From the NCBI GenBank assembly GCA_043808785.1, contig JAZDEL010000006.1:41264-105263 (forward strand): a stretch of 64,000 nucleotides of DNA, read 5' to 3'. Below, in pieces: positions 1-64,000 of this stretch. The notes below the pieces were generated by a model. The model was given only the letters and a program-made list of their open reading frames with translations. It was not told where the DNA came from and made no database searches. The position numbers and the translations under genes were made by a program. Positions within the stretch are counted from its first letter, which is position 1, and every line of letters starts with the position of its first letter. The stretch is from Candidatus Iainarchaeum sp. (lineage in GTDB: Archaea > Iainarchaeota > Iainarchaeia > Iainarchaeales > JAZDEL01).

Positions 1-229
1 ACAAGGTCGGTTTTCAGGGCGCGGTTGTAATCGTTAAGGTTTCTGTCCATAATCCAGGCGCGCTTGTACTCCCTTTCTTTAATAAGTTCCATGAGCCGAT
101 TATAAATGCCCTTATCTTCCGCGTCTTTGAGGTAAGCCTCCCGCGCTTCGCGGTTATTCATTATGCGTTCATATCCATCATATGCTTTTGCAAGGTCTTC
201 TCTGTACTTAATGGCTGCCATCTCTTCCT
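1..229 (-). CDS. hypothetical protein, N-terminal part (gene runs off the window start)
   Basis: Open minus-strand frame from ATG at 229-227 (MAAIKYREDLAKAYDGYERIMNNREAREAYLKDAEDKG...) with no stop before position 1. It is absent from the ORF table, presumably because it has no stop in the window. Confidence 0.35.
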
Positions 230-604
230 CCCACTTTGGAGCAGTTATTCCACTCAGGTATGCCCTTACAGGTGGCGGCAACTTCGAGCGCAAGCTAAAC
301 TTTCCCAAGTCCACGTTCCGCGGCTTTGTCATGAATTTCCAGAATCTGGACCGCCGAAATCTCGGGCCAAGTTTCGGCTTTTTGCTGGCCTGCCGAACGT
401 TCCGGGCACCCCACGATGGCTTTTTCCTCATCACTGCCAACCACAAAAGTAATGTGTCGCTTGCAATATATATTGCTGCCGTTTTGCAGCCCAGGGGCGG
501 GAATGCGCCCCTTATGCCCGAACTTGGGTTGCCCGGGCAAAATGCAAAACCCGCAAAAAACTCACGAATTTAAGGCTGTTGTTGCAGTTTATATTAAAGA
601 GACT

Positions 605-2566
605 ATGGGTTCCGAAGAGGGAATAATCGCGGGCTTGGGCGCAAATCCTTCCGATGAGGAAATAATAGCGGGCTTCGGGGCAAAGGTCAGGGAGCACTAC
701 CCTAACCCGGACATCGGGCTGATAAGGCAGGCCTATTTCTTCGCAAAGGAGATATGCACAAACGGGAAGACCGAGGGGGGCAGGCCTTTCATAATGCACC
801 CGCTCGGCACTGCAGCCATAGTGGCCGAAATGGGCGGGGACGAGAAGGCTGTCGCAGCAGCACTGCTGCACAACACCTGGGATGCGCAGATGCACGATGC
901 CTGGGGATTGAACCTCACAGGCAGGGACATAGTTGAGCGGCGCTTTGGCTGCGAAGTTGTCGGGATTATCGACGAGGTGCTGAGGGAAAGCAAGGCTGAA
1001 CTCGGTTACAAGAACAGGCTTTCCCCTTCGCTTCAGGCAAAGCTGCTGATGGCTGCAATGAGGGACAAGAGAGGGTTCCTTGTTAAGATTGCGGCAAGGC
1101 TTGACGCATTGAGGGAAGCCGCAGGCTGGAACTTGGAAAAGCGGGGGGAAATTGCAAAGGAGGCGATTGGCGTCTTCGCCCCGATTGCGGAAAGGCTCGG
1201 CATCTACAGGATAAAGGATGAGTTCGAGGAACTGGGCTTTAAATACCTGCACCCGAACGAGTATGCCGAACTGGCGGGCAAAATGGAGTCAAGGCTTTCA
1301 AAGGAGGAGGCGTGGCTGCGCGAAGCCGGGGGGATATTGAGGAAAAAAATCTCGGACGCGCACATAGAGGCGGAGATAACCCACAGGGCAAAGACGCTTT
1401 ACAGCATCTACAGGAAAATGGAAAGGCGCGGCGTGGGGCTTGAGGGCATATACGACTTGCTCGGGCTAAGGGTAATAACCGGCAGCGTGAAGGACTGCTA
1501 TTATGTGCTCGGGCTTGTGCATGCGCAGTGGAGGCATATGGAGTCCGAGTTCAACGACTACATAGCGAAGCCGAAGCAGAACAACTACCGCGCGATACAC
1601 ACCACGATTATCGGGCCGGGAGGCGTGACAATAGAGGTGCAGATAAGGTCCGGGGACATGCACAGGATTGCGGAGCTCGGGGTTGCTGCCGACTGGAAAT
1701 ACGAGAAGGTCATAGGCGAGGAACGGTATGAAAAAAGGCTGCTCTGGCTCAAGCAACTGTTCGAGTGGGAGAGGCAGGCACAGAACCCGAGCACGGGGGG
1801 CTTTGAAATAAAGTACAAGGGCGACGTTATTGTTGCGCTGACCCCCGACGGCGCGCCTATAGAACTGCCGCGGGGCGCAACAGTGCTCGATTTCGCGTAT
1901 GCCGTGCACACCGATGTCGGGAACAGGTGCAGCGGGGCAAAGGTTAACGGCAAGATGGTTCCGCTCAGGCACGCCCTTGAAAACCTTGATGTTGTGGAGG
2001 CAATGACCTCGCAAAGGCAAAAGCCTGTGAGGGGCTGGCTGGGAATAGTGAAAAGCGAAAAGGCGAGAAAAAAGATAAGGGCTGCGCTGCATATGGAAAG
2101 CGCGGAAAAGCCGCGGAAGGGCGCTGCACTGAAACAGAAGGTTTCCATAGGCGCCCGCGGGCAGGGGATTAAGCTGGCGAAGTGCTGCAACCCTTTGCCG
2201 GGGGACGGGGTAATCGGCTACAGGACGGCAAAGCGCAAGATATCGGTGCACAGGGAAGGGTGTGCCGAAGCCAAAAAAATGGGGGCTGTGCTTAAGCCGG
2301 TTGAGGTGGAATGGGGCGCAAAAGAAGCCGGGGGCTACTCGGCAAACATGGCAATAACCGCCAGGGAGGGGGCAAACATCTCCTCGCCAATGGCCGAACT
2401 GCTTTCGAAGCACGGCATAAGGCAGTGCGCGGCAAGCCTTAAAACAGTCAACAACAAAATAGCGAACTACACTTTCACAATAGATGTGAACGACCTGAAG
2501 GCGCTCATGGGCATAATCAGGGAAGCGGGAAAAATAGACGGCGTGATTGAGGTTTCAAGGGCGTAG
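605..2566 (+). CDS. bifunctional (p)ppGpp synthetase/hydrolase, RelA/SpoT homolog (HD + synthetase + TGS + ACT)
   Basis: HD hydrolase motifs (HPLGTAAIVAEMGGD...ALLHNTWD), a nucleotidyltransferase/synthetase core (YRAIHTTIIGPGGVTIEVQIRSGDMHRIAELGVAADWKYE), a TGS-like segment and a C-terminal ACT-like segment. Start refined to Met64 of the ORF (ATG 605). Confidence 0.85.
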   Translation: MGSEEGIIAGLGANPSDEEIIAGFGAKVREHYPNPDIGLIRQAYFFAKEICTNGKTEGGRPFIMHPLGTAAIVAEMGGDEKAVAAALLHNTWDAQMHDAWGLNLTGRDIVERRFGCEVVGIIDEVLRESKAELGYKNRLSPSLQAKLLMAAMRDKRGFLVKIAARLDALREAAGWNLEKRGEIAKEAIGVFAPIAERLGIYRIKDEFEELGFKYLHPNEYAELAGKMESRLSKEEAWLREAGGILRKKISDAHIEAEITHRAKTLYSIYRKMERRGVGLEGIYDLLGLRVITGSVKDCYYVLGLVHAQWRHMESEFNDYIAKPKQNNYRAIHTTIIGPGGVTIEVQIRSGDMHRIAELGVAADWKYEKVIGEERYEKRLLWLKQLFEWERQAQNPSTGGFEIKYKGDVIVALTPDGAPIELPRGATVLDFAYAVHTDVGNRCSGAKVNGKMVPLRHALENLDVVEAMTSQRQKPVRGWLGIVKSEKARKKIRAALHMESAEKPRKGAALKQKVSIGARGQGIKLAKCCNPLPGDGVIGYRTAKRKISVHREGCAEAKKMGAVLKPVEVEWGAKEAGGYSANMAITAREGANISSPMAELLSKHGIRQCAASLKTVNNKIANYTFTIDVNDLKALMGIIREAGKIDGVIEVSRA

Positions 2567-2582
2567 CACTGGCGTGGCGGAA

Positions 2583-3713
2583 TTATTCCATGCGCAGCGC
2601 GTCCACAGGGTCCATTTTCGAGGCTGCATATGCGGGGTAAATTCCCGCAAAAATCCCCATGAAAAGGGCGAAGAGGAATGCCTCCGCTATGAGCACCGTC
2701 CCCACGACAGTTGTAAGGCCTGATAAGGAAGTGATTGCATTTGCAATGGCAATGCCTAAAATTATGCCCGCAATGCCGCCGAAAATTCCGAGGAGCGCTG
2801 ATTCGTAAAGGATCATTTTCATTACGTCATTGTTTGTCCACCCGACCGCCTTAAGCGCGCCTATTTCATTGAAGCGTTCCACAACACTCATCAGCATGGT
2901 GTTCAGTATGCCCACCCCCGCAACTATTGCCGCTATTGCGGCTACTGCGCCGACAAGCAGGCGCAGGCTGCCAAGCACGTCCCCTATCTGGCTCGAGAAA
3001 TCGCTCGCAGACCTTGCCTTGAGGTCGTCCCCGTACCTGAAATTTATTATTTCCGCTATCTTCTGGTCGTCCTCGGGGTTAGTGAGGCTGAGGCTGTACT
3101 GCGTGACCTTCCCCTGCGGCGCGTCAACAAGGTCCCTGAGGTCTGCGATAGGCATTATTATTGCCATATTGAGGATCGCCGAGCCTGTTTCGTAAACTCC
3201 CGCAATTTTGAAGCTCTTGCCGTTTATCTTTACATTGTTCCCGACAAATTTGTCGTTATCGTCGATAAATTGTTTTGAAACCATGATAACGCCCTTGTCC
3301 CCCGATTTGAGTTTCCTGCCGCTTACAAGCTCGCCTGAAAAGCCTGCTGCGCCCTCCATGCCGCCCTTGTCAAGGCCTATGCCTATGAGTTGTGCAGAGC
3401 CCCCTAAGATAGATGACGCGCCCTCTATGGACTTTGCAACAGAAACGAGTGTGGGGGTTACTTTCTCGACCCCGGTTATGGATTCGAGCTTTGCCTCATA
3501 TGAAGTGTCTATCTGGGAGAAGAGGCCTATCTGCCCCTTTTGGTAAACCACGACGCCCTGCATGTTGGAGAATGCGCCCTCAACCTCGGCAAGCATGCCG
3601 TCAACAACGGAAACCATGGCTATGATTGCGGCGACGCCTATGATTATGCCGAGCAGGGAAAGCACGGCCCTGCTGCGGTTCCTGAAAAGGTTTGAAACCG
3701 CGACCTTCAGCAT
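2583..3713 (-). CDS. ABC transporter permease, FtsX/MacB-like
   Basis: N-terminal TM helix, large periplasmic loop and C-terminal FtsX-like TM bundle. Paralog of 4417..5553. Confidence 0.8.
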   Translation of the reverse strand: MLKVAVSNLFRNRSRAVLSLLGIIIGVAAIIAMVSVVDGMLAEVEGAFSNMQGVVVYQKGQIGLFSQIDTSYEAKLESITGVEKVTPTLVSVAKSIEGASSILGGSAQLIGIGLDKGGMEGAAGFSGELVSGRKLKSGDKGVIMVSKQFIDDNDKFVGNNVKINGKSFKIAGVYETGSAILNMAIIMPIADLRDLVDAPQGKVTQYSLSLTNPEDDQKIAEIINFRYGDDLKARSASDFSSQIGDVLGSLRLLVGAVAAIAAIVAGVGILNTMLMSVVERFNEIGALKAVGWTNNDVMKMILYESALLGIFGGIAGIILGIAIANAITSLSGLTTVVGTVLIAEAFLFALFMGIFAGIYPAYAASKMDPVDALRME

Positions 3714-3725
3714 AAAACCCCCTGC

Positions 3726-4415
3726 TCAGGCCCTTGCGCGGCCGGGTTTTGTGCCCTCTATTTTCCCGTCGCGCATGTGGTACTGCACGCTGGCGAAGCG
3801 CAGGAGGCTTTCGTCGTGCGTGACTATGACGAATGTTTTTTTCTCGTCCTTGTTGAGGCGCCTCATTTCGCTGACTATTTTTCCGCCCGTAATTGAATCG
3901 AGATTGCCCGTGGGCTCGTCCGCAAAGATTATTTCCGGGTCGTTTATCAGCGCGCGTGCGATTGAAACGCGCTGCCGTTCCCCGCCAGACATTTCCGAGG
4001 GCTTGTGGAACATCCTGTCCTGCAGGCCCATCTGCCTGAGGAGCGATTTTGCCCGCCCCATGACCTTTTCCTGCGGCAGGTTCATCGGCTCGGTGGGAAT
4101 CATCACGTTTTCAAGCGCATTCAGGGTAGGAATAAGGTTGAATGCCTGGAATATGAAGCCTATTTTTTCGCGCCTTATCATTGCGAGGTGCCAGTCATCG
4201 AGCGCGGTTATGTTCTTGCCCCCTATATGCACGGTTCCTGATGTCGGATGGTCGAGCGCACCGAGGATGTGCATAAGCGTGCTCTTTCCCGAGCCGCTGG
4301 GCCCGACAATGATTACAAAATCGCCCTTCTTTACGTTGAGGGAGACGCCCCTTAGTGCGTGCACCGTGCTCCCGCCCATTTTGTATTCTTTGGTTATGCC
4401 GTTTGCCTCGATCAT
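3726..4415 (-). CDS. ABC transporter ATP-binding protein
   Basis: Walker A GPSGSGKST, ABC signature LSGGERQRVSIARAL, Walker B IIFADEPTGNLD. Start moved to the internal Met (ATG at 4415), which abuts the upstream permease stop. Confidence 0.85.
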   Translation of the reverse strand: MIEANGITKEYKMGGSTVHALRGVSLNVKKGDFVIIVGPSGSGKSTLMHILGALDHPTSGTVHIGGKNITALDDWHLAMIRREKIGFIFQAFNLIPTLNALENVMIPTEPMNLPQEKVMGRAKSLLRQMGLQDRMFHKPSEMSGGERQRVSIARALINDPEIIFADEPTGNLDSITGGKIVSEMRRLNKDEKKTFVIVTHDESLLRFASVQYHMRDGKIEGTKPGRARA

Positions 4416-4416
4416 T

Positions 4417-5553
4417 TTAACGCCCCCCGCTGATTGCGGCAACAGGGTCAAGTGATGACGCGCGGAATGCGGGGTAGATGCCCGCAAGCAGCCCTATAAT
4501 GAATGCAAAGCCGAAAGCCTGAAAAACCAATGGGGCGGTTATTGCGTAATTCAGGCCGAACGCCTGCTGGAGCGCGACATCAACGAGGAAACCAAGCACA
4601 AGCCCGAAAACTCCGCCGAGGCAGCCTAGGAAAACCGACTCATAAATTATCATGCGCATCACATCCTCGTTCCCCCACCCGACCGCCTTAAGCGCGCCGA
4701 TTTCTTTTGTGCGCTCCATTATGCTCATCAGGATCGTGTTTATTATTCCCACGCCCCCCACAATTGCGGAGATTGCCGCGATGAAAAAAACAAGAAGCCT
4801 GAAGTTGCCGAGAACGGAACCCATTTCATTCGAGAAGTCGGACGAGGTCATCGCCTCGAGGTCGTCCTTGTACTTGAAATTTATCGTGTTCGTGACCTCC
4901 TTGTCACGTGTGGGGTCGGTAAGGCCGAGGTAAAAGCTGCTAACCTTGCCCTCGGGGAAGCCGGAGAGGTCGCGCGCGTCATTTATGCTCATAACAATCA
5001 TGCTGCCCAGCATGCTCGAGCCGGCGCGGTATATGCCCCGTATCTTGAATTTTTTCCCGTCTATCTTGAAGGTGCTGCCGGGAAACTTGTCGTATTCGTC
5101 GGCAAGCTGCCTGCCGATAACCACATAGCCGTCCTCGCCGGGCTTGAGGAACTGGCCTTCCTCTATTTCCCCGACCCAGGGAACGCCGCCGAGAAGGAGA
5201 TAATCCCTTGCATCGAGGCCGTAAACAGCTGTGCTCATCATGCTGGTTACGGGACCGCCCTCTATGGTTGAAGGCAGCCCCCAGAGTTCGGGCATTGCCA
5301 GGCGCACGCCCCTGACGGATTCGAGTTCGTTCCCATAAGATTCGTCGACCTTTGAAAGCGTCTGGTCCATGGCGTCGCGCTCCATTACGTAAACGCCCTG
5401 GAACTGGCCTATGACGCTGTTCAGTTCCGCGTAAAGGCCGTCAACCATTGAAACAAGCACTATTATTGCGGCGACGCCTATGATTATGCCGAGCAGCGCA
5501 AGCGCGGTCCTGCTCTTTCTCCTGAAAAGATTTAGGAAGGATAACTTAATCAT
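4417..5553 (-). CDS. ABC transporter permease, FtsX/MacB-like
   Basis: Same architecture as 2583..3713. Confidence 0.8.
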   Translation of the reverse strand: MIKLSFLNLFRRKSRTALALLGIIIGVAAIIVLVSMVDGLYAELNSVIGQFQGVYVMERDAMDQTLSKVDESYGNELESVRGVRLAMPELWGLPSTIEGGPVTSMMSTAVYGLDARDYLLLGGVPWVGEIEEGQFLKPGEDGYVVIGRQLADEYDKFPGSTFKIDGKKFKIRGIYRAGSSMLGSMIVMSINDARDLSGFPEGKVSSFYLGLTDPTRDKEVTNTINFKYKDDLEAMTSSDFSNEMGSVLGNFRLLVFFIAAISAIVGGVGIINTILMSIMERTKEIGALKAVGWGNEDVMRMIIYESVFLGCLGGVFGLVLGFLVDVALQQAFGLNYAITAPLVFQAFGFAFIIGLLAGIYPAFRASSLDPVAAISGGR

Positions 5554-5565
5554 AAGTATTCGGGA

Positions 5566-6786
5566 TTAGGCCTTCCGCATTGCGAGCTGCCTAAAGACCA
5601 TTTTGATTATGAAGTACAGGAGTACAAGGATTACTATTATGAGAATCAGGAGCCCTATAGGGGATTCCGCGGGCTTCTGGTGCACATAAATCTCGAAATC
5701 CCGGGTTACTTGCTGCACGTTGTCAAGTTCGTCGCGGTAGGTTATTGTCACAGGCACGCTGTGCTTGCCTGTTTCCGCGGAAGGGTTTACTGTGAGGGTG
5801 AAAAGCCCCGACCCTGAGTCGTCCTCGTCTATGTTACCGACATAAGTCTCCAGTACGCCCTCTATGCTCTGGTCGGGGGCGAGGGAAATTTTAGTGGCTT
5901 TTGCGGTTTCCTCGCCTATGTTGTCCAGTTGCACCGAGAGCGTGAGGGTGTCGCCCAGCATTATGCGCTTGTCGTCGGTGCGGTACTCTATCGAAAAGTC
6001 GATCCCCGAAATTATGAGGTCCGGCTTGCCATATACATCGAAAGAAAATGCCTGCGTTGCGGTTGAGGGGCAGTCGAGGCAGTTTGCATCTATGTTGAAG
6101 ACATAGGTTTTAGGCGCCGCCTTGTCGGAAACCCTGAGTAGGAAATTTATTGTTTTGGACTCGCCCTGCGGTATGTTGCCTGGCTCGAGCACTGTGTCCG
6201 ACAGGGATATGAAAGGGTCGAGGGTGCTGTTTGTCTTCGGGATCAGCTTCACAGTTACGTCCCTTGCCTCGCCGGAGCAGTTGTTCGAGAGGTTCGCAGT
6301 TATGCGTAAGGTTTCGCCGATGTGCGGGGAATAGCTGTCAAGCATTACGTTTCCGACATCGAGGCCATAGCACTCCACCACAAGCAGGTTAACGTCGTAG
6401 CTCTGTTCGATGCGCTTGGTTCCGTTGAGGTATGAGAGATTAACCGAGAATTTGTAGGTTCCCGCGTATGCCTTTTCTTTTATTTTGAACCTGAAAACCG
6501 CGTTTTTGAGCGCGCCGGCATAAATCGTGCCGAGCTGCTCGGTTACGTGGATGGGCTCGAAATACGCCCCGCTCAGCATCAGTGTTGCGTTAACGTCGGT
6601 GGCTATGGAATTGCCGGAGGTGTTTTCCACCCTTACATTGAGGTTTACCGTGTCGCCCGCATAAACAGTTGCAGGGCTCTGGGAGAAGGTGCCGACCTTG
6701 AGGATTGTGTCGTATGTGCTGGAGTAGGCGGCAAATGCCGAGGGCAGCAGGATAAACGCAACCAGAAGAAAAACAATGCGCTTCAT
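5566..6786 (-). CDS. secreted cell-surface protein (S-layer-domain/CARDB-like, COG1361-type partner of the ABC operon)
   Basis: Signal peptide MKRIVFLLVAFILLPSAFA, beta-rich repeats, C-terminal TM anchor followed by basic residues. Position is typical of the archaeal surface-protein + ABC ATPase + permease operon. Confidence 0.6.
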   Translation of the reverse strand: MKRIVFLLVAFILLPSAFAAYSSTYDTILKVGTFSQSPATVYAGDTVNLNVRVENTSGNSIATDVNATLMLSGAYFEPIHVTEQLGTIYAGALKNAVFRFKIKEKAYAGTYKFSVNLSYLNGTKRIEQSYDVNLLVVECYGLDVGNVMLDSYSPHIGETLRITANLSNNCSGEARDVTVKLIPKTNSTLDPFISLSDTVLEPGNIPQGESKTINFLLRVSDKAAPKTYVFNIDANCLDCPSTATQAFSFDVYGKPDLIISGIDFSIEYRTDDKRIMLGDTLTLSVQLDNIGEETAKATKISLAPDQSIEGVLETYVGNIDEDDSGSGLFTLTVNPSAETGKHSVPVTITYRDELDNVQQVTRDFEIYVHQKPAESPIGLLILIIVILVLLYFIIKMVFRQLAMRKA

Positions 6787-6993
6787 AAGAACACCTAAAA
6801 TGCCCGCATTAATCAGCGGCACATAAAGTAAGTGAACGCAAGTAATTTAAATGTGGCGCTATTTTGCGCAGCAACGGCATGCTGTGCGCCGCAGGGAGCT
6901 TGCGGCAGTATGCATGCGCAATCGCGGGGGGTATGAAAGCTATAAATAGTAGTTTGCCTTACTGTTATTGTTTTATTTAAGGGGCGTGAAAAA

Positions 6994-7734
6994 ATGAAGC
7001 GTGTTGCAACAGGGGTTCCCGGGCTGGATGAACTGCTTGAGGGCGGATTTCCAGAGGGGAGGTCGGTGCTGCTTTCGGGGGCGTGCGGCACGGGAAAGAC
7101 CATACTTTCGATGCAGTATATATACAACGGCGCGAAGAAATTCTCCGAGCCCGGCGTGTATGTTACGCTTGACGAGAGACCTGATTTGATAAGGCAGGAC
7201 GTATTGAGGTTCGGTTGGGATTTGAGGAAGCTTGAGGATGAGAAGCTGCTGCACATCGTGGACGGGAGCATTGCAAAACTTGGGCTGCCGAGCGATGAGC
7301 AGTTCTCGATGCCTGCAACAGGCTTCGACCTCGACAAGCTGCTGCTCGAGATAATGAGGATTTGCAAGAGGATAGGGGCGAAAAGGGTTGTTGTTGACAG
7401 CATTCCCGCGCTTGGGTTCAATTTCGACGACCCCAACGAAATAAGGAAGGCAATACTGAAACTCAGTTACCTGCTTATGCGCACGGGCGTGACTTCAGTG
7501 CTTACTTCCGAGGTGCAGGAAGGGGAAAACAGGTTCGGAAAGTACGGAGTAGAGGAGTATGTTGTTGACGGAGTGATTGTGCTTTATTATGCGGGAATAG
7601 GGACGCAGAGCAACCGCACGCTGCACATAAGGAAGATGCGCGCGACAAACCATTCGGAGGACCTGCATCCGCTGAAGATAACAAACAAGGGGATGGTTGT
7701 ACACAAGATAGAGGAAGAATACAAGGAAACGTGA
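6994..7734 (+). CDS. KaiC-like / RecA-superfamily ATPase
   Basis: GVPGLDELLEGGFPEGRSVLLSGACGTGKT Walker A in KaiC/RadB-like context. Single domain, 246 aa. Confidence 0.75.
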   Translation: MKRVATGVPGLDELLEGGFPEGRSVLLSGACGTGKTILSMQYIYNGAKKFSEPGVYVTLDERPDLIRQDVLRFGWDLRKLEDEKLLHIVDGSIAKLGLPSDEQFSMPATGFDLDKLLLEIMRICKRIGAKRVVVDSIPALGFNFDDPNEIRKAILKLSYLLMRTGVTSVLTSEVQEGENRFGKYGVEEYVVDGVIVLYYAGIGTQSNRTLHIRKMRATNHSEDLHPLKITNKGMVVHKIEEEYKET

Positions 7735-7754
7735 ACCCGCCGGGCACGGGCGGC

Positions 7755-8816
7755 TCAGATTTCCCTTTTTACCAGGTAATCGGCAAATTCTTTCAGCCTT
7801 TGCTTTGCCGGGCTTTCTGAAAGCGAGGGTGCAAGTTCAGACCACGCTTCGGAAACAAGCCTTGCCGCGGTTTTTCTGGAATATTCCACGGAGCCGCAAT
7901 CGCCGATTATTTTTATCGCTTCCTTCACTTCCGCTTTCGTGTTTTTCCCGGAGTCGAGGATTACGGCGAGCCTTTTTGCCTGCTTTGGCGATGCGTGTTC
8001 AAGCGCATATATTGCGGGGAGGCTGCGCTTCCCTTCCCTGACATCCTCCCCGGTTTCCTTGCCCCAGCCCTTGTTCGGGAAAAGGTTCAGCACGTCGTCA
8101 CGTATCTGGAACGCCACGCCGAGCGTGGCTGCAAAATTGCCCAATGCAGTTACCTGCCTTTCCTGCGCATTGCCGAGTATCGCGCCGAGCTTTGCCGCGA
8201 ATGACGCAAGCGTGCCTGTTTTGTAAATGCACATCTGCAGGTATTGCTGTTCGGTTATTTTGCCGCCTTTTCCGCCGTGCCAGTAGATGTCCATTGCCTG
8301 GCCGAATGAAAGCCTGAGCATTTCCTCGGCATATGTGCCGTATATTTTTACACGCGTTTCGCAGCCGAGGTTTTTTGTGTTTCGGTAAAGCAGTATTGTC
8401 GGGAGGTAATAAAGGAGGTTTGCGTCGTTTATTGCGAGGTCCTCGCCGTAAATCTTGTGGGTGCACGGCCTGCCCCTGCGGAGTTCCGCATTATCCTCGA
8501 CATCGTCGACCATTATTGTGCCGTTGTGGAGGAGTTCCGGCAGGACAACGAATTCCCCTATTTCGTCGGGGTTTCCGCCCACGGCTTCGCAGCAGAGGAG
8601 CATGAGCGCGGGGCGCCATCGCTTCCCGCCCCTTGAAAGGAAATCCCATATCGGCTCCGCAACCGCGCTGTTGCAGGTTTTTTCATCGGAATAAAATTTT
8701 GGCGCGCCTAACGCGTGTTCCAGCCAGGCGCGCGTGAGTTTTTTTGGGAAAAACGATTCGAGGCGCGCCTCAACGGTTTTCGCGGTTGCACCCAGATATT
8801 CTTCAATGCTTTCCAT
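7755..8816 (-). CDS. idsA: polyprenyl (geranylgeranyl) diphosphate synthase
   Basis: Two aspartate-rich motifs, DDVEDNAELRRG and FQIRDDVLN; trans-isoprenyl diphosphate synthase fold. Confidence 0.85.
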   Translation of the reverse strand: MESIEEYLGATAKTVEARLESFFPKKLTRAWLEHALGAPKFYSDEKTCNSAVAEPIWDFLSRGGKRWRPALMLLCCEAVGGNPDEIGEFVVLPELLHNGTIMVDDVEDNAELRRGRPCTHKIYGEDLAINDANLLYYLPTILLYRNTKNLGCETRVKIYGTYAEEMLRLSFGQAMDIYWHGGKGGKITEQQYLQMCIYKTGTLASFAAKLGAILGNAQERQVTALGNFAATLGVAFQIRDDVLNLFPNKGWGKETGEDVREGKRSLPAIYALEHASPKQAKRLAVILDSGKNTKAEVKEAIKIIGDCGSVEYSRKTAARLVSEAWSELAPSLSESPAKQRLKEFADYLVKREI

Positions 8817-8839
8817 CCGCAGGTCACCTTTTCAACAGG

Positions 8840-11020
8840 TCAGCGCTTTCTCCGTTTCAGGAGGAAGAAGATTATGACTGCGGCCAGGACCGCGGCAATC
8901 AGCAGCAGGATGAGCACTACCGCAACAACGAGCACGAAAACAATGGCCTGCTGGTCCGCGCTCGCCGCGGGCAGGAATGCGCTCAGGTCGGGCAGGGGAA
9001 GGTTGAAACGCATTATGAAGGAGGTGTTGTCTACAGTGGCTGCGGAGCCCAGCACAACGGGCGGGGCGGGGAACTTTGATATCACGTCCTTGGTTATGAG
9101 GCTGTCCGCTTCCGCGCGTGAGAGGCGGCTCTTTAGCGAATATATGAGCGTGAGGGTTTCGCCGAACGGTATGGAAAGGCCCGTGAAATTTATTATCGGG
9201 TCTGCCCTTATTTCCTCGAATGCCGGGGAAGACGCGAGTTCTGATGTGTTTTGTGCGAACTCCTTTGGCACGAATTCCGCAACCTGCAGTTTGAGCGTGT
9301 TCCTGTCGCTGTTCACGATTGCGATGCGCACCCTTGCGAGGTAATATGACGAGTTGCGGTCTTCGGCATCCTTAACTTCGACAATCTCGAGCTTGCGGGA
9401 GACGGAGTATTTTTTTATGAGCGGTTCCGCTTCCGCGGCAAGGTCGGGCCTGAGCCCGCTGTCGCGCAGGAGGTTGGGGAGGCTGCCTATTGTGAAAACG
9501 TATGTTTTGCTTCGGTAGGGCACAACTGTTATCAGGGTTGCCGCGCGGGAGTAAAGCGCGGAGGCGGCTTCGGCGTGCGCCTTTGCGCCCAAATAATCCC
9601 TGCCCTTGGCAAAAAGTTCGTTTGCAAGCGCGAGGTTGCCGTCTGCCTGCAGCACGAGTTCGCCTAAGCGTGCGGATTCCACCATCTCGCCTTTCAGCGC
9701 GGACGCGGACTGCTCCGATGCGGCCTTGCCCCCGGTTGCGGAGGCTATTGCCGCGGAAGCCTCGGTACGGGACAAATAAATGTTGTTTAGGGTTATGGCA
9801 AGGGGGGCAGTTTCCGCGGTGTTGCCTGCTTTGTCGGAAACCTCCGCCTTGAGCGAGAACCTGCCGTTAGTTGCGGTTGCGGTGTTCCAGTCGTATCCAT
9901 ATATGCCGCTGTCTGATGCGGGAAGATTGGCTATTTCCTCCCACTCGCCCTTCGAGTTGCCGTAATAGAACACCACGCTTTCGATGCCTGAGCTGAACTC
10001 GCCGCCGTCGGATGCGCTTGCCTCAAGGCGCACAACATCGGAAAGTTCCGCGGTTCCGGCAGGGGAAAGCAGGGAAACCTGCGGGGCATCGGTGTCGTAG
10101 TAGAATATTTCAGTTTTATCGCACAGGTCGAAGGCTTCGTCCTTTGCTGCAAGGGTTATTTTGATGGCCCCTTTTTTCGAAAGGCCGAGGTCGTAGGTTG
10201 CGCCCAGCGAGGTTACTATGTTCTTGCTTTCAAGCACGGTTTCGTTGCCGTCGGGGAGGGTCAGGCGCAGGCTTGCGTAATAAAGGTCGTCTGCCGAGGA
10301 CACGGAAATCGAAAGCGTGTTTGACGCCCTGTCCCACGAGTGGGAGAGCGTAGCTTCTGCGGAGCAATAACGCATGCTCTCGAGGAAGTACTCCCTGCTG
10401 AGCGAGCCGCGGTTGCCCGCCTTGTCGTTTGCGGCAATAACATAATGGTAAGTGGTGCCCTTATCGAGGCCTGTGTCCTTGAATGCGGTGCCCTGGAAGT
10501 TCTCCTCCGCTATTGTTACCGAGGGGTCGCGGACATCCTTTATCTGGAGCCTGCTTTTGAAGATTATATAGCCGCCGACGCCCGAACGGTCGTCGGTTGC
10601 GGGAAGCCAGCTCAGGGTGAGTTCGTCTTTTCCCGTGGCTTCGAGGGTTATGCCTGGCACGGAGCCGGGCTTTGTTTTGTCTATCTGCGCACGGTAGTGC
10701 GCTGTGCCGCTCCACTCGTTGGCATATTTTGCCCGCAGGTGGAAGTACCATGTGCCGTCCATCTTGTCGGGGGTTTCGAATTTTGTCGCGGTTGTGTATT
10801 GCGCGGAGTCGTCGGGAATTGTTTCGGGGTTCGGGTCGATAATGTAATAGTATTGGGCGGCGTTGTTGTCCGTGACGGGCGCCCAGTTAAGGGCGATGTC
10901 GCCGTGAAAATACCATGCGTCCTGGTCGGGGTGCGTGGAGGAGGTTATTGCGGGAGTTGCGAGTGCAAGGCAGAAAGGGAGCAAAAATGCAAATGCAAGG
11001 GCTAAGGCAAGGTTGCGCAA
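8840..11020 (-). CDS. large cell-surface protein with Fn3/PKD-like beta domains and C-terminal membrane anchor
   Basis: Signal peptide MRNLALALAFAFLLPFCLALA, long beta-rich ectodomain, C-terminal hydrophobic helix ending KRRKR. Confidence 0.6.
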   Translation of the reverse strand: MRNLALALAFAFLLPFCLALATPAITSSTHPDQDAWYFHGDIALNWAPVTDNNAAQYYYIIDPNPETIPDDSAQYTTATKFETPDKMDGTWYFHLRAKYANEWSGTAHYRAQIDKTKPGSVPGITLEATGKDELTLSWLPATDDRSGVGGYIIFKSRLQIKDVRDPSVTIAEENFQGTAFKDTGLDKGTTYHYVIAANDKAGNRGSLSREYFLESMRYCSAEATLSHSWDRASNTLSISVSSADDLYYASLRLTLPDGNETVLESKNIVTSLGATYDLGLSKKGAIKITLAAKDEAFDLCDKTEIFYYDTDAPQVSLLSPAGTAELSDVVRLEASASDGGEFSSGIESVVFYYGNSKGEWEEIANLPASDSGIYGYDWNTATATNGRFSLKAEVSDKAGNTAETAPLAITLNNIYLSRTEASAAIASATGGKAASEQSASALKGEMVESARLGELVLQADGNLALANELFAKGRDYLGAKAHAEAASALYSRAATLITVVPYRSKTYVFTIGSLPNLLRDSGLRPDLAAEAEPLIKKYSVSRKLEIVEVKDAEDRNSSYYLARVRIAIVNSDRNTLKLQVAEFVPKEFAQNTSELASSPAFEEIRADPIINFTGLSIPFGETLTLIYSLKSRLSRAEADSLITKDVISKFPAPPVVLGSAATVDNTSFIMRFNLPLPDLSAFLPAASADQQAIVFVLVVAVVLILLLIAAVLAAVIIFFLLKRRKR

Positions 11021-11082
11021 GGGAACACCTAATTAGTTGGGGCGGATATTAATTTAAAGGATTGGTTAAAGCGCGCAGGGGA

Positions 11083-12708
11083 TTAGCGGAATTCGTTCAG
11101 GCGCTTAATTACCCTGTCTTGCCCTAACGCAAAAATAAGCGTGCCTATCCTCGGGCCGCGCTCTTTTGCGAGGAGCGCGAGGTAGAGGGATTTGAAAAGT
11201 TCGCTTTGCTGGGTGTTATTTGATTTTGCAAGGGCGAAGAGTTCCGCGAGGAGTGCGTCCGCCGATTTGCTTTTGCGCACGAGTTCCACAACCTGCGGGA
11301 ACAAAGATGCTGCAGCGGGGGAAATCGCATTTTTCGCATCTACGGGAAGTTTTTCAGCGAACGCCAGTTTCGAATCCGCGGGTGCGTATTTCTCGGACCA
11401 TGCGCGCGCGTTGCGCAGGCGCCCGAGGAGCGCTGCCTTTTCCTGCGCGGGGATTTTTTTAGGGAGGCTTCCCGAATCCTGCAGTTTTGCAATGAGTTCG
11501 GCATCGGATGAGAAAAGCTGCGAGAGGGAGGTGGCGAGGGAATAATCCAAAAGCGCTTCGCCAAGTTCCCTGCCGTGAACCCTAGAATAAGTGAAAAATT
11601 TTTTTGATTCCGGATTAGCCCCAACGGACGCAATAACCCTGTCCAGCTCGAGTTCAAGGTTGGGCACGTCCTGCCACGAGAAGCTGCGGGCTTTTGTTAT
11701 GCGCTTTATGAACAAATATTTAAGGGCTTCGGGCCTCGCCACCTCAAGCCAGTCTTTGGGGTAAATTACGTTGCCGAGGGAAGCGCTCATCTTTTTTCCG
11801 TCAACCATCAAATGCTCGTAAAAAATCGGCTCCGGTGCGGGAAAATTAAGGACGCGCTCGCAGATTTCCGCGTTTATCCAGAAGGCGGAATTCCTTGATT
11901 CGTACTCCTTGCCCGCGCCCTCGGAACAAACGCCCCAGCGCTTCCACTGCGCAGCCCACTCGCTTTTCCATACCAACTTGCCGTTGGCTTTTTTTAAATC
12001 CGCGGTGCCTTCATGCCCGCAGCCCTTTGCTGTTTCGGTTTCAAACTTGTAATCGCCGCAAACGTAATTAACCTTCGAATCCTCGACCGAGGTTATTTTT
12101 GTGGTTTGTATTTTGCCGCACTTTTCGCAGACCTGCTGCCAGGGGAACCAGTTCGCGCCGAGGTGCGTGCCTTCTTCCTTGAATTTGTTTATTATTTCGC
12201 GCACTGTCGATGTGCCTTTCAGAACCTGCATTACTTCCTCATTGAAATTGCCTTTCTTGTACTCTTCCCGCATCGAGAAGCGCTTTGGTTCGGAGTCGAG
12301 GAACTGCTTCATTGTTTCAAAAAATATTTCTGCGTGGTGCTGTGCGTAGCTTTTGTGGCAGCCCTCGGGGTCGGGGATGTCCGAGACGGGCATGCCTATG
12401 CATTCGCGGAATTTTTCGGGAACGCCTGCGGGGATTTTCCTCAATGGGTCCATGTCCTCGGTTACGTAAATGAAGCCCGTTGGGAAGCCCCGCGATTTCA
12501 GGGCCTTGTAAACCGCCTCGCTGCGGATTATGTCCGAGAGGCGGCCTATATGGAGAACGCCCGAAAGGGAGGAACTTGACTTGACGTTCCATTTTTTCAG
12601 TTTCGGCGCGCTTGCATGGGAAAAACTGCCCTTTTCGCGCCGTGCAATTTTTTCCGCAATCTGCTCCGCCCAGAAAATGGCTTCCTTGCCGTCAGTTGAC
12701 TGCCGCAT
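11083..12708 (-). CDS. lysK: lysine--tRNA ligase, class I (archaeal type)
   Basis: Class I LysRS-like sequence including HIGRLSD. Start set to the internal Met (ATG at 12708), because the upstream part of ORF 11083..13479 overlaps the antiporter gene on the other strand. Confidence 0.85.
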   Translation of the reverse strand: MRQSTDGKEAIFWAEQIAEKIARREKGSFSHASAPKLKKWNVKSSSSLSGVLHIGRLSDIIRSEAVYKALKSRGFPTGFIYVTEDMDPLRKIPAGVPEKFRECIGMPVSDIPDPEGCHKSYAQHHAEIFFETMKQFLDSEPKRFSMREEYKKGNFNEEVMQVLKGTSTVREIINKFKEEGTHLGANWFPWQQVCEKCGKIQTTKITSVEDSKVNYVCGDYKFETETAKGCGHEGTADLKKANGKLVWKSEWAAQWKRWGVCSEGAGKEYESRNSAFWINAEICERVLNFPAPEPIFYEHLMVDGKKMSASLGNVIYPKDWLEVARPEALKYLFIKRITKARSFSWQDVPNLELELDRVIASVGANPESKKFFTYSRVHGRELGEALLDYSLATSLSQLFSSDAELIAKLQDSGSLPKKIPAQEKAALLGRLRNARAWSEKYAPADSKLAFAEKLPVDAKNAISPAAASLFPQVVELVRKSKSADALLAELFALAKSNNTQQSELFKSLYLALLAKERGPRIGTLIFALGQDRVIKRLNEFR

Positions 12709-12856
12709 GCAGAACCACAGATAGGATAGGGGGAATGAAATAGTTAAACTTAATGTTCCGGCACCCGCGGGGAGTACTGAAAAAACACAAAAAACAAACC
12801 GCGGTTGGCGGGAAAAAGCATTAAATAACACGTGGGGCATTAGAGTTACGGTTAAG

Positions 12857-14029
12857 ATGGAACTGTTTCTCGTTCTCGGCGCGCTGTTCCTGCTGACGTT
12901 CCTTATCGGGCAGGTTGTGGAGAAAATAAGGGTGCCGTGGATTTTCGCCGCGCTGCTCATAGGCACCGTGCTTGCCGCGTATAACCCGGTCGGGGACGTG
13001 ACCTCGTCCGAGCCGTTTATTTTCCTGGCGCAAATGGGGATGTATTTCCTTCTTTTCGTGATAGGGTTTGAGATAGACCTTGCGGAGTTCAGGAAGGCGG
13101 GTGCGTTCATACTGAAGAGCACGTTTTTCATAATCCTGCTTGAGGCGGTGTTCGGCAGCCTGCTTATCCACTTCGTTTTCGGGTATGATTGGGCGATATC
13201 GGCAATAGTTGCGCTGTCCTTCGCCACGGTTGGGGAAGCCATACTCATCCCGATACTTGACGAGTTCGGCATCGTTAACACGAGGCTCGGGCAGAGCATA
13301 ATAGGGATAGGGACGCTCGACGACATAATAGAGGTTGCGATGCTTATCGTGGTAATAATGCTCGTTGGCTCGCAGGGCGCGGCGCAGGCAAGCGCGGGGG
13401 TTACGCTTGTTTCGCTCTTCGTGCTTTCCGCGCTTGCCGTGGTGCTGATGAGGCTGGGCAAGTCGGGCAGGAAGTTCATGTTTCACGGCATCGAGATGCT
13501 TTTCCTGTTCGTGCTTTTCGTGCTTTTCCTTTTCCTCGGGGTCGGGGAGTATGCGAACGCGGGGCCTATAGCCGCGCTCCTTGCGGGGATTTCGCTTAAG
13601 GCGTTTGTGCCGAAGGAGAGGCTGCAGGCGATAGAGTCCGAGGTAAAGACGATGTGCTACGGCTTCTTTGCGCCGGTGTTTTTCCTCTGGGTCGGGCTTT
13701 CGCTCGACATAGGGTATCTGCTTGCGTTTCCGCTGCTTGTGCTTGCGGTAGTGGTTGTTTCAAACAGCGCGAAGATTCTGGGCAGCTACATAATGGCGAG
13801 GAAGGAGCTTGGCACAAGGCAGTCGATTCTGCTCGGCATCGGGCTGTCAGTGAGGTTCAGCACGAGCATAATCATAGTAAAGATTCTTCTTGACAACGGG
13901 CTTATAGGCGCGGAGTTGTATTCGGTAATTGTCGCGTCAAGCATAGTGTTCAAGTTTGTCGTGCCCGTGCTGTTCTCAAACCTGCTCGTGAAGTGGGGCG
14001 TTTCGAAGGGCTCAACCGTAGCGGGGTAA
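12857..14029 (+). CDS. cation:proton antiporter (CPA2 / Kef-type Na+(K+)/H+ exchanger family)
   Basis: About 11-12 TM helices with Na_H_exchanger-like motifs. 390 aa. Confidence 0.7.
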   Translation: MELFLVLGALFLLTFLIGQVVEKIRVPWIFAALLIGTVLAAYNPVGDVTSSEPFIFLAQMGMYFLLFVIGFEIDLAEFRKAGAFILKSTFFIILLEAVFGSLLIHFVFGYDWAISAIVALSFATVGEAILIPILDEFGIVNTRLGQSIIGIGTLDDIIEVAMLIVVIMLVGSQGAAQASAGVTLVSLFVLSALAVVLMRLGKSGRKFMFHGIEMLFLFVLFVLFLFLGVGEYANAGPIAALLAGISLKAFVPKERLQAIESEVKTMCYGFFAPVFFLWVGLSLDIGYLLAFPLLVLAVVVVSNSAKILGSYIMARKELGTRQSILLGIGLSVRFSTSIIIVKILLDNGLIGAELYSVIVASSIVFKFVVPVLFSNLLVKWGVSKGSTVAG

Positions 14030-14042
14030 AAAAATAAGAAAG

Positions 14043-14184
14043 TGGGAAGAGCGGGATTTGAACCCGCGACACCACGGTTTCTGCTCCTTTCGCAAAACCT
14101 GGAATCTTCAGCTGCACATGGGCAGAGCGTGGAAAACTCCCCTCAACGCCCATCGTGTGCTCTCCCAGGCTGAGCTACCTTCCC
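14043..14184 (-). tRNA. tRNA-Phe(GAA)-like gene, 142 nt, probably with two introns
   Basis: 5' half GGGAAGGTAGCTCAGCCTGGGAGAGCACACG and 3' half CCGTGGTGTCGCGGGTTCAAATCCCGCTCTTCCCA are 68 nt apart. Removing a 41-nt segment after position 30 and a 27-nt segment after position 38 leaves G+CTGAAGA as the anticodon loop and a 74-nt cloverleaf. The anticodon assignment is an inference. Confidence 0.6.
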
Positions 14185-14207
14185 ACTCCAAGAATTGGGG
14201 GCTTTAT

Positions 14208-14218
14208 TGTTTAAAAAG
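14208..14218 (-). promoter_or_regulatory. TATA-like box (TTTTTAAA on minus strand) about 26-33 nt upstream of the tRNA 5' end
   Basis: A/T hexamer in GC-rich surroundings at the expected archaeal spacing. Confidence 0.4.
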
Positions 14219-14222
14219 GATT

Positions 14223-14858
14223 CTATTCCGTCGCAGCCATGGCCCGCGCTAGTTTATAGGGGTTTGAAAAGCCGATTTCGGAAATCCATTTTCGCAGGTT
14301 TGCCTTCCCGTTTAGTGGAACCTTATATGCGGTTCGGACTGATGTTTTTGATTTGTAAGCCCAAATTTTTGCAACATTGAATCCGGCAACGCTTAATAGT
14401 TCCTTCAACTGTTCCGCAAGAGCGCGGCTCGTAGTGGTTATCTCAATAGAAGGGTATTTCGGCGAGCCCGGTTTGTCGGCCACGAAAACGGAGCCGTCCG
14501 TGTCCACGATGCCCCGGATTGCGTGCTTTGCCGACTCCCAATCGGCTTCGATTTCGGCGGGAATTTTGGCCTTAGCGCACTTGCCTTCATGGAAAGGCAA
14601 CCTGAATGTAGTCGTCAGGCGTTCCACGATCGGCTTAGAGTCAAATTTAATTCTGACCGCACGTTCCCTGAATTTAGGCTTAACCACCCGCCCCCATGCG
14701 GAATAAATTAGGCGGCTCAGATTTTCAAAATACTGCGCATCGGTTATTGGATTTCCCGTAAAGCCGATTATGTATTTCCTGTTGCGTTTGTAAATGTGCC
14801 CGTCCCCGAGGTAGGCGCCGATTAGTTCGCATTCTTCGGGAGAAATAGTTTCAGCCAT
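14223..14858 (-). CDS. LAGLIDADG homing endonuclease, double-motif, free-standing
   Basis: Two LAGLIDADG motifs, LIGAYLGDGHI and IRGIVDTDGSV. 211 aa, between two intron-containing tRNA genes. Confidence 0.8.
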   Translation of the reverse strand: MAETISPEECELIGAYLGDGHIYKRNRKYIIGFTGNPITDAQYFENLSRLIYSAWGRVVKPKFRERAVRIKFDSKPIVERLTTTFRLPFHEGKCAKAKIPAEIEADWESAKHAIRGIVDTDGSVFVADKPGSPKYPSIEITTTSRALAEQLKELLSVAGFNVAKIWAYKSKTSVRTAYKVPLNGKANLRKWISEIGFSNPYKLARAMAATE

Positions 14859-14960
14859 ATTATATAAAAGGGTTTGCGCAATTTAAAGGCTCGCAGAGAG
14901 TGCATTTCCGCTGCGGTTTTTGCCTTAAGCGGTTTCCGGTGCGAAGTGTGCCGGCCCAGT

Positions 14961-15072
14961 AATTTTAAAACGAGCCCGAGGGGATTTGAACCCCCGACAC
15001 CTTGGTTAAAAGCCAAGTGCTTTTGGCGGAAGGGGGCATGGAAACCCGCCCGACTTCCTCTACCAGACTGAG
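14961..15072 (-). tRNA. tRNA-Lys(UUU), 112 nt, with a 38-nt intron in the D-stem (non-canonical position)
   Basis: GGGCCCGTAGCTCAGTCTGGTAGAG | 38 nt | CACTTGG-CTTTTAA-CCAAG-GTGTC-GGGGGTTCAAATCCCCT-CGGGCTC-G. Excising GAAGTC...CAAAAG restores the GAGC D-stem and a 74-nt cloverleaf. Confidence 0.8.
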
Positions 15073-15097
15073 CTACGGGCCCGTCACAAAGAACGGG

Positions 15098-15107
15098 TTA
15101 GGAAAGG
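15098..15107 (-). promoter_or_regulatory. TATA-like box (ATTTAAAT) about 27-34 nt upstream of tRNA-Lys(UUU)
   Basis: A/T hexamer at the expected archaeal spacing. Confidence 0.4.
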
Positions 15108-15387
15108 AATTTAAATGTGTGCGGGCGGGAAAAACAAACAAAAAAAACGCGTCCGTGGTTTGGCGGGTTTGGTTGGTTTTGCCGGGTTTGCCGGGTCGTG
15201 GCGGGAAACAAACCAAAAACCGCGCAGGAGCGCGGTTGGTTTTGTTGGGCTTGCGGGGTTTGCTGTGCCGGCAAACCAGCAGGCAAACCATCGGGCATGC
15301 GTGCCCGCGGGGATTTTTCGAGTTCATTTCCGCAATGCGAAAGAAACATTTATATAATGCGTTATATATCAACTATATGTTGATTAT

Positions 15388-15615
15388 ATGGCTAGCGTCA
15401 CAACAATCCAGATAGGAAGGAATGTGCTGGAAGAACTGAAGAAAACAAAGCAGTACCCTAGGCAGACCTATTCCGAGATAATCCTGGAGATGGCAAAGGC
15501 ATACAGAAGCGGCAAATTGAAGAACCAGTACGACGAGTTCCTGCACAAGATACAGCAGGAAAAAATGAAGGAACTCTGGGGCAATAAAGAGGACGAGGCG
15601 TGGGAAAATGCCTGA
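15388..15615 (+). CDS. putative antitoxin (small DNA-binding protein) of a type II toxin-antitoxin pair
   Basis: 75-aa ORF whose stop overlaps the start of the MazF/PemK-like gene by 8 nt. Confidence 0.45.
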   Translation: MASVTTIQIGRNVLEELKKTKQYPRQTYSEIILEMAKAYRSGKLKNQYDEFLHKIQQEKMKELWGNKEDEAWENA

Positions 15616-15925
15616 GCAGGGGGATGTCGTGCTTGCGGCAATCCAGTTTGCCGACACTTTCGAGATAAAAAAGAGGCCTGCTGTAGTGCTTTTTTCCGAG
15701 TTCGGGAATGTGGTTGTTGCGGGAATTACGAGCAATACGGGGATGCAGGGCATAGCGCTTACGAAAAAGGACGGGGCGATAAAGGACAGCGTGATAAAGC
15801 CGAACTATATTTTCACTATATCGGAGAAGGCTGTGGAGAAGCGGCTTTTTTCCCTTGGCGCCGCGAAAAGGCTGGAACTATATTCCGCGCTGGAGAAAAG
15901 GCTCGGCGGGCTGAAGGGGCGCTGA
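15608..15925 (+). CDS. MazF/PemK-family toxin (mRNA interferase)
   Basis: GDVVLAAIQFADTFEIKKRPAVVL...GITSN pattern typical of PemK/MazF. 105 aa. Confidence 0.6.
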   Translation: MPEQGDVVLAAIQFADTFEIKKRPAVVLFSEFGNVVVAGITSNTGMQGIALTKKDGAIKDSVIKPNYIFTISEKAVEKRLFSLGAAKRLELYSALEKRLGGLKGR

Positions 15926-15951
15926 AAATTGCTGGCGCCCGCAATTGCGGC

Positions 15952-16794
15952 TTATTTTGCGAGCGGTATTTTCACGATGAAAACCGTGCCGCTCGGCTTG
16001 TTGTCGATTATGTTATCCCTTATTTCAAGCGCGCCGTTGTGAATCTTCAGGGCGTGCATTATTGACACCTGGCCGAGGCCGTGTTGCTGCGCAGGATCAA
16101 ATTCTTTCGTGGTAAAGCCCTTTGCCTCGAGGAAACTTTTTTTGCCCCTGTCGGAAAGGATTTTGCCCGTGTTGGAAACAGTTATTATGAAATTTTTCGA
16201 ATCCGTACACAAATCCATATGCAGCCTCCCTTCTTCGTCAACGGCACGAAGCGCATTCTGACAAAGGTTAAAGACGACGCTCCTGAGCCAGCCAGAATTT
16301 GCATTCAAAGCGGCAGGCATTACATACATGCTGGCTGTGAATTTGGGTTTGTCCCCCGTTAAACGGCTATATTCGGCCAATATTGAGGGGTACTCGGCAA
16401 GTTCCTTCGCAAGAACCTGCGCGGATATTCTCCGTAGGGGGCCTTTGCCTCTCGAGGCAATGCCCTTTGAAAACTCAAGTTCCCGCAGTACATAATTTAT
16501 GTAGCGGTCTGCTTTTTCCATATTGGGCGTGGTGCTGGCAAGTTCACACCGTGCACGCTCCACAGCCAACTCGGAAACCAACACGAAGTGGCCTAAGTCG
16601 TGGTGCAGGGTGGTTTGTTCGGCAGAACTAGCGGGTTTAATTAGGCCGCAAAGTTTCTTCAAACCCTCCATGTTTTGTTCAAGAAGAGCCAGCTTGTGTT
16701 CAACCGCCTCTTTTGTCGGCGCGGGGAATGTTGTGCGTGCAACCAGTTCCCGAACACGCAGCCTGCGCCCTTTCGGCGGATAAGGTTTCGGCAT
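15952..16794 (-). CDS. sensor histidine kinase, cytoplasmic (HisKA + HATPase_c)
   Basis: H-box HHDLGHF, N-box NLCQNALRA, G-box GLGQ. No TM segments. Confidence 0.7.
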   Translation of the reverse strand: MPKPYPPKGRRLRVRELVARTTFPAPTKEAVEHKLALLEQNMEGLKKLCGLIKPASSAEQTTLHHDLGHFVLVSELAVERARCELASTTPNMEKADRYINYVLRELEFSKGIASRGKGPLRRISAQVLAKELAEYPSILAEYSRLTGDKPKFTASMYVMPAALNANSGWLRSVVFNLCQNALRAVDEEGRLHMDLCTDSKNFIITVSNTGKILSDRGKKSFLEAKGFTTKEFDPAQQHGLGQVSIMHALKIHNGALEIRDNIIDNKPSGTVFIVKIPLAK

Positions 16795-16868
16795 CTATAA
16801 AAACCCTAAATAAAATAGTGCAAGGTAGCATATAAGGTTATGTTGCCGTGCGCGAAAAATAAAAAAAA

Positions 16869-17004
16869 CGAGCCCGAGGGGATTTGAACCCCCGACACCC
16901 TGGTTGCCCCAGAATGGAAATTAAGAGCCTCACCCACGCACAAGGAAACCGCAAGCGGAAACTTGAAACATGACAGGTGCTCTACCAGACTGAGCTACGG
17001 GCCC
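16869..17004 (-). tRNA. tRNA-Lys(CUU)-like gene, 136 nt, probably with two introns
   Basis: Acceptor, D and T arms are identical to tRNA-Lys(UUU). Removing 45 nt after position 30 and 17 nt after position 38 leaves G+CTCTTAA as the loop between CCTGG/CCAGG stems, giving 74 nt. The anticodon assignment is an inference. Confidence 0.55.
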
Positions 17005-17036
17005 TGATTGAACCGAAATAATTGGGGGGTTGAAGG

Positions 17037-17046
17037 TATTTAAAGG
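17037..17046 (-). promoter_or_regulatory. TATA-like box (CTTTAAATA) upstream of tRNA-Lys(CUU)
   Basis: A/T box 33-42 nt from the tRNA 5' end. Confidence 0.35.
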
Positions 17047-17124
17047 TTGCGCGGGGGGAAGGGGGGAGAAAAAACACAACAAAACAAACCCCGGCGCGCC
17101 GTGGTTTTTGTTTGGTTTGTGGGG

Positions 17125-18426
17125 TTATTTCGCGCCCTTCCTGGGCTTAATCTCGTCAATCCCGTGCATGAAAGGGAGCAAGGCATCTGGGATTTTTACT
17201 GTGCCTTTTTCGGTCTGGAAGTTTTCTACAATCGCGCGGATTGTGCGCGAGGTTGCGAGCGCTGTGCTGTTCAAAGTGTGAACGAACTCCTTGCCCTGCG
17301 CTGTGCGGAATTTTATGTTAGAACGTACTGCCTGGTAAGAGGTGCAATTAGAGGCGGAAACAACTTCGGCATAATTCTGTTCGCGCGGGAACCATGCCTC
17401 TATGTCGTACTTGCGTGCTGCAACTGTGCCTATGTCGCCTGTGCAGACATCGACAACGCGGCAAGGTATGCGCAGACCCTGGAGGAGTTCCTCCGCGTTT
17501 TTCAGGAGTTCGTCAAGCAGTTTTGCGCTTTCTTCTGGTTTGCAAAATACGAACTGTTCTACCTTGTTGAACTGGTGCACGCGGAACAGGCCGCGAGTAT
17601 CAACGCCGTGCGCGCCGATTTCGCGGCGGAAGCAGGGAGAGATGCCTGCGTATTTCAAAGGCAGGGAACGCTCCTCGAGGATTTCGCCTGCGTGCATTGC
17701 GCAGAGCGGGTGCTCGGAAGTTGCAATCAGGTAAGTGTCCACACCCTCGATTTTATACATAACTTTCTCGAAGTCTTCAAGCGCCGTGACCCCTTCATAT
17801 GGCGCGCGGTTCATGAAGAAGGGCGGCTTTATCGGCGTGAAGCCTTTCTTGAGCAGGTGTGAAAGGGAGTATTGCACAAGCGCGCTGTCGAGGAGCGCGA
17901 GTTCGCCAATGAGGAAATAAAAACCCCTGCCGGAGGTTTTCGCTGCGCGCTCGAAATCAACCAATCCTGCGTTCTGCAGGAATTCGCCGTGGGGATGCAT
18001 TTTGAATGAAGGAACTTCTGTTTTGCCCCAGCGGCGGATGACCTTGTTTTCCGAGGAGTCTTTGCCCAAGGGGACGTCTTTTTCGAGGAGGTTGGGGAGG
18101 GAGAGGAGCATCGGGCGCGCCTGAAGGCGGAGTTTTTCCGCCTTTGCGTCAAGGGCCGCAATCTTTTTCGAAACCGCCTTTGCTAGCGAGATTTTTGCCT
18201 TTGCTTCTTTTTTTGAGGCGGCTTTTGAAATTGTTTCGGTTAGGGTGTTGCGCTTCTTTTTGAACTGCTCGGATTGGTAAGAGAGGCGAACGATTTTCTT
18301 GTCAAGCGCAAGAAGCCTTTCCAGCAGCGCTTCCTTCCCTCCCATGCCGCGGCGCTTGAGGTCTGCTTTTACCGCATCGGGGTTTGCGCGCACGAATTTC
18401 AGGTCGAGCATGTGAACACGAACCAA
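17125..18426 (-). CDS. serS: serine--tRNA ligase
   Basis: N-terminal coiled-coil arm plus class II aaRS core. 433 aa. Confidence 0.9.
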   Translation of the reverse strand: MVRVHMLDLKFVRANPDAVKADLKRRGMGGKEALLERLLALDKKIVRLSYQSEQFKKKRNTLTETISKAASKKEAKAKISLAKAVSKKIAALDAKAEKLRLQARPMLLSLPNLLEKDVPLGKDSSENKVIRRWGKTEVPSFKMHPHGEFLQNAGLVDFERAAKTSGRGFYFLIGELALLDSALVQYSLSHLLKKGFTPIKPPFFMNRAPYEGVTALEDFEKVMYKIEGVDTYLIATSEHPLCAMHAGEILEERSLPLKYAGISPCFRREIGAHGVDTRGLFRVHQFNKVEQFVFCKPEESAKLLDELLKNAEELLQGLRIPCRVVDVCTGDIGTVAARKYDIEAWFPREQNYAEVVSASNCTSYQAVRSNIKFRTAQGKEFVHTLNSTALATSRTIRAIVENFQTEKGTVKIPDALLPFMHGIDEIKPRKGAK

Positions 18427-18453
18427 TGATTAATCATTATTAAAGGATTTACC

Positions 18454-19029
18454 TTGTTATTATTTTTTATGGCGAGGGGTTTAAAGGCGGGTTCGCCAAA
18501 AGGAGAGGTTGTTGTACTCAGGTATGGCCACAGGGCTGTGCGCGATTATCGGGTAACCTCGCACTGCTGCCTTGTTGCAAGGGCGTTCGGGGCGAAGAGG
18601 ATAATTATCGCGGGGGAGGCTGACCCTGAAATAAAACAGAGTGTTGACGGGGTCACGGCAAAATGGGGCGGGAAGTTTGAGGTTCAGTTCACGGATTCGT
18701 GGAGGGAAACAATTACAGGGCATAAGAAAAAAGGTTTTGCCTGCGTGCACACAACAATGTACGGCTTGAGGCTGCAGGATGAGATTAAGCGGATAAGGAA
18801 GCGCGGGAAAGTGCTGTTAATACTCGGCTCGCAGAAGGTGGAGAGGGCGGTTTATGAAATGGCGGATTTCAATGTGGCGATAACATCGCAGCCGCACTCG
18901 GAGATTGCCGCGCTTGCGGTTTTCCTGCACGAATATTTTCAGGGAAAGGGGCTTGGGCTTGAATTCAAAGGCGCGAAAACTAAGATAACGCCGGAAGCGC
19001 ACGGGAAGAATGTGAGGAAGGCGAATTAA
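18454..19029 (+). CDS. SPOUT methyltransferase, probably tRNA (cytidine56-2'-O)-methyltransferase aTrm56
   Basis: VVVLRYGHRAVRDYRVTSHCCLVARAFGA...MYGL...NVAITSQPHSEIAALAVFL matches the aTrm56 pattern. About 190 aa. Confidence 0.65.
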   Translation: MLLFFMARGLKAGSPKGEVVVLRYGHRAVRDYRVTSHCCLVARAFGAKRIIIAGEADPEIKQSVDGVTAKWGGKFEVQFTDSWRETITGHKKKGFACVHTTMYGLRLQDEIKRIRKRGKVLLILGSQKVERAVYEMADFNVAITSQPHSEIAALAVFLHEYFQGKGLGLEFKGAKTKITPEAHGKNVRKAN

Positions 19030-19032
19030 CCC

Positions 19033-19434
19033 TTAGCGAGCCATTAAACGGATGAGCTCCTTTTTCCCGCCTGAGAGCTTCACCAAAGCGCGCGTGAGTT
19101 CTGGATCAAAATGCCACTCGGCTCTCTCCCGCAGCGCACCGAGGCGGCTGTTTAGTTGCAGTTCACTCTTCGCGGCATTTATCTCTTTAGCCAGACGCCT
19201 GGCAAACTCAAGTTCTTCCTTGTCCACGGGCCAGTCATGCCTCTTTGGCACAGCATGCTTGCCGCGTTTCAGTTTGTTGTCTCTTTGCACTAGCAGGCGG
19301 AGTACGTCTGTGTGCAGCTCATGATAAACGCGCTGCTTCTCAGCCTCATTTCTCAGGGCTTTACGAGAATAATAGTTGGTCTTTAGTTTTATAATTGCTT
19401 TTTTAAGCCCCACACAAACCACCCATTTTGGCAC
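19033..19434 (-). CDS. hypothetical protein
   Basis: 133-aa ORF, no recognisable motifs. Confidence 0.35.
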   Translation of the reverse strand: MPKWVVCVGLKKAIIKLKTNYYSRKALRNEAEKQRVYHELHTDVLRLLVQRDNKLKRGKHAVPKRHDWPVDKEELEFARRLAKEINAAKSELQLNSRLGALRERAEWHFDPELTRALVKLSGGKKELIRLMAR

Positions 19435-19570
19435 GCAATGCTACCGCTAAAAACAAACGTGGTTTGCATATATAACCGTTGTGCTGCAGTTAATGGCGGC
19501 GAAATCGAACGCAAAACGCGTCTTGCGCGCACAAAAAACGGAAAAATATTTTTCGCGCACGTGTGTAAGT

Positions 19571-19580
19571 GTTTTAAACA
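19571..19580 (+). promoter_or_regulatory. TATA-like box (GTTTTAAACA) about 25 nt upstream of the tfe ATG (leaderless-type promoter)
   Basis: A/T box at the expected spacing from the start codon. Confidence 0.4.
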
Positions 19581-19600
19581 ATTAGCAGGGGAATTATGTC

Positions 19601-20134
19601 ATGGCGAGGAAGGAACTCTGCGATTTTGTGATTGTGCAAACGTACCTGAGTTCGCTGGCGGGGGAGCACGCAAGCAAACTTGTGAGGATTTGCGGGAGGA
19701 AGAGGAAACCCATTACGGACGAGGAGATAGAAAAGAAGCTCCCGATAAAAATAACCGAGATAAGGACAATACTCAACAGGCTGCATTACTGGGGGATTGC
19801 ATCATACCAGAAAAGCAGGAACCCGAACACAGGATGGTATTCGTATTCGTGGGAAATAAAGCCGGACAGGATTTCGGAACTTATAGCGGAGGGGCAGGCG
19901 GAGGAGATTGCGAAGATAGAGGCGAAGATAGAGTACGAGAGGAATTACGCCTTTTTCAGCTGCAAGGGCGGGTGCAATAACGTGCCCTTTGAAATTGCCG
20001 CGGAATACGAGTTCAAGTGCCCTGACTGCGGGAAGACAATGGAGGCAGTGAATAACGAGAAAAGGGTAAAGGAACTGAAGAAAGGCCTGAAGGACATTGT
20101 TGACAGCATTGGGGAGATAAAGAAGCTTGTGTAA
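19601..20134 (+). CDS. tfe: transcription factor E (TFIIE-alpha homolog)
   Basis: N-terminal winged helix plus C-terminal zinc ribbon (CKGGC...CPDCG). 177 aa. Confidence 0.8.
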   Translation: MARKELCDFVIVQTYLSSLAGEHASKLVRICGRKRKPITDEEIEKKLPIKITEIRTILNRLHYWGIASYQKSRNPNTGWYSYSWEIKPDRISELIAEGQAEEIAKIEAKIEYERNYAFFSCKGGCNNVPFEIAAEYEFKCPDCGKTMEAVNNEKRVKELKKGLKDIVDSIGEIKKLV

Positions 20135-20315
20135 GCGCGCGGGCGGGGCAAGCTGTGGTTGCGGGCATCAGTTGGCATTTAACCAGAAGGCAAAATAACA
20201 CACATTGTTGGACAAACGGCACAATTTGCAAAGGGAACAATAATTAACCCGATAACGTTATTTTGTTTGCTTTCCGAAAGGTAATTAAACAGATGAATAT
20301 GATAAGTTAAGTTAC

Positions 20316-20402
20316 AGCGGGGTAGGGCAGCCTGGAGTGCCCGTCGGGCTCATATTCCATGGGGAAACCCGAAGGTCGAAGGTTCAAATCCTTCCCCCGC
20401 TA
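20316..20402 (+). tRNA. initiator tRNA-Met(CAU) with a canonical 12-nt intron (37/38)
   Basis: AGCGGGG...CCCCGCT-A with an A1:U72 pair, GGG/CCC at the base of the anticodon stem, CTCATA|TTCCATGGGGAA|A loop, and T-arm GAAGGTTCAAATCCTTC. Confidence 0.85.
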
Positions 20403-20408
20403 TGTTTA

Positions 20409-20441
20409 CTTTCGCCCCTTTTAAGCGAAAGGCTTGTTTTA
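20409..20441 (+). terminator. hairpin (CTTTCGC...GCGAAAG) followed by a T-rich tract directly after the tRNA-iMet 3' end
   Basis: Inverted repeat plus TTGTTTTA. Confidence 0.35.
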
Positions 20442-20540
20442 AGGCACGCACTTGGCTCCTGCGAGGCGGGCGGCTTGCTATGCACAGGGAGGGGGCTAAA
20501 TTCGCGTACGCACTTCCGGCAAGGCGGGGCAAACCCACCT

Positions 20541-20750
20541 TTTTCACTCACACACTTTTTGGGCCTGCCAGCGCAAAGCCTGATGCGTGCACTCACTTGC
20601 CGGCAAGCTAACCCGCAGCATTGCTTACTCTCGCTCACTTATTGGCGCACTTGGCCAAAAGAGGCTTAAAATCAACTCACTTTTCACTTAAGGCGCGCAA
20701 GGTTACTTCTGCGGGCCTGTTTTTAGGCGAAAAATCACTCACTTTTTGCA
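20541..20750 (+). repeat. five or six dispersed direct copies of CACTCAC(T)T spaced 30-70 nt downstream of tRNA-iMet
   Basis: Copies at about 20545, 20590, 20634, 20666, 20675 and 20737. Confidence 0.5.
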
Positions 20751-20840
20751 ACGGTTTTGCACTGTTTTTGGGCTTTTTTGGTTTAAATGGCTTGAAATAC
20801 GGCAATTGACTATAAAATGGCAGTAATTAATGGTAATTAC

Positions 20841-20892
20841 CGTAAATAATTTAGGTAAATACAGTCATTATAGTAAATAATTTAAGTAGATA
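20841..20892 (+). repeat. two about 21-nt AT-rich direct repeats (GTAAATAATTTAGGTAAATAC / AGTAAATAATTTAAGTAGATAG)
   Basis: 17/20 identity, 30 nt apart, in a locally AT-rich patch just upstream of ORF 20894. Confidence 0.5.
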
Positions 20893-20893
20893 G

Positions 20894-21361
20894 GTGCAAC
20901 TAGATAGCGTTATGCTCAAAGGATTTGTGCGCGGAATAATGGGCGCGCTGCTGAAAGTGGCAAACTGGGCCAGCACAGAGGGCAAGGCACCTGCTGAAGA
21001 GACTATTTATGAGCGCCAGAAGGGCGAACCTGCTTCCGAAGAGGTGCACAGCATCTGGGATTACCTGGAGTTTGCGGAAAACAGCCAGGCATTCCACCTT
21101 GTGGGAGTTGTGGGGTTTGAGGAATGGGTGGATATGGCGGAGATAAAGAGGAGGATAGCGGAGATTTACAAAATCGAGTATAAGAACGACCGCAGCCTTT
21201 ATCCATACATAAAGACGCTTACTGACGCGGGCCTGTTTGAAACAACGAGTGCGGGGGGCAGGAGGAAGTGGAGGAAGCGCGACCTTGTGATTAAGCTCAA
21301 AGGGAGCATCAAAAAAGAGGCTTTGGTGCGGCAGGCTGAAAAGGCACAAAGGAGGGAATAG
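20894..21361 (+). CDS. hypothetical protein
   Basis: 155-aa ORF downstream of AT-rich direct repeats. Confidence 0.4.
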   Translation: MQLDSVMLKGFVRGIMGALLKVANWASTEGKAPAEETIYERQKGEPASEEVHSIWDYLEFAENSQAFHLVGVVGFEEWVDMAEIKRRIAEIYKIEYKNDRSLYPYIKTLTDAGLFETTSAGGRRKWRKRDLVIKLKGSIKKEALVRQAEKAQRRE

Positions 21362-21940
21362 ATGCCTGCAAGCGGCATGGAACGGCAACCAAAAATAGGG
21401 GCGAAATCACGTGGCTTCCCGGCAGATTCTGAAGCAATAACGCGAAAGCGCAAGCCAAAACAAGCAGCTGGCAGGCTACAGGGGCAGTCAGGCGTGATAG
21501 AAAGAGTAGAAAGCAGCTATGGCCTGCCAAACGAAACAATAAGGCGGCTGCAGAACCTGCTGTTCAAGCGGGAACGAATTCCTGGGGGGTGTGTAAAAAA
21601 GGTCAGGCTGCTCCGCCGTTACTTCCACATAGGGCAGCCCGGCCAGGGTTCGCATTTCAGCAGGCTGCTGCCAGGAACCGGGGTTTGGGTGACGAACAGC
21701 AAGGGGCGGAAAACTGAGAATTATTTAGGGGTTATGGGGAAGGGGAACACCCATGTTGCGGCGCTCCGTCGCAAAGAGCCGAGCGGAGAGTGGGTTAAGA
21801 CTGGGCCCAAAACGTTTGAAATTGATGAGTTTTCCCCGACAGACAATATGGCCGAATCGTATGTTACTAGCCAGCCCGGGCTTTATGCTTGGGTCGCAGG
21901 AATTAAGGTCGGCCCGCGCTGGCTCGGCAGGCTTGTTTGA
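21362..21940 (+). CDS. hypothetical protein
   Basis: 192-aa ORF abutting the previous one. Basic, no motifs. Confidence 0.3.
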   Translation: MPASGMERQPKIGAKSRGFPADSEAITRKRKPKQAAGRLQGQSGVIERVESSYGLPNETIRRLQNLLFKRERIPGGCVKKVRLLRRYFHIGQPGQGSHFSRLLPGTGVWVTNSKGRKTENYLGVMGKGNTHVAALRRKEPSGEWVKTGPKTFEIDEFSPTDNMAESYVTSQPGLYAWVAGIKVGPRWLGRLV

Positions 21941-22033
21941 GAATAAAACAGCACTTCTACATAACTATGCAGGCGGCACCCTAGTTTCGTTGCTCCCTTA
22001 GAATTACGGCTTAAAGGGGCTGAAAATTAGGGC

Positions 22034-22642
22034 TTACCCCTTCATTGCCCTATACATCTTGTAGAATTCCGCAAGGCGCGGGGACGAGGAATAAGACTCC
22101 TTGAACCAGCCGCCGTTCACTACCTTGTCGGCGCGCTCCACAAGCAGTTTCTTGTACTGGGCATCGACATTCTGCCCTGCAGCGACCGCCTTTGCAATTG
22201 CCTGCATCTCGGAGTGCAATGATTCGGGAGCGCCGGATTTTGAAGTAACATGCTGGCGCTCGAGCAGGGCCTCAAGCGAGGAAACAACCTCCTTATCGGA
22301 GAGGGTTTTTTCATCCATGTAATAAACCGCTTTCCAGTCCCCCTTGCCCCTCCAGAAGTGGCTCGGGTTCTTGCCTGTTTTGAAGAAGGTTGTCAGGCTG
22401 TTGAAGCCGCCCTGAGGGATAATTACGCAGTTCTTTCCCGGGCGCATATAGGGCACGCCTGAAAGCACGCCGTTCCTGTGGTAATGGTAGGTTTTGCCGT
22501 TGGATTTGGTGACGTTTTGAGTATAGCCGTAGATTGCGCGGAAGAGCTTCTGGTATGTATATGAGGAGTGCTTCACGGAATCGGGAAGAATGAACTTATA
22601 TTGAATGAAATAACCTTTCAGTGCCACCAAGCAGACCCCCAC
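22034..22642 (-). CDS. hypothetical protein with an HUH-like (HYH) motif
   Basis: 202-aa ORF with GKTYHYHRNG and downstream YYMDEK. Very weak resemblance to rolling-circle Rep motifs. Confidence 0.4.
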   Translation of the reverse strand: MGVCLVALKGYFIQYKFILPDSVKHSSYTYQKLFRAIYGYTQNVTKSNGKTYHYHRNGVLSGVPYMRPGKNCVIIPQGGFNSLTTFFKTGKNPSHFWRGKGDWKAVYYMDEKTLSDKEVVSSLEALLERQHVTSKSGAPESLHSEMQAIAKAVAAGQNVDAQYKKLLVERADKVVNGGWFKESYSSSPRLAEFYKMYRAMKG

Positions 22643-22890
22643 ACTTCCACTACTAACATAACTCTATCAAACTGAACTTGCTTATGTATAAGGATAATAC
22701 ATAAATACTATTATTTGGCACTAAACCTTTTTAAACATATTTTGCGCGCGGGCGCGCGCAGGGAGCAATTGAAAACGCGTTTTTTGCGGTTGGCCGCGAA
22801 GGGAGCAACAAAATGCCGGGGGTTGCCTGCATGGTTTGCGCCGGATTTGAAAGAATCAGTAGCCGCGCCCGCGAAATGTACGGGCGCGTG

Positions 22891-23452
22891 CCAATAACCC
22901 TGCGAGTTTGTTTGGCGGGCGAAAATATCCGCGTCGCGCCCGCCCAAAAACGCGAAAACCTCAGTAACCCTGCGGACCCGGCTCTTCAGTAACCCTGCCG
23001 CCCGATACAAGGATTATGTCTTTTGTTGCCTTGACTGTCTTGTATGGTATGCTCTTTTCGCTTATGATTTTCTTCGCTTCCTGCTTTGTCTTTGCCCTGA
23101 GTGCCTCGGTTGTTATTGTTTCTACCCTGCCTTTCTCAAGGTTTATGACCAGGTCGAAGACCTTGCCCTTGTATTCGGCGCCTGTAGTGTAGATGTCCAT
23201 GCCGAAGAGTTTAGATAATCTCATTGTCATTTTTTCCACCCCAAATTTTGGATCCAAAATTATTGGATTATTCTTGTTTATAATAAGCCCGCAGAAATAT
23301 ATAAATGTTTTGGTGCGTTCGGGGATATTTAATAGATGCGGTTTGAGGTGCTTTTGGCAGGGTTCTGCGGCGGTTATACATAACCCTCGCGCAAAGGGGG
23401 CGATGTTTTTTAAGTTCCTGCGCAAGGGAGTAAGGAATATACATAACCCTTC
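22891..23452 (+). repeat. dispersed short repeats (C)AGTAACCCTGC x3 and TATACATAACCCT x2 flanking the PRC-barrel gene
   Basis: 22891-22906, 22962-22975, 22987-23000, 23375-23391, 23437-23452. Confidence 0.5.
22961..23230 (-). CDS. PRC-barrel domain protein
   Basis: MTMRLSKLFGMDIYTTGAEYKGKVFDLVINLEKGRVETI... Start trimmed to ATG at 23230. Confidence 0.55.
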   Translation of the reverse strand: MTMRLSKLFGMDIYTTGAEYKGKVFDLVINLEKGRVETITTEALRAKTKQEAKKIISEKSIPYKTVKATKDIILVSGGRVTEEPGPQGY

Positions 23453-23586
23453 AAACGCCGAAACGCGTGGTTTTTTGGGGTTTGGTGCCCGAATTAGGCA
23501 AACCCCGCAGGAGGGGGCGCGGTGCCAAAGTCCCTGCTGCCAAAGCAATGCCGCAGTAGTGGAACCATGGGGGCGGCAACAGCAGC

Positions 23587-23922
23587 TCACCCTTCTTTGT
23601 ATTTGCGTCTGTCTCCCTTGTAAATGCTGTGTCGCCTGCCTTGGTATCTAACTGGCTTTTTCTTCGGGGCGGGTTTGACTATTTTGAGTGAAGGCGTTTT
23701 ACGTATCTTTCCAGTTGGTCTAAAAGCCAAGCCAGTAGGGCTGTGACCAGCGCGACCAAACAATCCGGCTCGTTCGAAGGGGCGCCACCGTCGTTTCCCA
23801 CCGCTCCTTGTTCCAAACCCCGGAAGGTCTGGCGGACCTTCAATCAGCCAGTTCCCCTTCTTCGCGCGTTCAATATTTTTTTTGAGCAAATTCACATTTG
23901 ACATGCGTTTCTTGTTAATCAT
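23587..23922 (-). CDS. questionable small basic ORF (the region may instead be a non-coding RNA)
   Basis: 111 aa, very K/R-rich with low-complexity composition. Confidence 0.2.
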   Translation of the reverse strand: MINKKRMSNVNLLKKNIERAKKGNWLIEGPPDLPGFGTRSGGKRRWRPFERAGLFGRAGHSPTGLAFRPTGKIRKTPSLKIVKPAPKKKPVRYQGRRHSIYKGDRRKYKEG

Positions 23923-24006
23923 TCAACCCCCCCTGCAGTTGCCGCCATAATTGACGCTTTTTTAATATATAACTCTTTCCTTCACAATTTGCATTTTGCA
24001 GGCCGC

Positions 24007-25083
24007 TTACAGCGAATCCAGCGGGCTTTTGACCTTCTTCAGTTCATCCGTCGAAACCTGCGTATAAATCTGCGTTGTGTTCAGGTTGCTGTGCCCTAAA
24101 AGCTCCTGGATTTTCCTTATGTTTTCCCCTGCCTCGAGGAGGTGCGTTGCGAAGGAGTGCCGCAGCGTGTGCGGCGTTACGTGCCTCTTTATTTCCGCTT
24201 TTTCCGCGGCTTCGCGGATTATCCTCTGCATTGTGTCTGAGGAGAGCTGCTTGCCGTTCTTCTTTGAAAAGAGGAACTCGCTCTGCACCTTTTTCTTTTT
24301 GAGGTATTTTTTTATGCCCGAAGTCCAGTCTTTTGAAAGTATAACGACGCGGTCCTTGTTTCCTTTGCCCCCTTTTACGCGCGCAATGCCCTCGTGCAGG
24401 TCTGCGTCCGCGGTGCGCATTTTTACGAGTTCGCTTACGCGCAGGCCTGAGGAGTAAAGGAGCTCTACCATCAGCCTGTTCCTGCCGTGCTTTGTTGCCT
24501 TGATCAGCGCCCTTACCTCGTCCTGTGAAAGCACTGTTGGCAGTTTTTTCGCCTTTTTCGGGGATTTTATCTCATCGAGGATTTTCAGGCGCAGGAAGTT
24601 GTGGAAGAAGAATTTAAGGGCGGCGTGAACAAGCGCAAGGGTCGCGTTCGTGGAGTTTCTCTCTGATTTCATGTGTGCAAGGAATGCCACAACATCCTCG
24701 CGCGCGCAGGACTGTGCCGGCTTGCTGCTGTGCTCGAGAAAGGCCTTTGCGTACATGGAGTACATTTCAAGCGTGCGCTTGCTGTAGCCTGTAACCGTTA
24801 ATTCCTGCTGGAAGCGCCTGAGGAGTTCGGCGTTCTCAGGGAGCAGAACTTTCGCTGTAGGTGATATTGGGGTTGGGTGTGCTGCGGGAGAAGTGGCACT
24901 AACCGCGGCTGCTGGTGTTCTGGCGCCTTCTAACCCCGCTACGCCTCCTTCCTCTTTTGCGGCATAATCATTTGCCATGCTACCATATTGGTTGAAGTCG
25001 TTAATATTCGTTTCCGCACCGTGCGTAACTCGGCAGAGCGCACTGCAATTAGGGCAAACACAAACCTTTTTTAATTTTCCCAA
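24007..25083 (-). CDS. tyrosine recombinase/integrase, XerA/XerC-like, with an N-terminal extension
   Basis: C-terminal catalytic region with R...HxxR...Y (RHSFATHLLEAGENIRKIQELLGHSNLNTTQIYTQV). The N-terminal extension carries CxxC...C. Confidence 0.85.
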   Translation of the reverse strand: MGKLKKVCVCPNCSALCRVTHGAETNINDFNQYGSMANDYAAKEEGGVAGLEGARTPAAAVSATSPAAHPTPISPTAKVLLPENAELLRRFQQELTVTGYSKRTLEMYSMYAKAFLEHSSKPAQSCAREDVVAFLAHMKSERNSTNATLALVHAALKFFFHNFLRLKILDEIKSPKKAKKLPTVLSQDEVRALIKATKHGRNRLMVELLYSSGLRVSELVKMRTADADLHEGIARVKGGKGNKDRVVILSKDWTSGIKKYLKKKKVQSEFLFSKKNGKQLSSDTMQRIIREAAEKAEIKRHVTPHTLRHSFATHLLEAGENIRKIQELLGHSNLNTTQIYTQVSTDELKKVKSPLDSL

Positions 25084-25126
25084 ACGCGGGCAAATTTATT
25101 AAAGCCTTACTAATCACAACTGATTT

Positions 25127-25321
25127 ATGCTTGGAAGGAAAAAAGCCGAAGGAAGGCCGATAAAGGAGAAGGCTGAGGACAAAATCTGGCGCTCGGAGTT
25201 CGAGCAGATGTCCCTTAAAGAGCACGACGCAAAGCTTGCACAGCTCGGGCTGGATGACGAGGATATAGAGGAATTCAACGGAAAGTTTGCGGGCAAGGCG
25301 GAGAAGAAGGGGAAGAAGTAA
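25127..25321 (+). CDS. small charged protein, hypothetical
   Basis: 64-aa ORF with an AAATTTATTAAAG box about 25 nt upstream. Confidence 0.4.
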   Translation: MLGRKKAEGRPIKEKAEDKIWRSEFEQMSLKEHDAKLAQLGLDDEDIEEFNGKFAGKAEKKGKK

Positions 25322-25430
25322 GGCGCCCTAAAAAACAAACAAAAACCGCTCGCGGTTAGCGCGAACCAGCGGTTCTGTTTTCGGGTTTGTTTTTATTGCA
25401 TTTTTATTCCTTTTCATCTCCAATTGATTT

Positions 25431-26135
25431 ATGCCCCGTATATGGCAGCCGAAAGCGGTGCTGTTCGACCTGGACAACACGCTCATCGATTTCATGCGCA
25501 TGAAGCGCGCGTCCTGCGAGGCTGCAATTTCCGCAATGATTGACGCAGGCCTGCAGCTCGGGCACGGGGAGGCATTTGGCAAGCTTTTCGCGCTTTACGA
25601 CATACACGGGATAGAACACCAGCGCATTTTCCAGAAGTTCCTGAAGGATGTTTCGGGGGGCGTTGATTACCGCGTGCTTGCCGCGGGGATTACCGCATAC
25701 AGGCGCACGCAGACGGGGTTCTTGGAACCATACCCTCACGTGCGCACAACCCTCCTGCACCTTAAGGAGCGCGGGATAAAGCTCGGAATTGTAAGTGACG
25801 CACCGAGGCTCAGGGCGTGGATAAGGCTGAGCGAGATGAACCTCTCGGGTTTTTTTGACGTTGTTGTAACTCTCGGTGATACAAAACGCAGGAAGCCGCA
25901 CAGGATGCCTTTTGACGCGGCAATAAAGCTGCTCGGCATGCGCGCGGATGAAATCCTTTTTGTCGGGGATAACCCTGCAAGGGATATTGCGGGGGCGAAA
26001 AAAGTAGGGATGAAAACCGCGCTTGCGGAATACGGGCTCGCAACCTCGGGCTTAACCGGCAGGGGGCCTGAGGCGGATTACGTGCTCAAGGATATTTCGG
26101 ATTTAATGAGGATTGTCGGCAAACCAAACCCGTAA
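25431..26135 (+). CDS. HAD-superfamily hydrolase
   Basis: Motif I FDLDNTLID, motif III/IV K...FVGDNPARD. Confidence 0.8.
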   Translation: MPRIWQPKAVLFDLDNTLIDFMRMKRASCEAAISAMIDAGLQLGHGEAFGKLFALYDIHGIEHQRIFQKFLKDVSGGVDYRVLAAGITAYRRTQTGFLEPYPHVRTTLLHLKERGIKLGIVSDAPRLRAWIRLSEMNLSGFFDVVVTLGDTKRRKPHRMPFDAAIKLLGMRADEILFVGDNPARDIAGAKKVGMKTALAEYGLATSGLTGRGPEADYVLKDISDLMRIVGKPNP

Positions 26136-26548
26136 GCCGCACCCGCGAACGGAACCCTCATATATCCCCGCGGGTCGGAAACCGAACCCGATAGGGTTAT
26201 ATTTGTTTTTTCCGCAATTTGTACGGTTGGGCATGCCGTTATTGCAAAGGACAGAAACAGTGGCAAGGGCGCCGAATTTTTCCGCGCAGCGCGCGGTTTC
26301 GTGCATGAATTGCGGAAAGGCGATCGAGGGCGGGAATAACACTTATTCGCGCAGGTTCTGCTCGGATGCGTGCAGGCTCAGTTATTTGCTCTGAACGCGC
26401 GCGGGTGCGGGCGCAGTTGCCTGCCATGAACCACTTAATCCTGCAGCGGCTCAATTCTGCGGCACGGCGAAACATTGTGGCGTGATTTTTTTATGGTTCG
26501 GCTTCCGAACCCGCATATGCTTTAAGCATTTCCCCTAAGCCAAATATT

Positions 26549-27337
26549 ATGCGTGAACCCGAGGTTATTGGCGCCAGGCTTGTTGAGGGAATAAGGGATT
26601 ATTTCGGGCGCGCGGGTTTCGGGAAAGCGGTTTTGGGGCTCAGCGGCGGCATTGATTCAGCGCTCTGCGTTTCGCTTTTGCGTGAGGCCCTTGGGGCAAA
26701 GAACGTAACCGCGCTTATTCTGCCTTACAAAAAAATTAACCCTTCCTCCAGCGCGAAACTTGCGAAATCCTTCGCAAAGCGCGAGGGGATTAACTGTATC
26801 GTGCGGCCTGTTGACTCATTCATGCGGGATATTTCGACCCTGCCCTGGAAGCAGGGCAAACTTGCAGAGGCGAACTCCGTTGCAAGGGTTAGGGCAGTAG
26901 TGCTTTACAATTATGCGAACTCGAACAATTCGCTTGTTGTTGGTGCGGGGAACAAATCCGAGATAATGCTCGGGTATTTCACGAAATACGGGGACGCCGC
27001 GGCGGACGTTTTCCCCATAGGCGCGCTCTGGAAAACGCAGGTTCTGGAACTTGCAAAGGCGCGCGGAATTCCGGAGGAAATAACCTCGCGCACGCCGAGC
27101 GCGGAACTCTGGAAAGGGCAGACCGATGCAGCGGAACTCGGGGCGGGGTATGATGTGCTGGATGAAATATTGCAGGCACACGAGGCAGGCGAACCACGGG
27201 GCGCGGCACATGTGGGTGCGGGCAACAAACTGAAGCAGGCAAGGGAGCAATACGGCTCATCCCTTGTTGAAAAGGTTGTTACGCGTATTAAGGCAACGGA
27301 ACATAAGCGGCAAATGCCGCCAGTTATTGATGCTTAA
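26549..27337 (+). CDS. nadE: NH3-dependent NAD+ synthetase
   Basis: PP-loop SGGIDS. 262 aa. Confidence 0.9.
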   Translation: MREPEVIGARLVEGIRDYFGRAGFGKAVLGLSGGIDSALCVSLLREALGAKNVTALILPYKKINPSSSAKLAKSFAKREGINCIVRPVDSFMRDISTLPWKQGKLAEANSVARVRAVVLYNYANSNNSLVVGAGNKSEIMLGYFTKYGDAAADVFPIGALWKTQVLELAKARGIPEEITSRTPSAELWKGQTDAAELGAGYDVLDEILQAHEAGEPRGAAHVGAGNKLKQAREQYGSSLVEKVVTRIKATEHKRQMPPVIDA

Positions 27338-27349
27338 GGAGGCGATATC

Positions 27350-27547
27350 GTGATAGGGAACTGCAAAAGGTGCGGAACCAAAGAGGAACTGCACGGGGGC
27401 ATATGCGAGAACTGCAGGCTCGAGGCGCAGAATAAGAGGGAGCAGGAACTGCTCGGAACGGACAAGAAGAAAATGAGCAGGGAGGAAATCGAGCAGGAGC
27501 TTGCCGAGCACAGGAAGGACAAGAAGTTCTGGTGGGGGAAGGAATAG
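27350..27547 (+). CDS. small zinc-ribbon protein
   Basis: CKRCG...CENC. 65 aa, charged C-terminus. Confidence 0.45.
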   Translation: MIGNCKRCGTKEELHGGICENCRLEAQNKREQELLGTDKKKMSREEIEQELAEHRKDKKFWWGKE

Positions 27548-27682
27548 TTAGGCGACTTTCCCAAACAAAAGTGCGTTAACTTCTACATAACGGGTACAGG
27601 GAGCGAAGGATTTTGCTGCTCCCTTTGAAGCCGGAAAATGCGGGCAGCGGGCGTTTGCGGCATTCCTGCCGCGGGGCGGGCG

Positions 27683-29713
27683 CTACTTCTTCTTTGAAAC
27701 TAGTTTCTTCGCCTTTTCCGCGATGTGCTCCGCGCTTAGCCCGAAGTGCTTAATCAGTTCCCACGGCGCTCCGCTTTCGCCGAACCTGTCGTTAACGCCA
27801 AGCATATCCATTATGAAATTGTCCCTGAACTTCATGTTCTTCGCAATCGCGCCCGCAACAATGTTCCCGAATCCGCCTGTCTGGTGCTCTTCAGCAGCGA
27901 GAACCGCGCCTGTTTCCTCGGCTGCAAGGATTATTGCCGCTTCATCCAGCGGCTTAACTGTGTGCACGTTCAGCACGCGGGTTTCAACCCCGAATTCTTC
28001 CTTAAGTATCCATGCAGCGCGCATTGCTTCCGGCACCATCGGCCCGCAGGCGATTATTGTGATGTCCTCTTTTTCGTTCTTGTATTTGTGCGCAAGGACA
28101 GTTTCAAACGCATCCGCAAACTTATCCTTCTCCCCGCGGTAGCGGATTACGTTCGCCTTGCCGTATTCCCACGGGGTTTTTTCATTTGTAACAACGGGTG
28201 TTGCCTCGCGCGCGAACCTGACATAGCAGGGACCGTTGATTTCAAGCGTTGAATGGCGCGTTGCTTTTGCTGTTTCCGCTGCATCGCAGGGAACGAACAA
28301 ATGCATGTTCGGCAGGATTGCCATTATCGTGATTTCCTCAAGGCTCTGGTGTGTTGCTCCGTCAGGGCCGACTGAAATCCCGCCGTGCGCGCCGCCGATT
28401 TTAACATTAAGGTTGCCGTAGCAGATGGTTGTCCTTATCTGGTCCCATGGCCTGCCAGAGGCGAAAACCCCGTATGTGCCTGTTATAGGTATTTTTCCCT
28501 CCTTTGCCAGCCCTGCAGCAACGCACATCATATTCTGCTCCGCAATCCCAACGCTAAACACGCGGTTCCTGCGCTCGGGGTTGTTTTCCTCGAATTTGGT
28601 TATTGTAATCGAGTTTGAAATGTCCGCGTGCAGCGTAACTATCCTCGGGTCCGAGCCTATTGCAGCAAGCGTTTCCCCCCAGCCGAACCTTGAGGGCTTC
28701 ATCTCCGCCTGCATGTTCTTTGCCGTGTTCCACCAGTAATTGCGCCTGAATTTCGGCATTTCCGAATTAACCTTTGCGTCTATTTTTTTCTGCGCTTCCT
28801 CCGCTGCCTTAAGCAATTTCTCCGCGGGAAATTTCTCCATGCCCAAATCCTTCAGCGCGCGCATCAATTCATCCTTGTTCGGCGCCTTGCCGTGCCAGCC
28901 CGCAAGGTTTTCCATGAATGAAACTCCCTTTCCTTTAACCGTGTGCGCAACAAGAACGGTCGGCTTGCCCTTTACTTTCTCCGCCTCGTCAAACGCCTTC
29001 AGCAAAGCATTCATATCGTGCCCGCCGAGCTCGATTGCGTGCCAGCCGAACGCGCGGTATTTCTCTGCAAGCGGGTCTATGTCCATGACGTCCTTTGTCC
29101 AGCCGTCAATTTGCAAACGGTTCTTGTCCACAATCGCGGTTAAGTTATCAAGCTTGAAGTTTGAGGCGCTCATAACCGCTTCCCAGATGCTTCCCTCGTC
29201 CTGCTCCCCGTCGCCCATTATGCAGTAAACCCTGTTTTTCCTGCCGTCCAGTTTTGCCGCAATCGCATCCCCTACCGCAATCCCCAGGCCCTGCCCCAGG
29301 GAGCCGCCGCTCATCTCGATGCCTGTGCACTTCTTCCAGTCGCAGTGCCCCTGGAAAGGGCTCCCGAGTTTGCGCAGTGTAACCATTTCATCAATAGGGA
29401 AATAGCCCGCTTTTCCGAGCGCTGCATAAAGCGCGGGGACGCAGTGCGCCTTGGAGAGGAACAGCCTGTCCCTGTTTTCCCACTTGGGGTTCTTGGGGTC
29501 GTGGCGCATTTTGTTGAGCAAAAGCGCTGCGGTAATATCCATCTGCGAAAGGCTTCCCCCCGGATGGCCTGAGCCCGCTGCGGTAATTGCAGTGAGCGCG
29601 TAGGCGCGCAGTTCGCGCGCAGCGTCCTCCAGTGCCTTGCCCTCGAGCCTCAGCACTTCCTTTCCTGTTTTGCTGTCCACGATGCCCATTTCGCACCACC
29701 CCGCAAAGCGCAA
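27683..29713 (-). CDS. transketolase (N- and C-terminal halves fused)
   Basis: TPP-binding GDGEQDEGSIWEA and a transketolase pyrimidine-binding/C-terminal domain. 676 aa; the exact start is uncertain. Confidence 0.9.
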   Translation of the reverse strand: MRFAGWCEMGIVDSKTGKEVLRLEGKALEDAARELRAYALTAITAAGSGHPGGSLSQMDITAALLLNKMRHDPKNPKWENRDRLFLSKAHCVPALYAALGKAGYFPIDEMVTLRKLGSPFQGHCDWKKCTGIEMSGGSLGQGLGIAVGDAIAAKLDGRKNRVYCIMGDGEQDEGSIWEAVMSASNFKLDNLTAIVDKNRLQIDGWTKDVMDIDPLAEKYRAFGWHAIELGGHDMNALLKAFDEAEKVKGKPTVLVAHTVKGKGVSFMENLAGWHGKAPNKDELMRALKDLGMEKFPAEKLLKAAEEAQKKIDAKVNSEMPKFRRNYWWNTAKNMQAEMKPSRFGWGETLAAIGSDPRIVTLHADISNSITITKFEENNPERRNRVFSVGIAEQNMMCVAAGLAKEGKIPITGTYGVFASGRPWDQIRTTICYGNLNVKIGGAHGGISVGPDGATHQSLEEITIMAILPNMHLFVPCDAAETAKATRHSTLEINGPCYVRFAREATPVVTNEKTPWEYGKANVIRYRGEKDKFADAFETVLAHKYKNEKEDITIIACGPMVPEAMRAAWILKEEFGVETRVLNVHTVKPLDEAAIILAAEETGAVLAAEEHQTGGFGNIVAGAIAKNMKFRDNFIMDMLGVNDRFGESGAPWELIKHFGLSAEHIAEKAKKLVSKKK

Positions 29714-29802
29714 AACCCGCCGCGGTTTTGCCTAACCCCGCAAACCGCGCCCGTGCTTGTGCGTTTTGTTTTTTCTTTTTCGCACCTTCCTTTTTCGCCG
29801 CC

Positions 29803-31005
29803 TTATTTCTTGCCCCTGCCCTCCATGAACTTTCTTATCCTCGCAAGCCCCCCATTTATGTCCTCGTCGGAAGCGGCATAGGAGAAGCGCAGGTAGTAAT
29901 TGTTCGGGTCCGCCCTTTTGCCGAAGTGGATGTCGGCAAGCGTTGCAACCTCAGCCTCGTGCAGGAGCATTTTCCTGAATTCCTCGGAATCCTTTGCCCC
30001 GGCCATTTTGCAGGCCTTTGTAACATTCGGGTAGAGGTAAAACGCGCCTTTCGGCAGGGAGCAGTGCCAGCCCTCTATTTCGTTCAGGCCGTTAACCATC
30101 ATATCGCGCCTGCGCTGGAATGTCTTGCGCATTTCCTCCGCCTTGCCCTGCGGCCCGGTAAGCGCCTCGACCCCTGCAAACTGGGTCATATGCGCAGCGC
30201 ACGCTTCGGTATTTGTCACGAGCGTCGTGAAGAACGGCGCAAGCTTTGAATTGAGCGCCCAGCCCAGGCGCCAGCCTGTCATTGCGTAGGTTTTTGAGGC
30301 GCCGTCAACAACAATCGTGCGTTCTTTCATCCCTTCTATCGAGGCGATGCTCTCGAATTTTTCCCCATACATTATGCGGTTGTAAACATCATCGCTGTAA
30401 ACCCAGAAATCGTGGTCCTGTGCAAGGTCGGCAATAGCCTTCAGGTCAGGCTTGCCGAGCACGCCCCCCGTGGGGTTCTGCGGCGAGTTTATGAAGAGTA
30501 ATTTTGTTTTGGGGGTGATAAGTTCCTTGAGGGTTTCCACTTCAAAAGAGAAGCCGCGCTCCTCTAGCAATGGCAATGCAACGGGCTTTGCGCCGTGGAA
30601 AATTGTCTGCGACTCGTAAATCGGGTAGCCGGGAGCAGGGTAAATTACCTCGTGCCCCTTTCCATACTCGGTTGCGGCAACAACAGAGTAGCCGATGAAC
30701 GCCTTTGCACCCGCGCCTACAACAACATCGTCGGCGGAATATTCCGCGCCCGTAATCTTGCTCTCGTATTTGGCGATTGCATCCCTCAGTTCAGGTATTC
30801 CCGCGGAACCAGTGTAGCCGTGCTTGCCGTCATCAACCGCCTTTTTCATTGCCGCGCAGATGTTGTCGGGCGTCCTGAAATTCGGCTGCCCTATGCAGAA
30901 ACTGAGTATTTTCTTCCCCTGGCTGTTTAATTTGTTCACCTCGGCAAGAACAGCGAAAGCGCTCTCCCCTGTAAGGTTTTTTGTCCTGTCTGAAACAGTA
31001 GCCAT
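29803..31005 (-). CDS. PLP-dependent aminotransferase class I (aspartate aminotransferase family)
   Basis: SKTYAMTGWRLGW lysine region. 400 aa. Confidence 0.9.
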   Translation of the reverse strand: MATVSDRTKNLTGESAFAVLAEVNKLNSQGKKILSFCIGQPNFRTPDNICAAMKKAVDDGKHGYTGSAGIPELRDAIAKYESKITGAEYSADDVVVGAGAKAFIGYSVVAATEYGKGHEVIYPAPGYPIYESQTIFHGAKPVALPLLEERGFSFEVETLKELITPKTKLLFINSPQNPTGGVLGKPDLKAIADLAQDHDFWVYSDDVYNRIMYGEKFESIASIEGMKERTIVVDGASKTYAMTGWRLGWALNSKLAPFFTTLVTNTEACAAHMTQFAGVEALTGPQGKAEEMRKTFQRRRDMMVNGLNEIEGWHCSLPKGAFYLYPNVTKACKMAGAKDSEEFRKMLLHEAEVATLADIHFGKRADPNNYYLRFSYAASDEDINGGLARIRKFMEGRGKK

Positions 31006-31093
31006 GTGCGCACCTCCGATTTTTGCGAATCTATGCCCGCAGGAATATCGGACTGCAAAAGCCTTTTATACTGCTTGCCCGCTTTTAATTTTC

Positions 31094-31495
31094 ATGCGCT
31101 ACGAACTCTGCGCAGCGGAAAGCAGGCGCGCAAGGGAATTGATTGAGCTGCTGAAACTGAACCACGTGAAACCCGAAAGGGTTGTTGTTGTGCGGAGCAA
31201 GGGCACGAAAACAAGGCGCACAATCGCGCGCATACACACAATGGGGAAGGTGATGCAGCTGGCGATGGATCAGGAGCCTTTTTACGCGATTGAACTCATA
31301 GCCGAGCGCTACGACGGGCTGAGCGCGGAGGAGCAGACAAAAACCATTATCCACGAACTCCTGCACATACCGCACGCTTTCGGCGGCGGGTTCAGGCACC
31401 ACAAGGCGCATGTCAATGCGCGCACCGTGGATGAGGCGTACAGGCGGCTGCAGGCGAGGGAGCAAACCCTGCTCGGCGGGAAAACGAACTTTTAA
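31094..31495 (+). CDS. SprT/WLM-like zinc metallopeptidase domain protein
   Basis: HELLH in HELLHIPHAFGGGFRHH. Start set to the internal ATG at 31094, downstream of the aminotransferase. Confidence 0.5.
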   Translation: MRYELCAAESRRARELIELLKLNHVKPERVVVVRSKGTKTRRTIARIHTMGKVMQLAMDQEPFYAIELIAERYDGLSAEEQTKTIIHELLHIPHAFGGGFRHHKAHVNARTVDEAYRRLQAREQTLLGGKTNF

Positions 31496-31552
31496 ATACA
31501 AAAACCGCAGTATTGTATCAGTAATTTTTCCGGGCTCGGGGTTGGTTTTGGC

Positions 31553-32167
31553 ATGGCTGGGTCTGATGCAGGGGCTGCGCAGAAGCAGGGCACGGGCGCG
31601 CAGGCGCATGCAGCCGCAAACGACAAGGCGGGCGCCGCACATACCGCTGCAAAGGGAGCCGCACAGGCGCAGCATCAGGCAAAGGAGCCCCTGCAGCAGG
31701 GCATTCCTTCCGGGGCGCTGGCAGGGGATGAAAGGGATGCGCTGCTTCACAAGCTGCTTTACGGCAGGACAAAGCACACTTTCAGCCACAAGCTTTCCGA
31801 CTGGATGACGAACTGGGTCGGGAGCTGGACATTCATACTTTTGTTCGTTTTTGTTTTTGCCCTGTGGATTGCGGTTAACCTCTGGGCGCTTGGGCTGGGG
31901 GGGCGCGAGCCTTTCGACCCCTACCCTTTCATACTGCTTAACCTCGCATTGTCATGCCTTGCGGCAATACAGGCGCCGATAATACTCATGAGCCAGAACA
32001 GGCAGGCGCAGAGGGACAGGATAAAGGCGGAGAGGGACTTTGCCGTGAACCGCAGGGCGGACCGCGGCGTGGATGAAATAAAGGCGGAACTTGCAAAGAC
32101 GCAGAACCTGCTGCGGGAACTGCACGCGGAAAGCAAGGGCCGCGGGCGCTCGGGGTTGGGGGAATAG
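31553..32167 (+). CDS. DUF1003-like membrane protein
   Basis: A/Q-rich N-terminus, two TM helices, C-terminal RRADRGVDEIKAEL. Confidence 0.55.
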   Translation: MAGSDAGAAQKQGTGAQAHAAANDKAGAAHTAAKGAAQAQHQAKEPLQQGIPSGALAGDERDALLHKLLYGRTKHTFSHKLSDWMTNWVGSWTFILLFVFVFALWIAVNLWALGLGGREPFDPYPFILLNLALSCLAAIQAPIILMSQNRQAQRDRIKAERDFAVNRRADRGVDEIKAELAKTQNLLRELHAESKGRGRSGLGE

Positions 32168-32328
32168 GTGCGTGCAGGAATAGAGAAATAGCGGTTCTTC
32201 TACATAACTAACTGCGTGCGGATGCCATTTTGCCTTAATTTTAGCCCTTCGCATGCGGGTTGTGCACGCTTTGGCCGTGCTGCACCGCCGCGGGAAGTAT
32301 TATAAGCATTTTTCCGGAAAACCGATTT

Positions 32329-33294
32329 ATGGCTCTGCAAAACAAAAACGTGCTCGTAACCGGCGGCGCGGGCTTCATAGGCTCGGCGCTTGTGCGCCTG
32401 CTGCTTAAGGGGAAGGCAAACGTAACCGTGCTCGATAATTTCCTCAGCGGCAGGAGAAGCAACCTCAAGGAGCTTGAAGGGAGCATCGAAATTGTTGAAG
32501 GGAGCATCCTTGGCGAAAACCTTGCGGAAACGCTTTCCTCGCGCAACATAGGGTTCGTGCTTAACCTTGCAGCGGAACCATACATACCGAAATGCTACGA
32601 AACTCCGAGGAGTTTTTTCGAGATAAACGCGCTCGGCGCGCTGAATGTCATGCTCGCGTGCAAGGAAGCGGGAATAACGCGCATTGTGCAGTACAGCAGT
32701 TCGGAGGTTTACGGCAGCGCGCTGAAAACCCCGATGGATGAAACGCACCCAACGCTTCCCCGTTCCACTTATGCGGTGAGCAAGCTTGCCGCGGACAGGC
32801 TCTGCTACACGCTTAACCATGAGCAGGGTTTGCCAGTGGTTATTTTGAGGCAGTTCAATGTTTTCGGGCCGAGGGAAACGCACCCTTACATTATACCGGA
32901 ACTTATCTCGCAGCTCTCAAGCACGGAAAAAATAACCCTCGGGAACATAAAGGCTAGCAGGGATTTCACTTATGTTGAGGATGCTGCACGCGCCGCGATG
33001 CTGCTTCTTGAGTGCAAAAATGCGGAAGGGGAAGCGGTAAACTGCGGCTTCGGCAAGGATTACACTGTCGAGGAAATGGCGGAAATAACCGCGGAGGTTG
33101 TGGGGCAGAAGAAGCCGAATATAACTATTGACCAGAAAAGGATTAGGCCTTTGGATGTGCAGTGCCTGCGCGCGGATTACTCGAAACTCAACAAACTCAC
33201 GGGCTGGGAGCCGAAGGTAAGTTTCAGGGAAGGGCTTGAGAGGACCGTTGCATGGTTCAGGGAAAACAACAACAAGTGGGTCTGGGAAGAGTAG
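32329..33294 (+). CDS. NAD-dependent epimerase/dehydratase (UDP-sugar 4-epimerase/dehydratase family)
   Basis: VLVTGGAGFIGS Rossmann motif, YxxxK (YAVSK). Start at ATG 32329. Confidence 0.85.
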   Translation: MALQNKNVLVTGGAGFIGSALVRLLLKGKANVTVLDNFLSGRRSNLKELEGSIEIVEGSILGENLAETLSSRNIGFVLNLAAEPYIPKCYETPRSFFEINALGALNVMLACKEAGITRIVQYSSSEVYGSALKTPMDETHPTLPRSTYAVSKLAADRLCYTLNHEQGLPVVILRQFNVFGPRETHPYIIPELISQLSSTEKITLGNIKASRDFTYVEDAARAAMLLLECKNAEGEAVNCGFGKDYTVEEMAEITAEVVGQKKPNITIDQKRIRPLDVQCLRADYSKLNKLTGWEPKVSFREGLERTVAWFRENNNKWVWEE

Positions 33295-33297
33295 GTT

Positions 33298-34287
33298 ATG
33301 CCCCGTTTTTTGGTAACAGGCGCCAACGGTTTTGCGGCATCGCACCTGATAGGGCTGCTTCTCGCGCGCAAGGATGCAAGGGTTTTCGGCACCGTGAGGA
33401 AGGGTGCGGAACTTTCGCGTATCAGGCATCTGGCAAAAAACAAAAACTTCCGCAGGGTTTATTGCTCTCTCGGGGATGCGAAGGCTCTGCAAAGTGCGGT
33501 GCATTCTTCCGCCCCTGATTTTGTTTTTCACCTTGCCGCGCAGTCGTATGTTAAGGGCGCGCCTGCTGAATGCACGCTTAATGCCAATGTGCTCGGCTCC
33601 TTCAATCTTCTGGAGGCTGTGCGCAGGCACGCGCCCGATGCAAGGGTCCAAATTGCGGGGAGCAGCGAGGAATACGGGCTTGTAAATGAGCGCTCCGCGC
33701 CCGTGCTTGAGTCTGCAACGCTTAAGCCCGCGACAATTTACGGCGTGAGCAAGGCAGCGATGGAGTTTTTCGGCTCCGCATTTCATGCAACTTATGGCAT
33801 GGAAATAATCACAACGCGCGCATTCAACCATGCTGGCGCGGGGCAGAATGATAATTTCGTTTTGAGTTCATGGGCTAGGCAGGTTGCGGAAATAGAGGCG
33901 GGGAAGAAAGGTGCGGCAATGCCTGCGGGCAAAGGCGCGGATGCGGTTCTCCGCGTCGGCAACCTTGAGGTAAGGCGCGATTTTTTGGATGTAAGGGATG
34001 TTGTAAGCGCGTATGTTTTGTGTGCGGAGGAAGGCAAGGCAGGGGAGGCGTACAACGTGTGCTCCGGCACGGCGCCTGCGCTGCGCGGACTGCTGGATGC
34101 CCTGCTGCGGCTTACGGATAAGCGGATTAAGGTTGAAACAGACACCTCACTTTTGCGCAAATCGGGCGTTGACATCCCGCTGATGCTTGGCGATAACGGA
34201 AAACTTAAGGCGCTTGGCTGGGAAAGGCGCGTTACCCAGGAAAAGATGCTTGCGGATTTGCTCGATTACTGGCGCGCGCGGGTTTGA
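33298..34287 (+). CDS. NAD-dependent epimerase/dehydratase (GDP-sugar dehydratase/reductase-like)
   Basis: FLVTGANGFAASHL, YGVSK. Confidence 0.8.
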   Translation: MPRFLVTGANGFAASHLIGLLLARKDARVFGTVRKGAELSRIRHLAKNKNFRRVYCSLGDAKALQSAVHSSAPDFVFHLAAQSYVKGAPAECTLNANVLGSFNLLEAVRRHAPDARVQIAGSSEEYGLVNERSAPVLESATLKPATIYGVSKAAMEFFGSAFHATYGMEIITTRAFNHAGAGQNDNFVLSSWARQVAEIEAGKKGAAMPAGKGADAVLRVGNLEVRRDFLDVRDVVSAYVLCAEEGKAGEAYNVCSGTAPALRGLLDALLRLTDKRIKVETDTSLLRKSGVDIPLMLGDNGKLKALGWERRVTQEKMLADLLDYWRARV

Positions 34288-34652
34288 AGTTCGACCGGCT
34301 TTAAATTTTCCCAGTTTTCAAGGACCTGGTCCCTAAGTTTCTGTGGGAACTTCACCCCCGCGTTTTTCTTGTTTCTTTTATTGTTTCCATTGAGCATTCT
34401 GTGGTCGACAAGGAACCTTTTTACTCTTTCACCCCCGCCTTTTCTGGAAAAGAAATCACGCGCTCTTTCATACTTCTCGTACTTAACCGGATAGGCGGGG
34501 GCGACAACTCTTCTATCCCCGTTTGGCAAAAATTCGATAAAATAATGCGCGCCGGTTACGGCGTGCTGAAATACGCGTATGTTTTTTCCTTTTTTGCCGC
34601 TGGTCTGCCAGGGCGGGTTCTTAAAATTTTTCACTTCAAACGGTCGGGGCAT
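34266..34652 (-). CDS. hypothetical protein
   Basis: 128-aa ORF. Confidence 0.3.
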   Translation of the reverse strand: MPRPFEVKNFKNPPWQTSGKKGKNIRVFQHAVTGAHYFIEFLPNGDRRVVAPAYPVKYEKYERARDFFSRKGGGERVKRFLVDHRMLNGNNKRNKKNAGVKFPQKLRDQVLENWENLKPVELQTRARQ

Positions 34653-34736
34653 TATCCAACAACAGGGGCAAAGCCGTATTTATTCCTTTCCCGTTCGCGG
34701 GGAAAGGGTTAAATTCGGGCGTGCGGTTGTTTTGTT

Positions 34737-35270
34737 ATGCCTCTAAATCCCAGACCTGCCCGAAAGCGGGAGAAGAGAACGCGCCCCATAAATATCCAGA
34801 AAAAAGCAGAGAGGGATGCGCTGATAAACACGCTAAGGCGGGCTGAGGAGCTCGGGCAGGGCGCCATAATGCAGCACGGGAGCGGAAAATATCACCCGAA
34901 AACAGTACGGGGCGTTCTCGCGCTTTTAGGGGCGCCTGCAGGTTCGCTGTTTATTCTTTACGGGCTCAGGCCCGCGGAAACCCTGGAGAGGGGGATAGGG
35001 CCCGGGCTGAAGGTAATGCGCAGCGCCGGCGGGGGCCTTACAGGGTTCTTCTGCATAAAGCAGAAAAACGAGAGGGGAACTTCTTATTTTATGCCGCTAT
35101 TTCTGCACGGGCCTTTGCAAAAGCCGGGCTGTTGGGACCGTTACAGCGCAGGCATATATTCCCTCGGCGACCTTCTTAAGCTGTTGAAACTCGGGAAGCC
35201 GCGGTTTTACGGGGCGAAGGTAAATGCGGGCGGCGGCTGGCTTTACAAGCTGCCGGAGCTGGCGGAGTAA
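34737..35270 (+). CDS. hypothetical protein
   Basis: 177-aa ORF. Confidence 0.35.
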   Translation: MPLNPRPARKREKRTRPINIQKKAERDALINTLRRAEELGQGAIMQHGSGKYHPKTVRGVLALLGAPAGSLFILYGLRPAETLERGIGPGLKVMRSAGGGLTGFFCIKQKNERGTSYFMPLFLHGPLQKPGCWDRYSAGIYSLGDLLKLLKLGKPRFYGAKVNAGGGWLYKLPELAE

Positions 35271-35330
35271 CCCGAAGCGCGCAAACCAAAAATTTAAGAG
35301 GAACGGGGCTGTTTATCTGTTGCGAGGTGA

Positions 35331-35702
35331 TTGGTTTTGCCTGGAAAAATGGGCGGGAGCAACAGGATTAGTAGTAAGCAGATTCGGGATGTAATAAAAC
35401 AGAAAAAAGCGGGCTACATAGGCAAGCCGGCAACCGTCGATATATTGGAACTCCATTACGCAAACTCCATGTTGAAGAGAATTAATATGGCGAAGACTCT
35501 TGGCGGCTTGAGAGGGGTGAGGCAGGAGTTGAAGATGCACACAGAACATACGAACCTTGGGCATGGAAGGGGGCTTGTTATTTCCCCCATGAGCCACGGT
35601 GAAACCTCGGACCTTGTGACTGCCGGCGTATGGCGGCACAAAGAACTCCTAGGGCTTTTGGAGAAACGGCTGGCTGAAAGGGAGAAGGAGTTGGGGCGCT
35701 GA
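35331..35702 (+). CDS. hypothetical protein
   Basis: 123-aa ORF. Confidence 0.35.
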   Translation: MVLPGKMGGSNRISSKQIRDVIKQKKAGYIGKPATVDILELHYANSMLKRINMAKTLGGLRGVRQELKMHTEHTNLGHGRGLVISPMSHGETSDLVTAGVWRHKELLGLLEKRLAEREKELGR

Positions 35703-35883
35703 GGCTAAGCCTTAAACATGCTTTGCAGTAGGAACGGACCACTTAATAGAGAGGGCAAAAAAGGAAACTATGCATACATCCAAAAATGCGCGCCCGAAGA
35801 GTATTTAATCAGACAATAGATGCGTCGCACCGGAAATGCACCCTCCAAACATTTAAATCCGTCAATCGCCTATTTTTTACTGA

Positions 35884-36507
35884 ATGATATCTGACGAATA
35901 CATAATGGGCTTTGTCGAGGGCGAGGGCTGCTTCAGCATAACGCTGCAGCGTTACTTTGACCGCAAGCCCAGGGCAACTGGCCGCAGGAACAACCGCAAG
36001 CACAAGGCGTTTCCGATACGGTTGGCTCCAAGCTTCAGGATTACGATAAGGGAGAAAGACAGGCGCGTGCTTGATGAGATTAAGGAAAAGTTCGGTTTTG
36101 GCTCCATTTATTTGCAAAGGAGACAGGGGGAAAATTGCCAGGATACTTGCCAATATGTTGTAGAAACCTTTGGGGATTTGTTTGTTCTGGTGGATTTCTT
36201 CTCAATGCAGACTTTTTACACTCAGAAAGGTGAGGATTTCAGAAAATGGGCCCAGGCTCTCGAGATTTTCAAATCCGGCGGGCATTTAACAAAGGAGGGC
36301 GCGCTGGAGATTTGTAGGCTCAGGGACTGCATGAACCTACGGATGAACAAAGGCAACCGTGTTTCCGAAGAGGTTAAGGCTCTCCTCGAGGAGAAACGCG
36401 AGCACATTCTGGCGCATGCAGACAAAAATCAGAGTAAACTTCTACATAATTGTGATGGGGCACTGCCCAAATCGCCGTTCCCTTTGACGCAGCAACCCAC
36501 ACCCTAA
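35884..36507 (+). CDS. LAGLIDADG-family homing endonuclease, free-standing
   Basis: YIMGFVEGEGCFSI motif (LAGLIDADG_3-like). Locally AT-richer than the surroundings. Confidence 0.65.
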   Translation: MISDEYIMGFVEGEGCFSITLQRYFDRKPRATGRRNNRKHKAFPIRLAPSFRITIREKDRRVLDEIKEKFGFGSIYLQRRQGENCQDTCQYVVETFGDLFVLVDFFSMQTFYTQKGEDFRKWAQALEIFKSGGHLTKEGALEICRLRDCMNLRMNKGNRVSEEVKALLEEKREHILAHADKNQSKLLHNCDGALPKSPFPLTQQPTP

Positions 36508-36844
36508 GCCGTTACGAACAGGAACTGCCTCAAGTTAATTTGTCGATTTCGCCTGTATTGCATCTAAAACTGTTCAAATGCCAAAAACAACCCCCTATGT
36601 TCCACTACTGTTATTCCGATATGGCATAAAATACTCCTTATTTGCCCTCAGGATGCAAGATAAACAATATTATGCTGTAAAATCCCTTCGCAAAATTTCG
36701 CAAAATTGAAAAAAACGCACATGGGTTTTGGCGGGCTTCCTTAAGGGGCTTTGGCTGGTTTGCGAAGCGGCTCTGAGGGCGCCTGAAATGGTTCTGAAGG
36801 GAGCAGCGGACTGGCTCCGGCGCCTGCATGGTTATGTAGAAGTT
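36437..36844. repeat. inverted 14-mers AACTTCTACATAAT / AACTTCTACATAAC (rc) flanking an about 380-bp AT-rich segment
   Basis: 36437-36450 (+) and 36831-36844 (rc). Members of the CTTCTACATAAC family. Confidence 0.55.
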
Positions 36845-36865
36845 AGATCCGGTTTTTGCTTAAAA

Positions 36866-37282
36866 TCAGCGCTTTTTGCGCGTGCGCATCCAGGCGCGCA
36901 TATTGAAGCGCAGGGTGTTAAAGCCACCCCTTATGCTGCGCCCAAGTTCCCTTCTGTTGAACTTCCGCACAAGCGCCTTTATTTTCTTTCCCTGCATGCC
37001 TGAAATCTCAAAAACGCCCCTTTCTTTATCGAACGCAATTTCCGCGCCCCCGGAGCGGATAAAACGCATAAATTTATCTATATCATTTGCCCTTTTTGCG
37101 CGCCCGTTCGCATACAGCACATCAGGCCTGTTTTCTTCAGGAAATATTGCGCCATAGCGCAGATAGTAAAACGGGCCGATATACTCCCTGTCGCGGTGTG
37201 CGCTCAGCCTACCACCCCTAATCCTCGGGGCTTTCTCCCGCTCTTTTGTGTTTGGCATTGCAAATAGAATGTGTTTGCACAA
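36866..37282 (-). CDS. hypothetical protein with weak GIY-YIG-like signature
   Basis: FYYLRYGAIF...VLYANGRAKRANDIDKFMRF... Confidence 0.3.
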   Translation of the reverse strand: MCKHILFAMPNTKEREKAPRIRGGRLSAHRDREYIGPFYYLRYGAIFPEENRPDVLYANGRAKRANDIDKFMRFIRSGGAEIAFDKERGVFEISGMQGKKIKALVRKFNRRELGRSIRGGFNTLRFNMRAWMRTRKKR

Positions 37283-37517
37283 ATATAATGCTTTCGGAGG
37301 AGGTATAGTTATGTATAACCTAACTACATAACCCTGCTCCCGAGCGCCGATATTTGCGCTCCCTTAAAAAAATATTTTCGCGGAGCGCTAATTGGCGCTG
37401 CCAATTGCGCCCATTTTGGCACGCAATTCGGCTTGAGCCGAATGCGCCCATTTGGCAACAGCCAAATAGGGTGAGCCAAAATAGGGCGCAAGCGCGCCCC
37501 GCAAGAAAAAGCCTTAT

Positions 37518-37880
37518 TCAGCCTTCCACAATAAGCTGCATATCCTTGGCGTATGTCCTGTCCACGAACTTCCAGTCCTTGTGGTGTTCCGTTACGCGCA
37601 TCCGCACATCCAGTTCACCCGGGTCGGCAAGCGCCTTCGGGTAAATATCGTAATAGAACCTTTTCCCCTCCCCAGGCGCAAGGCCCTCTATCCTCTCCAC
37701 CTTGCTCCTTACAATTCCGCTCTTGTCGAAAGACAGCAGCCTTGCAAGCGCAAGCTCCATGCTAACCAATTCGTTCCTGTCTCCCCTGTTCTCCACCTCA
37801 ACCGTGAGCTGAACCGGCTTTTTGTCCCTGAGCTTCAGCCTGAACGGATGAAAATGTGTCTTTATGCTCAGCATTTCCAC
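37518..37880 (-). CDS. hypothetical protein
   Basis: 120-aa ORF. Confidence 0.4.
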   Translation of the reverse strand: MEMLSIKTHFHPFRLKLRDKKPVQLTVEVENRGDRNELVSMELALARLLSFDKSGIVRSKVERIEGLAPGEGKRFYYDIYPKALADPGELDVRMRVTEHHKDWKFVDRTYAKDMQLIVEG

Positions 37881-38173
37881 ACCCCCGTTTTAAAAAATCC
37901 CCAACCGTTCCGATTTGGTTCGTTGCGGTTCGCCGCAATTTGCCGAACCCAACCACCCGCGCGGTTTGGTTTTGGTTTTCCCGATTAATATTCTTGCCGA
38001 GAGTGCTTAAAAAACAATATCTTGGTTTTTCCGCGCGCGCAAACCCCGAAAAATGCGCGCGTTTTTTGGTTTTTATTGCGGTTTCCTTTCCGCAGGCTCC
38101 CGCAAACCTTTAAATACAGGTTGCGGAATAATTAATTGGAAACGGAAAAAGTCTTTTTGCCTGCAGGAATGGT

Positions 38174-38665
38174 TTGGAGCTGCCAACAATGCCAAAATCA
38201 GAATTTCCCGAAGCCGCGCTTGTTCGCAGCGCCTTTACAATCCGCGAAATGGATTTTCCCCCCGAAATAGCAATGACAAAGCGCTCCCTCCTGCGCTGGT
38301 TTGCCCTTTCCTCGGGGTTAATTTCCGAGCGCGAATCCCGCTCCACAATCCTTGATGTGCTCGACGCCCTATTCTGCATGCAGATAACGCACGCAAAGGA
38401 GCCAACCTCCAACGAAATCCGCCTCTTCATGGACGAACGCGGAAAAAAAATCTCGGACAAGCTTCTGCGCTATCACCTGAAGCGTATGCACGATTTGGGC
38501 CTTATCCACAGGAAGCGCCTGCGTTATTCCTTTGCGCACGCGCCCAATGCTGACCGCTCCGACCTGAAAGCGGGCTTTAACCACAACATCACGCGCAAGG
38601 TTCACGCATCCCTTGCCGCAACGGAGAACGCGTTCGAAAGGCTTGGGATGAGCTATAAAAAATAA
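38174..38665 (+). CDS. winged-helix transcriptional regulator
   Basis: LRYHLKRMHDLGLIHRKRLRYSF recognition-helix/wing-like segment. Confidence 0.45.
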   Translation: MELPTMPKSEFPEAALVRSAFTIREMDFPPEIAMTKRSLLRWFALSSGLISERESRSTILDVLDALFCMQITHAKEPTSNEIRLFMDERGKKISDKLLRYHLKRMHDLGLIHRKRLRYSFAHAPNADRSDLKAGFNHNITRKVHASLAATENAFERLGMSYKK

Positions 38666-38683
38666 TCCCCGCAACTTTTATTC

Positions 38684-39547
38684 ATGCACTCAATCATAGT
38701 TTCCCGCACGGATAAGGCTGGCATGAACATTGCGCAGCGCCTTATCGAGTTCCACGGGTTTGCGGAAACAAACGAGAAATTCCTCGGGGAAGCAATTTAC
38801 AAAACCCAAAACAACAAAAACCCGCACGCGCGCGATTTTCAGTTGGTTTTTATCAAGCGCGAGCAGATTTTCGCCGACGAGTTAAACTCGCTCGAAACAG
38901 ATTTCTTCATCTTCGCCTCCAAGCACCGCTCCGAATCAGGGCGCCCAACGCTCACGGCGCACGGGATAGGGAACTGGGGGGAAGACGCAAGTTTTGGGGG
39001 GAAGCAAAGAACGCTCGTGCCCACCTCCGCGAATTTGCTCAAGAATTATTTGCTTGGTTTGCAGGAGCAGAAGGAAACCCTCAAAAACAAAAACGCACTC
39101 GCTGGTTATGATGTAATGTTAGAGGTAACACACCACGGCCCGTTCCTCGAGAAACCCGCGGTTTTCATCGAGCTCGGCTCCTCAGAGGGACAATGGAAGG
39201 ACGAAACTGCGGCACGCGCGGTTGCGGATGTTGTTATGTATAAAACCTTTGCCAAACCGGCGGAAAAACAAATTCCCGCAATCGGTTTGGGCGGCGGCCA
39301 TTACGCGCAGGAATTCTCGAAACTCGTTCTCCGCAAAAATTACGCGCTCTCGCACATCGTTCCCGAGTATGCGCTCCCCAATTTCGATGCCGAAATGCTG
39401 CGCAAGGCAATCGCATGCACCCTTGAACCGGTGCAGGAAATCGTTGTCGACTGGAAAGGTCTGGGCAAGGAAAAAGCGCGCATCAGGGCGCTCCTTGAGG
39501 AGCAGGAACTGCCTGCGGTCGACGCCAGAAAACTGCTAAGGGGATGA
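38684..39547 (+). CDS. dtdA: D-aminoacyl-tRNA deacylase, archaeal DTD2 type
   Basis: MHSIIVSRTDKAGMNIA... N-terminus and overall length (287 aa) match the DTD2 family. Confidence 0.8.
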   Translation: MHSIIVSRTDKAGMNIAQRLIEFHGFAETNEKFLGEAIYKTQNNKNPHARDFQLVFIKREQIFADELNSLETDFFIFASKHRSESGRPTLTAHGIGNWGEDASFGGKQRTLVPTSANLLKNYLLGLQEQKETLKNKNALAGYDVMLEVTHHGPFLEKPAVFIELGSSEGQWKDETAARAVADVVMYKTFAKPAEKQIPAIGLGGGHYAQEFSKLVLRKNYALSHIVPEYALPNFDAEMLRKAIACTLEPVQEIVVDWKGLGKEKARIRALLEEQELPAVDARKLLRG

Positions 39548-39575
39548 ATTCAGCCCCTCTTCAGCAAAGGAAAAT

Positions 39576-40115
39576 TCACAAATTCTGCCGCATCCAGACG
39601 TGGCTTATAACCTTGCCAAGCGCTTCCCTGAACCAGGGCGCGTATTTATCGGGATTCCTCTTTACGTCCTTCTGCAGTTCCGTTACATCCACAAACTTCC
39701 ATTCCGCGACTTCCCCGGGGTTTGCATCTACCTTCCCGTCGTAAGTGCCCGAGAACACCTGGTCCATCTCGCTCTCGCTGCCCCTATCCCCGTATGCAGC
39801 CCTGTACTGGAACTTGAACAGCGGCCTAAGGCGAGTTGTGAACCCCAATTCATCCTTCAGGCGCTTCTCCGCAGCCTCGGCATAACCCTCCCCTTCTTTA
39901 GGGTGCGAGCAGCACGCGTTCGCCCAGTAGCCGGGCCAGAGCCTCTTGCCCTCCGCCCTCTTTTGAATCAGCATCTCCCCGTTGCCGTTGAATATGAATA
40001 CCGAAAACGCCCTGTGCAGCTTCCCCCTGCCGTCGTGCGCCTTTCCTTTGTCCTCGTACCCTATTATATTGTCGCTTTTATCCACAAGCGTTACCATTTC
40101 CTTCTTCTCAGCCAT
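39576..40115 (-). CDS. idi: isopentenyl-diphosphate delta-isomerase, type 1 (Nudix)
   Basis: HRAFSVFIFNGNGEMLIQKRAEGKRLWPGYWANACCSHP...GE...ELG motifs. 179 aa. Confidence 0.85.
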   Translation of the reverse strand: MAEKKEMVTLVDKSDNIIGYEDKGKAHDGRGKLHRAFSVFIFNGNGEMLIQKRAEGKRLWPGYWANACCSHPKEGEGYAEAAEKRLKDELGFTTRLRPLFKFQYRAAYGDRGSESEMDQVFSGTYDGKVDANPGEVAEWKFVDVTELQKDVKRNPDKYAPWFREALGKVISHVWMRQNL

Positions 40116-40144
40116 TTTCCCAACCCCTTTAAGCCCCCGATTGC

Positions 40145-40996
40145 CTATTCCAGCGCAATCTCAGTTCCTATGCAGTTTTTACCCCCCAACAGGAGATACA
40201 GATTATTAGTGCCATTCAGATTAAAAACCACGGCACTTGTGCCTTTCATGTGCATTTCAAGGTTTTCCAGCTTCCCCCGCATGCCGCTGGTTACATCCGT
40301 TGCCTTTGAACCGCCAACCCCGCGCAAAACCGCGCGGAAATTCGAGTTTGTTATTTTTTTAATTATTTTCGCCCCCCCTGCGGCAATCCTGCCCGCGTTT
40401 TTGTTTTCCCCGCCAAAACCCGCCTTTGGTTCCGCTGCATACACCCCCTCGACATCGGTCCCGAAAAAAACCTTCTTTGCATGCAGTTTTTTCGCGAGGT
40501 AAGCAGCAATCGCGTCCCCGCTGACAACGCTCGCGCCGAGTTTGGAGTCGAGTACCATATCCCCATACATAATTGGCACGACAAACCCGTCCATCTTAAT
40601 CAAACCCCCGACCAAACCCGTATCGAAGCGGGTTATTTTTTTGTTTTTCTGGGTTATGCACGCGCTCGCTTGGGAAGGGAAGGCAAGCAGCCCTTCCTCG
40701 TTGAAAATTTCAACAACCTTCGCGCACAGCCTTTCCATCGAATTGTGCGTTTCCACGAAACCCTTAACCTGCTCCTTAGTGCGCACGCCGTTGTTTATTC
40801 CATATTTTTCAACAGGCACGTGCCCGAAAGGCCCCGCGCCCAAAACAATGATGAGTTTGAATTTTTTCTCAGCGGAGGCGCGCTTAATTTCCTGCGCGAT
40901 GCGCCTCACGGCATCTTCCCTTACCCTTGCTTCCCCCGAAGCCTTGTCCGTGATGACGCTTCCCCCTAATTTGGTTATGTATAAGTTAGCGCTCAT
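40145..40996 (-). CDS. isopentenyl phosphate kinase (amino-acid kinase family)
   Basis: KLGGSVITDK, LGAGPFGH, DVTSGM. Confidence 0.75.
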   Translation of the reverse strand: MSANLYITKLGGSVITDKASGEARVREDAVRRIAQEIKRASAEKKFKLIIVLGAGPFGHVPVEKYGINNGVRTKEQVKGFVETHNSMERLCAKVVEIFNEEGLLAFPSQASACITQKNKKITRFDTGLVGGLIKMDGFVVPIMYGDMVLDSKLGASVVSGDAIAAYLAKKLHAKKVFFGTDVEGVYAAEPKAGFGGENKNAGRIAAGGAKIIKKITNSNFRAVLRGVGGSKATDVTSGMRGKLENLEMHMKGTSAVVFNLNGTNNLYLLLGGKNCIGTEIALE

Positions 40997-41385
40997 TTTA
41001 TTATCACTGTTCCTTTATCCGCATCAACCTCAACCATGCTTCCGCTTTTTATTTTTTCAATTTCAATCTTATCCACGCACGGCACGCCCGAGATTATCGC
41101 CCCCACGGCAACAATTGTTTCGCACTCGGCGTTAACAATCGCGGCGGGCGCCTTGCCGTTCTTCTTCAATCTGTAAAGCGTGTAAGAGCCCACTGTGCTC
41201 CCCTTTCCCTGCGGGAACACAAGAACCTTTCCCGAAACGCTTTTCCCCTCCAAATCGTGCCCCTTTTCAACAACCTTGCCTGTATCAGGGTCCACGCCCC
41301 CGTAAAAGGAAATCCCCATCTTCGAAACAAGCGCCTCGCCCTTTGCTTTTCCAGGGGAGATTTTCCTGCCTTTGAGTTCGGTCAT
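40993..41385 (-). CDS. phosphomevalonate dehydratase small subunit (aconitase X swivel domain, DUF126)
   Basis: 130 aa with a GKAKGEALVS...GDSGSH-like swivel pattern. 4-nt overlap with the large subunit. Confidence 0.7.
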   Translation of the reverse strand: MTELKGRKISPGKAKGEALVSKMGISFYGGVDPDTGKVVEKGHDLEGKSVSGKVLVFPQGKGSTVGSYTLYRLKKNGKAPAAIVNAECETIVAVGAIISGVPCVDKIEIEKIKSGSMVEVDADKGTVIIK

Positions 41386-42587
41386 TCAGTTGCCTCCTTT
41401 ACACAGGCATCCAAATCACGCATTTTAACCTTGAACCCGTGCTTCCCCGAGCAATAATACGCACTCTTCGCTGAATTAGTCGCAATGCATTTGAACCTTC
41501 CCTTTATTGGGGCAACAACCATGCATGTGTCGCACGCGAATTTTGCGCCAGCGCGCTCGATTTTCTCAGTGTAACCCATCGTGTCCGCGATTTTCTTAGT
41601 AGGCCTCGCTGTGCAAACCCAGAACTCCTTCCCCGCCTTTACCTTTTTCCCTTCGAGCAGTTCCGCAAGTTTTGCAATTTCCTTTATGCTCGCGTGCGGG
41701 CAGCCTATGCTTATTATGTCCGCGGCTTCCGAAGGGGAGGCGGTATTCATCTTCGCCTTTGCCTCATCAATATCCTTGCGCGAAACAGCAAAACTCTCGC
41801 CCGGAGTTTTTGTTTTATCAGGGGTTACCCTCTCCATATGGAACATCGCGGTTCCGCCATAAGTGGCAATGCTCGCGCTCAAACTCTTGAGTTCCTCGAT
41901 TGAAGCATTTTTAACCCCGATAATTAGCGGAATTTTGTTTTTTATTTTATTCCCAATCACGTGTCCAAGTGCGCCGAAATCCGTCTCGCCATTAAGTTCA
42001 GTTTCAACAGTTACCTTAACCTGTGCCTGCCTGTTCTCGTCAAGATGCAGGCCGAATTCGGGCGTTCTTCCCGCAATCGCGGCTGCAATCGCGCTTGGGC
42101 CGCCCTCCCTGTTAGTGCGCGCGCCGAGAACCGAGTTAGCAAAGCACACAGCGCTCGACTCGCTCCATGCAATATGCTCCCCGAACCTCGGCAAATTCCC
42201 GATTAGGTAAGGGGTGCAGGTACAAGTAGTTACAATCCCCATCTTCCTGAAAGCGTCAATAACTAATTTTTGCTTTTTCGCAAACTCGGGCGGAATGCCA
42301 AGTGCCTCCCAGTTCTCCAAATCCATCCCCGCAGGGTTAAGCGTTGTCAGCACCCTTACCATGCCATCCTTCGCCATTTCATCAAGGAATTCCAGCCCCG
42401 CATCCCCGAGGTTATCATAAGAAACCCCTGCAACCTGCACGCTTGCAACAGGCACCATCCTCTCCGCGCCGAAAATCTCCCCGAGCGCAACGAGAATTTC
42501 CATGCTCTTCTTTGCCGCGTTCCCGTGCTTTCCAGCGAGCATTTCCTGCTCTTCTTTTGTAAGTTGCATGCTTTTTCCCTTCTGCAC
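41382..42587 (-). CDS. phosphomevalonate dehydratase large subunit (aconitase X catalytic domain, DUF521)
   Basis: 401 aa with conserved Cys cluster region TTCTCTPY. Confidence 0.7.
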   Translation of the reverse strand: MQKGKSMQLTKEEQEMLAGKHGNAAKKSMEILVALGEIFGAERMVPVASVQVAGVSYDNLGDAGLEFLDEMAKDGMVRVLTTLNPAGMDLENWEALGIPPEFAKKQKLVIDAFRKMGIVTTCTCTPYLIGNLPRFGEHIAWSESSAVCFANSVLGARTNREGGPSAIAAAIAGRTPEFGLHLDENRQAQVKVTVETELNGETDFGALGHVIGNKIKNKIPLIIGVKNASIEELKSLSASIATYGGTAMFHMERVTPDKTKTPGESFAVSRKDIDEAKAKMNTASPSEAADIISIGCPHASIKEIAKLAELLEGKKVKAGKEFWVCTARPTKKIADTMGYTEKIERAGAKFACDTCMVVAPIKGRFKCIATNSAKSAYYCSGKHGFKVKMRDLDACVKEATE

Positions 42588-42604
42588 AAAAACAATGTTG
42601 AACC

Positions 42605-43342
42605 TTATATTAATGGTTTCTTCATCTTAAGGAACCCTGTTGGGCGCCTTTTCACCCTTAAGTCCCTTTGCGGGAAATGTTCGTAAATCGGCGTGTTGTT
42701 CCGTCTCGTTTCCAGCGCAAGCCTAGCCTTTTGATAGTTGTCAATCAGTGCATTTAGTTCCTTTTTCGGCACATTTCCTGCGGCGTGCGCTTGCTGGATT
42801 TTTTTGTGCAGGCTGAGTAATTCCCATTCAAGCCTGCCGACTTTTTGAGAGGGCGGGATTATGTGTTCAGCGGCATGGCTCTCAATAGCCGATTTGAGCC
42901 CGACAGGCATTTCCGTGGACGGTTTGCCAATTTTTTTCTTCCGCTGCCCGAGTTTCCTTGCAACTTTGTTTATTTCATTTAACGAATGTACTAGCAGGTC
43001 GTTTAACGAAACGAAGTGCACTCCGCTGCCCTTGAGGGCCGCCTTCGCTATATTTTTGTAGTCCGCGGGCGCAGCGGTATATGCAATAACCGTGCTTTTT
43101 TTGGCGGCAGACCTCAGAAAAGGTTCAAGGAAAACAATGTGTGGCCACTTGTCATGGAATAAATCTGACATAACAACATCAAAGGTTTTACTTTGTATCA
43201 GCCCATTTGCCTTCGTAAAGTCGTCACACACGGTTATTTCGCAATTAGCCCACTTCTTCATATAAGAAACGAGCGACTCCGACAACTTCGGGCTGTCTTC
43301 CACAAGCAGGACTTTTGGCACCCCCGTCTTTTGCTTTGCCAC
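42605..43342 (-). CDS. response regulator (CheY-like receiver + C-terminal helical domain)
   Basis: KVLLVEDSP...DVVMSDL receiver motifs. Embedded in the mevalonate gene string. Confidence 0.65.
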   Translation of the reverse strand: MAKQKTGVPKVLLVEDSPKLSESLVSYMKKWANCEITVCDDFTKANGLIQSKTFDVVMSDLFHDKWPHIVFLEPFLRSAAKKSTVIAYTAAPADYKNIAKAALKGSGVHFVSLNDLLVHSLNEINKVARKLGQRKKKIGKPSTEMPVGLKSAIESHAAEHIIPPSQKVGRLEWELLSLHKKIQQAHAAGNVPKKELNALIDNYQKARLALETRRNNTPIYEHFPQRDLRVKRRPTGFLKMKKPLI

Positions 43343-43344
43343 AG

Positions 43345-44652
43345 TTAGTTCCCCTTCAAAAATTTGCCAATGTCAACCTTCGGCACAGGCACCTTTGAAA
43401 AATCCTTCCCGTGCGCAACTATGGGCTTCGTCATGTCGAACCCCGCCTTGCACGTCGCCCTCGTGTTCGGGTCCGCGCTCGGGTCTATGCTCGACCCTTT
43501 TTCATTCGGCTTCATAACGAAATCCTTGTCCGCCTGGAAGCGCGTTGACATCGCCCACTCGACATCCTGCGGATTGTAGATGTTTATGTCGTCATCAACA
43601 ACAAAAACATGCTTGCACGACCTGTGCCCGCGCATTGCGGCTTCAATAGCCCTCTTCCCGTCCTCTTCCGCGCGCTTCTGTATCTGCACAATCACGTGCA
43701 GCCACGAGCACCCGCCCGTGCTTACAAAAACATCCCTGCATTTCACGCCCGCCTTCTCCACTTCCTTGAATACCGTGGGCTCCTTAGGCATCCCCATCAG
43801 CAGCCTGTGCTCGTAATATGAGGAAAGAAGCGCGTGGTAAATAGGGTTCTTCCTGTGCGTGATTTTCTTCACCTCAAAAACAGGCTGCTCCCTCTGCACG
43901 TCCATGGTTCCCGTCAAATCAACAAACGGCCCCTCCTTCGCGGTTTCCTTTGTGAAGCGCCCTTCAAGGACGAACTCGGCGTCGGCGGGAACCATGACGT
44001 CCGTGCTTTTTGCTTTTGTTATTTTCAATGGTTCAAGCGTGTTTGCAATCGTGAACTCGTCGATGCCGAGGTCCACGGATGTCGCCCCCGCAAGCAGCAC
44101 ATTCGGGCTCATGCCTATGCAGAACGCGGCATCAAGTTCTCCGTCATTGCGCTTTATGAACTCGTTCAGGTGCCTCTCAAGTATGCGCATCGTGAACTTA
44201 TTTTTCCCAATCTGCAGCGCCCTGTGGAAAGAAAGGTTCATTCCCGCCTCGCGGTCGCGTGCAAAGACAATGCCGGCCGTAACATAGTTGCCTGCTTCCC
44301 CCCCGAAGTGGTGCAGCAGCGGCAGCTTGTCAAGGTCAACAGGCATCTCCATTTCCTTGCATGGCGCGTCCTTCACAACCGCAGGCTCCGTCCTTGCATC
44401 CAGCGCCCTAATCATGCGCGGAATTAATTCCCGTGTTTTTATCCCGAAATACTCCGCAATCAAATCCTTCGTGCTGAAAAAATTCGCGGCAGTCCGTATT
44501 CCCGTTCCCCCGATATCCTCGAAAACCATCGGCTGTTCCGGCATTGCAGCCATTATCCCCGCAGCCTCGAACTTCTTCGAAACCTTGCCTGAAATTTTCC
44601 TGACCCTGCCCTGCTTCTCCAATTTTGCAACGAACTCCCTGAAACCCATCAT
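43345..44652 (-). CDS. UbiD-family decarboxylase, probable trans-anhydromevalonate-5-phosphate decarboxylase
   Basis: UbiD-like sequence, 435 aa, next to ubiX and the mevalonate genes. Confidence 0.75.
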   Translation of the reverse strand: MMGFREFVAKLEKQGRVRKISGKVSKKFEAAGIMAAMPEQPMVFEDIGGTGIRTAANFFSTKDLIAEYFGIKTRELIPRMIRALDARTEPAVVKDAPCKEMEMPVDLDKLPLLHHFGGEAGNYVTAGIVFARDREAGMNLSFHRALQIGKNKFTMRILERHLNEFIKRNDGELDAAFCIGMSPNVLLAGATSVDLGIDEFTIANTLEPLKITKAKSTDVMVPADAEFVLEGRFTKETAKEGPFVDLTGTMDVQREQPVFEVKKITHRKNPIYHALLSSYYEHRLLMGMPKEPTVFKEVEKAGVKCRDVFVSTGGCSWLHVIVQIQKRAEEDGKRAIEAAMRGHRSCKHVFVVDDDINIYNPQDVEWAMSTRFQADKDFVMKPNEKGSSIDPSADPNTRATCKAGFDMTKPIVAHGKDFSKVPVPKVDIGKFLKGN

Positions 44653-44700
44653 GAACCCTCCAAACCATTGCCGCGTTTTTTGTTTTGTTATTTTGTTTTT

Positions 44701-45303
44701 TTATTTCCGATTCCCCGCAATTGCTTGCTTTCCTTCCCAGCGCCTGTAAAGGTTGTTCTCCAACCCAATTAAATCCATAACCTTCCCCGCAACAAAGTTC
44801 TCCAAATCGCCTATGGTTTTGGGTTTGTGGTAAAACCCGGGGCTGAGCGGAAAGACAATCCCTCCGGCAACCGCAATCTTGTGCAGGTTCTCGAGTGCGG
44901 GTGCGCTCAGCGGAGTCTCCCTCACGCACACGACCAGCGGCTTCCTTGTGCGCAGCATGTTGTCGGCACAGCGCGTTATAAGCGTGTTTGTGTACGCATT
45001 AGCAATCCCCGAGCACGTCTTCACGCTCGTGGGAACAACAACCATTGCATCCACTTTAAACGAGGTGCTTGAAACCTTTGCCCCCATCTCCTTTTCCGAG
45101 TAGTGGAAGTGCGCCAGTTCTTTTATTTGCTTTGCCCCAATGTTCGCTTCGGCCTTAACCAGTTCCTCCGCCCACTCGCTCATTATCAGGTGCATCTCAA
45201 CGCCCCTTTCCTTCCCCAGCGCCTTAAGCAGTGCAACCGCGTAATTCACTCCAGATGCGCCGCTCATTGCAATAATTATCCTGCGCTTAGCCATGTCACA
45301 CAC
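44701..45303 (-). CDS. ubiX: flavin prenyltransferase UbiX
   Basis: IIIAMSGASGVNYAVALLKAL, 200 aa. Confidence 0.85.
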   Translation of the reverse strand: MCDMAKRRIIIAMSGASGVNYAVALLKALGKERGVEMHLIMSEWAEELVKAEANIGAKQIKELAHFHYSEKEMGAKVSSTSFKVDAMVVVPTSVKTCSGIANAYTNTLITRCADNMLRTRKPLVVCVRETPLSAPALENLHKIAVAGGIVFPLSPGFYHKPKTIGDLENFVAGKVMDLIGLENNLYRRWEGKQAIAGNRK

Positions 45304-46234
45304 CGATTCTTGTTTTCACACTCGAATATCCGAGTTTTTCAATCGCTTCCGCAACCTTCCCCTGCAGGTCCTTCCCTGGCGTGAGCGCAACCATAAGCCC
45401 GCCCCTTCCTGTGCCTGTCAATTTTGCCCCCAGTGCCCCCGCACCGCGCGCGGCACCAACCATCTCATCCAACTCATCACAACTAACCGTAATTTTTTGC
45501 AGGAGTCCGTGGTTTTTGTTCATCAGACCGCCAACCTTTTTGAAGTCGGAAGCAAGCAGGGCTTTTTTCGCCTCCTCCGCAATTTTTTCATACTCATCAA
45601 AAACCTTCGCGGTTTCGTTTGGTTTTTCATCCTTAAGCCTGCGCACGTCAGCAATCACTTCCTTAGTGCTGCTTGTCCTCCCGCTGTTGCCTAGCACAAT
45701 CTCCACAGGCTTCTCCATTTTCAGTTTCTCCATTTCGTTCTTCCCCCCATCAGCGCCCTTCCTGAAAACAATCATCCCGCCGTAAACCGCCGCGGTATTG
45801 TCAATCCCGCTCGGCGTGCCGTGCGGCCCCTTCTCGCCCTCATATGCGGCCTCGTTTATTTTCTCATTATTCCGGCCCATTTTGAACTCGTCATCAATCG
45901 CCCGTGCAAGCGCGGTAGCGCACGCCGCGCTCGCCCCCACGCCCGAAGCCGCAACCAATGTTCCGCCAAGCGTGATGCGCACCTGCTCCTTCACGCCCAT
46001 GAACGCAAGCACATTCTCAATCAGCGCCTCGTATTCCCCGCGCTTCTGAACCTTATACCCCGGTGTTTCGGGCCTGTTGTCAACAAGTTCGTATTTTTTC
46101 CCGTTTGCCAATTTCACGCGCCCGACCTTGGCAGTTGTCGCATCCCCGAGCGCGCACGCAATCGCGGACATTCCATAAACAACGAAATGTTCGCCGAAAA
46201 GGATTGTTTTCCCGAAGCCCGAACCAGTGCCCAT
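45296..46234 (-). CDS. mvk: mevalonate kinase (GHMP kinase)
   Basis: GKTILFGEHFVVYG N-terminus and GHMP motif. Start set to the internal ATG at 46234. Confidence 0.8.
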   Translation of the reverse strand: MGTGSGFGKTILFGEHFVVYGMSAIACALGDATTAKVGRVKLANGKKYELVDNRPETPGYKVQKRGEYEALIENVLAFMGVKEQVRITLGGTLVAASGVGASAACATALARAIDDEFKMGRNNEKINEAAYEGEKGPHGTPSGIDNTAAVYGGMIVFRKGADGGKNEMEKLKMEKPVEIVLGNSGRTSSTKEVIADVRRLKDEKPNETAKVFDEYEKIAEEAKKALLASDFKKVGGLMNKNHGLLQKITVSCDELDEMVGAARGAGALGAKLTGTGRGGLMVALTPGKDLQGKVAEAIEKLGYSSVKTRIGV

Positions 46235-46355
46235 TGCAACCAACCGCGCCCAAAAAACCAAACCGCCATCCAAAAAACAGAAAACGGTTTTTTGTTTTTC
46301 GTTTCCGCCAACCAAGAAACCAAATGCGTTTTTGTTTTTTTATTTCCGCTTCCCC

Positions 46356-46778
46356 TTACTTCACGACCCTGAACTTGTAGCCGTAGGCAATCGCCCCTTC
46401 TTTCCTCTGCTCGGAAATCTTCCTGAAAACCTTCTCCACATGTGCGCCTATCCTTACCTTTTCATTTTCGCTGTCCACGACCTGGCTTAACAGCCTCGCG
46501 CCGTTCTCAAGTTCTATTATCGCAAGGAAATAAGGCGTTTCGTGGTCGAACCCCGTGGGTCCTGTCATTACCTCCGTGTATGAAATAACCTTCCCCTTCC
46601 TCGGCATCTGCTTTGCTGAAAGCTTCCCGCGCCTCCTGCAGTTCGGGCAAACTCCCCTTGCCGGGAAGAAATCCTCGCCGCATGTGCTGCACGAATTGCC
46701 GGCAAGCGTGTAGCGCTCGGGGAACTTCCTCCAGATTAACGGCAGTGCTTCGCTCATTTCATGCACCCCCCGCAACAC
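46356..46778 (-). CDS. DUF35 OB-fold/zinc-ribbon protein (scaffold of the archaeal thiolase-HMGCS complex)
   Basis: CSTCG...CPNC zinc ribbon plus OB fold. Confidence 0.75.
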   Translation of the reverse strand: MLRGVHEMSEALPLIWRKFPERYTLAGNSCSTCGEDFFPARGVCPNCRRRGKLSAKQMPRKGKVISYTEVMTGPTGFDHETPYFLAIIELENGARLLSQVVDSENEKVRIGAHVEKVFRKISEQRKEGAIAYGYKFRVVK

Positions 46779-48045
46779 AATATGCGAATTTATTTCCCGT
46801 TAATTTCCTCTCGACAAGCCCCTCTTCAGACATCCGCAATAGAACATCGCGCACATGCCTTCCCGACCTTTTGCACGCCTTTGAAATGCCCGAAGCGGTT
46901 GCGAGAACGCCCTGCGCATTAAGATTTGTGATTGCTTTAATATAGTTCTCCGAAGCCTCGTGGCGCGGGAAAGACTCGAGCCCGTCAACATACCTGCCAA
47001 GAACATGCACGAGTTTGTTTTCCTTCCGTTCCAGGCCGAAACCGACCTTCTCGAGATATTTCCGCAGGTTCTCCCTACCGCTTATTATAAGTGTCCAATT
47101 GAGCGTAACTTCCCCGCTGCTTTTGAAATTGCGCCCCCTGACGACTATTTTTGATTTAATGCCCATGACTTCCAATGACTGCTGAACATCCGACAGCAAC
47201 TGCGGCTTTTTTGCGGCAGTTTCTTCCGCAGCGGTTGTGGGGCATATCAGAGTAATCACCCTGCAGTGATAATTATCCACAACACAGCCGTCATCGTCAA
47301 ACAGCCGTCTCAGGAGGGCTATAAGCGGCTTTCTATCGCCCGCCGCAATGAACTGCCTGGGAATTCCTAATTCGTAATTATAATTTTTGTTGCCGTCAGG
47401 AATCCCGATAGTGCCGAGGATTACGCCGATTATTTTGGGGAAAATTACGCAGGGCACGCCGCTTGTCGACCTGTGGCGTGCAAACCTGACATCGCCAAAT
47501 GTGGAAACAACCGCACCCACAAAACTATCGACCTGCTGGCGCTCGTTGTTGAAGTACCAGACGCGCATCTTGCTTTTTTCTATCCCGCCGTCGCCCAAAA
47601 CTCCGCCAACAACAAGCCCGAATTCCTCGGTCAAAATTTCGAAAGGCAGCTTCGGGTTTTTTATTTTCTCTTTTGATTTCAGGGTTTTCAATTCAATTAC
47701 TTTCTTTTCTATCTTCCGCCCGTTAATGCCAAGTTCATCCGCAGCCCTGGCCAAAAACGAAAGCGGCATGCCGCTCCTTCCGACGGAATACCGCCTTGCG
47801 GATTCGCCCCTGCCGAGCCCGAAAGCCCTTGCGATTGCGGAAAACGAGCCGTGTTTCTTCAAGAGCGCCCCGAATAGTTCCTTCCTGAACTCGGCATCCA
47901 GCGTAACGCGAATTTTGCCCGCAGGCAAATCAAAAAGGGAAATGCTCGCCATTTCATCTTCACCAGCAATAAATATGTTTTTTATCCCCTTAAATAGTTT
48001 CGGGAGAGTGCATTTCCGGTGCGAAACAGAAATTTCCGTATTCAT
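46759..48045 (-). CDS. LAGLIDADG-family protein (double-motif) with N-terminal HTH-like and C-terminal winged-helix-like extensions
   Basis: LVVGGVLGDGGI and LIALLRRLFDDDGCV motifs. Its ATG overlaps the thiolase TGA (ATGA at 48045-48042), and its stop overlaps the DUF35 start by 20 nt. Confidence 0.7.
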   Translation of the reverse strand: MNTEISVSHRKCTLPKLFKGIKNIFIAGEDEMASISLFDLPAGKIRVTLDAEFRKELFGALLKKHGSFSAIARAFGLGRGESARRYSVGRSGMPLSFLARAADELGINGRKIEKKVIELKTLKSKEKIKNPKLPFEILTEEFGLVVGGVLGDGGIEKSKMRVWYFNNERQQVDSFVGAVVSTFGDVRFARHRSTSGVPCVIFPKIIGVILGTIGIPDGNKNYNYELGIPRQFIAAGDRKPLIALLRRLFDDDGCVVDNYHCRVITLICPTTAAEETAAKKPQLLSDVQQSLEVMGIKSKIVVRGRNFKSSGEVTLNWTLIISGRENLRKYLEKVGFGLERKENKLVHVLGRYVDGLESFPRHEASENYIKAITNLNAQGVLATASGISKACKRSGRHVRDVLLRMSEEGLVERKLTGNKFAYCVAGGA

Positions 48046-49220
48046 CTTTTCCCCTCCAGTGCCTGCAAAATGTGAATCACGCATGTTGCCCCACTCCCCC
48101 CGATATTGTGCGTCAGCCCTATGTGCGCATTCTTAACCTGCCTCTTCCCCGTAACCCCCCTTACTTGCTCGCAAATCTCGATAGCCTGCTTAACGCCTGT
48201 TGCGCCGACAGGGTGCCCGCATTTAAGCCCGCCCGAGGTGTTAATCGGGATTTCACCTTTTAGTGCGGTTTTTCCGTCCTCGCTTGCTTTTCCCCCTTTG
48301 CCCTTTTTGAAGAACCCCAAATCCTCTATTGCAAGTATTTCCGCGATTGTAAAGCAGTCATGCACTTCCGCCAAATCAATATCCGAAATCTTAAGTCCCG
48401 ACTGCCTGAGCGCCTCCTGCACCGCAACCTTCGTCGCCCACAGTTCGGTAAGGCTCTTCCTGCTAGCAACGGCAAGAGTATCCGAAGCCTGCGCGCTCGC
48501 AATAATCTCGACAGGTTCCTCACACAGTTTTCTTGCCTTATCCGTCGCACACAGGATTGCCGCTGCTGCACCGTCGCTGATGGGCGAGCAATCCAGCAGT
48601 TTCAGGGGAGTTGCAACATACCCTGAATTCATCACATCCTCAATTGTAATTTCATTGTGGAATTGTGAGTGGGGGCTGTGCATGCCGTTCGCATGGTTCT
48701 TCACTGCAACAGCGGCCATCTGTTCCTCCGTTGTTTTGAACTCGTGCATATGCCTCCTTGCAAGCAGCGCATAGAGTGCGGGGAAAGTTGCGCCCTGGAA
48801 AAGCTCGGTTTCCTGGTCCCCCGCGCCCCCCAAAGCAAAGCCCGCTTCCTCGGTGCTTACCTCAGTCATCTTCTCCGCCCCGCCGACAGCAACAACATCA
48901 TACATTCCGGAAGCGATCGCGTGGTAAGCCGCCCTAAGGGCAACCCCGCCAGAAGCGCATGCAGCCTCAACACGCGTGCTCGGCGCGGGATTCAGCCCTA
49001 ACTGATCCGCAATAAGCGCCCCAATATGCTCCTGCCCTATGAACCTTCCAGAAGCCATGCATCCGCCGTAAACCGCCTCTATATCCGCCCCGCTTATGCA
49101 CGCGTCGCTTATCGCCATTATTCCCGCCTCGGCAATAAGCTCGCGGAACGACTTGCCCCAGTGCTCCCCGAATTTCGTTATGCCCGCGCCGATAACCGAA
49201 ACGCTCCTCATGCCGCGCAC
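48042..49220 (-). CDS. acetyl-CoA C-acetyltransferase (archaeal acetoacetyl-CoA thiolase)
   Basis: Thiolase Cys region CASGG, C-terminal NIGGSGATCV. Confidence 0.9.
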   Translation of the reverse strand: MRGMRSVSVIGAGITKFGEHWGKSFRELIAEAGIMAISDACISGADIEAVYGGCMASGRFIGQEHIGALIADQLGLNPAPSTRVEAACASGGVALRAAYHAIASGMYDVVAVGGAEKMTEVSTEEAGFALGGAGDQETELFQGATFPALYALLARRHMHEFKTTEEQMAAVAVKNHANGMHSPHSQFHNEITIEDVMNSGYVATPLKLLDCSPISDGAAAAILCATDKARKLCEEPVEIIASAQASDTLAVASRKSLTELWATKVAVQEALRQSGLKISDIDLAEVHDCFTIAEILAIEDLGFFKKGKGGKASEDGKTALKGEIPINTSGGLKCGHPVGATGVKQAIEICEQVRGVTGKRQVKNAHIGLTHNIGGSGATCVIHILQALEGKR

Positions 49221-49337
49221 CCCGTGCCAATGCCGATTGCGGAAACGCCTCTCATAGCATCAACCCTTTCGACAAATTTTCCCGCAAAACCCCGCCCGTG
49301 AACCCGCGCGCGGTTTTTTGTTTTTTTGCCGCCCCCG

Positions 49338-50384
49338 TCAGAGCGACTTCAGCTTCCTCCTGTGTTTCGTGTAAAGCGCGTAATCGATGTACTTTTTCTC
49401 CTTTACCATTTCAAGCACAGGCACCTTCGCCCTTCTCCCCGGGATGTTCCTTGTGGCAGTAAATGAGAACGCATCGCTTCCCGCCCCCGAACCGTAACTT
49501 ACCGCAAGAATTTTCTGCTTCGGCTTTGCAACATCAAGAATGCTCGCCAGGCCCAGCATTGTTGAGCCCGAGTATGTGTTGCCTATTATGGGCGTTACCA
49601 GGCCCTGCTCCAGCCTCCCCCTTTCCACGCCCAGAATTTTCCCCGCGCGCAAAGGAAACTTCCCGTTGGGCTGGTGGAAAACCACGTAATCGAAATCCGA
49701 AACCTTCTCCCCCGTCCTGTTCAGCAGCCCCTTTGCGGCGCCAACCACATGCCTGAAATATGCCGGCTCTCCTGTGAAACGCCCCCCGTGCTCGGGGAAC
49801 TCCGCGTGCTGCCTCCTCCAGAAATCGGGCGTGTCAGTTGTGAATGAAAATGTGTCATTAACCCGCGCAATAATTTCCTTCGGCTTCCTGCCGATTATTA
49901 TCGCCGCCCCGCCGCTCCCCGCGGTGTATTCAAGCGCATCACCGGGCTTCCCCTGTGCAGTGTCCGCGCCTATAGCCATCCCGTACTCTATCATTTTGCT
50001 CTCGCAAAACCCTATGCACATCTGCACCCCCGCAGTGCCGGCCTTGCACGCAAACTCCAAATCCGCAGCCATGTACTCGGGCGCTGCGCCTATCGCGTCC
50101 CCGACAATTGTTGATGTGGGCTTCACAGCATAAGGGTGGCTCTCGCTCCCCACGTAAAGCGCCCCTATTTTGATTGCATCAATCTTCGCGGTTTCCACAG
50201 CGCGCCTTGCCGCTTCCACAGAAATGGTTGCGCAGTCCTCGTCATAGGCGGCAACAGCCTTCTCCCTCACCCCCAGGCCCGCGCTTATGCGCTTTCCGTC
50301 CTTTTCCCAGACGCGCGCTATATCCTCGACCGCAATCCTGAACTTCGGCACATATGCGCCGTAACCCACAATTCCGCAATCCAT
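49338..50384 (-). CDS. hydroxymethylglutaryl-CoA synthase
   Basis: Archaeal HMGCS-like sequence, 348 aa, with the catalytic Cys region. Confidence 0.9.
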   Translation of the reverse strand: MDCGIVGYGAYVPKFRIAVEDIARVWEKDGKRISAGLGVREKAVAAYDEDCATISVEAARRAVETAKIDAIKIGALYVGSESHPYAVKPTSTIVGDAIGAAPEYMAADLEFACKAGTAGVQMCIGFCESKMIEYGMAIGADTAQGKPGDALEYTAGSGGAAIIIGRKPKEIIARVNDTFSFTTDTPDFWRRQHAEFPEHGGRFTGEPAYFRHVVGAAKGLLNRTGEKVSDFDYVVFHQPNGKFPLRAGKILGVERGRLEQGLVTPIIGNTYSGSTMLGLASILDVAKPKQKILAVSYGSGAGSDAFSFTATRNIPGRRAKVPVLEMVKEKKYIDYALYTKHRRKLKSL

Positions 50385-50409
50385 ATGCCCACCGGTTATT
50401 AATGTTCAA

Positions 50410-51711
50410 TTAACCTCTCTTTTTATTCTCTTTCCTTTCCCCCGCGGGTTTTGCCGCCTTCTTTCGCAGATTGACGAGAATTTCCGCTGCGTTATCCGCG
50501 GATATCCTGCCGCATTTTGCCATTTCCCCCGCAACCTTCTCAATTTCCCCGCCTTTTGCCCCCGCTGCAACCGCAACATTCTTCGCATGCAGCCCCATGT
50601 GCCCTTTCTGTATCCCCTCCTTCACAATCGCGCGGTTTGCGGCAAATGTCTGCGCAAGCCCGACAGCGCAGCACACCTCCGCAAGCTCCTTCGCGCTTTT
50701 AATTCCCATAATTTTCAATGCAATTTTTGCAAGAGGGTGAGTTTTTGTCGCCCCCCCGACAATTCCCAAAGCGAGCGGCATTTCCATTTCCCCCGCCAAA
50801 TCCCCCGATTTGGTTATGTAGAAGTTCTGCAGTGCCCTGTATGTTCCGTCCCTCGCGGCATAGGCATGCGCCCCGGCCTCCGCAGCGCGCCAGTCATTGC
50901 CCGCAGCAATCAGCACGGCATCGATGCCGTTCATAATCCCCTTGTTGTTCGTGCACGCCCTGAAAACATCCGCCTGCGCAAGCGCGCTTGCATCCGCGAT
51001 TGCCTCAACCAATTCGCCCCCCAATTCCTCCTTTTTCCACACCGCGCACGCCTTTACGGTGCGGTGTATCGCATAATTGCTTATTATTTTAAGGCGCGCC
51101 CTGCCGCCTGCCAACCTCTCCAATTCGGGCGCAATCCTCTCGCACATGCTGTTCACGGCATTCGCGCCCATCGCATCGCCGCAGTTCACGAGGATGTGCA
51201 TAACCAGCATCTTCCCGCGCTGCGTTTCCACTTCGCGCAGCTGAATTTCCTTTGCGCCTCCCCCGAATTTCAGGAGGACAGGGTCGCAGGAATTTGCTGT
51301 TTTGAGCAGTGAGGCGGAATTTGCCGTTATCTCGCGCTCCGCCTTCCCGAAATCCTTAACCCCCACCAGCTGCACCTGCCCTATCATAATCGGTTCGCTC
51401 GCCTCCGCCTTGAACCCCCCCAAAGCGCGCGCCAATTTTGCCGCGTTGGAGGCGGCGGCAATAATGCTCGGCTCCTCGGTAACCATGGGCACAAGATAAT
51501 CCTTCCCGTTCACGCGGAAGTTCGTCGCAACCCCCATAGGCATTCCGTAAACGCTCACCGCGTTCTCCACCATCCTGTCCGCGGTCTCGAACTCCAGCCC
51601 GCCCTTCCCGAGCGCCGCAACCTCATCAGCGCCGAGCGCGGACTCGCGCTTGAGCACATCAAGCCTCTCCCCGCGCTTCAATTTGTAAAACCCGCTTATG
51701 TCAGATTTCAT
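50410..51711 (-). CDS. HMG-CoA reductase, class II (bacterial/mvaA type)
   Basis: VPMVTEEPSIIAAASNAAKLARALGGF and DAMGAN motifs. 433 aa, with no membrane domain. Confidence 0.85.
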   Translation of the reverse strand: MKSDISGFYKLKRGERLDVLKRESALGADEVAALGKGGLEFETADRMVENAVSVYGMPMGVATNFRVNGKDYLVPMVTEEPSIIAAASNAAKLARALGGFKAEASEPIMIGQVQLVGVKDFGKAEREITANSASLLKTANSCDPVLLKFGGGAKEIQLREVETQRGKMLVMHILVNCGDAMGANAVNSMCERIAPELERLAGGRARLKIISNYAIHRTVKACAVWKKEELGGELVEAIADASALAQADVFRACTNNKGIMNGIDAVLIAAGNDWRAAEAGAHAYAARDGTYRALQNFYITKSGDLAGEMEMPLALGIVGGATKTHPLAKIALKIMGIKSAKELAEVCCAVGLAQTFAANRAIVKEGIQKGHMGLHAKNVAVAAGAKGGEIEKVAGEMAKCGRISADNAAEILVNLRKKAAKPAGERKENKKRG

Positions 51712-51737
51712 TTAATGCACCCTTTGCCAAGCAGCAG

Positions 51738-52460
51738 TCACGCACCATCAGTAAGCACCTTCAGCCCCGCATTTTCCAGCAGTTCCTTTGCAGCACACAT
51801 CTCACTATTTGTAGGGGCTCGAACTCCTTTTAAGGGGAATTTCAGCCCTATCTCCGTCCATTTCCTTTCGCCGAGCGCACTGTAAGGCAGCAGTTCAACG
51901 CACTCCAGCATTTCAAGGGTTTTCGCAAACTCCGCGAGCGCGGCAATATCCGCTTCGGCATCCGTGAAGCCCGGAACAACCACATAGCGCAGCCTTACGG
52001 GCCTGCGCGCCGCGGCAAAGCGTATGTTCGCGAGCGCCTCCCCGTTGCTCCTGCCCGTTATTTCGCGGTGCCTTTTATCGTCCATATGCTTCACGCTGCA
52101 CATGAACAGGCTTGTGTAAGGCAGCACGGTTTCGACCGCGGACCTGTCCGCGTACATGCACGAATCCAGCGCGGTGTGTATTCCGCGTTCGTTGCAGCGC
52201 CTCATCACTTCGGCAACGAACCCGGCCTGCATAAGCGGCTCGCCCCCGGAGAAGGTAACGCCGTTTATGTACCGCACGCTGCGCTCTATGCCGAGGAACA
52301 GTTCCGTTGCAGACATCTTCTTCCCGCCCTTCCCCGCCGCAACATCTATGTTCTGGCAGAACTTGCACCTGAGGGGGCAGCCCTGCATGAAAATAACATA
52401 GCGCCTTCCCGGGCCGTCAAGGGTGCCGAAACTTTCGACAGAGTGGACCAAACCCTGCAT
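51738..52460 (-). CDS. pflA: pyruvate formate-lyase (glycyl-radical enzyme) activating enzyme, radical SAM
   Basis: CPLRCKFCQN cluster motif. Confidence 0.85.
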   Translation of the reverse strand: MQGLVHSVESFGTLDGPGRRYVIFMQGCPLRCKFCQNIDVAAGKGGKKMSATELFLGIERSVRYINGVTFSGGEPLMQAGFVAEVMRRCNERGIHTALDSCMYADRSAVETVLPYTSLFMCSVKHMDDKRHREITGRSNGEALANIRFAAARRPVRLRYVVVPGFTDAEADIAALAEFAKTLEMLECVELLPYSALGERKWTEIGLKFPLKGVRAPTNSEMCAAKELLENAGLKVLTDGA

Positions 52461-52488
52461 GCGAAACCACGCCGCGGTTTTTTTATTT

Positions 52489-54744
52489 TTATATTTTCTC
52501 GTGGAACGAGCGGTTAATCACTTCCAGCTGCTGCTCCCTGCTCAGCCTGCTGAAATTCACCGCGTAACCGCTAACCCTTATGGTAAGCAGCGGATATTTT
52601 TCAGGATGCGCCATCGCGTCCTTAAGCATCTCCCTGTTCAGCACGTTCACATTTATGTGCTGCGCCCCCTTTGCGAAATAGCCCTCAAGCAGCCCTGCAA
52701 GGTTTTCAACGCGCTCATCCGCGCCTTTCCCGAGGCCCTCCGGCACGACAGAGAACGTGTTGCTTATCCCGTCAAGGCAGCTACTGTATGGCAGTTTCGC
52801 CACGGAGTTGAGCGAAGCCACTGCTCCGCAGCAGTCCCTTCCGTGCATCGGGTTCGCGCCCGGAGCGAAAGGCTCGCCCGCCCTTCTCCCGTCCGGCGTT
52901 GCCCCTGTCTTCTTCCCGTACATCACGTTGGACGTAATCGTAAGTATGCTCAGCGTGTGCTCCGCGTGCCTGTATGTGGGGTACTTCTTCAGGAACTGGT
53001 TAAACCCGACAACGCCCTCCACTGCAATATGGTCCGCCCTAGCATCGTCATTCCCGTAGCAGGGGAATTTCCCCTCCACAACAAAGCCTGTTGCTATTCC
53101 GCGCGCGTCCCTTACAGGCTTCACTTTCGCATACTTTATCGCGGAGAACCCGTCCGCAAGCACGCTCAGCCCCGCAAGCCCGAACGCCATATACCTTTTC
53201 ACCTTCGTGTCGTGCAGTGCCATCTGCAATGCCTCGTAATTGTATTTGTCGTGCATCGCGTGAATTATGTTCATTGCCTCCACGTAGTTCTTCGCAACCC
53301 AGTCGGCGAGAACCAAAAAGTTGTTCTTGACCTCGTCGTAATCCAGGTATTCGCCCTGCGGCAGAGGCACCTGCGGCGCAATCTGCTCCCCGGTAATTTC
53401 GTCCTTTCCCCCGTTAATCGCGAGCAGCAGCAGCTTCGCCCCGTTGCACCTCGCGCCGAAGAACTGCATCTCTTTTCCCGTGCGCATAGCGGAAACGCAG
53501 CACGCTACGGAGTAATCGTCCGAAAAATACGCGCGCATCAGGTCGTCGTTCTCGTACTGTATGGATGAAGTTTCTGTCGAAACCTTTGCCGCAAACTTCT
53601 TGAACTCCGCAGGCAGCGCGCTGCTCCAGAGCACGGTTAAGTTCGGCTCGGGCGCAGCGCCCAGATTGCGCAATGTCTGCAAAAACCTGTAGCTTGTCCT
53701 GCTCACAAGCGGCTCGCTGCTTGCCCCGCCAAGGCAAACCGTAACCCAGTTCGGGTCCCCCGCAAATATTTCGCCGTACTCCTTGGGGCGAAGATGCCTT
53801 ACAAGGCGCATCTTGATTACTATCTGGTCAACCAGTTCCTGCGCCCCGGCTTCGCTTAATTTTCCCGCGTCCATATCCCGCCTTATGTAAATATCGAAGA
53901 ACGAATCAGGCCTTCCGAAGCTCATTGCAGCGCCGTCCTGCTCCTTCACCGCGGCAAGGTAAGCAAGCCAGGCCCACTGCACGCATTCCCGTGCGTCCTT
54001 TGCAGGCTTCCCTATATCGAACCCGTACGATTTCGCCATTTCCTTAAGTTCATGCAGTGCCGCAATCTGGTTAGCAACCTCCTCCCTCAGGAACGGCCCG
54101 TTTGCGTCCATCTTCGCGAGATCCTTTTCCTTTTCCCCAATAAGCCTGTCAACTCCGTAAAGCGCCACACGCCTGTAATCCCCTATAATCCTCCCCCTGC
54201 CGTAGTTGTCGGGCAGTCCGGTTATCACGCCCGCACTCCGCAGTTTCTTTATCCCTTCAGTGTACGCGTCAAACACGGCATCGTTATGCGTCTTCCTGTG
54301 TTTGGTGAAAATTTCCTTAACCTCCGGGTTCAGTTCAACCCCGTATTCCCCGCACGCCTTCTCAACAAGGCGTATTCCGCCCTTCGGCTTTATCGCCCTT
54401 ACCAGAGGCTTCTCGGTTTGCAGGCCGACAATAACCTCGAGCCCCTTTTCAATATAGCCGGGCGCGTGCGAATTTACAGTTGACGGCTTTGAGCAGTCAA
54501 TCCCAAGCACGCCGCCCTTTTCCGCCTCCTCTTTCAAGAGTCCCAGGCACCTTCCCCAAAGCTCTTTTGTGCGTTCGCTCTTGCACTGCAGGAATTCCAC
54601 ACTCCCCAAATAAGGCACATGGTTCTTCTGTATGAAATCCCTTACATCAATAGTGCGCCGCCACTGCCCCGCATTGAAGCCGCGCCATTCACTAACCTCT
54701 TCTGCGGAAGCAATTGCCTGCTGTACGTCGTGCCTATTCTGCAT
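52489..54744 (-). CDS. formate C-acetyltransferase / glycyl-radical enzyme
   Basis: C-terminal glycyl-radical motif RVSGYAVNF. 751 aa. Confidence 0.9.
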
Positions 54745-54839
54745 CCAACTATTGTGCCCCCCGCGGCTTTTAAAGGTTTCGTCAAAAACCGAAGTATAGT
54801 TCGTTGATTGGCGATATTAACATGGTTAATTTGTGCAAC

Positions 54840-55598
54840 TCAGGCGCGAAGCAAAAGCGCGGGTTCTCCGCGCCGCAGCAGCACGCTTCCCCGTGCAGGA
54901 ACCCTTACCTTCCCGTCAATAATAACCTCGCATCCTTTCGTGAATTTTGCCAGGGTTATTTTTGCCCCGTTACCAACAACAAAAACCTTCCCGCGGTTGA
55001 GCATGGAATTGATTGGCACAACCTCAAAAACCCCGTGCTTCGGGTTTATTTTTTTTCCGCCTGCGGAGTAAGCGTGCGCAGTGCTCCCTGTCGGAGTTGA
55101 AACAATAACCCCGTCCGCCCTGTCCTTTAATTTCAATTTCCCGTTCACGCGCAGTTCGTATTCCATAATGTGCCCGAATTTTCCTGTCACAAGTTCAACT
55201 TCGTTAAGCGCAAGCGCATGTTTCCTGCCGTTAACAACCGGCAGAATCCGCGCGCGTTTTTCGATTTTATATTTTCCCGCGAGCAGTTTTTCCGCGGCGC
55301 TTAGCATCTTTTCCCTCGGCACCCTCATCAGGTTCCCGTGCCTGCCGCAGTTCACCCCAAGCACTGGCGTGCCGTGCTTCAGTTCCCTGCAGGCGCGAAG
55401 CAGTGTTCCGTCCCCGCCGAGCGCGATTGCCACGTCAACCCTGAACGCGCCAAGTTTTTTCCCCTGTGGTAAAAGTTCCCCGTCAAAAACAAACTTAACC
55501 CCGCGCTTCTTCAGGAACGCTGCAAGTTTCTTCGCCTCCGCCCTTGCGCAGGGGTTTTTCCCGCTGCCGATGATGCCGAGCGATTTAGGCGGTTTCAT
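54840..55598 (-). CDS. NAD+ kinase
   Basis: GGDGTLL motif. Confidence 0.85.
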   Translation of the reverse strand: MKPPKSLGIIGSGKNPCARAEAKKLAAFLKKRGVKFVFDGELLPQGKKLGAFRVDVAIALGGDGTLLRACRELKHGTPVLGVNCGRHGNLMRVPREKMLSAAEKLLAGKYKIEKRARILPVVNGRKHALALNEVELVTGKFGHIMEYELRVNGKLKLKDRADGVIVSTPTGSTAHAYSAGGKKINPKHGVFEVVPINSMLNRGKVFVVGNGAKITLAKFTKGCEVIIDGKVRVPARGSVLLRRGEPALLLRA

Positions 55599-56185
55599 GG
55601 CAAACGCCTCACGAGTTTAGGCTTGAATTTGATGTCGTTGAGTTTGTTTAACACCTCTTTATGTCGCCTAATTAGCTGTGCCCTCAGGTTTCCGCCCCAC
55701 AGTTGCTGCGAACTGAACTTTTTTCCTAACTCCCCCAATTCCAGCCTCAGCTCTGGCTCCCTTCGCTTATCGGGCGGAAGTTTGCCTAATTCCTCAAAGA
55801 CACGCCAACGCTCCTTGTCAATCGGCGACTGGATGTGTGTTGGTTTGCCCCATGCATCTATCCCGGACATGCTTTTGAAGTAGTTCCGCTCCTCCTTTCG
55901 CATTGACCCGATGAACTTTCCACTCTTCTCAGGGTTGCCCAGCTCGGTCGGAATATCGCGGCATTCAAATTTAGCCCCATTGTAGCCGCCCAAAAAAGCG
56001 CCGCCTTCTTTGCTATACAGCCCCGAATGAATAATTTTTTTGCCCGTACTCGCTTTAGTGCAAGGGATAACAATCCAATCAGGCCTAATCGCCACGATGT
56101 TCTTCGTGCATGCCCGCAATTTAGCCGCACATCGTTCATAGTGCAGCCCCTCATCGAACAGCATCACAGTTAGCCCTTTTCTCAC
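55595..56185 (-). CDS. hypothetical protein
   Basis: 196 aa, 4-nt overlaps on both sides. Confidence 0.4.
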   Translation of the reverse strand: MRKGLTVMLFDEGLHYERCAAKLRACTKNIVAIRPDWIVIPCTKASTGKKIIHSGLYSKEGGAFLGGYNGAKFECRDIPTELGNPEKSGKFIGSMRKEERNYFKSMSGIDAWGKPTHIQSPIDKERWRVFEELGKLPPDKRREPELRLELGELGKKFSSQQLWGGNLRAQLIRRHKEVLNKLNDIKFKPKLVRRLP

Positions 56186-57597
56186 GTTCCCGCCTCCTCG
56201 GCAATCGCCCTTGCAGCAGCCCTGCCGTCCCTGATTGCCTCAATCGCGGTGCGCGGCCCAGTAACAGCATCGCCCGCAGCATAAACCCGCGCAACGGAAG
56301 TGCGGAACTTTTCATCAACCTTTATGTTGCCCTTTTCATCAAGTTCAATCCCCGCATCATTCATCTGCTGCACAGCCGAAGCCTGCCCGCATGCAATAAC
56401 CGCCCAACTTGCGGATATTTTTTTTGTTTCCCCAGTAGGCTCAGGCTTCGAGCGCCCGCTGCTGTCAGGCTTGCCAAGGCGCATGCGCTCGAACAAAACC
56501 GCGGTTAGTTTGTTTTTTTCTTTTCCGCCGCCCAGAAATTCCCCGGGTGAGAGCAAAAATTCGAATTTCACGCCCTCCTTTTTCGCGTGCTCCAGCTCAA
56601 GAGCGCGGGAAGGCATCTCCTTTTCGGTGCGCCTGTAGGCAACAACCGCCTCCGCCCCTGCGCGGGCGGCAACCCTCGCGGCATCCATCGCGCTGTTCCC
56701 CCCGCCTATAATCAGAACTGTTTCGCCCTTTTTCAGCTTCAGCCCCCCCCATTTCTCCCCCTGCAGGAATGCCAGGGCGCCTATTACGCCCTCTGTTCCT
56801 TCTCCCTTCGCGCCGAGGCACATATCCTCCCCCGCGCCAATTCCCAAAAACACAAAGCCAAACCTGCCCAGCAGCGCCTTTACCGAGGTTATCTTCCTCC
56901 CCGCCTCGAACATGACGCCCATCTCGCGCAGGTTTTGCACTTCCCTCTCGACAACAATCCCCGCGAGCCTGAAATCGGGAATCATCTGCCCCGCAATTCC
57001 CCCGAACTTTCCCCTCTGCTCGAAAACCGTAACCCCAAAGCCGCGCAGAGCGAGCTCATAGGCGCATGCCAAACCCGCAACTCCCGAACCCACAACCGCA
57101 ACCGAACCAACCACTGCCGCGGTTTTGTTTGTTTTTTTTCCGCCAGCAGCAGCGGAACCAACCGCGGCGGCGGTTTTGTTTTTGTTTGTTTTTTTTCCGC
57201 CCGCGGATTTTGATTTTTTTATTTTTTCCGTTATTTTCTTCCGCTCATACTCGGCAAGGAACTCCTCCAATTTGCCTATCCTTATCGCCTTCCCCGCCCC
57301 TGCAAGCACGCACGCGCCCTCGCACTGCCTCTCCTGCGCGCAGATGCGCGAGGTTATGGAGGGGAAAGGGTTGACGCCCCTGACAAGCGCGAGCGCAGAG
57401 TCAAATTTGCGCTCCGCTATAAGCCGATTCACCTCCTTTATCGGCCTGTGCGCGGGGCAGCCCTGCTCGCACAGGGGAACAGCACACTGCAGGCAGCGCT
57501 TCGCCTCGGCTACCGCCTCTTCCTCGGTGTAAACCCTGCCCGAATTGCAGGTTTTATCCTTATTGCGCCCGACCATATACCAAACCTTCCCGCACAC
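56182..57597 (-). CDS. GltD/SudA-like Fe-S flavoprotein oxidoreductase (glutamate synthase small-subunit family) with an in-frame low-complexity insertion
   Basis: N-terminal Cys-rich Fe-S region, Rossmann motif VVGSGVAGLA, and an NAD(P)-binding second domain. An about 45-aa K/T/A-rich tandem insert lies before the Rossmann motif. Confidence 0.8.
   Translation of the reverse strand: MCGKVWYMVGRNKDKTCNSGRVYTEEEAVAEAKRCLQCAVPLCEQGCPAHRPIKEVNRLIAERKFDSALALVRGVNPFPSITSRICAQERQCEGACVLAGAGKAIRIGKLEEFLAEYERKKITEKIKKSKSAGGKKTNKNKTAAAVGSAAAGGKKTNKTAAVVGSVAVVGSGVAGLACAYELALRGFGVTVFEQRGKFGGIAGQMIPDFRLAGIVVEREVQNLREMGVMFEAGRKITSVKALLGRFGFVFLGIGAGEDMCLGAKGEGTEGVIGALAFLQGEKWGGLKLKKGETVLIIGGGNSAMDAARVAARAGAEAVVAYRRTEKEMPSRALELEHAKKEGVKFEFLLSPGEFLGGGKEKNKLTAVLFERMRLGKPDSSGRSKPEPTGETKKISASWAVIACGQASAVQQMNDAGIELDEKGNIKVDEKFRTSVARVYAAGDAVTGPRTAIEAIRDGRAAARAIAEEAGT
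57108..57216 (-). repeat. two tandem copies of the A/C-rich spacer repeat that adjoins CCGCGG, sitting in-frame within the GltD-like CDS
   Basis: On the plus strand: CCGCGGTTTTGTTTGTTTTTTTTCCGCC and CCGCGGCGGCGGTTTTGTTTTTGTTTGTTTTTTTTCCGCCCGCGG. Confidence 0.6.
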
Positions 57598-57637
57598 ACG
57601 TATTTAACGTTTTCTGCGCACATTATTTCGTGGTTTC

Positions 57638-58153
57638 ATGCCCGCAAAAGGTAAAAAAATCCTGTTCGTAATCGCCCCTAAAAATTTCCGTGACGAGGAG
57701 CTTTTCCACCCCAAGGAGGAACTTGAGAAAGCGGGCGCAGTATGCGCAATCGCAAGCACAAAAATAGGCGTCTGCAACGGCACGCTTGGCGGAACCGCTG
57801 ACGCAAAAACCCTTGTCGAGGAAGCCAACCCCGCGGATTTCGATGCAGTGGTTTTTGTCGGCGGCTCAGGCTCGAGCGTTTATTTCGACGACGAGGATGC
57901 GCACAAGCTTGCGAGGAAGTTTGCGGAGCAGGGCAAGGCTGTTGCGGCAATCTGCATAGCCCCGAGCACTCTCGCAAACGCGGGCCTGCTGAAGGGAAAG
58001 AAAGCGACGGCATACCCTTCCGAAAAAGACAACTTGGTTTCAAAGGGCGCAAAGTTCACCGGCAAGGGCGTCGAGGCGGACGGAAAAATAGTAACCGCGG
58101 ACGGCCCCAAGAGCGCCCGCGATTTCGGGAAGAAGATTGCGGCGTTGCTGTGA
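57638..58153 (+). CDS. DJ-1/PfpI-family protein
   Basis: AICIAPSTLANAGLL nucleophile-elbow region. 171 aa. Confidence 0.85.
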   Translation: MPAKGKKILFVIAPKNFRDEELFHPKEELEKAGAVCAIASTKIGVCNGTLGGTADAKTLVEEANPADFDAVVFVGGSGSSVYFDDEDAHKLARKFAEQGKAVAAICIAPSTLANAGLLKGKKATAYPSEKDNLVSKGAKFTGKGVEADGKIVTADGPKSARDFGKKIAALL

Positions 58154-58259
58154 GTGCCGCGTGAGCGGGGGAAGCGGCTGCGGAACTGCCGCGAGCATGC
58201 GTGCGCACGCCCCAGGCACTCCGATAGCGGAAACAATTTAACCCCTTTCCCCCAACAGT

Positions 58260-59621
58260 ATGCTTATGGGCTTCCTTGATTCCCTCCTTGATTTCCTGAA
58301 CTCGATTTTCGGCAGGCGCCCGCAGCGCGGCGCAGCTGCAAGGCAGATTGTCCAGCGCGCGAAGCCCGTTACTCTGGAAGAGGCGCGGCAGCTCGCGGAG
58401 GAAAAATCCAAAACAAGCTTCGACGAATTGGAACGCGTAGCCTTTGCGCGCTTTGCGGAGATAAAGCACCTCCTCACGGAAATAAAAAACGAGCTCAATA
58501 ATTTCGAGTCCCGCAACCTCGAGGAGGAGGAAGGGAACCAGCGCCTTCGCAAAATTGTGGAAACAAGCAAGCGCAACCTCACAAGGCAGATGCACACACT
58601 CGCGGAAAAACTATCCCCTCCAGAATCGCACGAGTATGCAGTGCTCCGCCAGTACTGCCTCAACTCAAGCGCAATCCTTTCCGAGGAAGTGAACACCTTC
58701 GGCAGGAACGTGATGTACACAGGCATCCTTATGAAAAAAGAGGTGAAAAACCTCGGCGGATATATAAATGAACTTAACACAATCTTCCTCGGCCTTAAAA
58801 CAATGTTCGAGTCCGGCGGCACGGGAAAGGCGCTCTCGGCAAAAAGCAGCCTTAAGCAATTGCAGCGCGCACTCGACGAAAGGGAACTGATCCTCAAGGA
58901 CGCGAGAGCGGTTAAAGGGCACCTTGCAGCGCTCACGGAAGAAAGGCGTGCAAAGGAAGCCGCATTAAGCGCAACGCGTGATTCTGCTGACGCAAAGGAA
59001 CTCGGCGTGCTGGAGGCAAAAAAGGCAAGCCAATTGAGGGAAAAACAGGAACTCAAAAACAAGTTCATAAATCTCCTTGCGCCCATAGACAGGCCGCTGA
59101 ACAGGTTCATGAAGCTTGCTGAAAGCGGCGCATACCCGCTCAGCGACGCCGAGCGCGCCCTCCTTAACGCATACATGACAAACCCTTTCCACGCGGCAAA
59201 GCAGGACCCCAAGGCGCAGATGCTGAAGAAAATGCTCAAGGAAGTCGAAAACCTCGTGCATGAGGAGAAGATAAAGCTCAAGGAAAAGGAAGCCGCAAAA
59301 ATGCTGCGCTCAATAGCCGAACTGCAGGACTATGATTTCTTCGGAGAACTTTTCTGGAGGCTCAACTCAATAGATGTCGAACTCATTGCAACGGAAAAAA
59401 GCATAGCCACCTCAAAGGCGGGTTCCGCAATAATGGCGCTCGAGCGCGAGATAAGGAACCTGGACAGGGCATACTCCGAGCAGGGTGCACTCCTTAAGGC
59501 GGAGGAGCAGAAACTCCTTTCAAAGGACGATGAAATCGCCGGCTTCAGGGAAAGCGCGGAAACCATGCTGCAGGGCCTTGCGGGAACGCCAGTTGCGATA
59601 AAAGTCCCTGCCGATAGCTAA
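58260..59621 (+). CDS. long coiled-coil protein, hypothetical
   Basis: 453 aa, heptad-rich, no enzymatic motifs. Confidence 0.5.
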   Translation: MLMGFLDSLLDFLNSIFGRRPQRGAAARQIVQRAKPVTLEEARQLAEEKSKTSFDELERVAFARFAEIKHLLTEIKNELNNFESRNLEEEEGNQRLRKIVETSKRNLTRQMHTLAEKLSPPESHEYAVLRQYCLNSSAILSEEVNTFGRNVMYTGILMKKEVKNLGGYINELNTIFLGLKTMFESGGTGKALSAKSSLKQLQRALDERELILKDARAVKGHLAALTEERRAKEAALSATRDSADAKELGVLEAKKASQLREKQELKNKFINLLAPIDRPLNRFMKLAESGAYPLSDAERALLNAYMTNPFHAAKQDPKAQMLKKMLKEVENLVHEEKIKLKEKEAAKMLRSIAELQDYDFFGELFWRLNSIDVELIATEKSIATSKAGSAIMALEREIRNLDRAYSEQGALLKAEEQKLLSKDDEIAGFRESAETMLQGLAGTPVAIKVPADS

Positions 59622-59655
59622 AGCCCGCGGAAATTTAAAACTAAATCAGGCGCGC

Positions 59656-60429
59656 CTACTCTATCTTCACAACCTTGTCGCAGAACTGGCTTATTGTCTG
59701 CAGTATCCCCGAATACTCGTCCGAGCGCACGAAGATAAGCACGCCCTTGACCCTGTTCTGGTTTGCTTTCCCTATAAGCGAATGCGTGAACTTCTTCACA
59801 CCCTCCGCGGAATTATACACAAGCAGCGTTGATACGGAATCCAGAATAAGGAATTTCTTGTTCTGCTGTATTGCGCCCATTTTCTTCTCAATTGCAAGCA
59901 TAAGGTCCGTAAGTTCCGCAGCGGAATTTATGTATGTGACATTCCGCTCCCTTAGCATGACCCCTTCGGACATCCTTGTGACTACATCTATGAAATCTAT
60001 GCCCTCCCACTTGATGCCGCGCTTCTCAAGCTCCTCTTTCGTTTTTTCGTAGCTCTTGTTCACGCAGACATATACGCCAGGCATTTTCTCCGCATTGACG
60101 AAACGCCTGAGCAGGCCTATCCTCATTTCCCCGTATTCCTCCGGCTCGACAATGGCAAGCACGCAGTAGTTCCCCTTGAGGTCGCCGAGCCCCCTCTCGA
60201 TCTTGACATCCATTTTCGAATCAGGGCTGAGCAGGCGCCTTACCTGCTCGTCCTCTATGTCATCCATATTTTCGAGGTCCAGCAGTTCGGCCGCGGCCGC
60301 CCGTTTTAATTTCGCGGCATCGCCAAAAACTTTTGGCGCCCCTTCTTCGGCCTTCTTGCCCGCCGCCTGCCCGGCATTTTTTCCCGAACCCTTTGCCGCG
60401 GCCTTTTCACTAACCTTTGCCGCAGGCAT
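59656..60429 (-). CDS. degenerate KaiC-like domain protein (no Walker A) with A/K-rich N-terminal tail
   Basis: FLILDSVSTLLVYN...VLIFV matches the KaiC Walker B and downstream region, but there is no P-loop. Its start overlaps the stop of the upstream KaiC-like ATPase by 1 nt (TGATG). Confidence 0.55.
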   Translation of the reverse strand: MPAAKVSEKAAAKGSGKNAGQAAGKKAEEGAPKVFGDAAKLKRAAAAELLDLENMDDIEDEQVRRLLSPDSKMDVKIERGLGDLKGNYCVLAIVEPEEYGEMRIGLLRRFVNAEKMPGVYVCVNKSYEKTKEELEKRGIKWEGIDFIDVVTRMSEGVMLRERNVTYINSAAELTDLMLAIEKKMGAIQQNKKFLILDSVSTLLVYNSAEGVKKFTHSLIGKANQNRVKGVLIFVRSDEYSGILQTISQFCDKVVKIE

Positions 60430-61283
60430 CAGCCCACTTCCTCGAACAGTTCGGCCTTTGTGAGAACCTTTACCCCGTTGTCGGTTATTTGTATTGGTTT
60501 CAGCTGTTCCGATATTTCAGTGTTCCGCATCTTCAGTATGCCTATGCTCCTCACAAACCTGTTCCTTAGCTTGGTGTGGTATAAAAGCAGCACCCCGTCG
60601 GCAACATATTCCTCGAGCCCGTAAAGGCTCTGCGTTTTATCCAGTGAAATCTCGCTTGTTATTATGGTTGTGCAGCCTATCCTCTTGAACATTTTCCCGA
60701 GGGAAACAATCCTCTTCCTTGCCTCGAGTTCCCTGTCGAAAAACAGCTTGAAAATTACGCCAGGGTCTATTACGACCCTTACGGCATTTATGCTCGCCAC
60801 CGTGTCCTCGACAGCGTTCTTCAGCCTTTCAAAATCGTAAAGTTCTATGGTTATTATCTTCAGCTTCTCCTGGTCGATAAGTTCCTTAATGTCCATGCCG
60901 AACTCGAGCGCGCCGCTCACAATCGCGTCTTCGGTTTCCTCAAGGCTGACATAAACGCCGCTTTCGCCGTATTTCTTCGCACCCTCGTAAAGGAACTGCA
61001 GGCAGAAAACGGTTTTCCCCGAACCGGGGTCGCCACTCAGCACGACAAGGTTCCCCCGCGGTATGCCCCCTCCTATCATTTCATCAAGCCCGGGTATGCC
61101 GGAAAACGTCCTCTCCACAACGCACTTTCCGTCCTTCATACTTATGTTTAGCCTCCTCCCCCCTGGCTTTTCTGCAGCCGGCTTCGGCGCCCTTTCCGCG
61201 GTTTTCTCCTTCATGCTTGCAATATTATGGCTGATGGGGTTTATATAGTTAATTCCGCGGTTTTTTCCGCAGCCCGCGCCCAA
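60429..61283 (-). CDS. KaiC-like ATPase
   Basis: GIPRGNLVVLSGDPGSGKT Walker A, Walker B region VVIDP. Confidence 0.75.
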   Translation of the reverse strand: MGAGCGKNRGINYINPISHNIASMKEKTAERAPKPAAEKPGGRRLNISMKDGKCVVERTFSGIPGLDEMIGGGIPRGNLVVLSGDPGSGKTVFCLQFLYEGAKKYGESGVYVSLEETEDAIVSGALEFGMDIKELIDQEKLKIITIELYDFERLKNAVEDTVASINAVRVVIDPGVIFKLFFDRELEARKRIVSLGKMFKRIGCTTIITSEISLDKTQSLYGLEEYVADGVLLLYHTKLRNRFVRSIGILKMRNTEISEQLKPIQITDNGVKVLTKAELFEEVG

Positions 61284-61344
61284 AATTGCAAACGTTTTTA
61301 TATTTGCGGTGCGTTATCTTGTTCAGCGGCTTTAAGGTGCCCCC

Positions 61345-62298
61345 ATGCTGACACTTTTAATAATCCCGAACAAGGAATACCAGGAGGACGTGATGCGCCT
61401 CGCAAAGCAGCTGGGCGCGCGCTATGAAAAAATATGCTATGTCAGCCTCAACGAGCTCTACGGCTCCCTGAAAAAAACTTTTGTCAGGAACGGCATACCC
61501 GTGCAGAAATTTTTTGTGGTTGACGCAATAACCCGCAGGACAGACGCATGCAGGAAGCCCGAAGGCGGCTGCGTTTTCGTCAGTTCGCCCAACTCCCTCA
61601 TCGAGCTCAGCCTTGCCATAACCGGCGCAATGCGCGCCCAGGGCTCGCAGCTGATGCTTTTCGATTCCGTCTCAACACTGCTCATTTATGAATCCGTGGA
61701 CATAGTGACAAAATTCATGCATTCGCTTGTCGGCAAGGTAAAGGAAGCGGGGGCCGACAGCATTTTCATCGCCCTGCAGAGCGACATAAACAGCGAAACA
61801 GTAAAGGACCTCGAGATGTTCGTCAATGAAACCATCACGATGGACGAGTACAATGTCAGGAACGAGATGAAGGAGAAAGCCACGCAGCGTACCCGGATTT
61901 CGCAGGTGCCGAAGCCAAATCCCGCAAAGCGGCCAAAACTCGCCCTTAACCCTGGAATGATCGAGGTCGGGGGCAAGCCTGTGGAAGTTCCCGCAAAGCC
62001 GACACTGCCCAGGCCCGCGCCGGTGCCAAAGCCCGCCGTTCCACAAATGCATACGCCCGCGGAAAAGCCGAAACCGGCCCAAGTGCCAAAGCCTGTGCAG
62101 TTCCCGGCGCAGCGGCGGCCAACCGAACCAGCGGCAGCCGTAGCGCAAGCGCCAAAGCCCGCGCAGCCGCCAAAGAAGCCGCGCGCAAAAAACGGCGTTC
62201 CGCAAGCAGTGCGGTCGGAAGAAGAAACGCGGAGTGAAGAAGAGCCGCATGGCGAAGGCGAACCGCGGGGTGAAGAAGAAAATAAGCAGTACGGCTAA
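61345..62298 (+). CDS. degenerate KaiC-like domain protein (no Walker A) with Pro/Lys-rich C-terminal tail
   Basis: LMLFDSVSTLLIYE...IFIAL is a paralog of 59656..60429. C-terminal PKPAxVPKP repeats. Confidence 0.55.
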   Translation: MLTLLIIPNKEYQEDVMRLAKQLGARYEKICYVSLNELYGSLKKTFVRNGIPVQKFFVVDAITRRTDACRKPEGGCVFVSSPNSLIELSLAITGAMRAQGSQLMLFDSVSTLLIYESVDIVTKFMHSLVGKVKEAGADSIFIALQSDINSETVKDLEMFVNETITMDEYNVRNEMKEKATQRTRISQVPKPNPAKRPKLALNPGMIEVGGKPVEVPAKPTLPRPAPVPKPAVPQMHTPAEKPKPAQVPKPVQFPAQRRPTEPAAAVAQAPKPAQPPKKPRAKNGVPQAVRSEEETRSEEEPHGEGEPRGEEENKQYG

Positions 62299-62335
62299 AA
62301 AGAAAATCGAACCTTTGGCGCAATCACGTGCCCCT

Positions 62336-63466
62336 TTACCTGAACAGTTCCTGGTCTATGTAAACCTCTATCCCCCGCCCCGTGATTTTGTAGGGCACAA
62401 TTTTCTTGTCGTGGTTCGATGACCTCAATTTGAGTATCTCGAGCCCGCGCTCCCTCATGTTGTGTATGCGTATGTTGTAAAGCACAATGACCCCGTCGGC
62501 AAGGAACTCCTCAATGCCGCTCCTGCTGTATACGCCCGGTTCCTGTTCCGTCTCCCCCAGCACTATGTTCACAGAATTGTATTTCTCAAGCGTTTCGAAC
62601 AGGTGCCTCAAATACTGCCTGTAAGCCTGCTCATTCTCCATGAACGCAATGCTCAGCGCAGAAAGCGAGTCGACAACAACCCTGTCAGGCCTGAAAGGCA
62701 GGTTCAGCTTGAATGGCAGTTCGATATCGTCGACATCTATATACAATCCGCCGCGCTCCTTTGTAAGCATCGCCTCCACAGCCCGTGCAATTGTAAGCGG
62801 GTCCTGCTTTAGTATTAGCAGTTTGCCCTCGTCCTCCATCCTGTACAAATCCCAGCCGAAGTTCTGCAGCAGGTTCTCCTTCATTTTTTCCGCGCTCTCC
62901 TCAAGGGTTATGTAAACGCAGTGCTCGCCGTGCAGCGCCGCATTGTAAAGCGACTGCATAGCAAATGTTGTCTTCCCCGTGCCGCACCCCCCGGAAAGCA
63001 GTATTGTGTCCCCGCGCTTAAGCCCGCCCCTCTCCACAAGCTTGTCGAAATCGCTCACCCTCAGCGGCATTATCTCCCTGAACTGCGCCTTTCCCCTACC
63101 GCTTGGAAGTTCCGTGTAAGCAATGCCCTTAACCGCACCGCCAGCAGTGTTCCCCGCCGCAGCCACGTATTCGTAGGTTTGCCCTTCCGCCCCCTCCCCA
63201 CGCCACTGCCCGCCATCCTCGCCACCGACTATTTTTTCCCTTATTTTCCCGAGCTCGCCCTTCGGCTTCATGAATCCCGCAAAAAGCCCGCCAAGAACCC
63301 CCTTTCCCCTCCCCTTTTCCGCAACAGCCTTTGCCCCCTTTATTATCTGCCCGGCCTCCTCATCGGACAGCCCGGCTTCCACAAGGCTTGCCTCAATCTC
63401 GGCATCATGTACGCCCTCCTTCAGCATCCTGCCCGCGGCAGAGCGCAGTATCTCGTTTTTTCCCAT
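62336..63466 (-). CDS. KaiC-like ATPase with about 150-aa Gly/Ala/Glu/Lys-rich N-terminal extension
   Basis: GDTILLSGGCGTGKT Walker A. Confidence 0.75.
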   Translation of the reverse strand: MGKNEILRSAAGRMLKEGVHDAEIEASLVEAGLSDEEAGQIIKGAKAVAEKGRGKGVLGGLFAGFMKPKGELGKIREKIVGGEDGGQWRGEGAEGQTYEYVAAAGNTAGGAVKGIAYTELPSGRGKAQFREIMPLRVSDFDKLVERGGLKRGDTILLSGGCGTGKTTFAMQSLYNAALHGEHCVYITLEESAEKMKENLLQNFGWDLYRMEDEGKLLILKQDPLTIARAVEAMLTKERGGLYIDVDDIELPFKLNLPFRPDRVVVDSLSALSIAFMENEQAYRQYLRHLFETLEKYNSVNIVLGETEQEPGVYSRSGIEEFLADGVIVLYNIRIHNMRERGLEILKLRSSNHDKKIVPYKITGRGIEVYIDQELFR

Positions 63467-63602
63467 AGCACATGATAACTGCTCTATTTGTATAAAAACG
63501 TTTGTTCAGGCTCCCGCAGGCTGCGCGCGCAGAACCGAAGGCAGCCGGCAAAACCCGCGCACATTTTCCGCCTTTGCGCCCGCGCCAGGAATGCCGAGGC
63601 GG

Positions 63603-63998
63603 TTATTTCCCCCCTTTCTTCCCCCGCGTGCCCAGTTCCTCAATCCTCTCCTCGATCCTCGTTATCCTCGCCTTGTATTCCGCAAGCATTTTCTTGTACG
63701 CCTTTGCAGGCATTATGCCCTTCCTGAAATATTCGTCCTGCAGCGATTTCATGAGTTCCGAGTTTTTCGCCCATTCCGCCTCGAGCGACTCGAGCTCGCC
63801 GCCCCTTTTTGCCCTGCCGTAAATCCGTGCGGCAATAAATGCGAGCGCCGCAACCAATGCAATTATGTACGCCGCATATGTTGAAACAAACCACTCCGCC
63901 CAGCCTGTTGCAACAGCGTTCACAATCGCCGAACCGGAATTTCCCGCACTGTCCGCAGCGCGTATCTCGATGCCCATTGCGCCCTCATCCCCGCCCAC
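63603..63998 (-). CDS. small membrane/coiled-coil protein (may extend beyond the window)
   Basis: TM helix YIIALVAALAFIAARIY plus charged coiled-coil C-terminus. Confidence 0.4.
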   Translation of the reverse strand: MGGDEGAMGIEIRAADSAGNSGSAIVNAVATGWAEWFVSTYAAYIIALVAALAFIAARIYGRAKRGGELESLEAEWAKNSELMKSLQDEYFRKGIMPAKAYKKMLAEYKARITRIEERIEELGTRGKKGGK

Positions 63999-64000
63999 GG

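Follow-up and report, generated by a model that had tools for sequence, protein, structure and literature searches.

A free-standing LAGLIDADG homing endonuclease gene linked to tRNA-Phe(GAA) in DPANN archaea, a likely driver of a mobile element

A 64,000-nucleotide stretch of DNA from Candidatus Iainarchaeum sp. (hereafter the window) carries on its reverse strand, at positions 14223-14858, a free-standing gene for a single-chain, double-motif LAGLIDADG homing endonuclease, an identity that is confirmed, DNA cleavage itself being only inferred. The gene is an insertion between the genes of tRNA-Lys(UUU) and tRNA-Phe(GAA), and is likely the driver of a mobile element that targets the tRNA-Phe gene. 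On balance we consider it probable, with real room for doubt, that the endonuclease belongs to a DPANN-spread lineage specialised on tRNA-Phe(GAA), which spreads by co-conversion and whose linked tRNA-Phe copy is shielded by introns. Ongoing mobility is, like cleavage, an inference.

Results

The endonuclease gene and its product

The open reading frame is intact, starts with ATG and encodes 211 residues that contain the motifs LIGAYLGDGHI and IRGIVDTDGSV. The protein matches the Pfam profile LAGLIDADG_3 (PF14528) with E=3e-12 and 47.1 bits, for a cut-off of 22.5, and neither Pfam nor the AF2 model reveals any extra domain. This model (pLDDT 94.6, pTM 0.91) is composed of two alpha-beta-beta-alpha-beta-beta-alpha halves with their elements in the expected order, as in the pseudo-dimeric LAGLIDADG fold with its beta-sheet DNA saddle. 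A Foldseek comparison of the model with the PDB returned 103 matches at E<=1e-3, in which LAGLIDADG endonucleases or engineered variants rank top; TliVMA, PI-PfuI, I-Tsp061I (TM 0.72/0.74) and I-DmoI (TM 0.64) are among the best matches, intein endonucleases are also found, and the maturase bI3 and WhiA stand lower in the list. Sequence identity with the solved enzymes is only 13-23%, and a PDB sequence search with the protein gave no meaningful match. Two Asp residues, D19 (in LIGAYLGDG) and D121 (in IRGIVDTDG), are conserved without exception in an alignment of 22 homologs, whose mean column identity is 61%, and would be the catalytic residues. The Pfam match, the model, its structural neighbours and both Asp residues bear out the first-pass annotation, which had recognised a double-motif LAGLIDADG protein at this place. 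It had also proposed LAGLIDADG proteins at 35884 and 46759, and both match profiles of this kind: 35884-36507 is a LAGLIDADG_1 protein (E=4e-16) and 46759-48084 a LAGLIDADG_3 protein (E=2e-10). Neither of these two reading frames adjoins a tRNA gene.

The dN/dS ratio is about 0.15 with the related locus L086 and ranges from 0.11 to 0.15 over the comparisons made (0.125 among them), with dS above 1.8, which places the gene under purifying selection. The homologs are narrow in length (206-213 aa) and share 50-88% identity across phyla. Some database sources label them 'WhiA'.

A TATA-like box, CCTTTAAAT, is located at 14880-14888 (reverse strand), 22-30 nt upstream of the endonuclease ATG, and is conserved in L086 and L088; we infer that the gene may have its own promoter and be expressed from a leaderless or short-leader mRNA. 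The spacer that contains it, between tRNA-Lys(UUU) and the endonuclease gene (14859-14970, reverse strand), aligns with that of L086 at about 93% identity, above that of the coding sequence, and may be regulatory, conservation being the only ground for this suggestion.

The neighbouring tRNA genes

The gene had been annotated at first pass as lying between intron-containing tRNA genes, and so it does, with spacings of 38 nt and 112 nt. Upstream, the tRNA-Lys(UUU) gene (14971-15082, reverse strand; 71 bits with a custom tRNA model), which has a D-arm intron of roughly 38 nt, ends 112 nt before the endonuclease ATG; downstream, the endonuclease stop codon is separated by 38 nt from the tRNA-Phe(GAA) gene. 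The earlier picture can be refined in one respect, in that tRNA-Lys(UUU) is a mere neighbour, a member of a conserved tRNA-Met/Lys/Lys/Phe cluster, and tRNA-Phe is the only relevant partner.

The tRNA-Phe gene extends over 142 nt at 14043-14184 of the reverse strand (Rfam tRNA model 41.6 bits, custom tRNA model 57.5 bits), contains two introns and yields a mature tRNA of 74 nt. Exon/intron parsing of this strand gives exon 1 at 14154-14184 (tRNA positions 1-30), exon 2 at 14106-14112 (G31 followed by CUGAAG, with the anticodon GAA inside) and exon 3 at 14043-14078 (position 38 to the discriminator A73). The introns were assigned by folding and manual inspection: intron 1 (14113-14153, 41 nt) interrupts position 30/31 with a canonical hBHBh' structure, and intron 2 (14079-14105, 27 nt) is inserted at 37/38, the canonical site, where its bulge-helix-bulge is of the relaxed kind. 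In intron 1, the helix A24G25/C74U75 and the bulge C71A72|G73 are followed by the 4-bp helix C26-A29/U67-G70 and, on the other side, by the bulge C30G31|A32 and the helix U33-G38/U61-A66. It meets the archaeal bulge-helix-bulge criteria, namely opposed 3-nt bulges, a 4-bp helix between them and symmetric splice sites; it begins AUGGG and contains no ORF. The tRNA-Phe introns are splice-competent in structure. A second TATA-like box, TTTTTAAA, lies in the 38-nt spacer at 14210-14217 (reverse strand), 26-33 nt ahead of the 5' end of tRNA-Phe, and AT-rich boxes are found at the equivalent position in L001, L003 and L004, from which a putative promoter of the tRNA-Phe gene's own is inferred.

Introns at 30/31 and near 37/38 are present as well in a tRNA-Lys(CUU) gene at 16869-17004 of the window, which has no endonuclease gene next to it. 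Of the four tRNA genes in this stretch ARAGORN recovers only one, the introns concealing the other three; as multi-intron tRNAs escaped it both here and on the related loci, Rfam and a purpose-built covariance model for tRNA were used in its place.

Linkage of the family to tRNA-Phe

Linkage was assessed for the Phe clade on the 62 proteins in the tree that come from GTDB species genomes. A tRNA-Phe(GAA) gene is found within about 250 nt (5-250 nt) of the endonuclease gene in 60 of these 62 relatives, in tandem in 33 (window included), convergent in 22, divergent in 3 and nested in 2; the two exceptions correspond to a contig end (L031) and to a decayed copy with tRNA-Phe fragments (L059). A sister clade adjoins tRNA-Thr. 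The chance that a random gene of a ~1-Mb genome with one tRNA-Phe gene lands no more than 250 nt from it is below 1e-3, and the linkage recurs in about 60 independent species-level genomes across DPANN phyla, so the adjacency is not due to chance.

The endonuclease clades mostly track host taxonomy and the arrangement is constant within each clade, which indicates long vertical inheritance; the copy of L020, a Micrarchaeota MAG, nests inside the Iainarchaeota clade. The combination of varied arrangement and constant proximity fits a gene bound to stay near its own cleavage site and not a co-transcribed operon. Indeed, co-transcription with tRNA-Phe as the cause of the linkage was rejected, given the TATA box in the spacer and the frequency of convergent and divergent arrangements. 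The viral contigs searched yielded two weak partial matches only, and a viral family was rejected on this near-absence. In the open-access full texts to which the literature search was confined, we found no description of a linkage between an endonuclease and tRNA-Phe or of endonuclease-bearing archaeal tRNA introns.

Copies nested inside tRNA-Phe introns

In L037, L042 and a third case (L211/L212), the ORF lies within a canonical bulge-helix-bulge intron of 638-652 nt at position 30/31 of tRNA-Phe. In L037, the tRNA-Phe gene (1024-1749) has a 652-nt intron at 30/31 with a 218-aa ORF, whose stop codon is formed by U33-G34-A35 of the anticodon loop; the intron of L042, at the same position, is 638 nt long. 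In all nested cases the junctions are canonical hBHBh' and the mature cloverleaf measures 74 nt. A group I intron was rejected for them, as the ORF takes up almost the entire intron and a canonical bulge-helix-bulge forms at the junctions. Intron 1 of the window agrees with these introns in position and geometry and shares with that of L037 the AUGGG start and a terminal helix; it corresponds to the endonuclease-bearing introns minus the ORF. The nested forms are not basal in the endonuclease tree, which leaves the direction of change between free-standing and nested states unresolved, and the nested pair is placed across phylum lines.

Empty sites, decayed copies and scars

An empty-site homolog of the tRNA island, which the first-pass annotation had named as a check, does exist: endonuclease-free tRNA-Met/Lys/Lys/Phe clusters are present in L104, L119, L125, L156 and L166, loci found through tRNA alone, and the empty sites include tRNA-Lys-Lys-Phe arrays without endonuclease gene and without introns. 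The tRNA-Lys(CUU) of L119 (empty) differs from that of L035 (endonuclease-positive) by 1 nt. Filled and empty sites differ by an insertion of only about 0.8 kb, made of one ORF with its spacers and no integrase, and the neighbouring genes vary between lineages. Stops or frameshifts interrupt the endonuclease copies of L030, L033, L040, L049, L059, L093, L096 and L101, and recombination scars are seen in L020, which has an additional piece of the tRNA-Phe 3' part, and in L214, with a piece of the 5' part. Presence or absence at a fixed site, decay, scars and placement across phylum lines fulfil the population signature of a mobile element. A target-site duplication, the other check named, is lacking around the window gene, where neither direct repeats nor tRNA-Phe fragments were found and only generic tRNA-Lys/tRNA-Phe arm similarity is seen.

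Uninterrupted tRNA-Phe genes that are candidate target alleles exist in nature, although their cleavage is inferred. L103 has an intronless tRNA-Phe that matches the exons of L211, once spliced, at 74 of 74 positions; the intronless genes of L204 and L119 are 7 and 6 nt, respectively, away from the spliced tRNA-Phe of the window.

Introns and the presence of the endonuclease

Among loci ascertained through tRNA, those with the endonuclease comprise 8 intron-bearing and 2 intronless cases (both with decayed endonuclease genes), and those without it 5 intron-bearing and 20 intronless cases (Fisher p=0.0017). Of the metagenomic loci without the endonuclease, only those with the shared tRNA cluster are of established taxonomy, and the association may be a lineage effect, a possibility raised by the tRNA-Lys(CUU) of the window, with its introns at 30/31 and near 37/38 and no adjacent endonuclease gene. 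The same two-intron layout weakens the idea that the introns are specific to the endonuclease-linked tRNA.

Intact endonuclease genes stand beside an intronless tRNA-Phe in five loci (L016, L023, L024, L035 and L038). The anticodon stem is altered in four of these five alleles, which could confer resistance if cleavage, here inferred, takes place; L024 keeps the common CATGG/CCATG stem. Conversely, L106, L121, L135, L144 and L189 have an intron-bearing tRNA-Phe and no endonuclease gene. A maturase or splicing helper was rejected on these two groups of loci and on the bulge-helix-bulge nature of the introns, evidence that is indirect.

Discussion

The arrangement of the window suggests how the element could spread. 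The enzyme would recognise an uninterrupted tRNA-Phe gene at the 30/31 anticodon-stem junction, about ...GAGAGCRNNCG^GCTGAAGACCG..., and cut the alleles that lack the element; the endonuclease-bearing chromosome would then serve as repair template, and the endonuclease gene together with the linked tRNA-Phe allele would be copied by co-conversion. The exact target is presumed, and inferred only from the intron position in the nested relatives L037, L042 and L211, without cleavage data. The window introns at 30/31 and 37/38 break up this presumed site, and the resident tRNA-Phe would be immune by virtue of these two bulge-helix-bulge interruptions, an immunity that is also inferred, while the ordinary archaeal splicing endonuclease would remove both introns from the pre-tRNA. 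Under this mechanism the window represents a 'free-standing endonuclease plus ORF-less intron' state, and the relatives with the ORF in the 30/31 intron a fused state. The first-pass annotation had offered two origins for the gene. A mobile element targeting tRNA loci is supported by the tRNA-Phe(GAA)-specific linkage, the four arrangements, the presence/absence pattern, the decay and the scars; as for a remnant of an excised intron ORF, the nested relatives tie that proposal to the mobile element, and the comparative data back the latter.

Among the closest known systems are the archaeal intron-encoded LAGLIDADG endonucleases of the I-DmoI, I-Tsp061I and I-PorI type, with which the family shares an archaeal host, a single-chain two-motif LAGLIDADG fold and a size of about 200 aa. 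The nested relatives L037, L042 and L211 resemble them further in their bulge-helix-bulge introns, whose removal falls to the tRNA splicing endonuclease, and only these three have the ORF inside the intron as in the I-DmoI type; in the window and most relatives the gene is free-standing, outside the intron. Moreover, the host gene is there an rRNA, and here tRNA-Phe at position 30/31. Free-standing endonucleases beside their targets are known from phages, such as T4 SegB in a tRNA region and the collaborative or trans homing that includes mobE/I-TevIII (PMC2988022, PMC2790892). An intergenic gene adjoining a conserved target gene, as in T4 mobE and SegB, is also found here, at 38 nt in the window; in the genome that carries the endonuclease the presumed target is likewise split by an ORF-less intron, and free-standing and intron-inserted states coexist in related genomes, as the collaborative homing model predicts. 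The phage systems are GIY-YIG or HNH enzymes with self-splicing group I introns and phage hosts, whereas the present family combines a LAGLIDADG enzyme, of inferred activity, with a protein-spliced bulge-helix-bulge intron on cellular archaeal chromosomes.

Bacterial tRNA group I introns with an endonuclease (PD-(D/E)XK in cyanobacterial tRNA-fMet, LAGLIDADG in tRNA-Arg(CCU); PMC13011429, PMC3984707) also tie a homing endonuclease to the tRNA anticodon region. They are, however, ribozymes of >=500 bp in the anticodon loop, and a 218-aa ORF in 652 nt leaves no room for a ribozyme in the nested relatives, whose junctions are canonical bulge-helix-bulge. The domesticated WhiA and LAGLIDADG maturases have the fold in common with the 211-aa protein. 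WhiA is devoid of the catalytic acidic residues and has a C-terminal HTH; these traits of a WhiA-like domesticated regulator are not those of the protein, which retains both Asp, is 211 aa long and has no extra domain. Maturases serve group I introns, and the introns of the window are of the bulge-helix-bulge type.

A domesticated LAGLIDADG protein that is retained by selection for a host role tied to tRNA-Phe and does not home, for example one that regulates the tRNA-Phe gene by binding DNA or that assists in processing its unusual pre-tRNA, would account for the dN/dS of 0.11-0.15, the narrow length range and the identity kept across phyla. Clades that track taxonomy with a stable arrangement, together with low dN/dS, are also expected of a domesticated gene, and WhiA and the maturases among the fold matches provide precedents. 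We nevertheless regard such a role as unlikely: both catalytic Asp are invariant, unlike in WhiA, no domain has been added, close relatives have empty sites (L119 versus L035), at least eight copies have decayed, and the nested copies resemble classical mobile introns, while four gene arrangements argue against a co-expression constraint. A splicing role is further contradicted by intact copies beside an intronless tRNA-Phe and by the five intron-bearing loci that lack the protein.

Low dN/dS (0.15) and intact catalytic residues over a dS above 1.8 would, on the other hand, be unexpected if the gene were a non-functional relic, an ORF once inside the tRNA-Phe 30/31 intron that moved or was copied just outside, mobilises nothing now and owes its linkage to history. 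The existence of nested relatives, the AUGGG start and terminal helix that window intron 1 has in common with L037, and vertical inheritance within Iainarchaeota are compatible with a relic, but the non-basal position of the nested forms, with the direction of change unresolved, does not favour it, and the independent insertions, whether tandem, convergent or divergent, mean that the gene has moved successfully more than once, so that we find it quite improbable. A larger integrative element or a virus with an attachment site in tRNA-Phe could finally carry the gene as incidental cargo. tRNA genes are classic integration sites (PMC4090602, PMC4033280) and the partial tRNA-Phe duplications of L020 and L214 resemble att scars, but an insertion of about 0.8 kb with one ORF and no integrase, the lack of direct repeats or tRNA fragments in the window, the two weak partial matches in viral contigs and the different neighbour genes between lineages make this very hard to sustain.

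Homing from a free-standing gene onto tRNA-Phe, the reading that we prefer, touches the open question of how archaeal tRNA introns are gained and persist. According to the literature, archaeal tRNA introns are short, below 100 nt, and contain no ORF (PMC4033280), and the word 'homing' is absent from the text of the archaeal tRNA-intron reviews that we checked. Furthermore, standard tRNA finders miss such genes (one of four found in the window stretch), with the consequence that DPANN genomes will often be recorded as lacking tRNA-Phe.

A broader proposal, which we hold only tentatively and would not yet rely on, is that the family preserves living intermediates of the way in which mobile protein-spliced introns arise and run through their life cycle in Archaea, and that tRNA-targeting endonucleases help to drive the gain and retention of tRNA introns in DPANN, with the introns acting as immunity. 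The idea that introns protect tRNA genes, reportedly due to Randau and Soll, would on this proposal gain a concrete agent. The free-standing endonuclease beside an ORF-less intron and the composite 650-nt endonuclease-bearing tRNA intron may be two such states, and the ORF of a composite intron may run into the exons, so that the pre-tRNA doubles as mRNA. Independently of this proposal, a LAGLIDADG lineage with a specific tie to tRNA-Phe, at times within a 650-nt bulge-helix-bulge intron and mostly right beside an ORF-less copy of it, would offer a cellular, non-phage example of the proposed transition from free-standing to intron-encoded endonucleases, as well as a natural set of related monomeric meganucleases directed against one highly conserved 20-30 bp sequence. 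Such a lineage would also be a plausible agent of DNA-level mobility for archaeal tRNA introns.

Results

A LAGLIDADG gene between intron-containing tRNA genes

The gene at 14223-14858 (minus strand) starts with an ATG and encodes 211 residues carrying both LIGAYLGDGHI and IRGIVDTDGSV. The first-pass annotation had read it as a LAGLIDADG protein, an assignment on which the reading frame, a Pfam LAGLIDADG_3 match above threshold (E=3e-12) and the fold matches agree. The AlphaFold2 model (pLDDT 94.6, pTM 0.91, with a 22-sequence alignment as input) contains two alpha-beta-beta-alpha-beta-beta-alpha halves, and Foldseek matches it in the PDB almost exclusively to LAGLIDADG enzymes. The best matches are the archaeal intein endonuclease domains TliVMA and PI-PfuI, I-DmoI, and I-Tsp061I (TM 0.72/0.74), an archaeal intron enzyme; by sequence alone, the protein had no match in the PDB. 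A deposited MAG contig of 113.8 kb, from Candidatus Diapherotrites (Iainarchaeota), encodes the identical protein. Among 5.8 billion proteins searched, 221 homologs were found, the best 120 being nearly all 206-213 residues long with 50-88% identity, and both motif aspartates are invariant across the 22-sequence alignment, where mean column identity is 61%. The two closest relatives, against which dN/dS is 0.15 and 0.125, share with the window the order tRNA-Lys, endonuclease gene, tRNA-Phe.

Rfam and R1, a tRNA covariance model built from 29 intronless tRNAs, located four tRNA genes in the 14-21 kb region. Within 14000-21000 ARAGORN picks up only one of the four, so that standard annotation would call tRNA-Phe and both tRNA-Lys genes absent from the genome. 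The tRNA-Phe(GAA) gene (14043-14184, minus strand) lies 38 nt 3' of the endonuclease stop codon and contains a 41-nt intron at position 30/31 (14113-14153, minus strand) and a 27-nt intron at the canonical 37/38 (14079-14105, minus strand), leaving 74 nt once both are removed. The junctions of the former form the canonical bulge-helix-bulge splice motif (hBHBh') in its textbook version, with two 3-nt bulges, 4 bp between them and symmetric splice sites. On the other side, tRNA-Lys(UUU), with an intron in its D-arm, lies 112 nt 5' of the endonuclease ATG; the reported position of the gene between intron-containing tRNAs thus holds. Further along are tRNA-Lys(CUU) (16869-17004, minus strand; introns of 45 nt at 30/31 and 17 nt near 37/38), which has no adjoining endonuclease gene, and tRNA-Met (20316-20402), on the strand opposite to the other tRNA genes.

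An AT-rich, TATA-like box stands before each of the two genes, at 14880-14888 for the endonuclease and at 14210-17 for tRNA-Phe, from which we infer that the two are probably separate transcription units. In the spacer that separates the endonuclease start codon from tRNA-Lys(UUU) (14859-14970, minus strand), identity to a related locus, L086, is about 93%, above the conservation of the coding sequence, and 28 nt of it are missing in L088; it may act as a regulatory hairpin or encode a small RNA. At 15124-15290, immediately 5' of tRNA-Lys(UUU), are G/T-rich direct repeats (GGTTGGTTTTGCCGGGTTTGCCGGGT and variants).

The two further genes reported at 35884 and 46759 also encode LAGLIDADG proteins, but of other subfamilies: a free-standing 207-residue LAGLIDADG_1 frame (35884-36507, plus strand, E=4e-16) and a 441-residue LAGLIDADG_3 frame (46759-48084, minus strand). 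The R1 scan of the window placed no tRNA near either, and no rRNA was detected near the former. The latter overlaps both of its neighbours, an acetoacetyl-CoA thiolase-like gene (48042-49220) and a DUF35-like gene (46356-46778), and seems to be a free-standing endonuclease gene that has entered a conserved operon.

Linkage to tRNA-Phe across relatives

Eighty loci were taken from GTDB contigs, one genome per species, and scanned with R1, tRNA-Phe being recognised by its D-loop GGGAGAGC, CTGAAG and a discriminator A. Their labels are nearly all DPANN (Iainarchaeota, Nano-/Woese-/Pacearchaeota, Aenigmatarchaeota, Micrarchaeota, Undinarchaeota), the rest being other or generic. A tRNA-Phe gene lies within about 250 nt for 60 of the 62 Phe-clade proteins of the tree, and linkage in this clade is obligate; L031, where the contig ends, and L059, a decayed copy accompanied by tRNA-Phe fragments, are the exceptions. 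The arrangement is tandem, endonuclease gene then tRNA, at 33 loci (including the window and all Iainarchaeota), convergent at 22, divergent at 3, with two more decayed divergent copies outside the tree, and nested at 2. Constant proximity with variable orientation fits an endonuclease gene that has to stay within a co-conversion tract of its cleavage site, not an operon.

A distant clade with 30-37% identity adjoins tRNA-Thr rather than tRNA-Phe. Its members, from DPANN genomes (L066, L068, L071, L073, L075, L077, L079-L082, L084), adjoin the tRNA directly and in some cases overlap its end, which suggests a second tRNA-specific endonuclease lineage. Family members also stand beside tRNA-Phe in MAGs labelled Hadarchaeaceae and Bathyarchaeota (L213, L214); this could mean a lineage that reaches outside DPANN or mis-binning of the contigs. 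By eye, the convergent tRNA-Phe of L034 (about 3640-3790, minus strand) has apparently three or four introns, at acceptor stem 4/5, in the D-loop and between about position 26 and the anticodon stem, which if correct is an extreme fragmentation of a tRNA gene beside an endonuclease gene.

Endonuclease frames nested in tRNA-Phe introns

In three cases the tRNA-Phe gene encloses the frame. L037 (Nanoarchaeota B33_G15; tRNA-Phe 1024-1749) has a 652-nt intron at 30/31 with a 218-residue frame that starts at the first intron nucleotide and terminates in a TGA made up of U33-G34-A35 in the 3' exon (anticodon loop, cUGAag). In L042 (Aenigmatarchaeota AUK206; 2974-3685; 638-nt intron) the 5' exon is in frame and the stop codon falls within the variable loop; in L211/L212, from two JGI samples, the frame is entirely intronic. 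Since the L037 and L042 frames reach into tRNA exons, translation must use the unspliced pre-tRNA. In all three cases the junctions are of the canonical hBHBh' type with a 12-bp closing helix, and the joined exons form a clean cloverleaf of 74 nt. A group I ribozyme was excluded, as hardly any intron sequence lies outside the frame. Archaeal tRNA introns have been given as "less than 100 nt" (PMC4033280). The 30/31 intron of the window is identical to the nested introns in position and geometry and has the AUGGG start of L037; by this sequence comparison it is their ORF-less counterpart. The neighbour-joining tree, rooted at its midpoint, pairs the nested L037 and L042, which come from different phyla, as sisters in a non-basal position.

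Empty sites, decay and introns

For a sample independent of the endonuclease gene, metagenome contigs were scanned for a tRNA-Phe-like 5' half, and the loci found were typed and then searched with the family profile. The gene was present at about 11 tRNA-Phe(GAA) loci, four of them decayed (L093 and L096 have in-frame stops, L101 is frameshifted, L097 is truncated and divergent); stops occur in five further copies of the endonuclease-ascertained set. The empty-site homolog of the tRNA island, proposed earlier as a check, was found at five loci (L104, L119, L125, L156, L166), which have neither endonuclease gene nor introns. Their order, tRNA-Met on the minus strand, then tRNA-Lys(UUU), tRNA-Lys(CUU) and, after 18-79 nt, tRNA-Phe, is the empty version of L001, L035, L096 and the window site, and tRNA-Lys(CUU) differs by one base between L119 (empty) and L035 (endonuclease-positive). 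Moreover, the intronless tRNA-Phe of L103 equals the spliced exons of nested L211 at 74/74 positions, so a perfect intron-minus allele occurs naturally.

In L020, a Micrarchaeota MAG locus whose endonuclease branches within Iainarchaeota sequences, the full tRNA-Phe gene is followed at about 3812-3845 by an additional 29-nt piece from the 3' part of another allele, and L214 has an 18-nt 5' fragment at about 1385-1402, upstream of the endonuclease gene. Judged from sequence alone, these look like recombination scars; none of this kind was found in the window.

Among tRNA-ascertained loci with adequate flanks, tRNA-Phe had introns at 8 and none at 2 where the endonuclease gene was present (both intronless cases beside decayed copies), against 5 and 20 where it was absent (Fisher p=0.0017). 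Introns were found in 36 of 41 tRNA-Phe genes at endonuclease-ascertained loci (median length 134 nt) and in 39 of 67 other tRNAs there. Neither sample is phylogenetically independent, and introns at 30/31 are not exclusive to endonuclease-linked tRNAs, since the tRNA-Lys(CUU) of the window has the same two-intron layout without an endonuclease gene; immunity through introns is therefore kept as a hypothesis, not a result. An intact endonuclease gene stands beside an intronless tRNA-Phe at five loci (L016, L023, L024, L035, L038). All but L024 have an altered anticodon stem, a change that could confer resistance.

Discussion

The best-supported mechanism is that of a free-standing homing endonuclease aimed at the tRNA-Phe gene, cleavage and target being inferred. 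The enzyme's cut would presumably fall at the 30/31 junction of this gene, introns would shield the linked allele, and the endonuclease gene would be passed on through co-conversion. The suggestion of a mobile element targeting tRNA loci, or of an intron ORF, is thus supported and sharpened by the tRNA-Phe linkage, the empty sites, the decay and the nested forms. The main rival explanation, a domesticated LAGLIDADG protein, would account for the low dN/dS and for endonuclease clades that follow taxonomy, but sits poorly with empty sites, decayed copies, varying gene arrangement and nested mobile-intron forms, and with catalytic residues that have been kept. Strong conservation is also expected of a homing endonuclease with a nearly invariant target (compare PMC2602781).

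The homing system proposed here would be the archaeal, LAGLIDADG, bulge-helix-bulge counterpart of the "collaborative" or trans homing of phage SegB and mobE/I-TevIII (PMC2988022, PMC2790892). Homing is absent from the tRNA-intron reviews checked, and no description of an endonuclease linked to or nested in archaeal tRNA-Phe was found in the open-access full-text literature. The LAGLIDADG enzyme class is already known; what appears to be new is the tRNA host gene, the protein-spliced intron, the occurrence of free-standing and nested states together in one cellular lineage, and the range of DPANN groups that carry the family.

Follow-up and report, generated by a model that had tools for sequence, protein, structure and literature searches.

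A probable replication-terminus region with a dif-like site, a polar motif array and a resident homing-endonuclease gene in Iainarchaeia

Results

Genes of the locus

The window, by which we mean the whole 64,000-nucleotide stretch of DNA that was analysed, comes from a genome of Candidatus Diapherotrites (Iainarchaeia). The locus studied here (Table 1) has a fixed order of genes: an endonuclease gene, a gap of 300–700 nt, a set of variable small minus-strand genes, a gene for a 118-residue protein, a winged-helix gene, a tRNA deacylase gene and the mevalonate genes. The layout of converging motifs and central dif-like site described below is common to about 30 related genomes with GC contents from 26 to 53%. 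As this gene order is kept among relatives whose LAGLIDADG orthologues share 44–72% protein identity, the locus is a conserved one and not debris. Toxin-antitoxin and other accessory genes crowd its flanks, and such crowding is typical of terminus regions in bacterial genomes.

Table 1. Coordinates of the genes, boxes and motif copies discussed in the text, in order along the window.
Feature	Position	Strand	Remarks
Dispersed bipartite element CTTCTACATAAC-N27-CTCCCTT	21954..21999	+	14 nt past a stop codon; aimed at the dif-like site
XerA tyrosine recombinase gene	24007..24978	-	NCBIfam recomb_XerA_Arch, 289.5 bits (cut-off 220); 12 kb from the dif-like site
Dispersed bipartite polar element	27580..27625	+	aimed at the dif-like site
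Dispersed motif copy	32197..32208	+	30 nt after a DUF1003 gene; orthologous copy after the same gene in L001/L010
TATA-box-like TTTAAAT	35852..35858	+	26 nt upstream of the LAGLIDADG ATG; putative cassette promoter
LAGLIDADG_1 homing-endonuclease gene, single-domain, free-standing, 207 aa	35884..36507	+	Pfam LAGLIDADG_1, E=4e-16, 60.2 bits (cut-off 23.1)
Left converging motif copy AACTTCTACATAAT	36437..36450	+	embedded in the LAGLIDADG ORF; encodes K-L-L-H-N
Left second box TCCCTT	36479..36484	+	bipartite partner; mirrors AAGGGAGC at 36797-36804
Left inner box CCCCC-TATG-TTCCACTAC	36591..36608	+	C-string and polar-motif-like or ORB-like core; conserved columns in the 23-genome alignment
dif-like site ATGCAAGATAA-ACAATA-TTATGCTGTAA	36653..36680		11-bp inverted arms, 6-bp spacer; predicted XerA recombination site
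Right-hand flank of the dif-like site, AATCCCTTCGCAAAATTT...TTGAAAAAAACG	36681..36716		conserved alignment blocks; small CC-loop-GG element, A/T runs
Right second box AAGGGAGC	36797..36804	-	GCTCCCTT on the minus strand
Right converging motif copy GTTATGTAGAAGTT	36831..36844	-	AACTTCTACATAAC on the minus strand
Orphan ORF, 130 aa from ATG (138 aa from TTG 37282)	36866..37258	-	lineage-specific; variable slot of ~400 nt
Back-to-back diverging motif pair GTTATGTAT-aacctaa-CTACATAAC	37308..37332
Conserved 118-aa gene	37518..37874	-	linked to the locus in ~20 genomes; tblastn 29-61% identity in 20 loci
Conserved 158-aa winged-helix DNA-binding protein gene	38189..38665	+	Pfam HTH_12 2e-5, weak Penicillinase_R; candidate binder of the locus elements
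Dispersed motif copy, right arm	50814..50824	-	inside the HMG-CoA reductase gene; aimed at the dif-like site

The original prediction described the first gene as LAGLIDADG_3-like and I-DmoI-like. An intact LAGLIDADG reading frame is indeed present, but its Pfam family is LAGLIDADG_1 and its best solved relatives do not include I-DmoI: they are I-OnuI/I-PanMI-type halves, 5gkk, and the single-domain archaeal rRNA-intron enzyme 3e54. The ORF carries YIMGFVEGEGCF, and the glutamate E14 of its GFVEGEG motif is invariant in 22 orthologues, as are G9, V11, G13, G15, C16 and F17 among the orthologues compared. Altogether 40 orthologues were found (40–72% identity), with the reading frame intact in all of them. 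The putative promoter box upstream is of the TTTAWAT type, has the spacing seen for other genes in the window and is kept upstream of the orthologues in L001 and L004. At its other end, the last ~25 codons of the gene enter the left flank of the dif region.

The endonuclease gene is not a constant part of the locus. It is absent from the same place in loci L090 and L091, where the surroundings are kept and both the converging motif pair and the dif-like site are present; L091 also keeps the back-to-back motif pair. One and the same database yielded 40 homologues of the endonuclease and 182 of the winged-helix protein. No intron, intein or RNA gene was found around the endonuclease gene. By these comparisons it behaves as an optional or mobile cassette. 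Intact orthologues with an invariant motif at one syntenic site suggest that the gene has been inherited vertically for a long time or serves the host.

To the right of the gap, an ORF at 36866-37282 on the minus strand had been proposed to show a weak GIY-YIG-like pattern. It gave no Pfam match at E≤1, no match in NCBIfam or PHROG, no meaningful match in the PDB and no homologue in 33 related loci, and we regard it as an orphan. A ATTATATTT box lies 25 nt upstream of its ATG at 37258, and unrelated genes occupy its slot in other genomes. The 118-aa protein beyond it likewise has no family match in Pfam, NCBIfam or PHROG.

The dif-like site always has the winged-helix gene 1.5–7 kb to its right, in endonuclease-less loci too, and the 182 homologues of the protein share at least 47% identity with the one encoded here. 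An AlphaFold model (pLDDT 90) has BlaI/MecI as its nearest folds, with weak (E~0.02), generic winged-helix matches. A conserved palindrome, GGAAAAAG-N-CTTTTTCC, directly upstream of the start codon may be the protein's own operator, which would count against TACATAAC as its site.

A dif-like site midway between two converging motifs

The two inverted 14-mers of the original prediction are present at 36437-36450 and 36831-36844. In about 23 genomes, the corresponding pair of motifs, (A)CTTCTACATAAC, converges with 305–393 nt between the copies. In the window, the inverted similarity extends over 62 nt at 66% identity (36423-36484 and 36797-36858) and so takes in a second box on each side. The bipartite arrangement, TACATAA-N29-TCCCTT, has five occurrences in the window. 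Inside the pair is an inner box, whose right-side mirror in other genomes reads AGTAGTGGAAGT followed by a G-string. The interior had been called unusually AT-rich and ORF-free. It is AT-rich, but modestly so (lowest 200-nt GC 0.39, at 36500-36699, compared to ~0.53 for the window), and it is free of conserved ORFs but does contain a 63-aa ORF (36638-36829, minus strand) that has no relative in the 33 related loci.

Midway between the converging motifs lies a 28-bp element with the 11-6-11 form of a dif site. It is the most conserved block between the motifs in an alignment of 23 genomes, with the consensus ATGCRRYATAA-YCNNNN-TTATNCTGYAW. A10 and TTAT are invariant: TTAT occurs in 23/23 genomes, and the bases of ATAA in 21 (A), 20 (T), 23 (A) and 17 (A) of the 23. 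Bacterial and Pyrococcus dif sites have these inner arm bases too. Reverse-complementing the right arm yields the left-arm consensus. The two arms of an individual genome agree at only 4–9 of the 11 positions, so that the P. abyssi dif is the more symmetric of the two sites; this counts against the dif reading, as a single XerA would be expected to bind both arms. The P. abyssi dif is ATTGGATATAA-TCGGCC-TTATATCTAAA, a sequence used in binding and recombination assays (PMC2958812); by our own count against that sequence, 16 of 22 arm positions of the site described here are compatible with it.

A profile built from the block gave one best match per locus, always inside the converging pair, including four held-out loci and the two endonuclease-less ones. 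The scores of this profile are low (9–16 bits), given the shortness of the site and a training set that included most of the loci. No second site occurs in the 64-kb window or in any ~20-kb locus. The recombinase expected to act on it is also encoded in the window: the best PDB match of the XerA protein is P. abyssi XerA (4a8e, E=1e-56).

Two other readings of neighbouring elements were rejected. The palindrome at 37308-37332 is not the true dif, as it has TTAT/ATAA on the outside of its arms, the reverse of every known dif. The difference between CCCTTCG and CGAAGGG among genomes does not mark an invertible segment, as all genomes are collinear in the multiple alignment; the element is a small, variable CC-loop-GG motif.

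A polar motif array aimed at the dif-like site

The motif of the converging pair, (A)CTT(C/A)TACATAA(C), is 11–13 nt long and has many more copies. In the window, CTTCTACATAA with at most one mismatch has nine matches compared to 0.45 expected, and TACATAAC has 13 compared to 0.51 expected; none of 100 shuffles reached either count. The copies are ~93% polar, and they are aimed at the dif-like site from both sides. In seven genomes, TT[CA]TACATAA points toward and away from the site 20 and 1 times on the left, and 18 and 0 times on the right. In 24 more loci, T[CA]TACATAA gives 37 and 4 on the left, and 57 and 4 on the right. The genes themselves have 59% (left) and 75% (right) of their coding bases directed at the site. 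Because the motif contains no G, base skew cannot create its polarity.

The density of toward-site copies is 0.35, 0.23, 0.11, 0.17 and 0 per kb at distances of 0.5–2, 2–5, 5–10, 10–20 and 20–40 kb, with the range past ~20 kb covered only by this window. Copies in the away orientation are at chance level (0.01–0.05 per kb). A control with seryl-tRNA synthetase loci from metagenome contigs (80 loci, 917 kb) gave a motif density of 0.011 per kb, but it is uninformative for Iainarchaeia because these loci are probably from unrelated organisms (0/80 have the window's neighbour genes, and their GC reaches 0.69).

Intergenic DNA holds 65% of motif copies compared to 18.5% of the sequence, and copies often lie just after stop codons. 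This intergenic, post-stop preference is not what KOPS-type motifs show. A logo of 143 dispersed copies has information only in tt-N-TACATAAc, and the CTCCCTT second box is limited to a subset of copies. We considered whether dispersed copies have a dif-like or attC-like second arm beside them; the 143-copy logo is without any conserved second arm. Nor is the motif a general promoter, as the upstream regions of 63 predicted genes use TTTAWAT boxes ~25–30 nt before the ATG and not TACATAAC. We found no published description of the element when searching the literature for TACATAAC and for polar or KOPS-like motifs of archaea.

Two sets of copies are fixed in position. One is the converging pair, whose left member lies within the endonuclease reading frame. 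The codons of this copy are all but fixed in 21 orthologues, with CTA for Leu in 12/12 cases (9% elsewhere), CAT for His in 21/21 and AAC for Asn in 19/21. This codon usage points to DNA-level selection on the motif within the ORF. The other is a back-to-back pair, TTATGTA-N9-TACATAA, which ~20/30 genomes have at an offset of +521 to +643 nt relative to the dif centre. In the window this is the palindromic pair GTTATGTAtaacctaaCTACATAAC at 37308-37332, and it accounts for the further motif copy noted earlier near 37306-37337.

Nucleotide skew changes sign at the locus

Cumulative GC skew peaks at 36–37 kb of the window. Top-strand GC3 skew to the left of the site is +0.19 in plus-strand genes and +0.13 in minus-strand genes, and to the right it is −0.07 and −0.20, respectively. 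As the sign changes for genes on both strands, the flip is independent of gene strand. Third-position AT skew also changes, with T in excess on the left and A on the right. The skew flip occurred in all of the first seven genomes, and the left skew exceeded the right in 19 of 24 further loci. This polarity, with ~20–64 kb covered per genome, is of the terminus type if the leading strands of this phylum follow the rule of being rich in G and T. In the work on Thermococcales (PMC2958812), a skew of G/T-rich oligomers is lowest at oriC and highest at dif.

Discussion

The conserved dif-like site, the motifs that converge on it, the skew flip and the XerA gene lead us to conclude that the region at 36.4–37.35 kb is probably a replication terminus/dif region that also houses a resident homing-endonuclease cassette and a polar motif array of a new kind. 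This call draws on the 64-kb window and on ~20-kb pieces of relatives. The region would then be the replication-terminus landmark of the chromosome, and XerA, encoded 12 kb away, would resolve chromosome dimers at the central 28-bp dif-type site. Copies of the motif would serve as arrows toward this site, on the top strand to its left and the bottom strand to its right, with the innermost converging pair, ~350 nt apart, bracketing it. The motif is a putative protein-binding site that seems to be selected at the DNA level, and two roles for it fit equally well. It could be a directional guide or barrier for the replication or segregation machinery (KOPS-like or Ter-like), or it could mark the boundaries, or be the recombination site, of the small and variable cassettes heaped on both sides of dif. 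The LAGLIDADG gene would be one such cassette, inserted directly 5′ of the left innermost motif, so that its reading frame crosses the motif. The orphan ORF would fill the first variable slot on the right, and it is presumably unrelated to the endonuclease.

What else could give rise to such a locus? The main rival, which we judge unlikely, is a replication origin (oriC), with the AT-rich centre as unwinding element and the nested inverted repeats (the TACATAAC motif, and the boxes of C-string and TTCCACTAC) as origin-recognition-box-like initiator sites. Inverted repeats around a centre of 36–39% GC in a 53% GC genome match the textbook picture of an archaeal origin, and phylum-wide conserved synteny is usual for origins. 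The inner boxes, C5-N4-TTCCACTAC and GTAGTGGAAGT-N-G4, share a C/G-string and a TTCCACT core with ORB1 and ORB2 of P. furiosus (PMC1904270), but the GGAA half of the TTCC...GGAA dyad that defines an ORB is missing from them. The best-conserved central element instead has the dif 11-6-11 form with ATAA/TTAT. The skew polarity is opposite to that of known bacterial and Thermococcales origins, with the site at the summit, and as genes are directed at the site, most transcription would run head-on to replication from an origin placed here. There is no Orc1/Cdc6 gene among the window proteins scanned in the 27–36 kb around the site. A tblastn search with an approximate query, which is weak evidence, also gave no Orc1/Cdc6 match within 10 kb in ~35 related loci. 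Distinctly unlikely, in our estimate, is that the motif is a transcription signal only (an operator, terminator or insulator of a small-cassette regulon) whose polarity follows the genes it serves. Its intergenic bias is in keeping with this, as are the 60 of 129 copies that lie past the 3′ end of a co-oriented gene, many of them no more than 30 nt from the stop. Several copies in this genome precede a GC-rich hairpin that ends in CTCCCTT, and about half of the genomes have a copy in the divergent promoter region of the winged-helix gene. However, 41% of coding DNA in the left arm is on the minus strand, yet only ~5/60 motif copies are, and orientation switches exactly at the skew change in every genome. 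Conservation around dispersed copies does not reach outside the core, no T-run typical of archaeal terminators follows the motif, and ordinary promoters of the window have boxes of another type.

Two further explanations remain. Conserved blocks in a gene-free gap, and a T-run on the minus strand (36710-36716) ~120 nt downstream of the right motif, could suggest that the non-coding DNA gives rise to a structured small RNA, the motif being either the promoter of this RNA or a piece of it. We find this very improbable. Rfam gave no match in 35600-37600 even at E≤10, and at the gathering threshold it returned three tRNAs only for the whole window. RNAalifold on 16 genomes gave −2.3 kcal/mol, with only the two invariant motif copies pairing and no compensatory changes. 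Hardly tenable is the composite mobile-element graveyard that had been envisaged, in which a MITE with 14-bp terminal inverted repeats sits between LAGLIDADG and GIY-YIG genes that are both in decay. In its favour, the inverted repeats do exist, the endonuclease gene is not present in every genome, and variable small genes and toxin genes lie on the flanks. However, the supposed 380-nt MITE has an interior that occurs once in the window and is orthologous at one syntenic place in ~30 genomes, with conserved blocks in ~25 of them, and only its ~50-nt ends recur. The supposed terminal repeats are also found as solo copies, and they belong to the abundant, strand-polar motif family described above, which takes away their mobile-element reading. 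The LAGLIDADG ORF is intact with a catalytic motif invariant in all orthologues, there is no GIY-YIG signal, and a graveyard does not fit a phylum-wide conserved architecture with intact genes.

Archaea are not known to possess FtsK. If the terminus reading is right, Iainarchaeia may have a previously undescribed terminus-organising system, a suggestion that we make tentatively. A protein bound to the polar array of 11–13-bp sites converging on dif would act as fork trap or directional guide, fixing both the end of replication and dimer resolution at one point in an archaeon without known FtsK/KOPS or Tus/Ter. The sites could double as docking points for cassettes, the LAGLIDADG gene included, on both sides of dif. 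Candidates for the reader of the array are the 158-aa winged-helix protein and XerA itself, the latter because the motif ends in the dif-arm bases CATAA. The LAGLIDADG protein is an unlikely reader, as endonuclease-less loci retain the full polar array.

The locus bears on how archaea orient dimer resolution or fix the place of termination. For a DPANN phylum that only metagenomes have revealed, it offers a specific dif prediction and, converging on that predicted dif, a long and highly polar motif, apparently selected at the DNA level and conserved across genomes of 26% to 53% GC. As a candidate directional signal or fork barrier, this motif is much sharper than the 4-mers described to date, and a small set of linked conserved genes provides possible readers to test. 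A homing-endonuclease gene is kept at one chromosomal landmark across the phylum, its reading frame running through a DNA signal of the host. For practical use, the converging pair and the 28-mer could serve as a marker to locate the terminus in Iainarchaeia genome bins and to check assemblies.

Comparison with known systems

Archaeal Xer/dif has been studied in Thermococcales and Sulfolobales. The closest parallel to the locus is the XerA-dif system of P. abyssi and other Thermococcales (Cortez et al. 2010, PMC2958812). In both, a single XerA-family gene lies away from the site. The site itself measures 28 bp, with a 6-bp spacer between 11-bp inverted arms that end in ATAA/TTAT; it sits at the skew summit, has conserved AT-rich flanks and is the point at which short polarised sequences are aimed. 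The polar sequences of Thermococcales are the 4-mers GTTG and GTTC, spread genome-wide (PMC2958812), whereas the motif here is an 11–13-mer, mostly intergenic and within ~20 kb of the site. In Iainarchaeia, a DPANN lineage whose dif is predicted from sequence alone, the motif also forms fixed converging and fixed back-to-back pairs.

With KOPS (GGGNAGGG) and the SRS of Bacillus, the array shares a skewed motif that switches orientation at dif and is denser near it. However, KOPS are G-rich 8-mers, mostly inside genes and read by FtsK, while the motif here has no G and avoids genes. The Tus-Ter system of E. coli and the RTP-Ter system of Bacillus subtilis resemble the array, in which long, polar, putative protein-binding sites likewise flank the terminus as two groups of opposite orientation. 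In addition, the innermost pair forms an inverted repeat (compare the IRI/IRII pair by the rtp gene of B. subtilis) and a gene for a small winged-helix protein is conserved nearby. In contrast to both, the sites here are more numerous per kb, fork arrest is only putative, and we found no homology of the sites or of the winged-helix protein to their counterparts.

Cassette platforms at recombination sites (IMEX at dif, the pdif modules of Acinetobacter and the attC cassettes of integrons) likewise stack small variable genes and co-oriented short sites by a recombination site, and several genomes have a motif copy, in direct orientation, at either end of the endonuclease cassette. In contrast to these platforms, the sites here are half-site-like, with a CATAA end, no second arm and no attC R''/R' pairing, and the arrays, known from their sequence only, are two-sided and mirror-symmetric. 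The endonuclease has the LAGLIDADG_1 fold, the conserved acidic residue and the ~160-aa core of single-domain enzymes (the I-CreI class, I-Vdi141I (3e54) and the I-OnuI/I-PanMI halves), and it shares with LAGLIDADG homing endonucleases a presence/absence polymorphism at one fixed genomic site. It differs from them in lying outside an intron or intein, and in having a conserved C-terminal tail of ~45 residues that is encoded by the flank of the dif region.

Conservation of the locus

The endonuclease gene had the same neighbours in every genome examined. It consists, in order, of the endonuclease gene, a gene-free gap of 300-700 nt, a few small minus-strand genes that vary, a conserved gene of 118 aa, a winged-helix gene (157-158 aa) that is likewise conserved, a tRNA deacylase gene and mevalonate genes, and a scan of species-representative genomes gave 24 further orthologous loci. 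The surrounding genes, which include DtdA and the mevalonate genes AcnX/UbiD/IPK, are of archaeal type, and Rfam returned three tRNAs only, two of them with long introns. The locus is conserved and is not debris. The original prediction of a MITE-like element and a GIY-YIG gene in a mobile-element graveyard was based on largely sound observation, but the interpretation does not hold, as the inverted ends are copies of an abundant motif and the locus is conserved across relatives.

The inverted 14-mers lie where they had been reported, within inverted similarity that extends over 62 nt (66% identity), and the further copy of the motif is real, being a back-to-back pair. The AT-rich patch does show a dip in GC, but a modest one (0.39 at 36500-36699 vs ~0.53 overall). 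The minus-strand ORF had been called GIY-YIG-like; since it had no Pfam match at E<=1, none in NCBIfam or PHROG, no meaningful PDB match and no relative in 33 related loci, this suggestion is unsupported. As a TATA-like box (ATTATATTT) lies 25 nt before its ATG at 37258, the ORF may be a real lineage-specific gene.

Two related loci (L011 and L013) with the full Iainarchaeia-type architecture came from bins labelled Chloroflexota/Chloroflexi, probably a binning error. Short palindromes, along with a repeated GCGCCCATTT(T)GGCA, cluster between the back-to-back pair and the 118-aa gene; (A/G)TGGC repeats of a similar kind occupy the dif region's right flank in the two endonuclease-less genomes, L090 and L091. 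Elsewhere, the window encodes three KaiC-family ATPases in 64 kb, and a full RelA/SpoT-type protein, a bacterial-type stringent-response enzyme presumably of horizontal origin.

Features of the window and their positions
Feature	Position (strand)	Details
RelA/SpoT-type gene	416-2566 (+)	HD, RelA_SpoT, TGS and ACT domains
KaiC-family ATPase genes	6994-7734 (+); 61345-62298 (+); 62336-63466 (-)	
tRNA gene	14043-14184 (-)	long intron
Second free-standing LAGLIDADG gene	14223-14858 (-)	211 aa; Pfam LAGLIDADG_3, 3e-12
tRNA-Met gene	20316-20402	
ORF-poor stretch	20403-24000	repeated CACTCACTT-like words; small orphan genes
Bipartite motif copies	21954+; 27580+; 36439+; 36842-; 37321+	CTTCTACATAAY-N27/28-(G)CTCCCTT
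Second back-to-back pair	22682-22704	TTATGTA-N9-TACATAA
Partial bipartite element	22798-22836 (-)	
Two near-palindromic copies	23372-23385; 23440-23447	GGTTATACATAACC (first)
XerA gene	24007-24978 (-)	
Endonuclease gene	35884-36507 (+)	207 aa; N-terminus MISDEYIMGFVEGEGCF
Inverted similarity	36423-36484; 36797-36858	
Converging motif copies	36437-36450 (+); 36831-36844 (-)	inverted 14-mers
dif-like site	36653-36680	ATGCAAGATAA-ACAATA-TTATGCTGTAA
Orphan ORF	36866-37258/37282 (-)	
Back-to-back pair	37308-37332	GTTATGTAT-aacctaa-CTACATAAC
Palindrome cluster	37380-37500	AATTGGC-GCT-GCCAATT; ATTTGGC-AACA-GCCAAAT; repeated GCGCCCATTT(T)GGCA
118-aa gene	37518-37874 (-)	
A-run/T-run palindrome	38130-38185	GGAAAAAG-T-CTTTTTGCC
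Winged-helix gene	38189-38665 (+)	
Motif in isopentenyl phosphate kinase gene	40974-40985 (-)	MSANLYITKLGG / ..DFYITKLGG
OB-fold gene	46356-46757	
ORF with LAGLIDADG_3 domain	46759-48084 (-)	441 aa; domain at residues 255-348
Thiolase gene	48042-49211	

The polar motif

The motif, (A)CTT(C/A)TACATAA(C), is strongly over-represented. CTTCTACATAA occurred 9 times in the window with <=1 mismatch (0.45 expected) and TACATAAC 13 times (0.51 expected), and five copies are bipartite. Orthologous loci carry it in fixed places: in the 3'-terminal part of the endonuclease ORF, in inverted orientation 305-393 nt downstream of this left copy and, in ~20 of 30 genomes, as a back-to-back pair +521 to +643 nt from the centre. 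We rejected the idea that it is a general TATA box, because ordinary promoters in the window have TTTAWAT boxes.

Copies point towards the dif-like site. In 7 genomes TT[CA]TACATAA was oriented toward vs away from it 20/1 times on the left and 18/0 on the right, and in 24 more loci T[CA]TACATAA was so oriented 37/4 and 57/4 times. This polarity far exceeds the bias in gene orientation (to the left of the site 59% of coding bases point toward it, to the right 75%), and base skew cannot account for it, since no G occurs in the motif. Toward-pointing copies had a density of 0.35 per kb at 0.5-2 kb from the site, 0.23 at 2-5 kb, 0.11 at 5-10 kb, 0.17 at 10-20 kb and 0 at 20-40 kb (the last from this window only), while copies pointing away were at chance level (0.01-0.05 per kb). 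Copies were 65% intergenic, vs 18.5% of DNA, many of them 1-30 nt past the stop codon of a co-oriented gene, and information in dispersed copies is confined to tt-N-TACATAAc.

Where it overlaps the endonuclease ORF, the motif is translated as L-(L/I/V)-H-N and its codons are frozen, with CTA for Leu in 12/12 (vs 9% of other Leu codons in these genes), CAT for His in 21/21 and AAC for Asn in 19/21. Selection therefore acts on the DNA sequence itself.

The ORF-poor stretch past tRNA-Met contains a second back-to-back pair, two near-palindromic copies and a partial bipartite element. Another copy, kept in two genomes (L001/L010, 13133 (-)), falls within the opening codons of the gene for isopentenyl phosphate kinase and directly follows the upstream gene's stop codon.

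The endonuclease gene

The predicted LAGLIDADG ORF was confirmed, with Pfam assigning it to LAGLIDADG_1 (E=4e-16, 60 bits) instead of LAGLIDADG_3. In PDB sequence comparison its relatives are the individual halves of I-OnuI/I-PanMI-type enzymes and two single-domain enzymes, 5gkk and 3e54, of which 3e54 is an endonuclease of an archaeal rRNA intron. There are ~40 orthologues (40-72% identity); those with a named source are labelled Candidatus Diapherotrites or Iainarchaeum. The ORF was intact in the orthologues aligned or translated, and G9, V11, G13, E14, G15, C16 and F17 were invariant in 22/22 aligned, which suggests that the endonuclease either is still active or has gained a host role.

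The winged-helix protein has 182 homologues vs 40 for the endonuclease, and through these we reached L090 and L091, where the endonuclease gene was not found within 10 kb of the locus. Both retain the converging motif pair (spacing 344 and 324 nt) with a dif-like site between the copies, and the polar array; L091 also has the back-to-back pair. In this allele the left motif lies ~20 nt after an unrelated gene, while in endonuclease-bearing genomes the 3' end of the ORF reads through it into the flank. Five loci (L004, L008, L011, L019 and L029) have an additional plus-strand motif 117-243 nt before the endonuclease start, making the gene a unit between two direct copies, a layout that matches that of the variable genes of the right arm. 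The endonuclease gene is an optional cassette, and since the array persists where the gene is missing, its product is unlikely to read the motif.

Two further LAGLIDADG genes were observed. The free-standing one directly adjoins an intron-containing tRNA gene, and its product is weakly similar to the endonuclease parts of inteins in RFC and helicase. The other lies in the mevalonate operon between the OB-fold and thiolase genes; in the related genomes examined, thiolase directly follows the OB-fold gene, without this ORF.

Replication terminus or origin

Midway between the converging copies, the most conserved block in an alignment of 23 inter-motif regions was a 28-mer, ATGCRRYATAA-YCNNNN-TTATNCTGYAW, in which TTAT is invariant, ATAA nearly so, and the right arm gives the left arm consensus when reverse-complemented. 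The P. abyssi dif used in XerA binding and recombination assays (ATTGGATATAA-TCGGCC-TTATATCTAAA; PMC2958812) is compatible with this consensus at 16/22 arm positions by our count. A profile of the 28-mer, scanned over loci that included four outside profile building and the two endonuclease-less ones, found a single best match in each locus, invariably lying between the two converging motifs, and no other match >7 bits. The XerA gene scored 289.5 bits against the NCBIfam XerA equivalog (cut-off 220) and E=1e-56 against P. abyssi XerA (4a8e); a phage integrase identity was rejected.

Strand asymmetry switches at the same place. The cumulative GC skew reaches its maximum at 36-37 kb; top-strand GC3 skew is positive to the left (+0.19 and +0.13) and negative to the right (-0.07 and -0.20) for either gene strand, and third positions change from T-rich on the left to A-rich on the right. 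The flip had the same sense in the first 7/7 genomes, and skew was higher on the left in 19/24 further loci. As leading strands are usually G- and T-rich, two leading strands would converge at the dif-like site, the signature of a terminus. This rule applies in Thermococcales, where oriC lies at the minimum and dif at the summit of a G/T-rich oligomer skew (PMC2958812).

We consider it likely, if far from certain, that the locus is a replication terminus with dif. The AT-rich centre with nested inverted repeats would also suit an archaeal origin. In the 23-region alignment, the 28-mer sits in a loose nested palindrome with an outer layer of TACATAAC, a next layer of TCCCTT / AAGGGA, an inner layer of C5-N4-TTCCACTAC / GTAGTGGAAGT-N-G4 and a further element, GCCAAAA / TTTTGGC. 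The inner boxes have a C/G-string and TTCCACT in common with P. furiosus ORB1/2 (CCCCCC-N10-TTCCACTGGAAC; PMC1904270), but they lack the GGAA half of the ORB dyad; they also resemble the polar motif (ACTTCCACTA vs ACTTCTACATA). Moreover, there is no Orc1/Cdc6 family member among the proteins of the window, nor did rough tblastn find one in ~35 related loci, a weak result given an approximate query. Skew and gene orientation both have a polarity opposite to an origin's, the element conserved at the centre is dif-like in form, and the flanks are crowded with toxin-antitoxin and other accessory genes. An origin is therefore improbable, and a terminus remains our preferred reading.

Comparison with known systems

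The motif's polarity and convergence on dif recall KOPS, but Ter sites with Tus or RTP are closer in length, intergenic preference, local gradient, the fixed inverted innermost pair and the conserved winged-helix gene nearby. Xer-dependent modules resemble it in the motif at cassette boundaries and its CATAA end; the motif shares 7/11 positions with each dif arm in the window and is compatible at 8/11 with the arm consensus.

The winged-helix protein was modelled confidently (pLDDT 90), and its nearest solved folds, at weak significance, are the BlaI/MecI repressors, which recognise TACA/TGTA. A conserved palindrome, GGAAAAAG-N-CTTTTTCC, precedes its start codon and may instead be its own operator. 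For the identity of the motif binder, the fold and the operator-like palindrome are leads only. Just before the start codon, the window has an A-run/T-run version of this palindrome, also found upstream of the gene in L004, L017, L020, L033 and L090; further A/T-run palindromes lie 20-45 nt right of the dif-like site.

No description of the polar motif was found in the literature searched. The core is common to the archaeal Xer/dif system of Thermococcales: XerA together with a dif-type 28-mer that lies where the skew peaks and has polar sequences directed toward it. New here are the lineage (DPANN); a polar motif that is long, intergenic and concentrated locally, with converging and back-to-back pairs at fixed places; a dif set within nested palindromes; and a LAGLIDADG gene at the edge of dif phylum-wide, with its reading frame running through the motif.

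Follow-up and report, generated by a model that had tools for sequence, protein, structure and literature searches.

The 12-kb gene string at positions 39576–51711 of the window (the whole 64-kb stretch of DNA analysed) is very probably a chromosomal mevalonate operon of the Iainarchaeota, the former 'Diapherotrites' of the DPANN archaea, with a complete trans-anhydromevalonate-phosphate route, a gene order inherited within the phylum and three changes particular to a sub-lineage. As read from its sequence, the string carries a predicted gene for every step of the known archaeal pathway that leads from acetyl-CoA to the isoprenoid precursors. Enzyme identities were assigned from profile scores, from residues of the active sites and from the conserved surroundings of the genes; catalysis and co-transcription are inferred. 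The proposal of an earlier note that a complete Aeropyrum-type (archaeal) mevalonate pathway is encoded here holds as a functional reading.

Gene content and predicted pathway

ORFs in the string were assigned with Pfam and NCBIfam profiles (Table 1). All 13 minus-strand ORFs listed by the earlier note were present where it had placed them and in the order that it gave. None was disrupted, and profile matches of the pathway genes were essentially full length. Ten of the 11 enzyme genes scored above a curated cut-off (family or gathering), and their profile matches were near full length; HMGCS passed through its NCBIfam model, its Pfam matches being marginal, and the AcnX large subunit was matched by its Pfam family alone, there being no specific equivalog model. 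The thiolase also matched NF053570 with 541 bits, under the cut-off of 600, and MVK scored 39 bits against the archaeal PMK model (cut-off 500). Within the window each pathway gene occurred only once, and neither a further GHMP kinase nor an IDI2 was found.

Table 1. ORFs of the mevalonate string and of its two upstream neighbours (positions in the window)
Feature	Positions	Strand	Profile match (score vs cut-off)
IDI type 1 (Nudix)	39576–40115	minus	NF002995 168 vs 127; TIGR02150 144 vs 106
IPK	40145–40996	minus	NF040647 IPPK_Arch 199 bits vs 120
AcnX small (swivel) subunit	40993–41385	minus	PF01989 121.5 bits; NF003046 187.5 vs 163
AcnX large subunit (putative phosphomevalonate dehydratase, type II)	41382–42587	minus	PF04412 530 bits
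Receiver-like orphan ORF, 245 aa	42605–43342	minus	PF00072 24.4 bits vs gathering score 30.2
UbiD-family decarboxylase	43345–44652	minus	TIGR00148 353 bits vs 245
UbiX flavin prenyltransferase	44701–45303	minus	NF004685 215 bits vs 188
MVK	45296–46315	minus	TIGR00549 230 bits vs 163
DUF35	46356–46778 as called; 46356–46757 start-corrected	minus	Pfam zf-ChsH2 + OB_ChsH2_C
LAGLIDADG_3 ORF	46759–48084 as called; 46759–48045 start-corrected	minus	Pfam LAGLIDADG_3
Archaeal acetoacetyl-CoA thiolase	48042–49220	minus	NF004720 538 bits vs 420
Archaeal-type HMGCS	49338–50384	minus	TIGR00748 545 bits vs 353
Class II HMGR	50410–51711	minus	TIGR00532 399 bits vs 260
PflA activase	51738–52460	minus	TIGR02493 242 bits vs 232
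PflB pyruvate formate-lyase	52489–54744	minus	TIGR01255 1054 bits vs 994

In the predicted pathway, thiolase and HMGCS would convert acetyl-CoA to HMG-CoA on a DUF35 scaffold, class II HMGR would reduce HMG-CoA to mevalonate in an NAD(P)H-dependent reaction, and MVK would phosphorylate mevalonate to mevalonate-5-phosphate. The AcnX heterodimer would then dehydrate mevalonate-5-phosphate to trans-anhydromevalonate-5-phosphate, which the UbiD-type decarboxylase (AMPD), with prFMN presumably made by the co-encoded UbiX, would convert to isopentenyl phosphate; IPK would yield IPP and IDI would isomerize IPP to DMAPP. The best structural match of the DUF35 protein was the chain named 'Pfam DUF35' in 6esq/6et9 (1.5e-35, compared with just 1e-13 for PhlB), so that it is closest to the subunit of the thiolase/HMGCS complex of M. 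thermolithotrophicus and is, by sequence, the predicted scaffold protein of such a complex.

The trio of UbiX, UbiD and AcnX could in principle serve aromatic-acid decarboxylation or hydroxyproline metabolism, with the pathway completed by enzymes encoded elsewhere. The nearest solved structure to the UbiD homologue is indeed HmfF, a furandicarboxylate decarboxylase (8e-71), some orthologues carry the JGI annotation '2,5-furandicarboxylate decarboxylase 1', and AMPD has no curated model against which it could be scored. We nevertheless regard a role of the trio outside the mevalonate pathway as very improbable. With TkAcnX as its nearest match (3.7e-110) and with split subunits, the AcnX large subunit is clearly of type II; its C124, C296 and C355 align with the Fe–S ligands C110, C283 and C342 of TkAcnX, and valine stands where type I has a third cysteine. 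The UbiD homologue scored far below the cut-offs of the UbiD, menaquinone, VdcC and phenylphosphate carboxylase equivalogs, and in 73 of the 75 genome loci with room for the comparison its orthologue lay directly upstream of the genes for both AcnX subunits. Moreover, UbiX, UbiD and AcnX are embedded between MVK and IPK, PMK, DMD and PMD were not found in the window, and the archaeal mevalonate pathway has been reported as dominant in DPANN (PMC11052028).

The AcnX large subunit thus has the type II form (mevalonate-5-phosphate dehydratase) and not the proline-dehydratase form. Loci with UbiD followed by both AcnX subunits span Asgard archaea, Bathyarchaeia, Aenigmatarchaeota, Iainarchaeota and Chloroflexi; genes for MVK, IPK and IDI often accompany them. 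Named sequences among the best 120 matches listed for the UbiD homologue were all archaeal (54–94 % identity), and some Chloroflexi orthologues occurred among the genome loci.

Conservation and origin of the operon

The order HMGR–HMGCS–thiolase–DUF35–MVK–UbiX–UbiD–AcnX large–AcnX small–IPK–IDI2, followed by a convergent DTD2 gene, was found in four loci (L005, L040, L041 and L049), and two more (L085 and L086) had the same 11-gene order up to the contig end. At least six other Iainarchaeota-type loci thus share the order with decarboxylases that are 52–56 % identical, and Asgard archaea carry nine-gene versions of the string. The earlier description of the cluster as unusually compact is not borne out by these loci: a layout common to the phylum is ordinary for the lineage. 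Since order and the flanking DTD2 gene are kept in loci whose decarboxylase is so diverged, the operon is old in the phylum; its 11-gene order was inherited there rather than assembled in the genome of the window, and it was not demonstrably transferred as a unit.

Assignment of the HMGR to class II, as first proposed, was confirmed, with 399 bits for the class II model compared with 42 bits for the class I model TIGR00533; the best PDB match was 1qax, the class II HMGR of P. mevalonii (1.5e-116). The further suggestion that this 'bacterial type' points to lateral replacement is not supported by other loci. In every Iainarchaeota and Asgard locus examined, this slot was filled by class II HMGR (50–59 and 49–52 % identity, respectively), which adjoins the AMPD gene in the Asgard loci. 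HMGR-II is also reported to be frequent among DPANN, Asgard and TACK archaea, and DPANN HMGR clusters with the HMGR of other archaea (Hoshino & Gaucher 2018, PMC6107057). Conservation of the slot in relatives, together with this reported frequency in archaea, argues against a recent bacterial replacement.

These data also bear on a broader alternative, in which bacteria were the source of the class II HMGR and of IDI1, and the string is a laterally acquired isoprenoid cassette, recently imported or put together in this genome. Horizontal transfer is reported to have supplied Iainarchaeota with many pathways (PMC12892359), the type 1 isomerase is a real replacement with relatives in other DPANN archaea (50–55 % identity) and in bacteria (about 50 %), and the adjoining PflB and PflA genes are true PFL genes of bacterial type. 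Such an origin is nonetheless quite improbable in view of the conserved order including DTD2, the constant position of class II HMGR and its placement with other archaeal sequences, and the base composition of the eleven enzyme genes, whose GC content (0.50–0.57) fits the mean for the window (0.53). Lower values were confined to the two insertions, the LAGLIDADG and receiver-like ORFs. Misassignment of the contig during MAG binning could have occurred, but is disfavoured by the gene order shared with other Iainarchaeota contigs.

Changes confined to the sub-lineage

Against this inherited background there are three recent changes: the isomerase was exchanged, and two genes were added, one for a mobile endonuclease and one a regulator-like orphan. 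The isomerase of the window is of type 1, as the earlier note had recognized, with both models above cut-off (Table 1). IDI2 holds the same slot in L005, L040, L041 and L049 and adjoins IPK in those Asgard and Aenigmatarchaeota loci that include the region; apart from the window, IDI1 was found only in L001, L002 and L006, a clade with a decarboxylase at 83 % identity, its named relatives outside this clade being the DPANN and bacterial sequences mentioned above. Synteny with the IDI2-bearing loci upholds the proposed substitution and supports a replacement in situ of an ancestral IDI2 by IDI1, in this sub-clade only. IDI1 keeps the catalytic and metal-binding residues in an alignment to the bacterial IDI structure 3hyq. 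In E. coli numbering, we take the kept residues to be H25, H32, C67, H69, E114, E116 and W161.

The LAGLIDADG ORF, which the earlier note had left in brackets, is the most unusual element of the string. It encodes a free-standing, double-motif protein of 428 aa within an insert of 1283 nt (46758–48040) that has exact boundaries and separates the stop codon of thiolase from the start codon of DUF35. In L004, whose thiolase is 97 % identical, a 3-nt spacer stands in its place. Homologues occur beside thiolase/DUF35 genes in four other lineages, three of which have them at this very junction, with P0242 (51 % identity), P0243 (49 %) and P0244 (45 %) lying between thiolase and DUF35 in L086, L087/L088 and L089, respectively, and a 42 % homologue directly upstream of DUF35 in L091; five occupied alleles and at least seven empty ones were counted. 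The AlphaFold model (pLDDT 89.6) matched archaeal intein HEN domains, I-Tsp061I and I-DmoI, and the protein has conserved aspartates in its motifs (D152 and D250/D251). Recurrence of homologues at the same junction in other lineages points to a site-specific homing endonuclease, present here as a lineage-specific insertion.

The ORF between AMPD and AcnX had been called a CheY-like response regulator embedded in the operon, a description that is too strong. Its match to PF00072 is below threshold and covers only profile positions 1–79 of 111. An N-terminal (βα)5 domain is followed by a helical C-terminus, the AlphaFold model is of low confidence, the conserved lysine after β5 is absent when read directly from the sequence, and no database match was obtained except its own entry. 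It is missing from L001, L003, L005 and L086, where UbiD runs straight into AcnX. Only the closest relative, L004, whose decarboxylase is 94 % identical, has a diverged receiver-like N-terminus in the same place (about 47 % identity over 30 aa). The ORF, with the lowest GC content in the string (0.47), is a weak, fast-evolving orphan and a lineage-specific insertion, not a component of the operon.

Both extra ORFs might instead be functional, the receiver-like protein as a phospho-regulated controller of mevalonate flux and the LAGLIDADG protein as a WhiA-like DNA-binding regulator of the operon. Both reading frames are undisrupted, run in the direction of the operon and are coupled, tightly or translationally, to the adjoining genes; the receiver-like ORF keeps the acidic pair E15–D16 and a candidate phospho-acceptor, D60, and a HATPase_c protein is encoded at 15952–16794. 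The LAGLIDADG protein has additional N- and C-terminal helix-turn-helix-like domains, with WhiA among its fold matches (2.6e-6). Regulatory roles for the pair are still unlikely, as both ORFs are missing in most relatives with an otherwise identical operon and have the lowest GC content in the string, and as the receiver-like orphan is poorly conserved even in L004 and lacks the lysine. The LAGLIDADG family, for its part, keeps its catalytic aspartates, which WhiA-type regulators, to our knowledge, typically lack, and a pattern of occupied and empty alleles at a single precise position is what homing typically produces. Insertion thus remains the preferred reading for both ORFs.

Gene starts, spacing and neighbouring genes

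The start of the LAGLIDADG ORF is most likely the ATG at 48045, overlapping the thiolase stop codon (ATGA), and that of DUF35 the ATG at 46757, and the LAGLIDADG ORF is coupled translationally to the genes on either side. For MVK a start near 46237 is most likely, because the MVK proteins of relatives are 310–312 aa long. The AcnX small subunit gene overlaps both adjoining genes by 4 nt. Gaps of 117–118 nt with oligo-T runs lie 3′ of HMGCS and of DUF35 and could mark borders between transcription units.

Directly upstream of HMGR, PflA and PflB continue the co-directional string with gaps of just 26–28 nt, and some 25 nt upstream of PflB there is a TATA-like TTTAAAA; the two genes are possibly co-transcribed with the mevalonate genes. 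They are outside the conserved operon, as other genes stand upstream of HMGR in L005 and L086. Elsewhere in the window, two tRNA genes are, at 136 and 142 nt, long enough to contain introns, which supports an archaeal origin, and a polyprenyl synthetase encoded at 7755–8816 could consume the products of the pathway.

Gene content and pathway-defining enzymes

Thirteen closely packed ORFs were identified on the minus strand by ORF calling and by Pfam and NCBIfam profile searches, in the order set out in the earlier note (table). Profile matches were essentially full length throughout, so the string contains no pseudogene. Neither PMK nor DMD nor PMD was present in the string, and a scan of the 64-kb window showed that each pathway gene is single-copy there, with neither a further GHMP kinase nor a type 2 isomerase (IDI2). 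The top PDB matches of the HMG-CoA reductase (HMGR) were bacterial class II enzymes (~1e-116). In the type 1 isomerase (IDI1), aligned to 3hyq, the motifs KAH, LHRAFS, NACCSHP, ESEMDQVF and APWF lay at positions mapped to catalytic and metal-ligand residues, which we take to be H25, H32, H69, E114, E116, C67 and W161 in E. coli numbering. A match at 1.5e-35 linked the DUF35 protein to the scaffold subunit in the thiolase/HMG-CoA synthase (HMGCS)/DUF35 channelling complex of M. thermolithotrophicus (6esq/6et9), and in the window thiolase and HMGCS are neighbouring genes; the difference from that system is that a putative endonuclease gene of 1.28 kb splits the thiolase–DUF35 junction.

Features of the mevalonate gene string and of other genes in the window (profile scores in bits, with the model cut-off where available)
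Feature	Coordinates	Strand	Details
Mevalonate string	39576–51711	−	13 ORFs
HMG-CoA reductase, class II		−	TIGR00532 399 (cut-off 260); class I model TIGR00533 42
HMG-CoA synthase, archaeal		−	TIGR00748 545 (353)
Thiolase, archaeal		−	NF004720 538 (420)
LAGLIDADG_3 protein		−	428 aa; PF14528 match; most likely start ATG 48045, overlapping thiolase stop (ATGA)
Insertion carrying the LAGLIDADG gene	46758–48040		1283 nt
DUF35		−	zf-ChsH2 + OB_ChsH2_C; most likely start ATG 46757
Mevalonate kinase (MVK)		−	TIGR00549 230 (163); most likely start near 46237
UbiX flavin prenyltransferase		−	NF004685 215 (188); directly upstream of decarboxylase
UbiD-family decarboxylase		−	TIGR00148 353 (245)
Weak receiver-domain protein		−	Response_reg 24.4
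AcnX large subunit (AcnXL)		−	PF04412 530
AcnX small subunit (AcnXS)		−	NF003046 187.5 (163)
Isopentenyl phosphate kinase (IPK)		−	NF040647 199 (120)
Type 1 IPP isomerase (IDI1)		−	NF002995 168 (127)
PflB and PflA	51738–54744	−	PflB: TIGR01255 1054 (994); gaps 26–28 nt
Polyprenyl synthetase	7755–8816	−	PF00348 220
LAGLIDADG_3 ORF	14223–14858	−	211 aa, free-standing
LAGLIDADG_1 ORF	35884–36507	+	207 aa, free-standing
tRNA gene	14043–14184	−	142 nt (Rfam)
tRNA gene	16869–17004	−	136 nt (Rfam)
Long RelA/SpoT homologue	416–2566	+	716 aa; HD_4, RelA_SpoT, TGS, ACT domains
Class I lysyl-tRNA synthetase	11083–13479	−	798 aa; N-terminal extension of ~268 aa without Pfam match
Tyrosine integrase	24007–25083	−	
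Four KaiC/RecA-like ATPase genes	59656–63466	both	two with DUF7504

The large subunit of AcnX (phosphomevalonate dehydratase) matched the T. kodakarensis type II enzyme (7cnr) at 3.7e-110. In this alignment C124, C296 and C355 occupied the positions of the TkAcnX Fe-S ligands C110, C283 and C342, and V357 stood at the position of the third cysteine of type I enzymes (AtAcnX C510); ligand identities and AcnX structures are described in PMC8184944. The large and small subunits were encoded by two adjacent ORFs, i.e. a type II architecture. The cysteines, V357 and the split subunits all assign AcnX to type II and not to a non-mevalonate form, a possibility that had been raised for AcnX and the UbiD homologue alike.

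The UbiD homologue fell well under every non-mevalonate equivalog cut-off (137 against 788 bits for ubiquinone UbiD, 143 against 496 for menaquinone and 202 against 650 for VdcC). Among its 120 nearest listed homologues all named ones were archaeal (54–94 % identity), from Iainarchaeota, Micrarchaeota, Bathyarchaeota, Asgard groups and Aenigmarchaeota. The most telling evidence for a mevalonate version of this enzyme was gene context. An alignment of decarboxylase homologues was used to retrieve 80 species-representative genome loci, Chloroflexi orthologues among them, and AcnXL and AcnXS lay immediately downstream of the decarboxylase on the same strand in 73 of the 75 loci with enough downstream sequence, even in Chloroflexi. 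Given this context and the missed cut-offs, the UbiD homologue is probably not a non-mevalonate paralogue. The nearest solved structure was that of the furandicarboxylate decarboxylase HmfF. The window enzyme is probably orthologous to the characterized anhydromevalonate-phosphate decarboxylase (A. pernix APE_2078 and the M. mazei enzyme). The adjacency of UbiD and AcnX offers a practical marker for the mevalonate decarboxylase among UbiD paralogues, a distinction that curated models so far do not make. With the profiles, the AcnX type and the gene context combined, the earlier reading of a complete archaeal (Aeropyrum-type) mevalonate pathway was correct at the sequence level.

The Chloroflexi orthologues of the decarboxylase (49–52 % identity) came from Anaerolineae and Chloroflexia MAGs (L045, L047, L053, L058, L062, L064–L067, L069–L071, L075, L080 and L083; L numbers denote loci from other genomes or MAGs, and their percentage identities usually refer to the decarboxylase). 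Most were followed by AcnXL and AcnXS, which suggests that the archaeal dehydratase and decarboxylase steps may also run in these Chloroflexi. L034, a locus labelled Nanopelagicaceae, had a complete cluster of the Asgard type, perhaps through mis-binning of its contig.

Conservation of the operon and origin of HMGR and IDI

In L005, a Diapherotrites MAG (56 % identity), the order was HMGR–HMGCS–thiolase–DUF35–MVK–UbiX–UbiD–AcnXL–AcnXS–IPK–IDI, with the convergent gene DTD2 next after IDI, as in the window. The order from HMGR to IPK was identical in L005, L040, L041, L049, L085 and L086, and the same order was seen piecewise on the short contigs of L001–L004 (83–94 % identity). This recurrence across Iainarchaeota loci indicates that the string is an inherited, phylum-level operon. 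All 11 functions were present in three of the 80 genome loci and 10 in one, up to the contig end; nine were found in 15 loci, all Asgard (HMGCS-like, HMGR-II, UbiD, AcnXL, AcnXS, MVK, IPK, IDI2 and UbiX). The string had been called unusually compact, which is true relative to textbook archaea but not within its own lineage, where the six loci carry the same string. Mevalonate pathway genes in Diapherotrites are already on record, and archaeal mevalonate pathway genes are commonly clustered (PMC6107057; PMC11052028, which also surveys the archaeal pathway). No paper describing the complete 11-gene arrangement was found in the literature searched, and a search on the gene context of phosphomevalonate dehydratase returned unrelated synteny papers only.

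Besides gene order, these Iainarchaeota operons share with the window the downstream convergent DTD2 and a class II HMGR. They differ in possessing an IDI of type 2, in lacking the receiver-like ORF, in carrying the LAGLIDADG gene only in L086, and in having other genes, without PflBA, upstream of HMGR (as in L005 and L086). The Asgard clusters (Promethearchaeota, Hodarchaeota and Thorarchaeota; e.g. L008, L013 and L015) have in common with the window a core of class II HMGR, UbiD, AcnXL and AcnXS, with MVK, IPK, IDI2 and UbiX nearby, so that about 10 kb contains nine of the 11 functions. In these clusters, however, MVK follows AcnX, UbiX runs in the opposite direction, there is no thiolase or DUF35, and the HMGCS-like gene is only 27–31 % identical to that of the window. 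The Aeropyrum-type pathway, reportedly described by Hayakawa et al. in 2018, has the same set of MVK, heterodimeric type II AcnX, UbiD-type enzyme with UbiX, IPK, thiolase, HMGCS and DUF35, whereas the window has eleven genes in one co-directional string, a DPANN host, a class II HMGR, two unrelated inserted ORFs and, in its sub-clade, an IDI of type 1.

Two features of L005 stood apart. A 432-aa methyltransferase-like gene (L005 8056–9354, minus strand) lay between MVK and UbiX on the opposite strand, and MVK was only 28 % identical to that of the window, so that exchange within the phylum may have affected MVK as well.

The profile scores confirmed the assignment of HMGR to class II, but the suggestion of a bacterial replacement, judged from synteny and from Hoshino & Gaucher (PMC6107057), was not upheld. 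Every Iainarchaeota locus had a class II HMGR in the corresponding slot (50–59 % identity, 88 % in L004), and in Asgard loci a class II HMGR (49–52 % identity) adjoined the decarboxylase. HMGR-II is reported to be numerous in archaea of the DPANN, Asgard and TACK groups, with the DPANN HMGR grouping with those of other archaea (PMC6107057).

The outcome was different for the isomerase, for which both the type 1 assignment and the proposed replacement were borne out. The slot between IPK and DTD2 held an FMN-dependent IDI2 in L005, L040, L041 and L049, and IDI2 also adjoined IPK in Asgard and Aenigmatarchaeota loci; a Nudix IDI1 was present in this slot only in the window and in the 83 %-identity clade (L001, L002 and L006). 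The replacement of IDI2 by IDI1 is therefore real and local, and the locus represents a clean in-situ case of non-homologous isofunctional enzyme replacement. Outside this clade, named IDI1 relatives were found in DPANN (Aenigmatarchaeota, Nanoarchaeota and Woesearchaeota; 50–55 % identity) and in bacteria (about 50 %), and as these are about equally distant no donor is singled out.

Two ORFs inserted in the operon

The receiver-like and LAGLIDADG ORFs are both insertions, and had the lowest G+C contents in the string (0.470 and 0.495, compared with 0.50–0.575 for the enzyme genes). The LAGLIDADG gene, which the earlier note had placed in brackets, is the most novel feature of the locus. Its insertion was exact: L004, with a thiolase 97 % identical to that of the window, has a 3-nt spacer instead, and its empty thiolase/DUF35 junction contains GGGGAAAAGGTGAAAACATGGGCGAAACACTGCC. 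Seven alleles were empty (L003, L004, L005, L041, L049, L078 and L085), with thiolase and DUF35 −4 to +7 nt apart; occupied alleles were found in the window, L086, L087/L088, L089 and L091.

When 1.84 billion representative proteins were searched in full with HMMER, the LAGLIDADG ORF proved to belong to a family of stand-alone proteins, about 400 aa long and comprising 519 clusters at E ≤ 1e-3. Its three nearest relatives (51, 49 and 45 % identity) were all located between thiolase and DUF35 of other mevalonate operons (L086, L087/L088 and L089) and a fourth (42 %) immediately upstream of DUF35 in L091, whilst members with 31 % identity or less were located elsewhere. A metagenome scan with single-sequence peptides yielded nothing and a second scan, with an alignment, two loci only. 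No match was obtained in a PDB sequence search with the protein. An AlphaFold model built with a 30-sequence alignment (pLDDT 89.6) matched in its core, by Foldseek, the HEN domain of the TliVMA intein (1.7e-9), I-Tsp061I, I-DmoI and WhiA, and the motif aspartates D152 and D250/D251 were kept in the family (30 members).

The core fold is thus like that of I-DmoI, I-Tsp061I and the archaeal VMA intein HEN domains (Foldseek 1.7e-9 to 5e-5), with two motifs bearing aspartates. The window gene differs from these endonucleases in being free-standing, neither intron- nor intein-borne, and in its seat between two genes of a biosynthetic operon on the chromosome; its product has additional winged-helix domains, N-terminal (about 130 aa) and C-terminal. 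An intein of the thiolase was considered and rejected, as the thiolase is complete (profile positions 1–382 of 385) with its own stop, and the ORF is intergenic without a Hint-domain signal. The presence of WhiA among the fold matches would be in keeping with a domesticated WhiA-like regulator, but this is a minority alternative for a gene so precisely and site-specifically placed, so patchy in its distribution and with an intact LAGLIDADG active site. By the sequence and the model, these same properties are best explained by a free-standing homing endonuclease gene targeted to the operon junction.

The chances seem evenly balanced that the junction-dwelling members represent a lineage of free-standing genes that would home specifically into the thiolase/DUF35 junction and benefit from being translationally coupled to two essential genes. 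If so, this would be a chromosomal, operon-embedded homing system in archaea, without intron or intein, for which the intronless homing of the phage T4 seg and mob genes is the analogue. No description of such a junction-homing endonuclease system was found in the searchable literature.

The window contains two further free-standing LAGLIDADG ORFs, and the genome seems rich in such genes. The LAGLIDADG_3 ORF adjoins the 142-nt tRNA gene, and the LAGLIDADG_1 ORF resembles a LAGLIDADG_1 gene located beyond DTD2 in L001.

The second inserted ORF had been described as a CheY-like response regulator within the operon. Its match to Response_reg was below the gathering score (30.2) and was confined to profile positions 1–79 of 111. 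E15-D16, D60 and T89 were present, but as read from the sequence there was no Lys after β-5 (FVSLND), and no output domain was recognised. In a word-indexed search of 5.8 billion proteins the only hit was the query, and the window contained no paralogue. The single-sequence AlphaFold model, of low confidence (pLDDT 52.7), showed a (βα)5 arrangement, which would suit a receiver domain, followed by a helical hairpin. The ORF was absent from L001, L003, L005 and L086, where the decarboxylase directly abuts AcnX, and in L004 (94 % identity) the N-terminus encoded at the corresponding position was receiver-like (VLVVEDD...) and only about 47 % identical over 30 residues. The ORF is regarded as a fast-evolving orphan and not as an established pathway regulator.

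Differing ORFs were inserted at the UbiD–AcnXL junction in the unrelated lineages of L020, L049, L066, L070, L072 and L078, with products that, by eye from the sequences, were ATPase/HTH-like, HAD-like, HD-domain, endonuclease/exonuclease/phosphatase-like and HNH-like. The decarboxylase–AcnX junction therefore seems to be a recurrent, tolerated insertion point.

Proposed pathway, transcription and neighbouring genes

The enzyme identities established here at the sequence level would support the following route, with catalysis, cofactor supply and transcription as we infer them. Acetyl-CoA, some of it perhaps from the neighbouring pyruvate formate-lyase (a speculative step), would be converted to HMG-CoA by a thiolase/HMGCS/DUF35 complex and then to mevalonate by the class II HMGR. 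After phosphorylation by MVK, the phosphorylated mevalonate would be dehydrated by the Fe-S AcnX heterodimer, and the product decarboxylated by the prFMN-dependent UbiD-type enzyme, with cofactor from the UbiX encoded alongside. IPK would convert isopentenyl phosphate to IPP, and IDI1 would convert IPP to DMAPP. Both products could be consumed by a polyprenyl synthetase whose gene lies about 31 kb away from the operon. To our knowledge most DPANN archaea cannot make their own lipid precursors; a complete, intact one-operon route to IPP and DMAPP, together with a polyprenyl synthetase gene farther along the contig, strengthens the case that Iainarchaeota can do so. The archaeal mevalonate pathway is ATP-saving, and an 11-gene natural cassette of roughly 10 kb that includes UbiX for prFMN would be a convenient engineering template.

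Spacing within the string consisted of overlaps and gaps of 2–48 nt, which suggest that most genes are co-transcribed, and of two gaps of 117–118 nt, which may be breaks between transcription units; one of these, between DUF35 and MVK, contained clear oligo-T runs. A scan for sigma-70 promoters and intrinsic terminators was set aside as not applicable to an archaeon.

HMGR is immediately preceded, in the same orientation, by genes encoding a true bacterial-type pyruvate formate-lyase (PflB) and its activase PflA. A TATA-like TTTAAAA was located about 25 nt before PflB. Pyruvate formate-lyase is uncommon in archaea; judging by their position, PflB and PflA may be co-transcribed with HMGR, linking pyruvate via acetyl-CoA to isoprenoids.

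Candidatus Iainarchaeota is placed by NCBI taxonomy within the kingdom Nanobdellati (DPANN). The two long tRNA genes, long enough for introns and presumably containing ones of about 65–70 nt, fit an archaeal host, as does the archaeal DTD2. ARAGORN found only one of the three tRNAs detected with Rfam and missed both long ones, presumably because of the introns. We know of few long RSH enzymes in archaea, and since they appear to be rare there the RelA/SpoT homologue is probably a bacterial acquisition. Other genes in the window encode a class I lysyl-tRNA synthetase, a tyrosine integrase and the KaiC/RecA-like ATPases, which are clustered on both strands.
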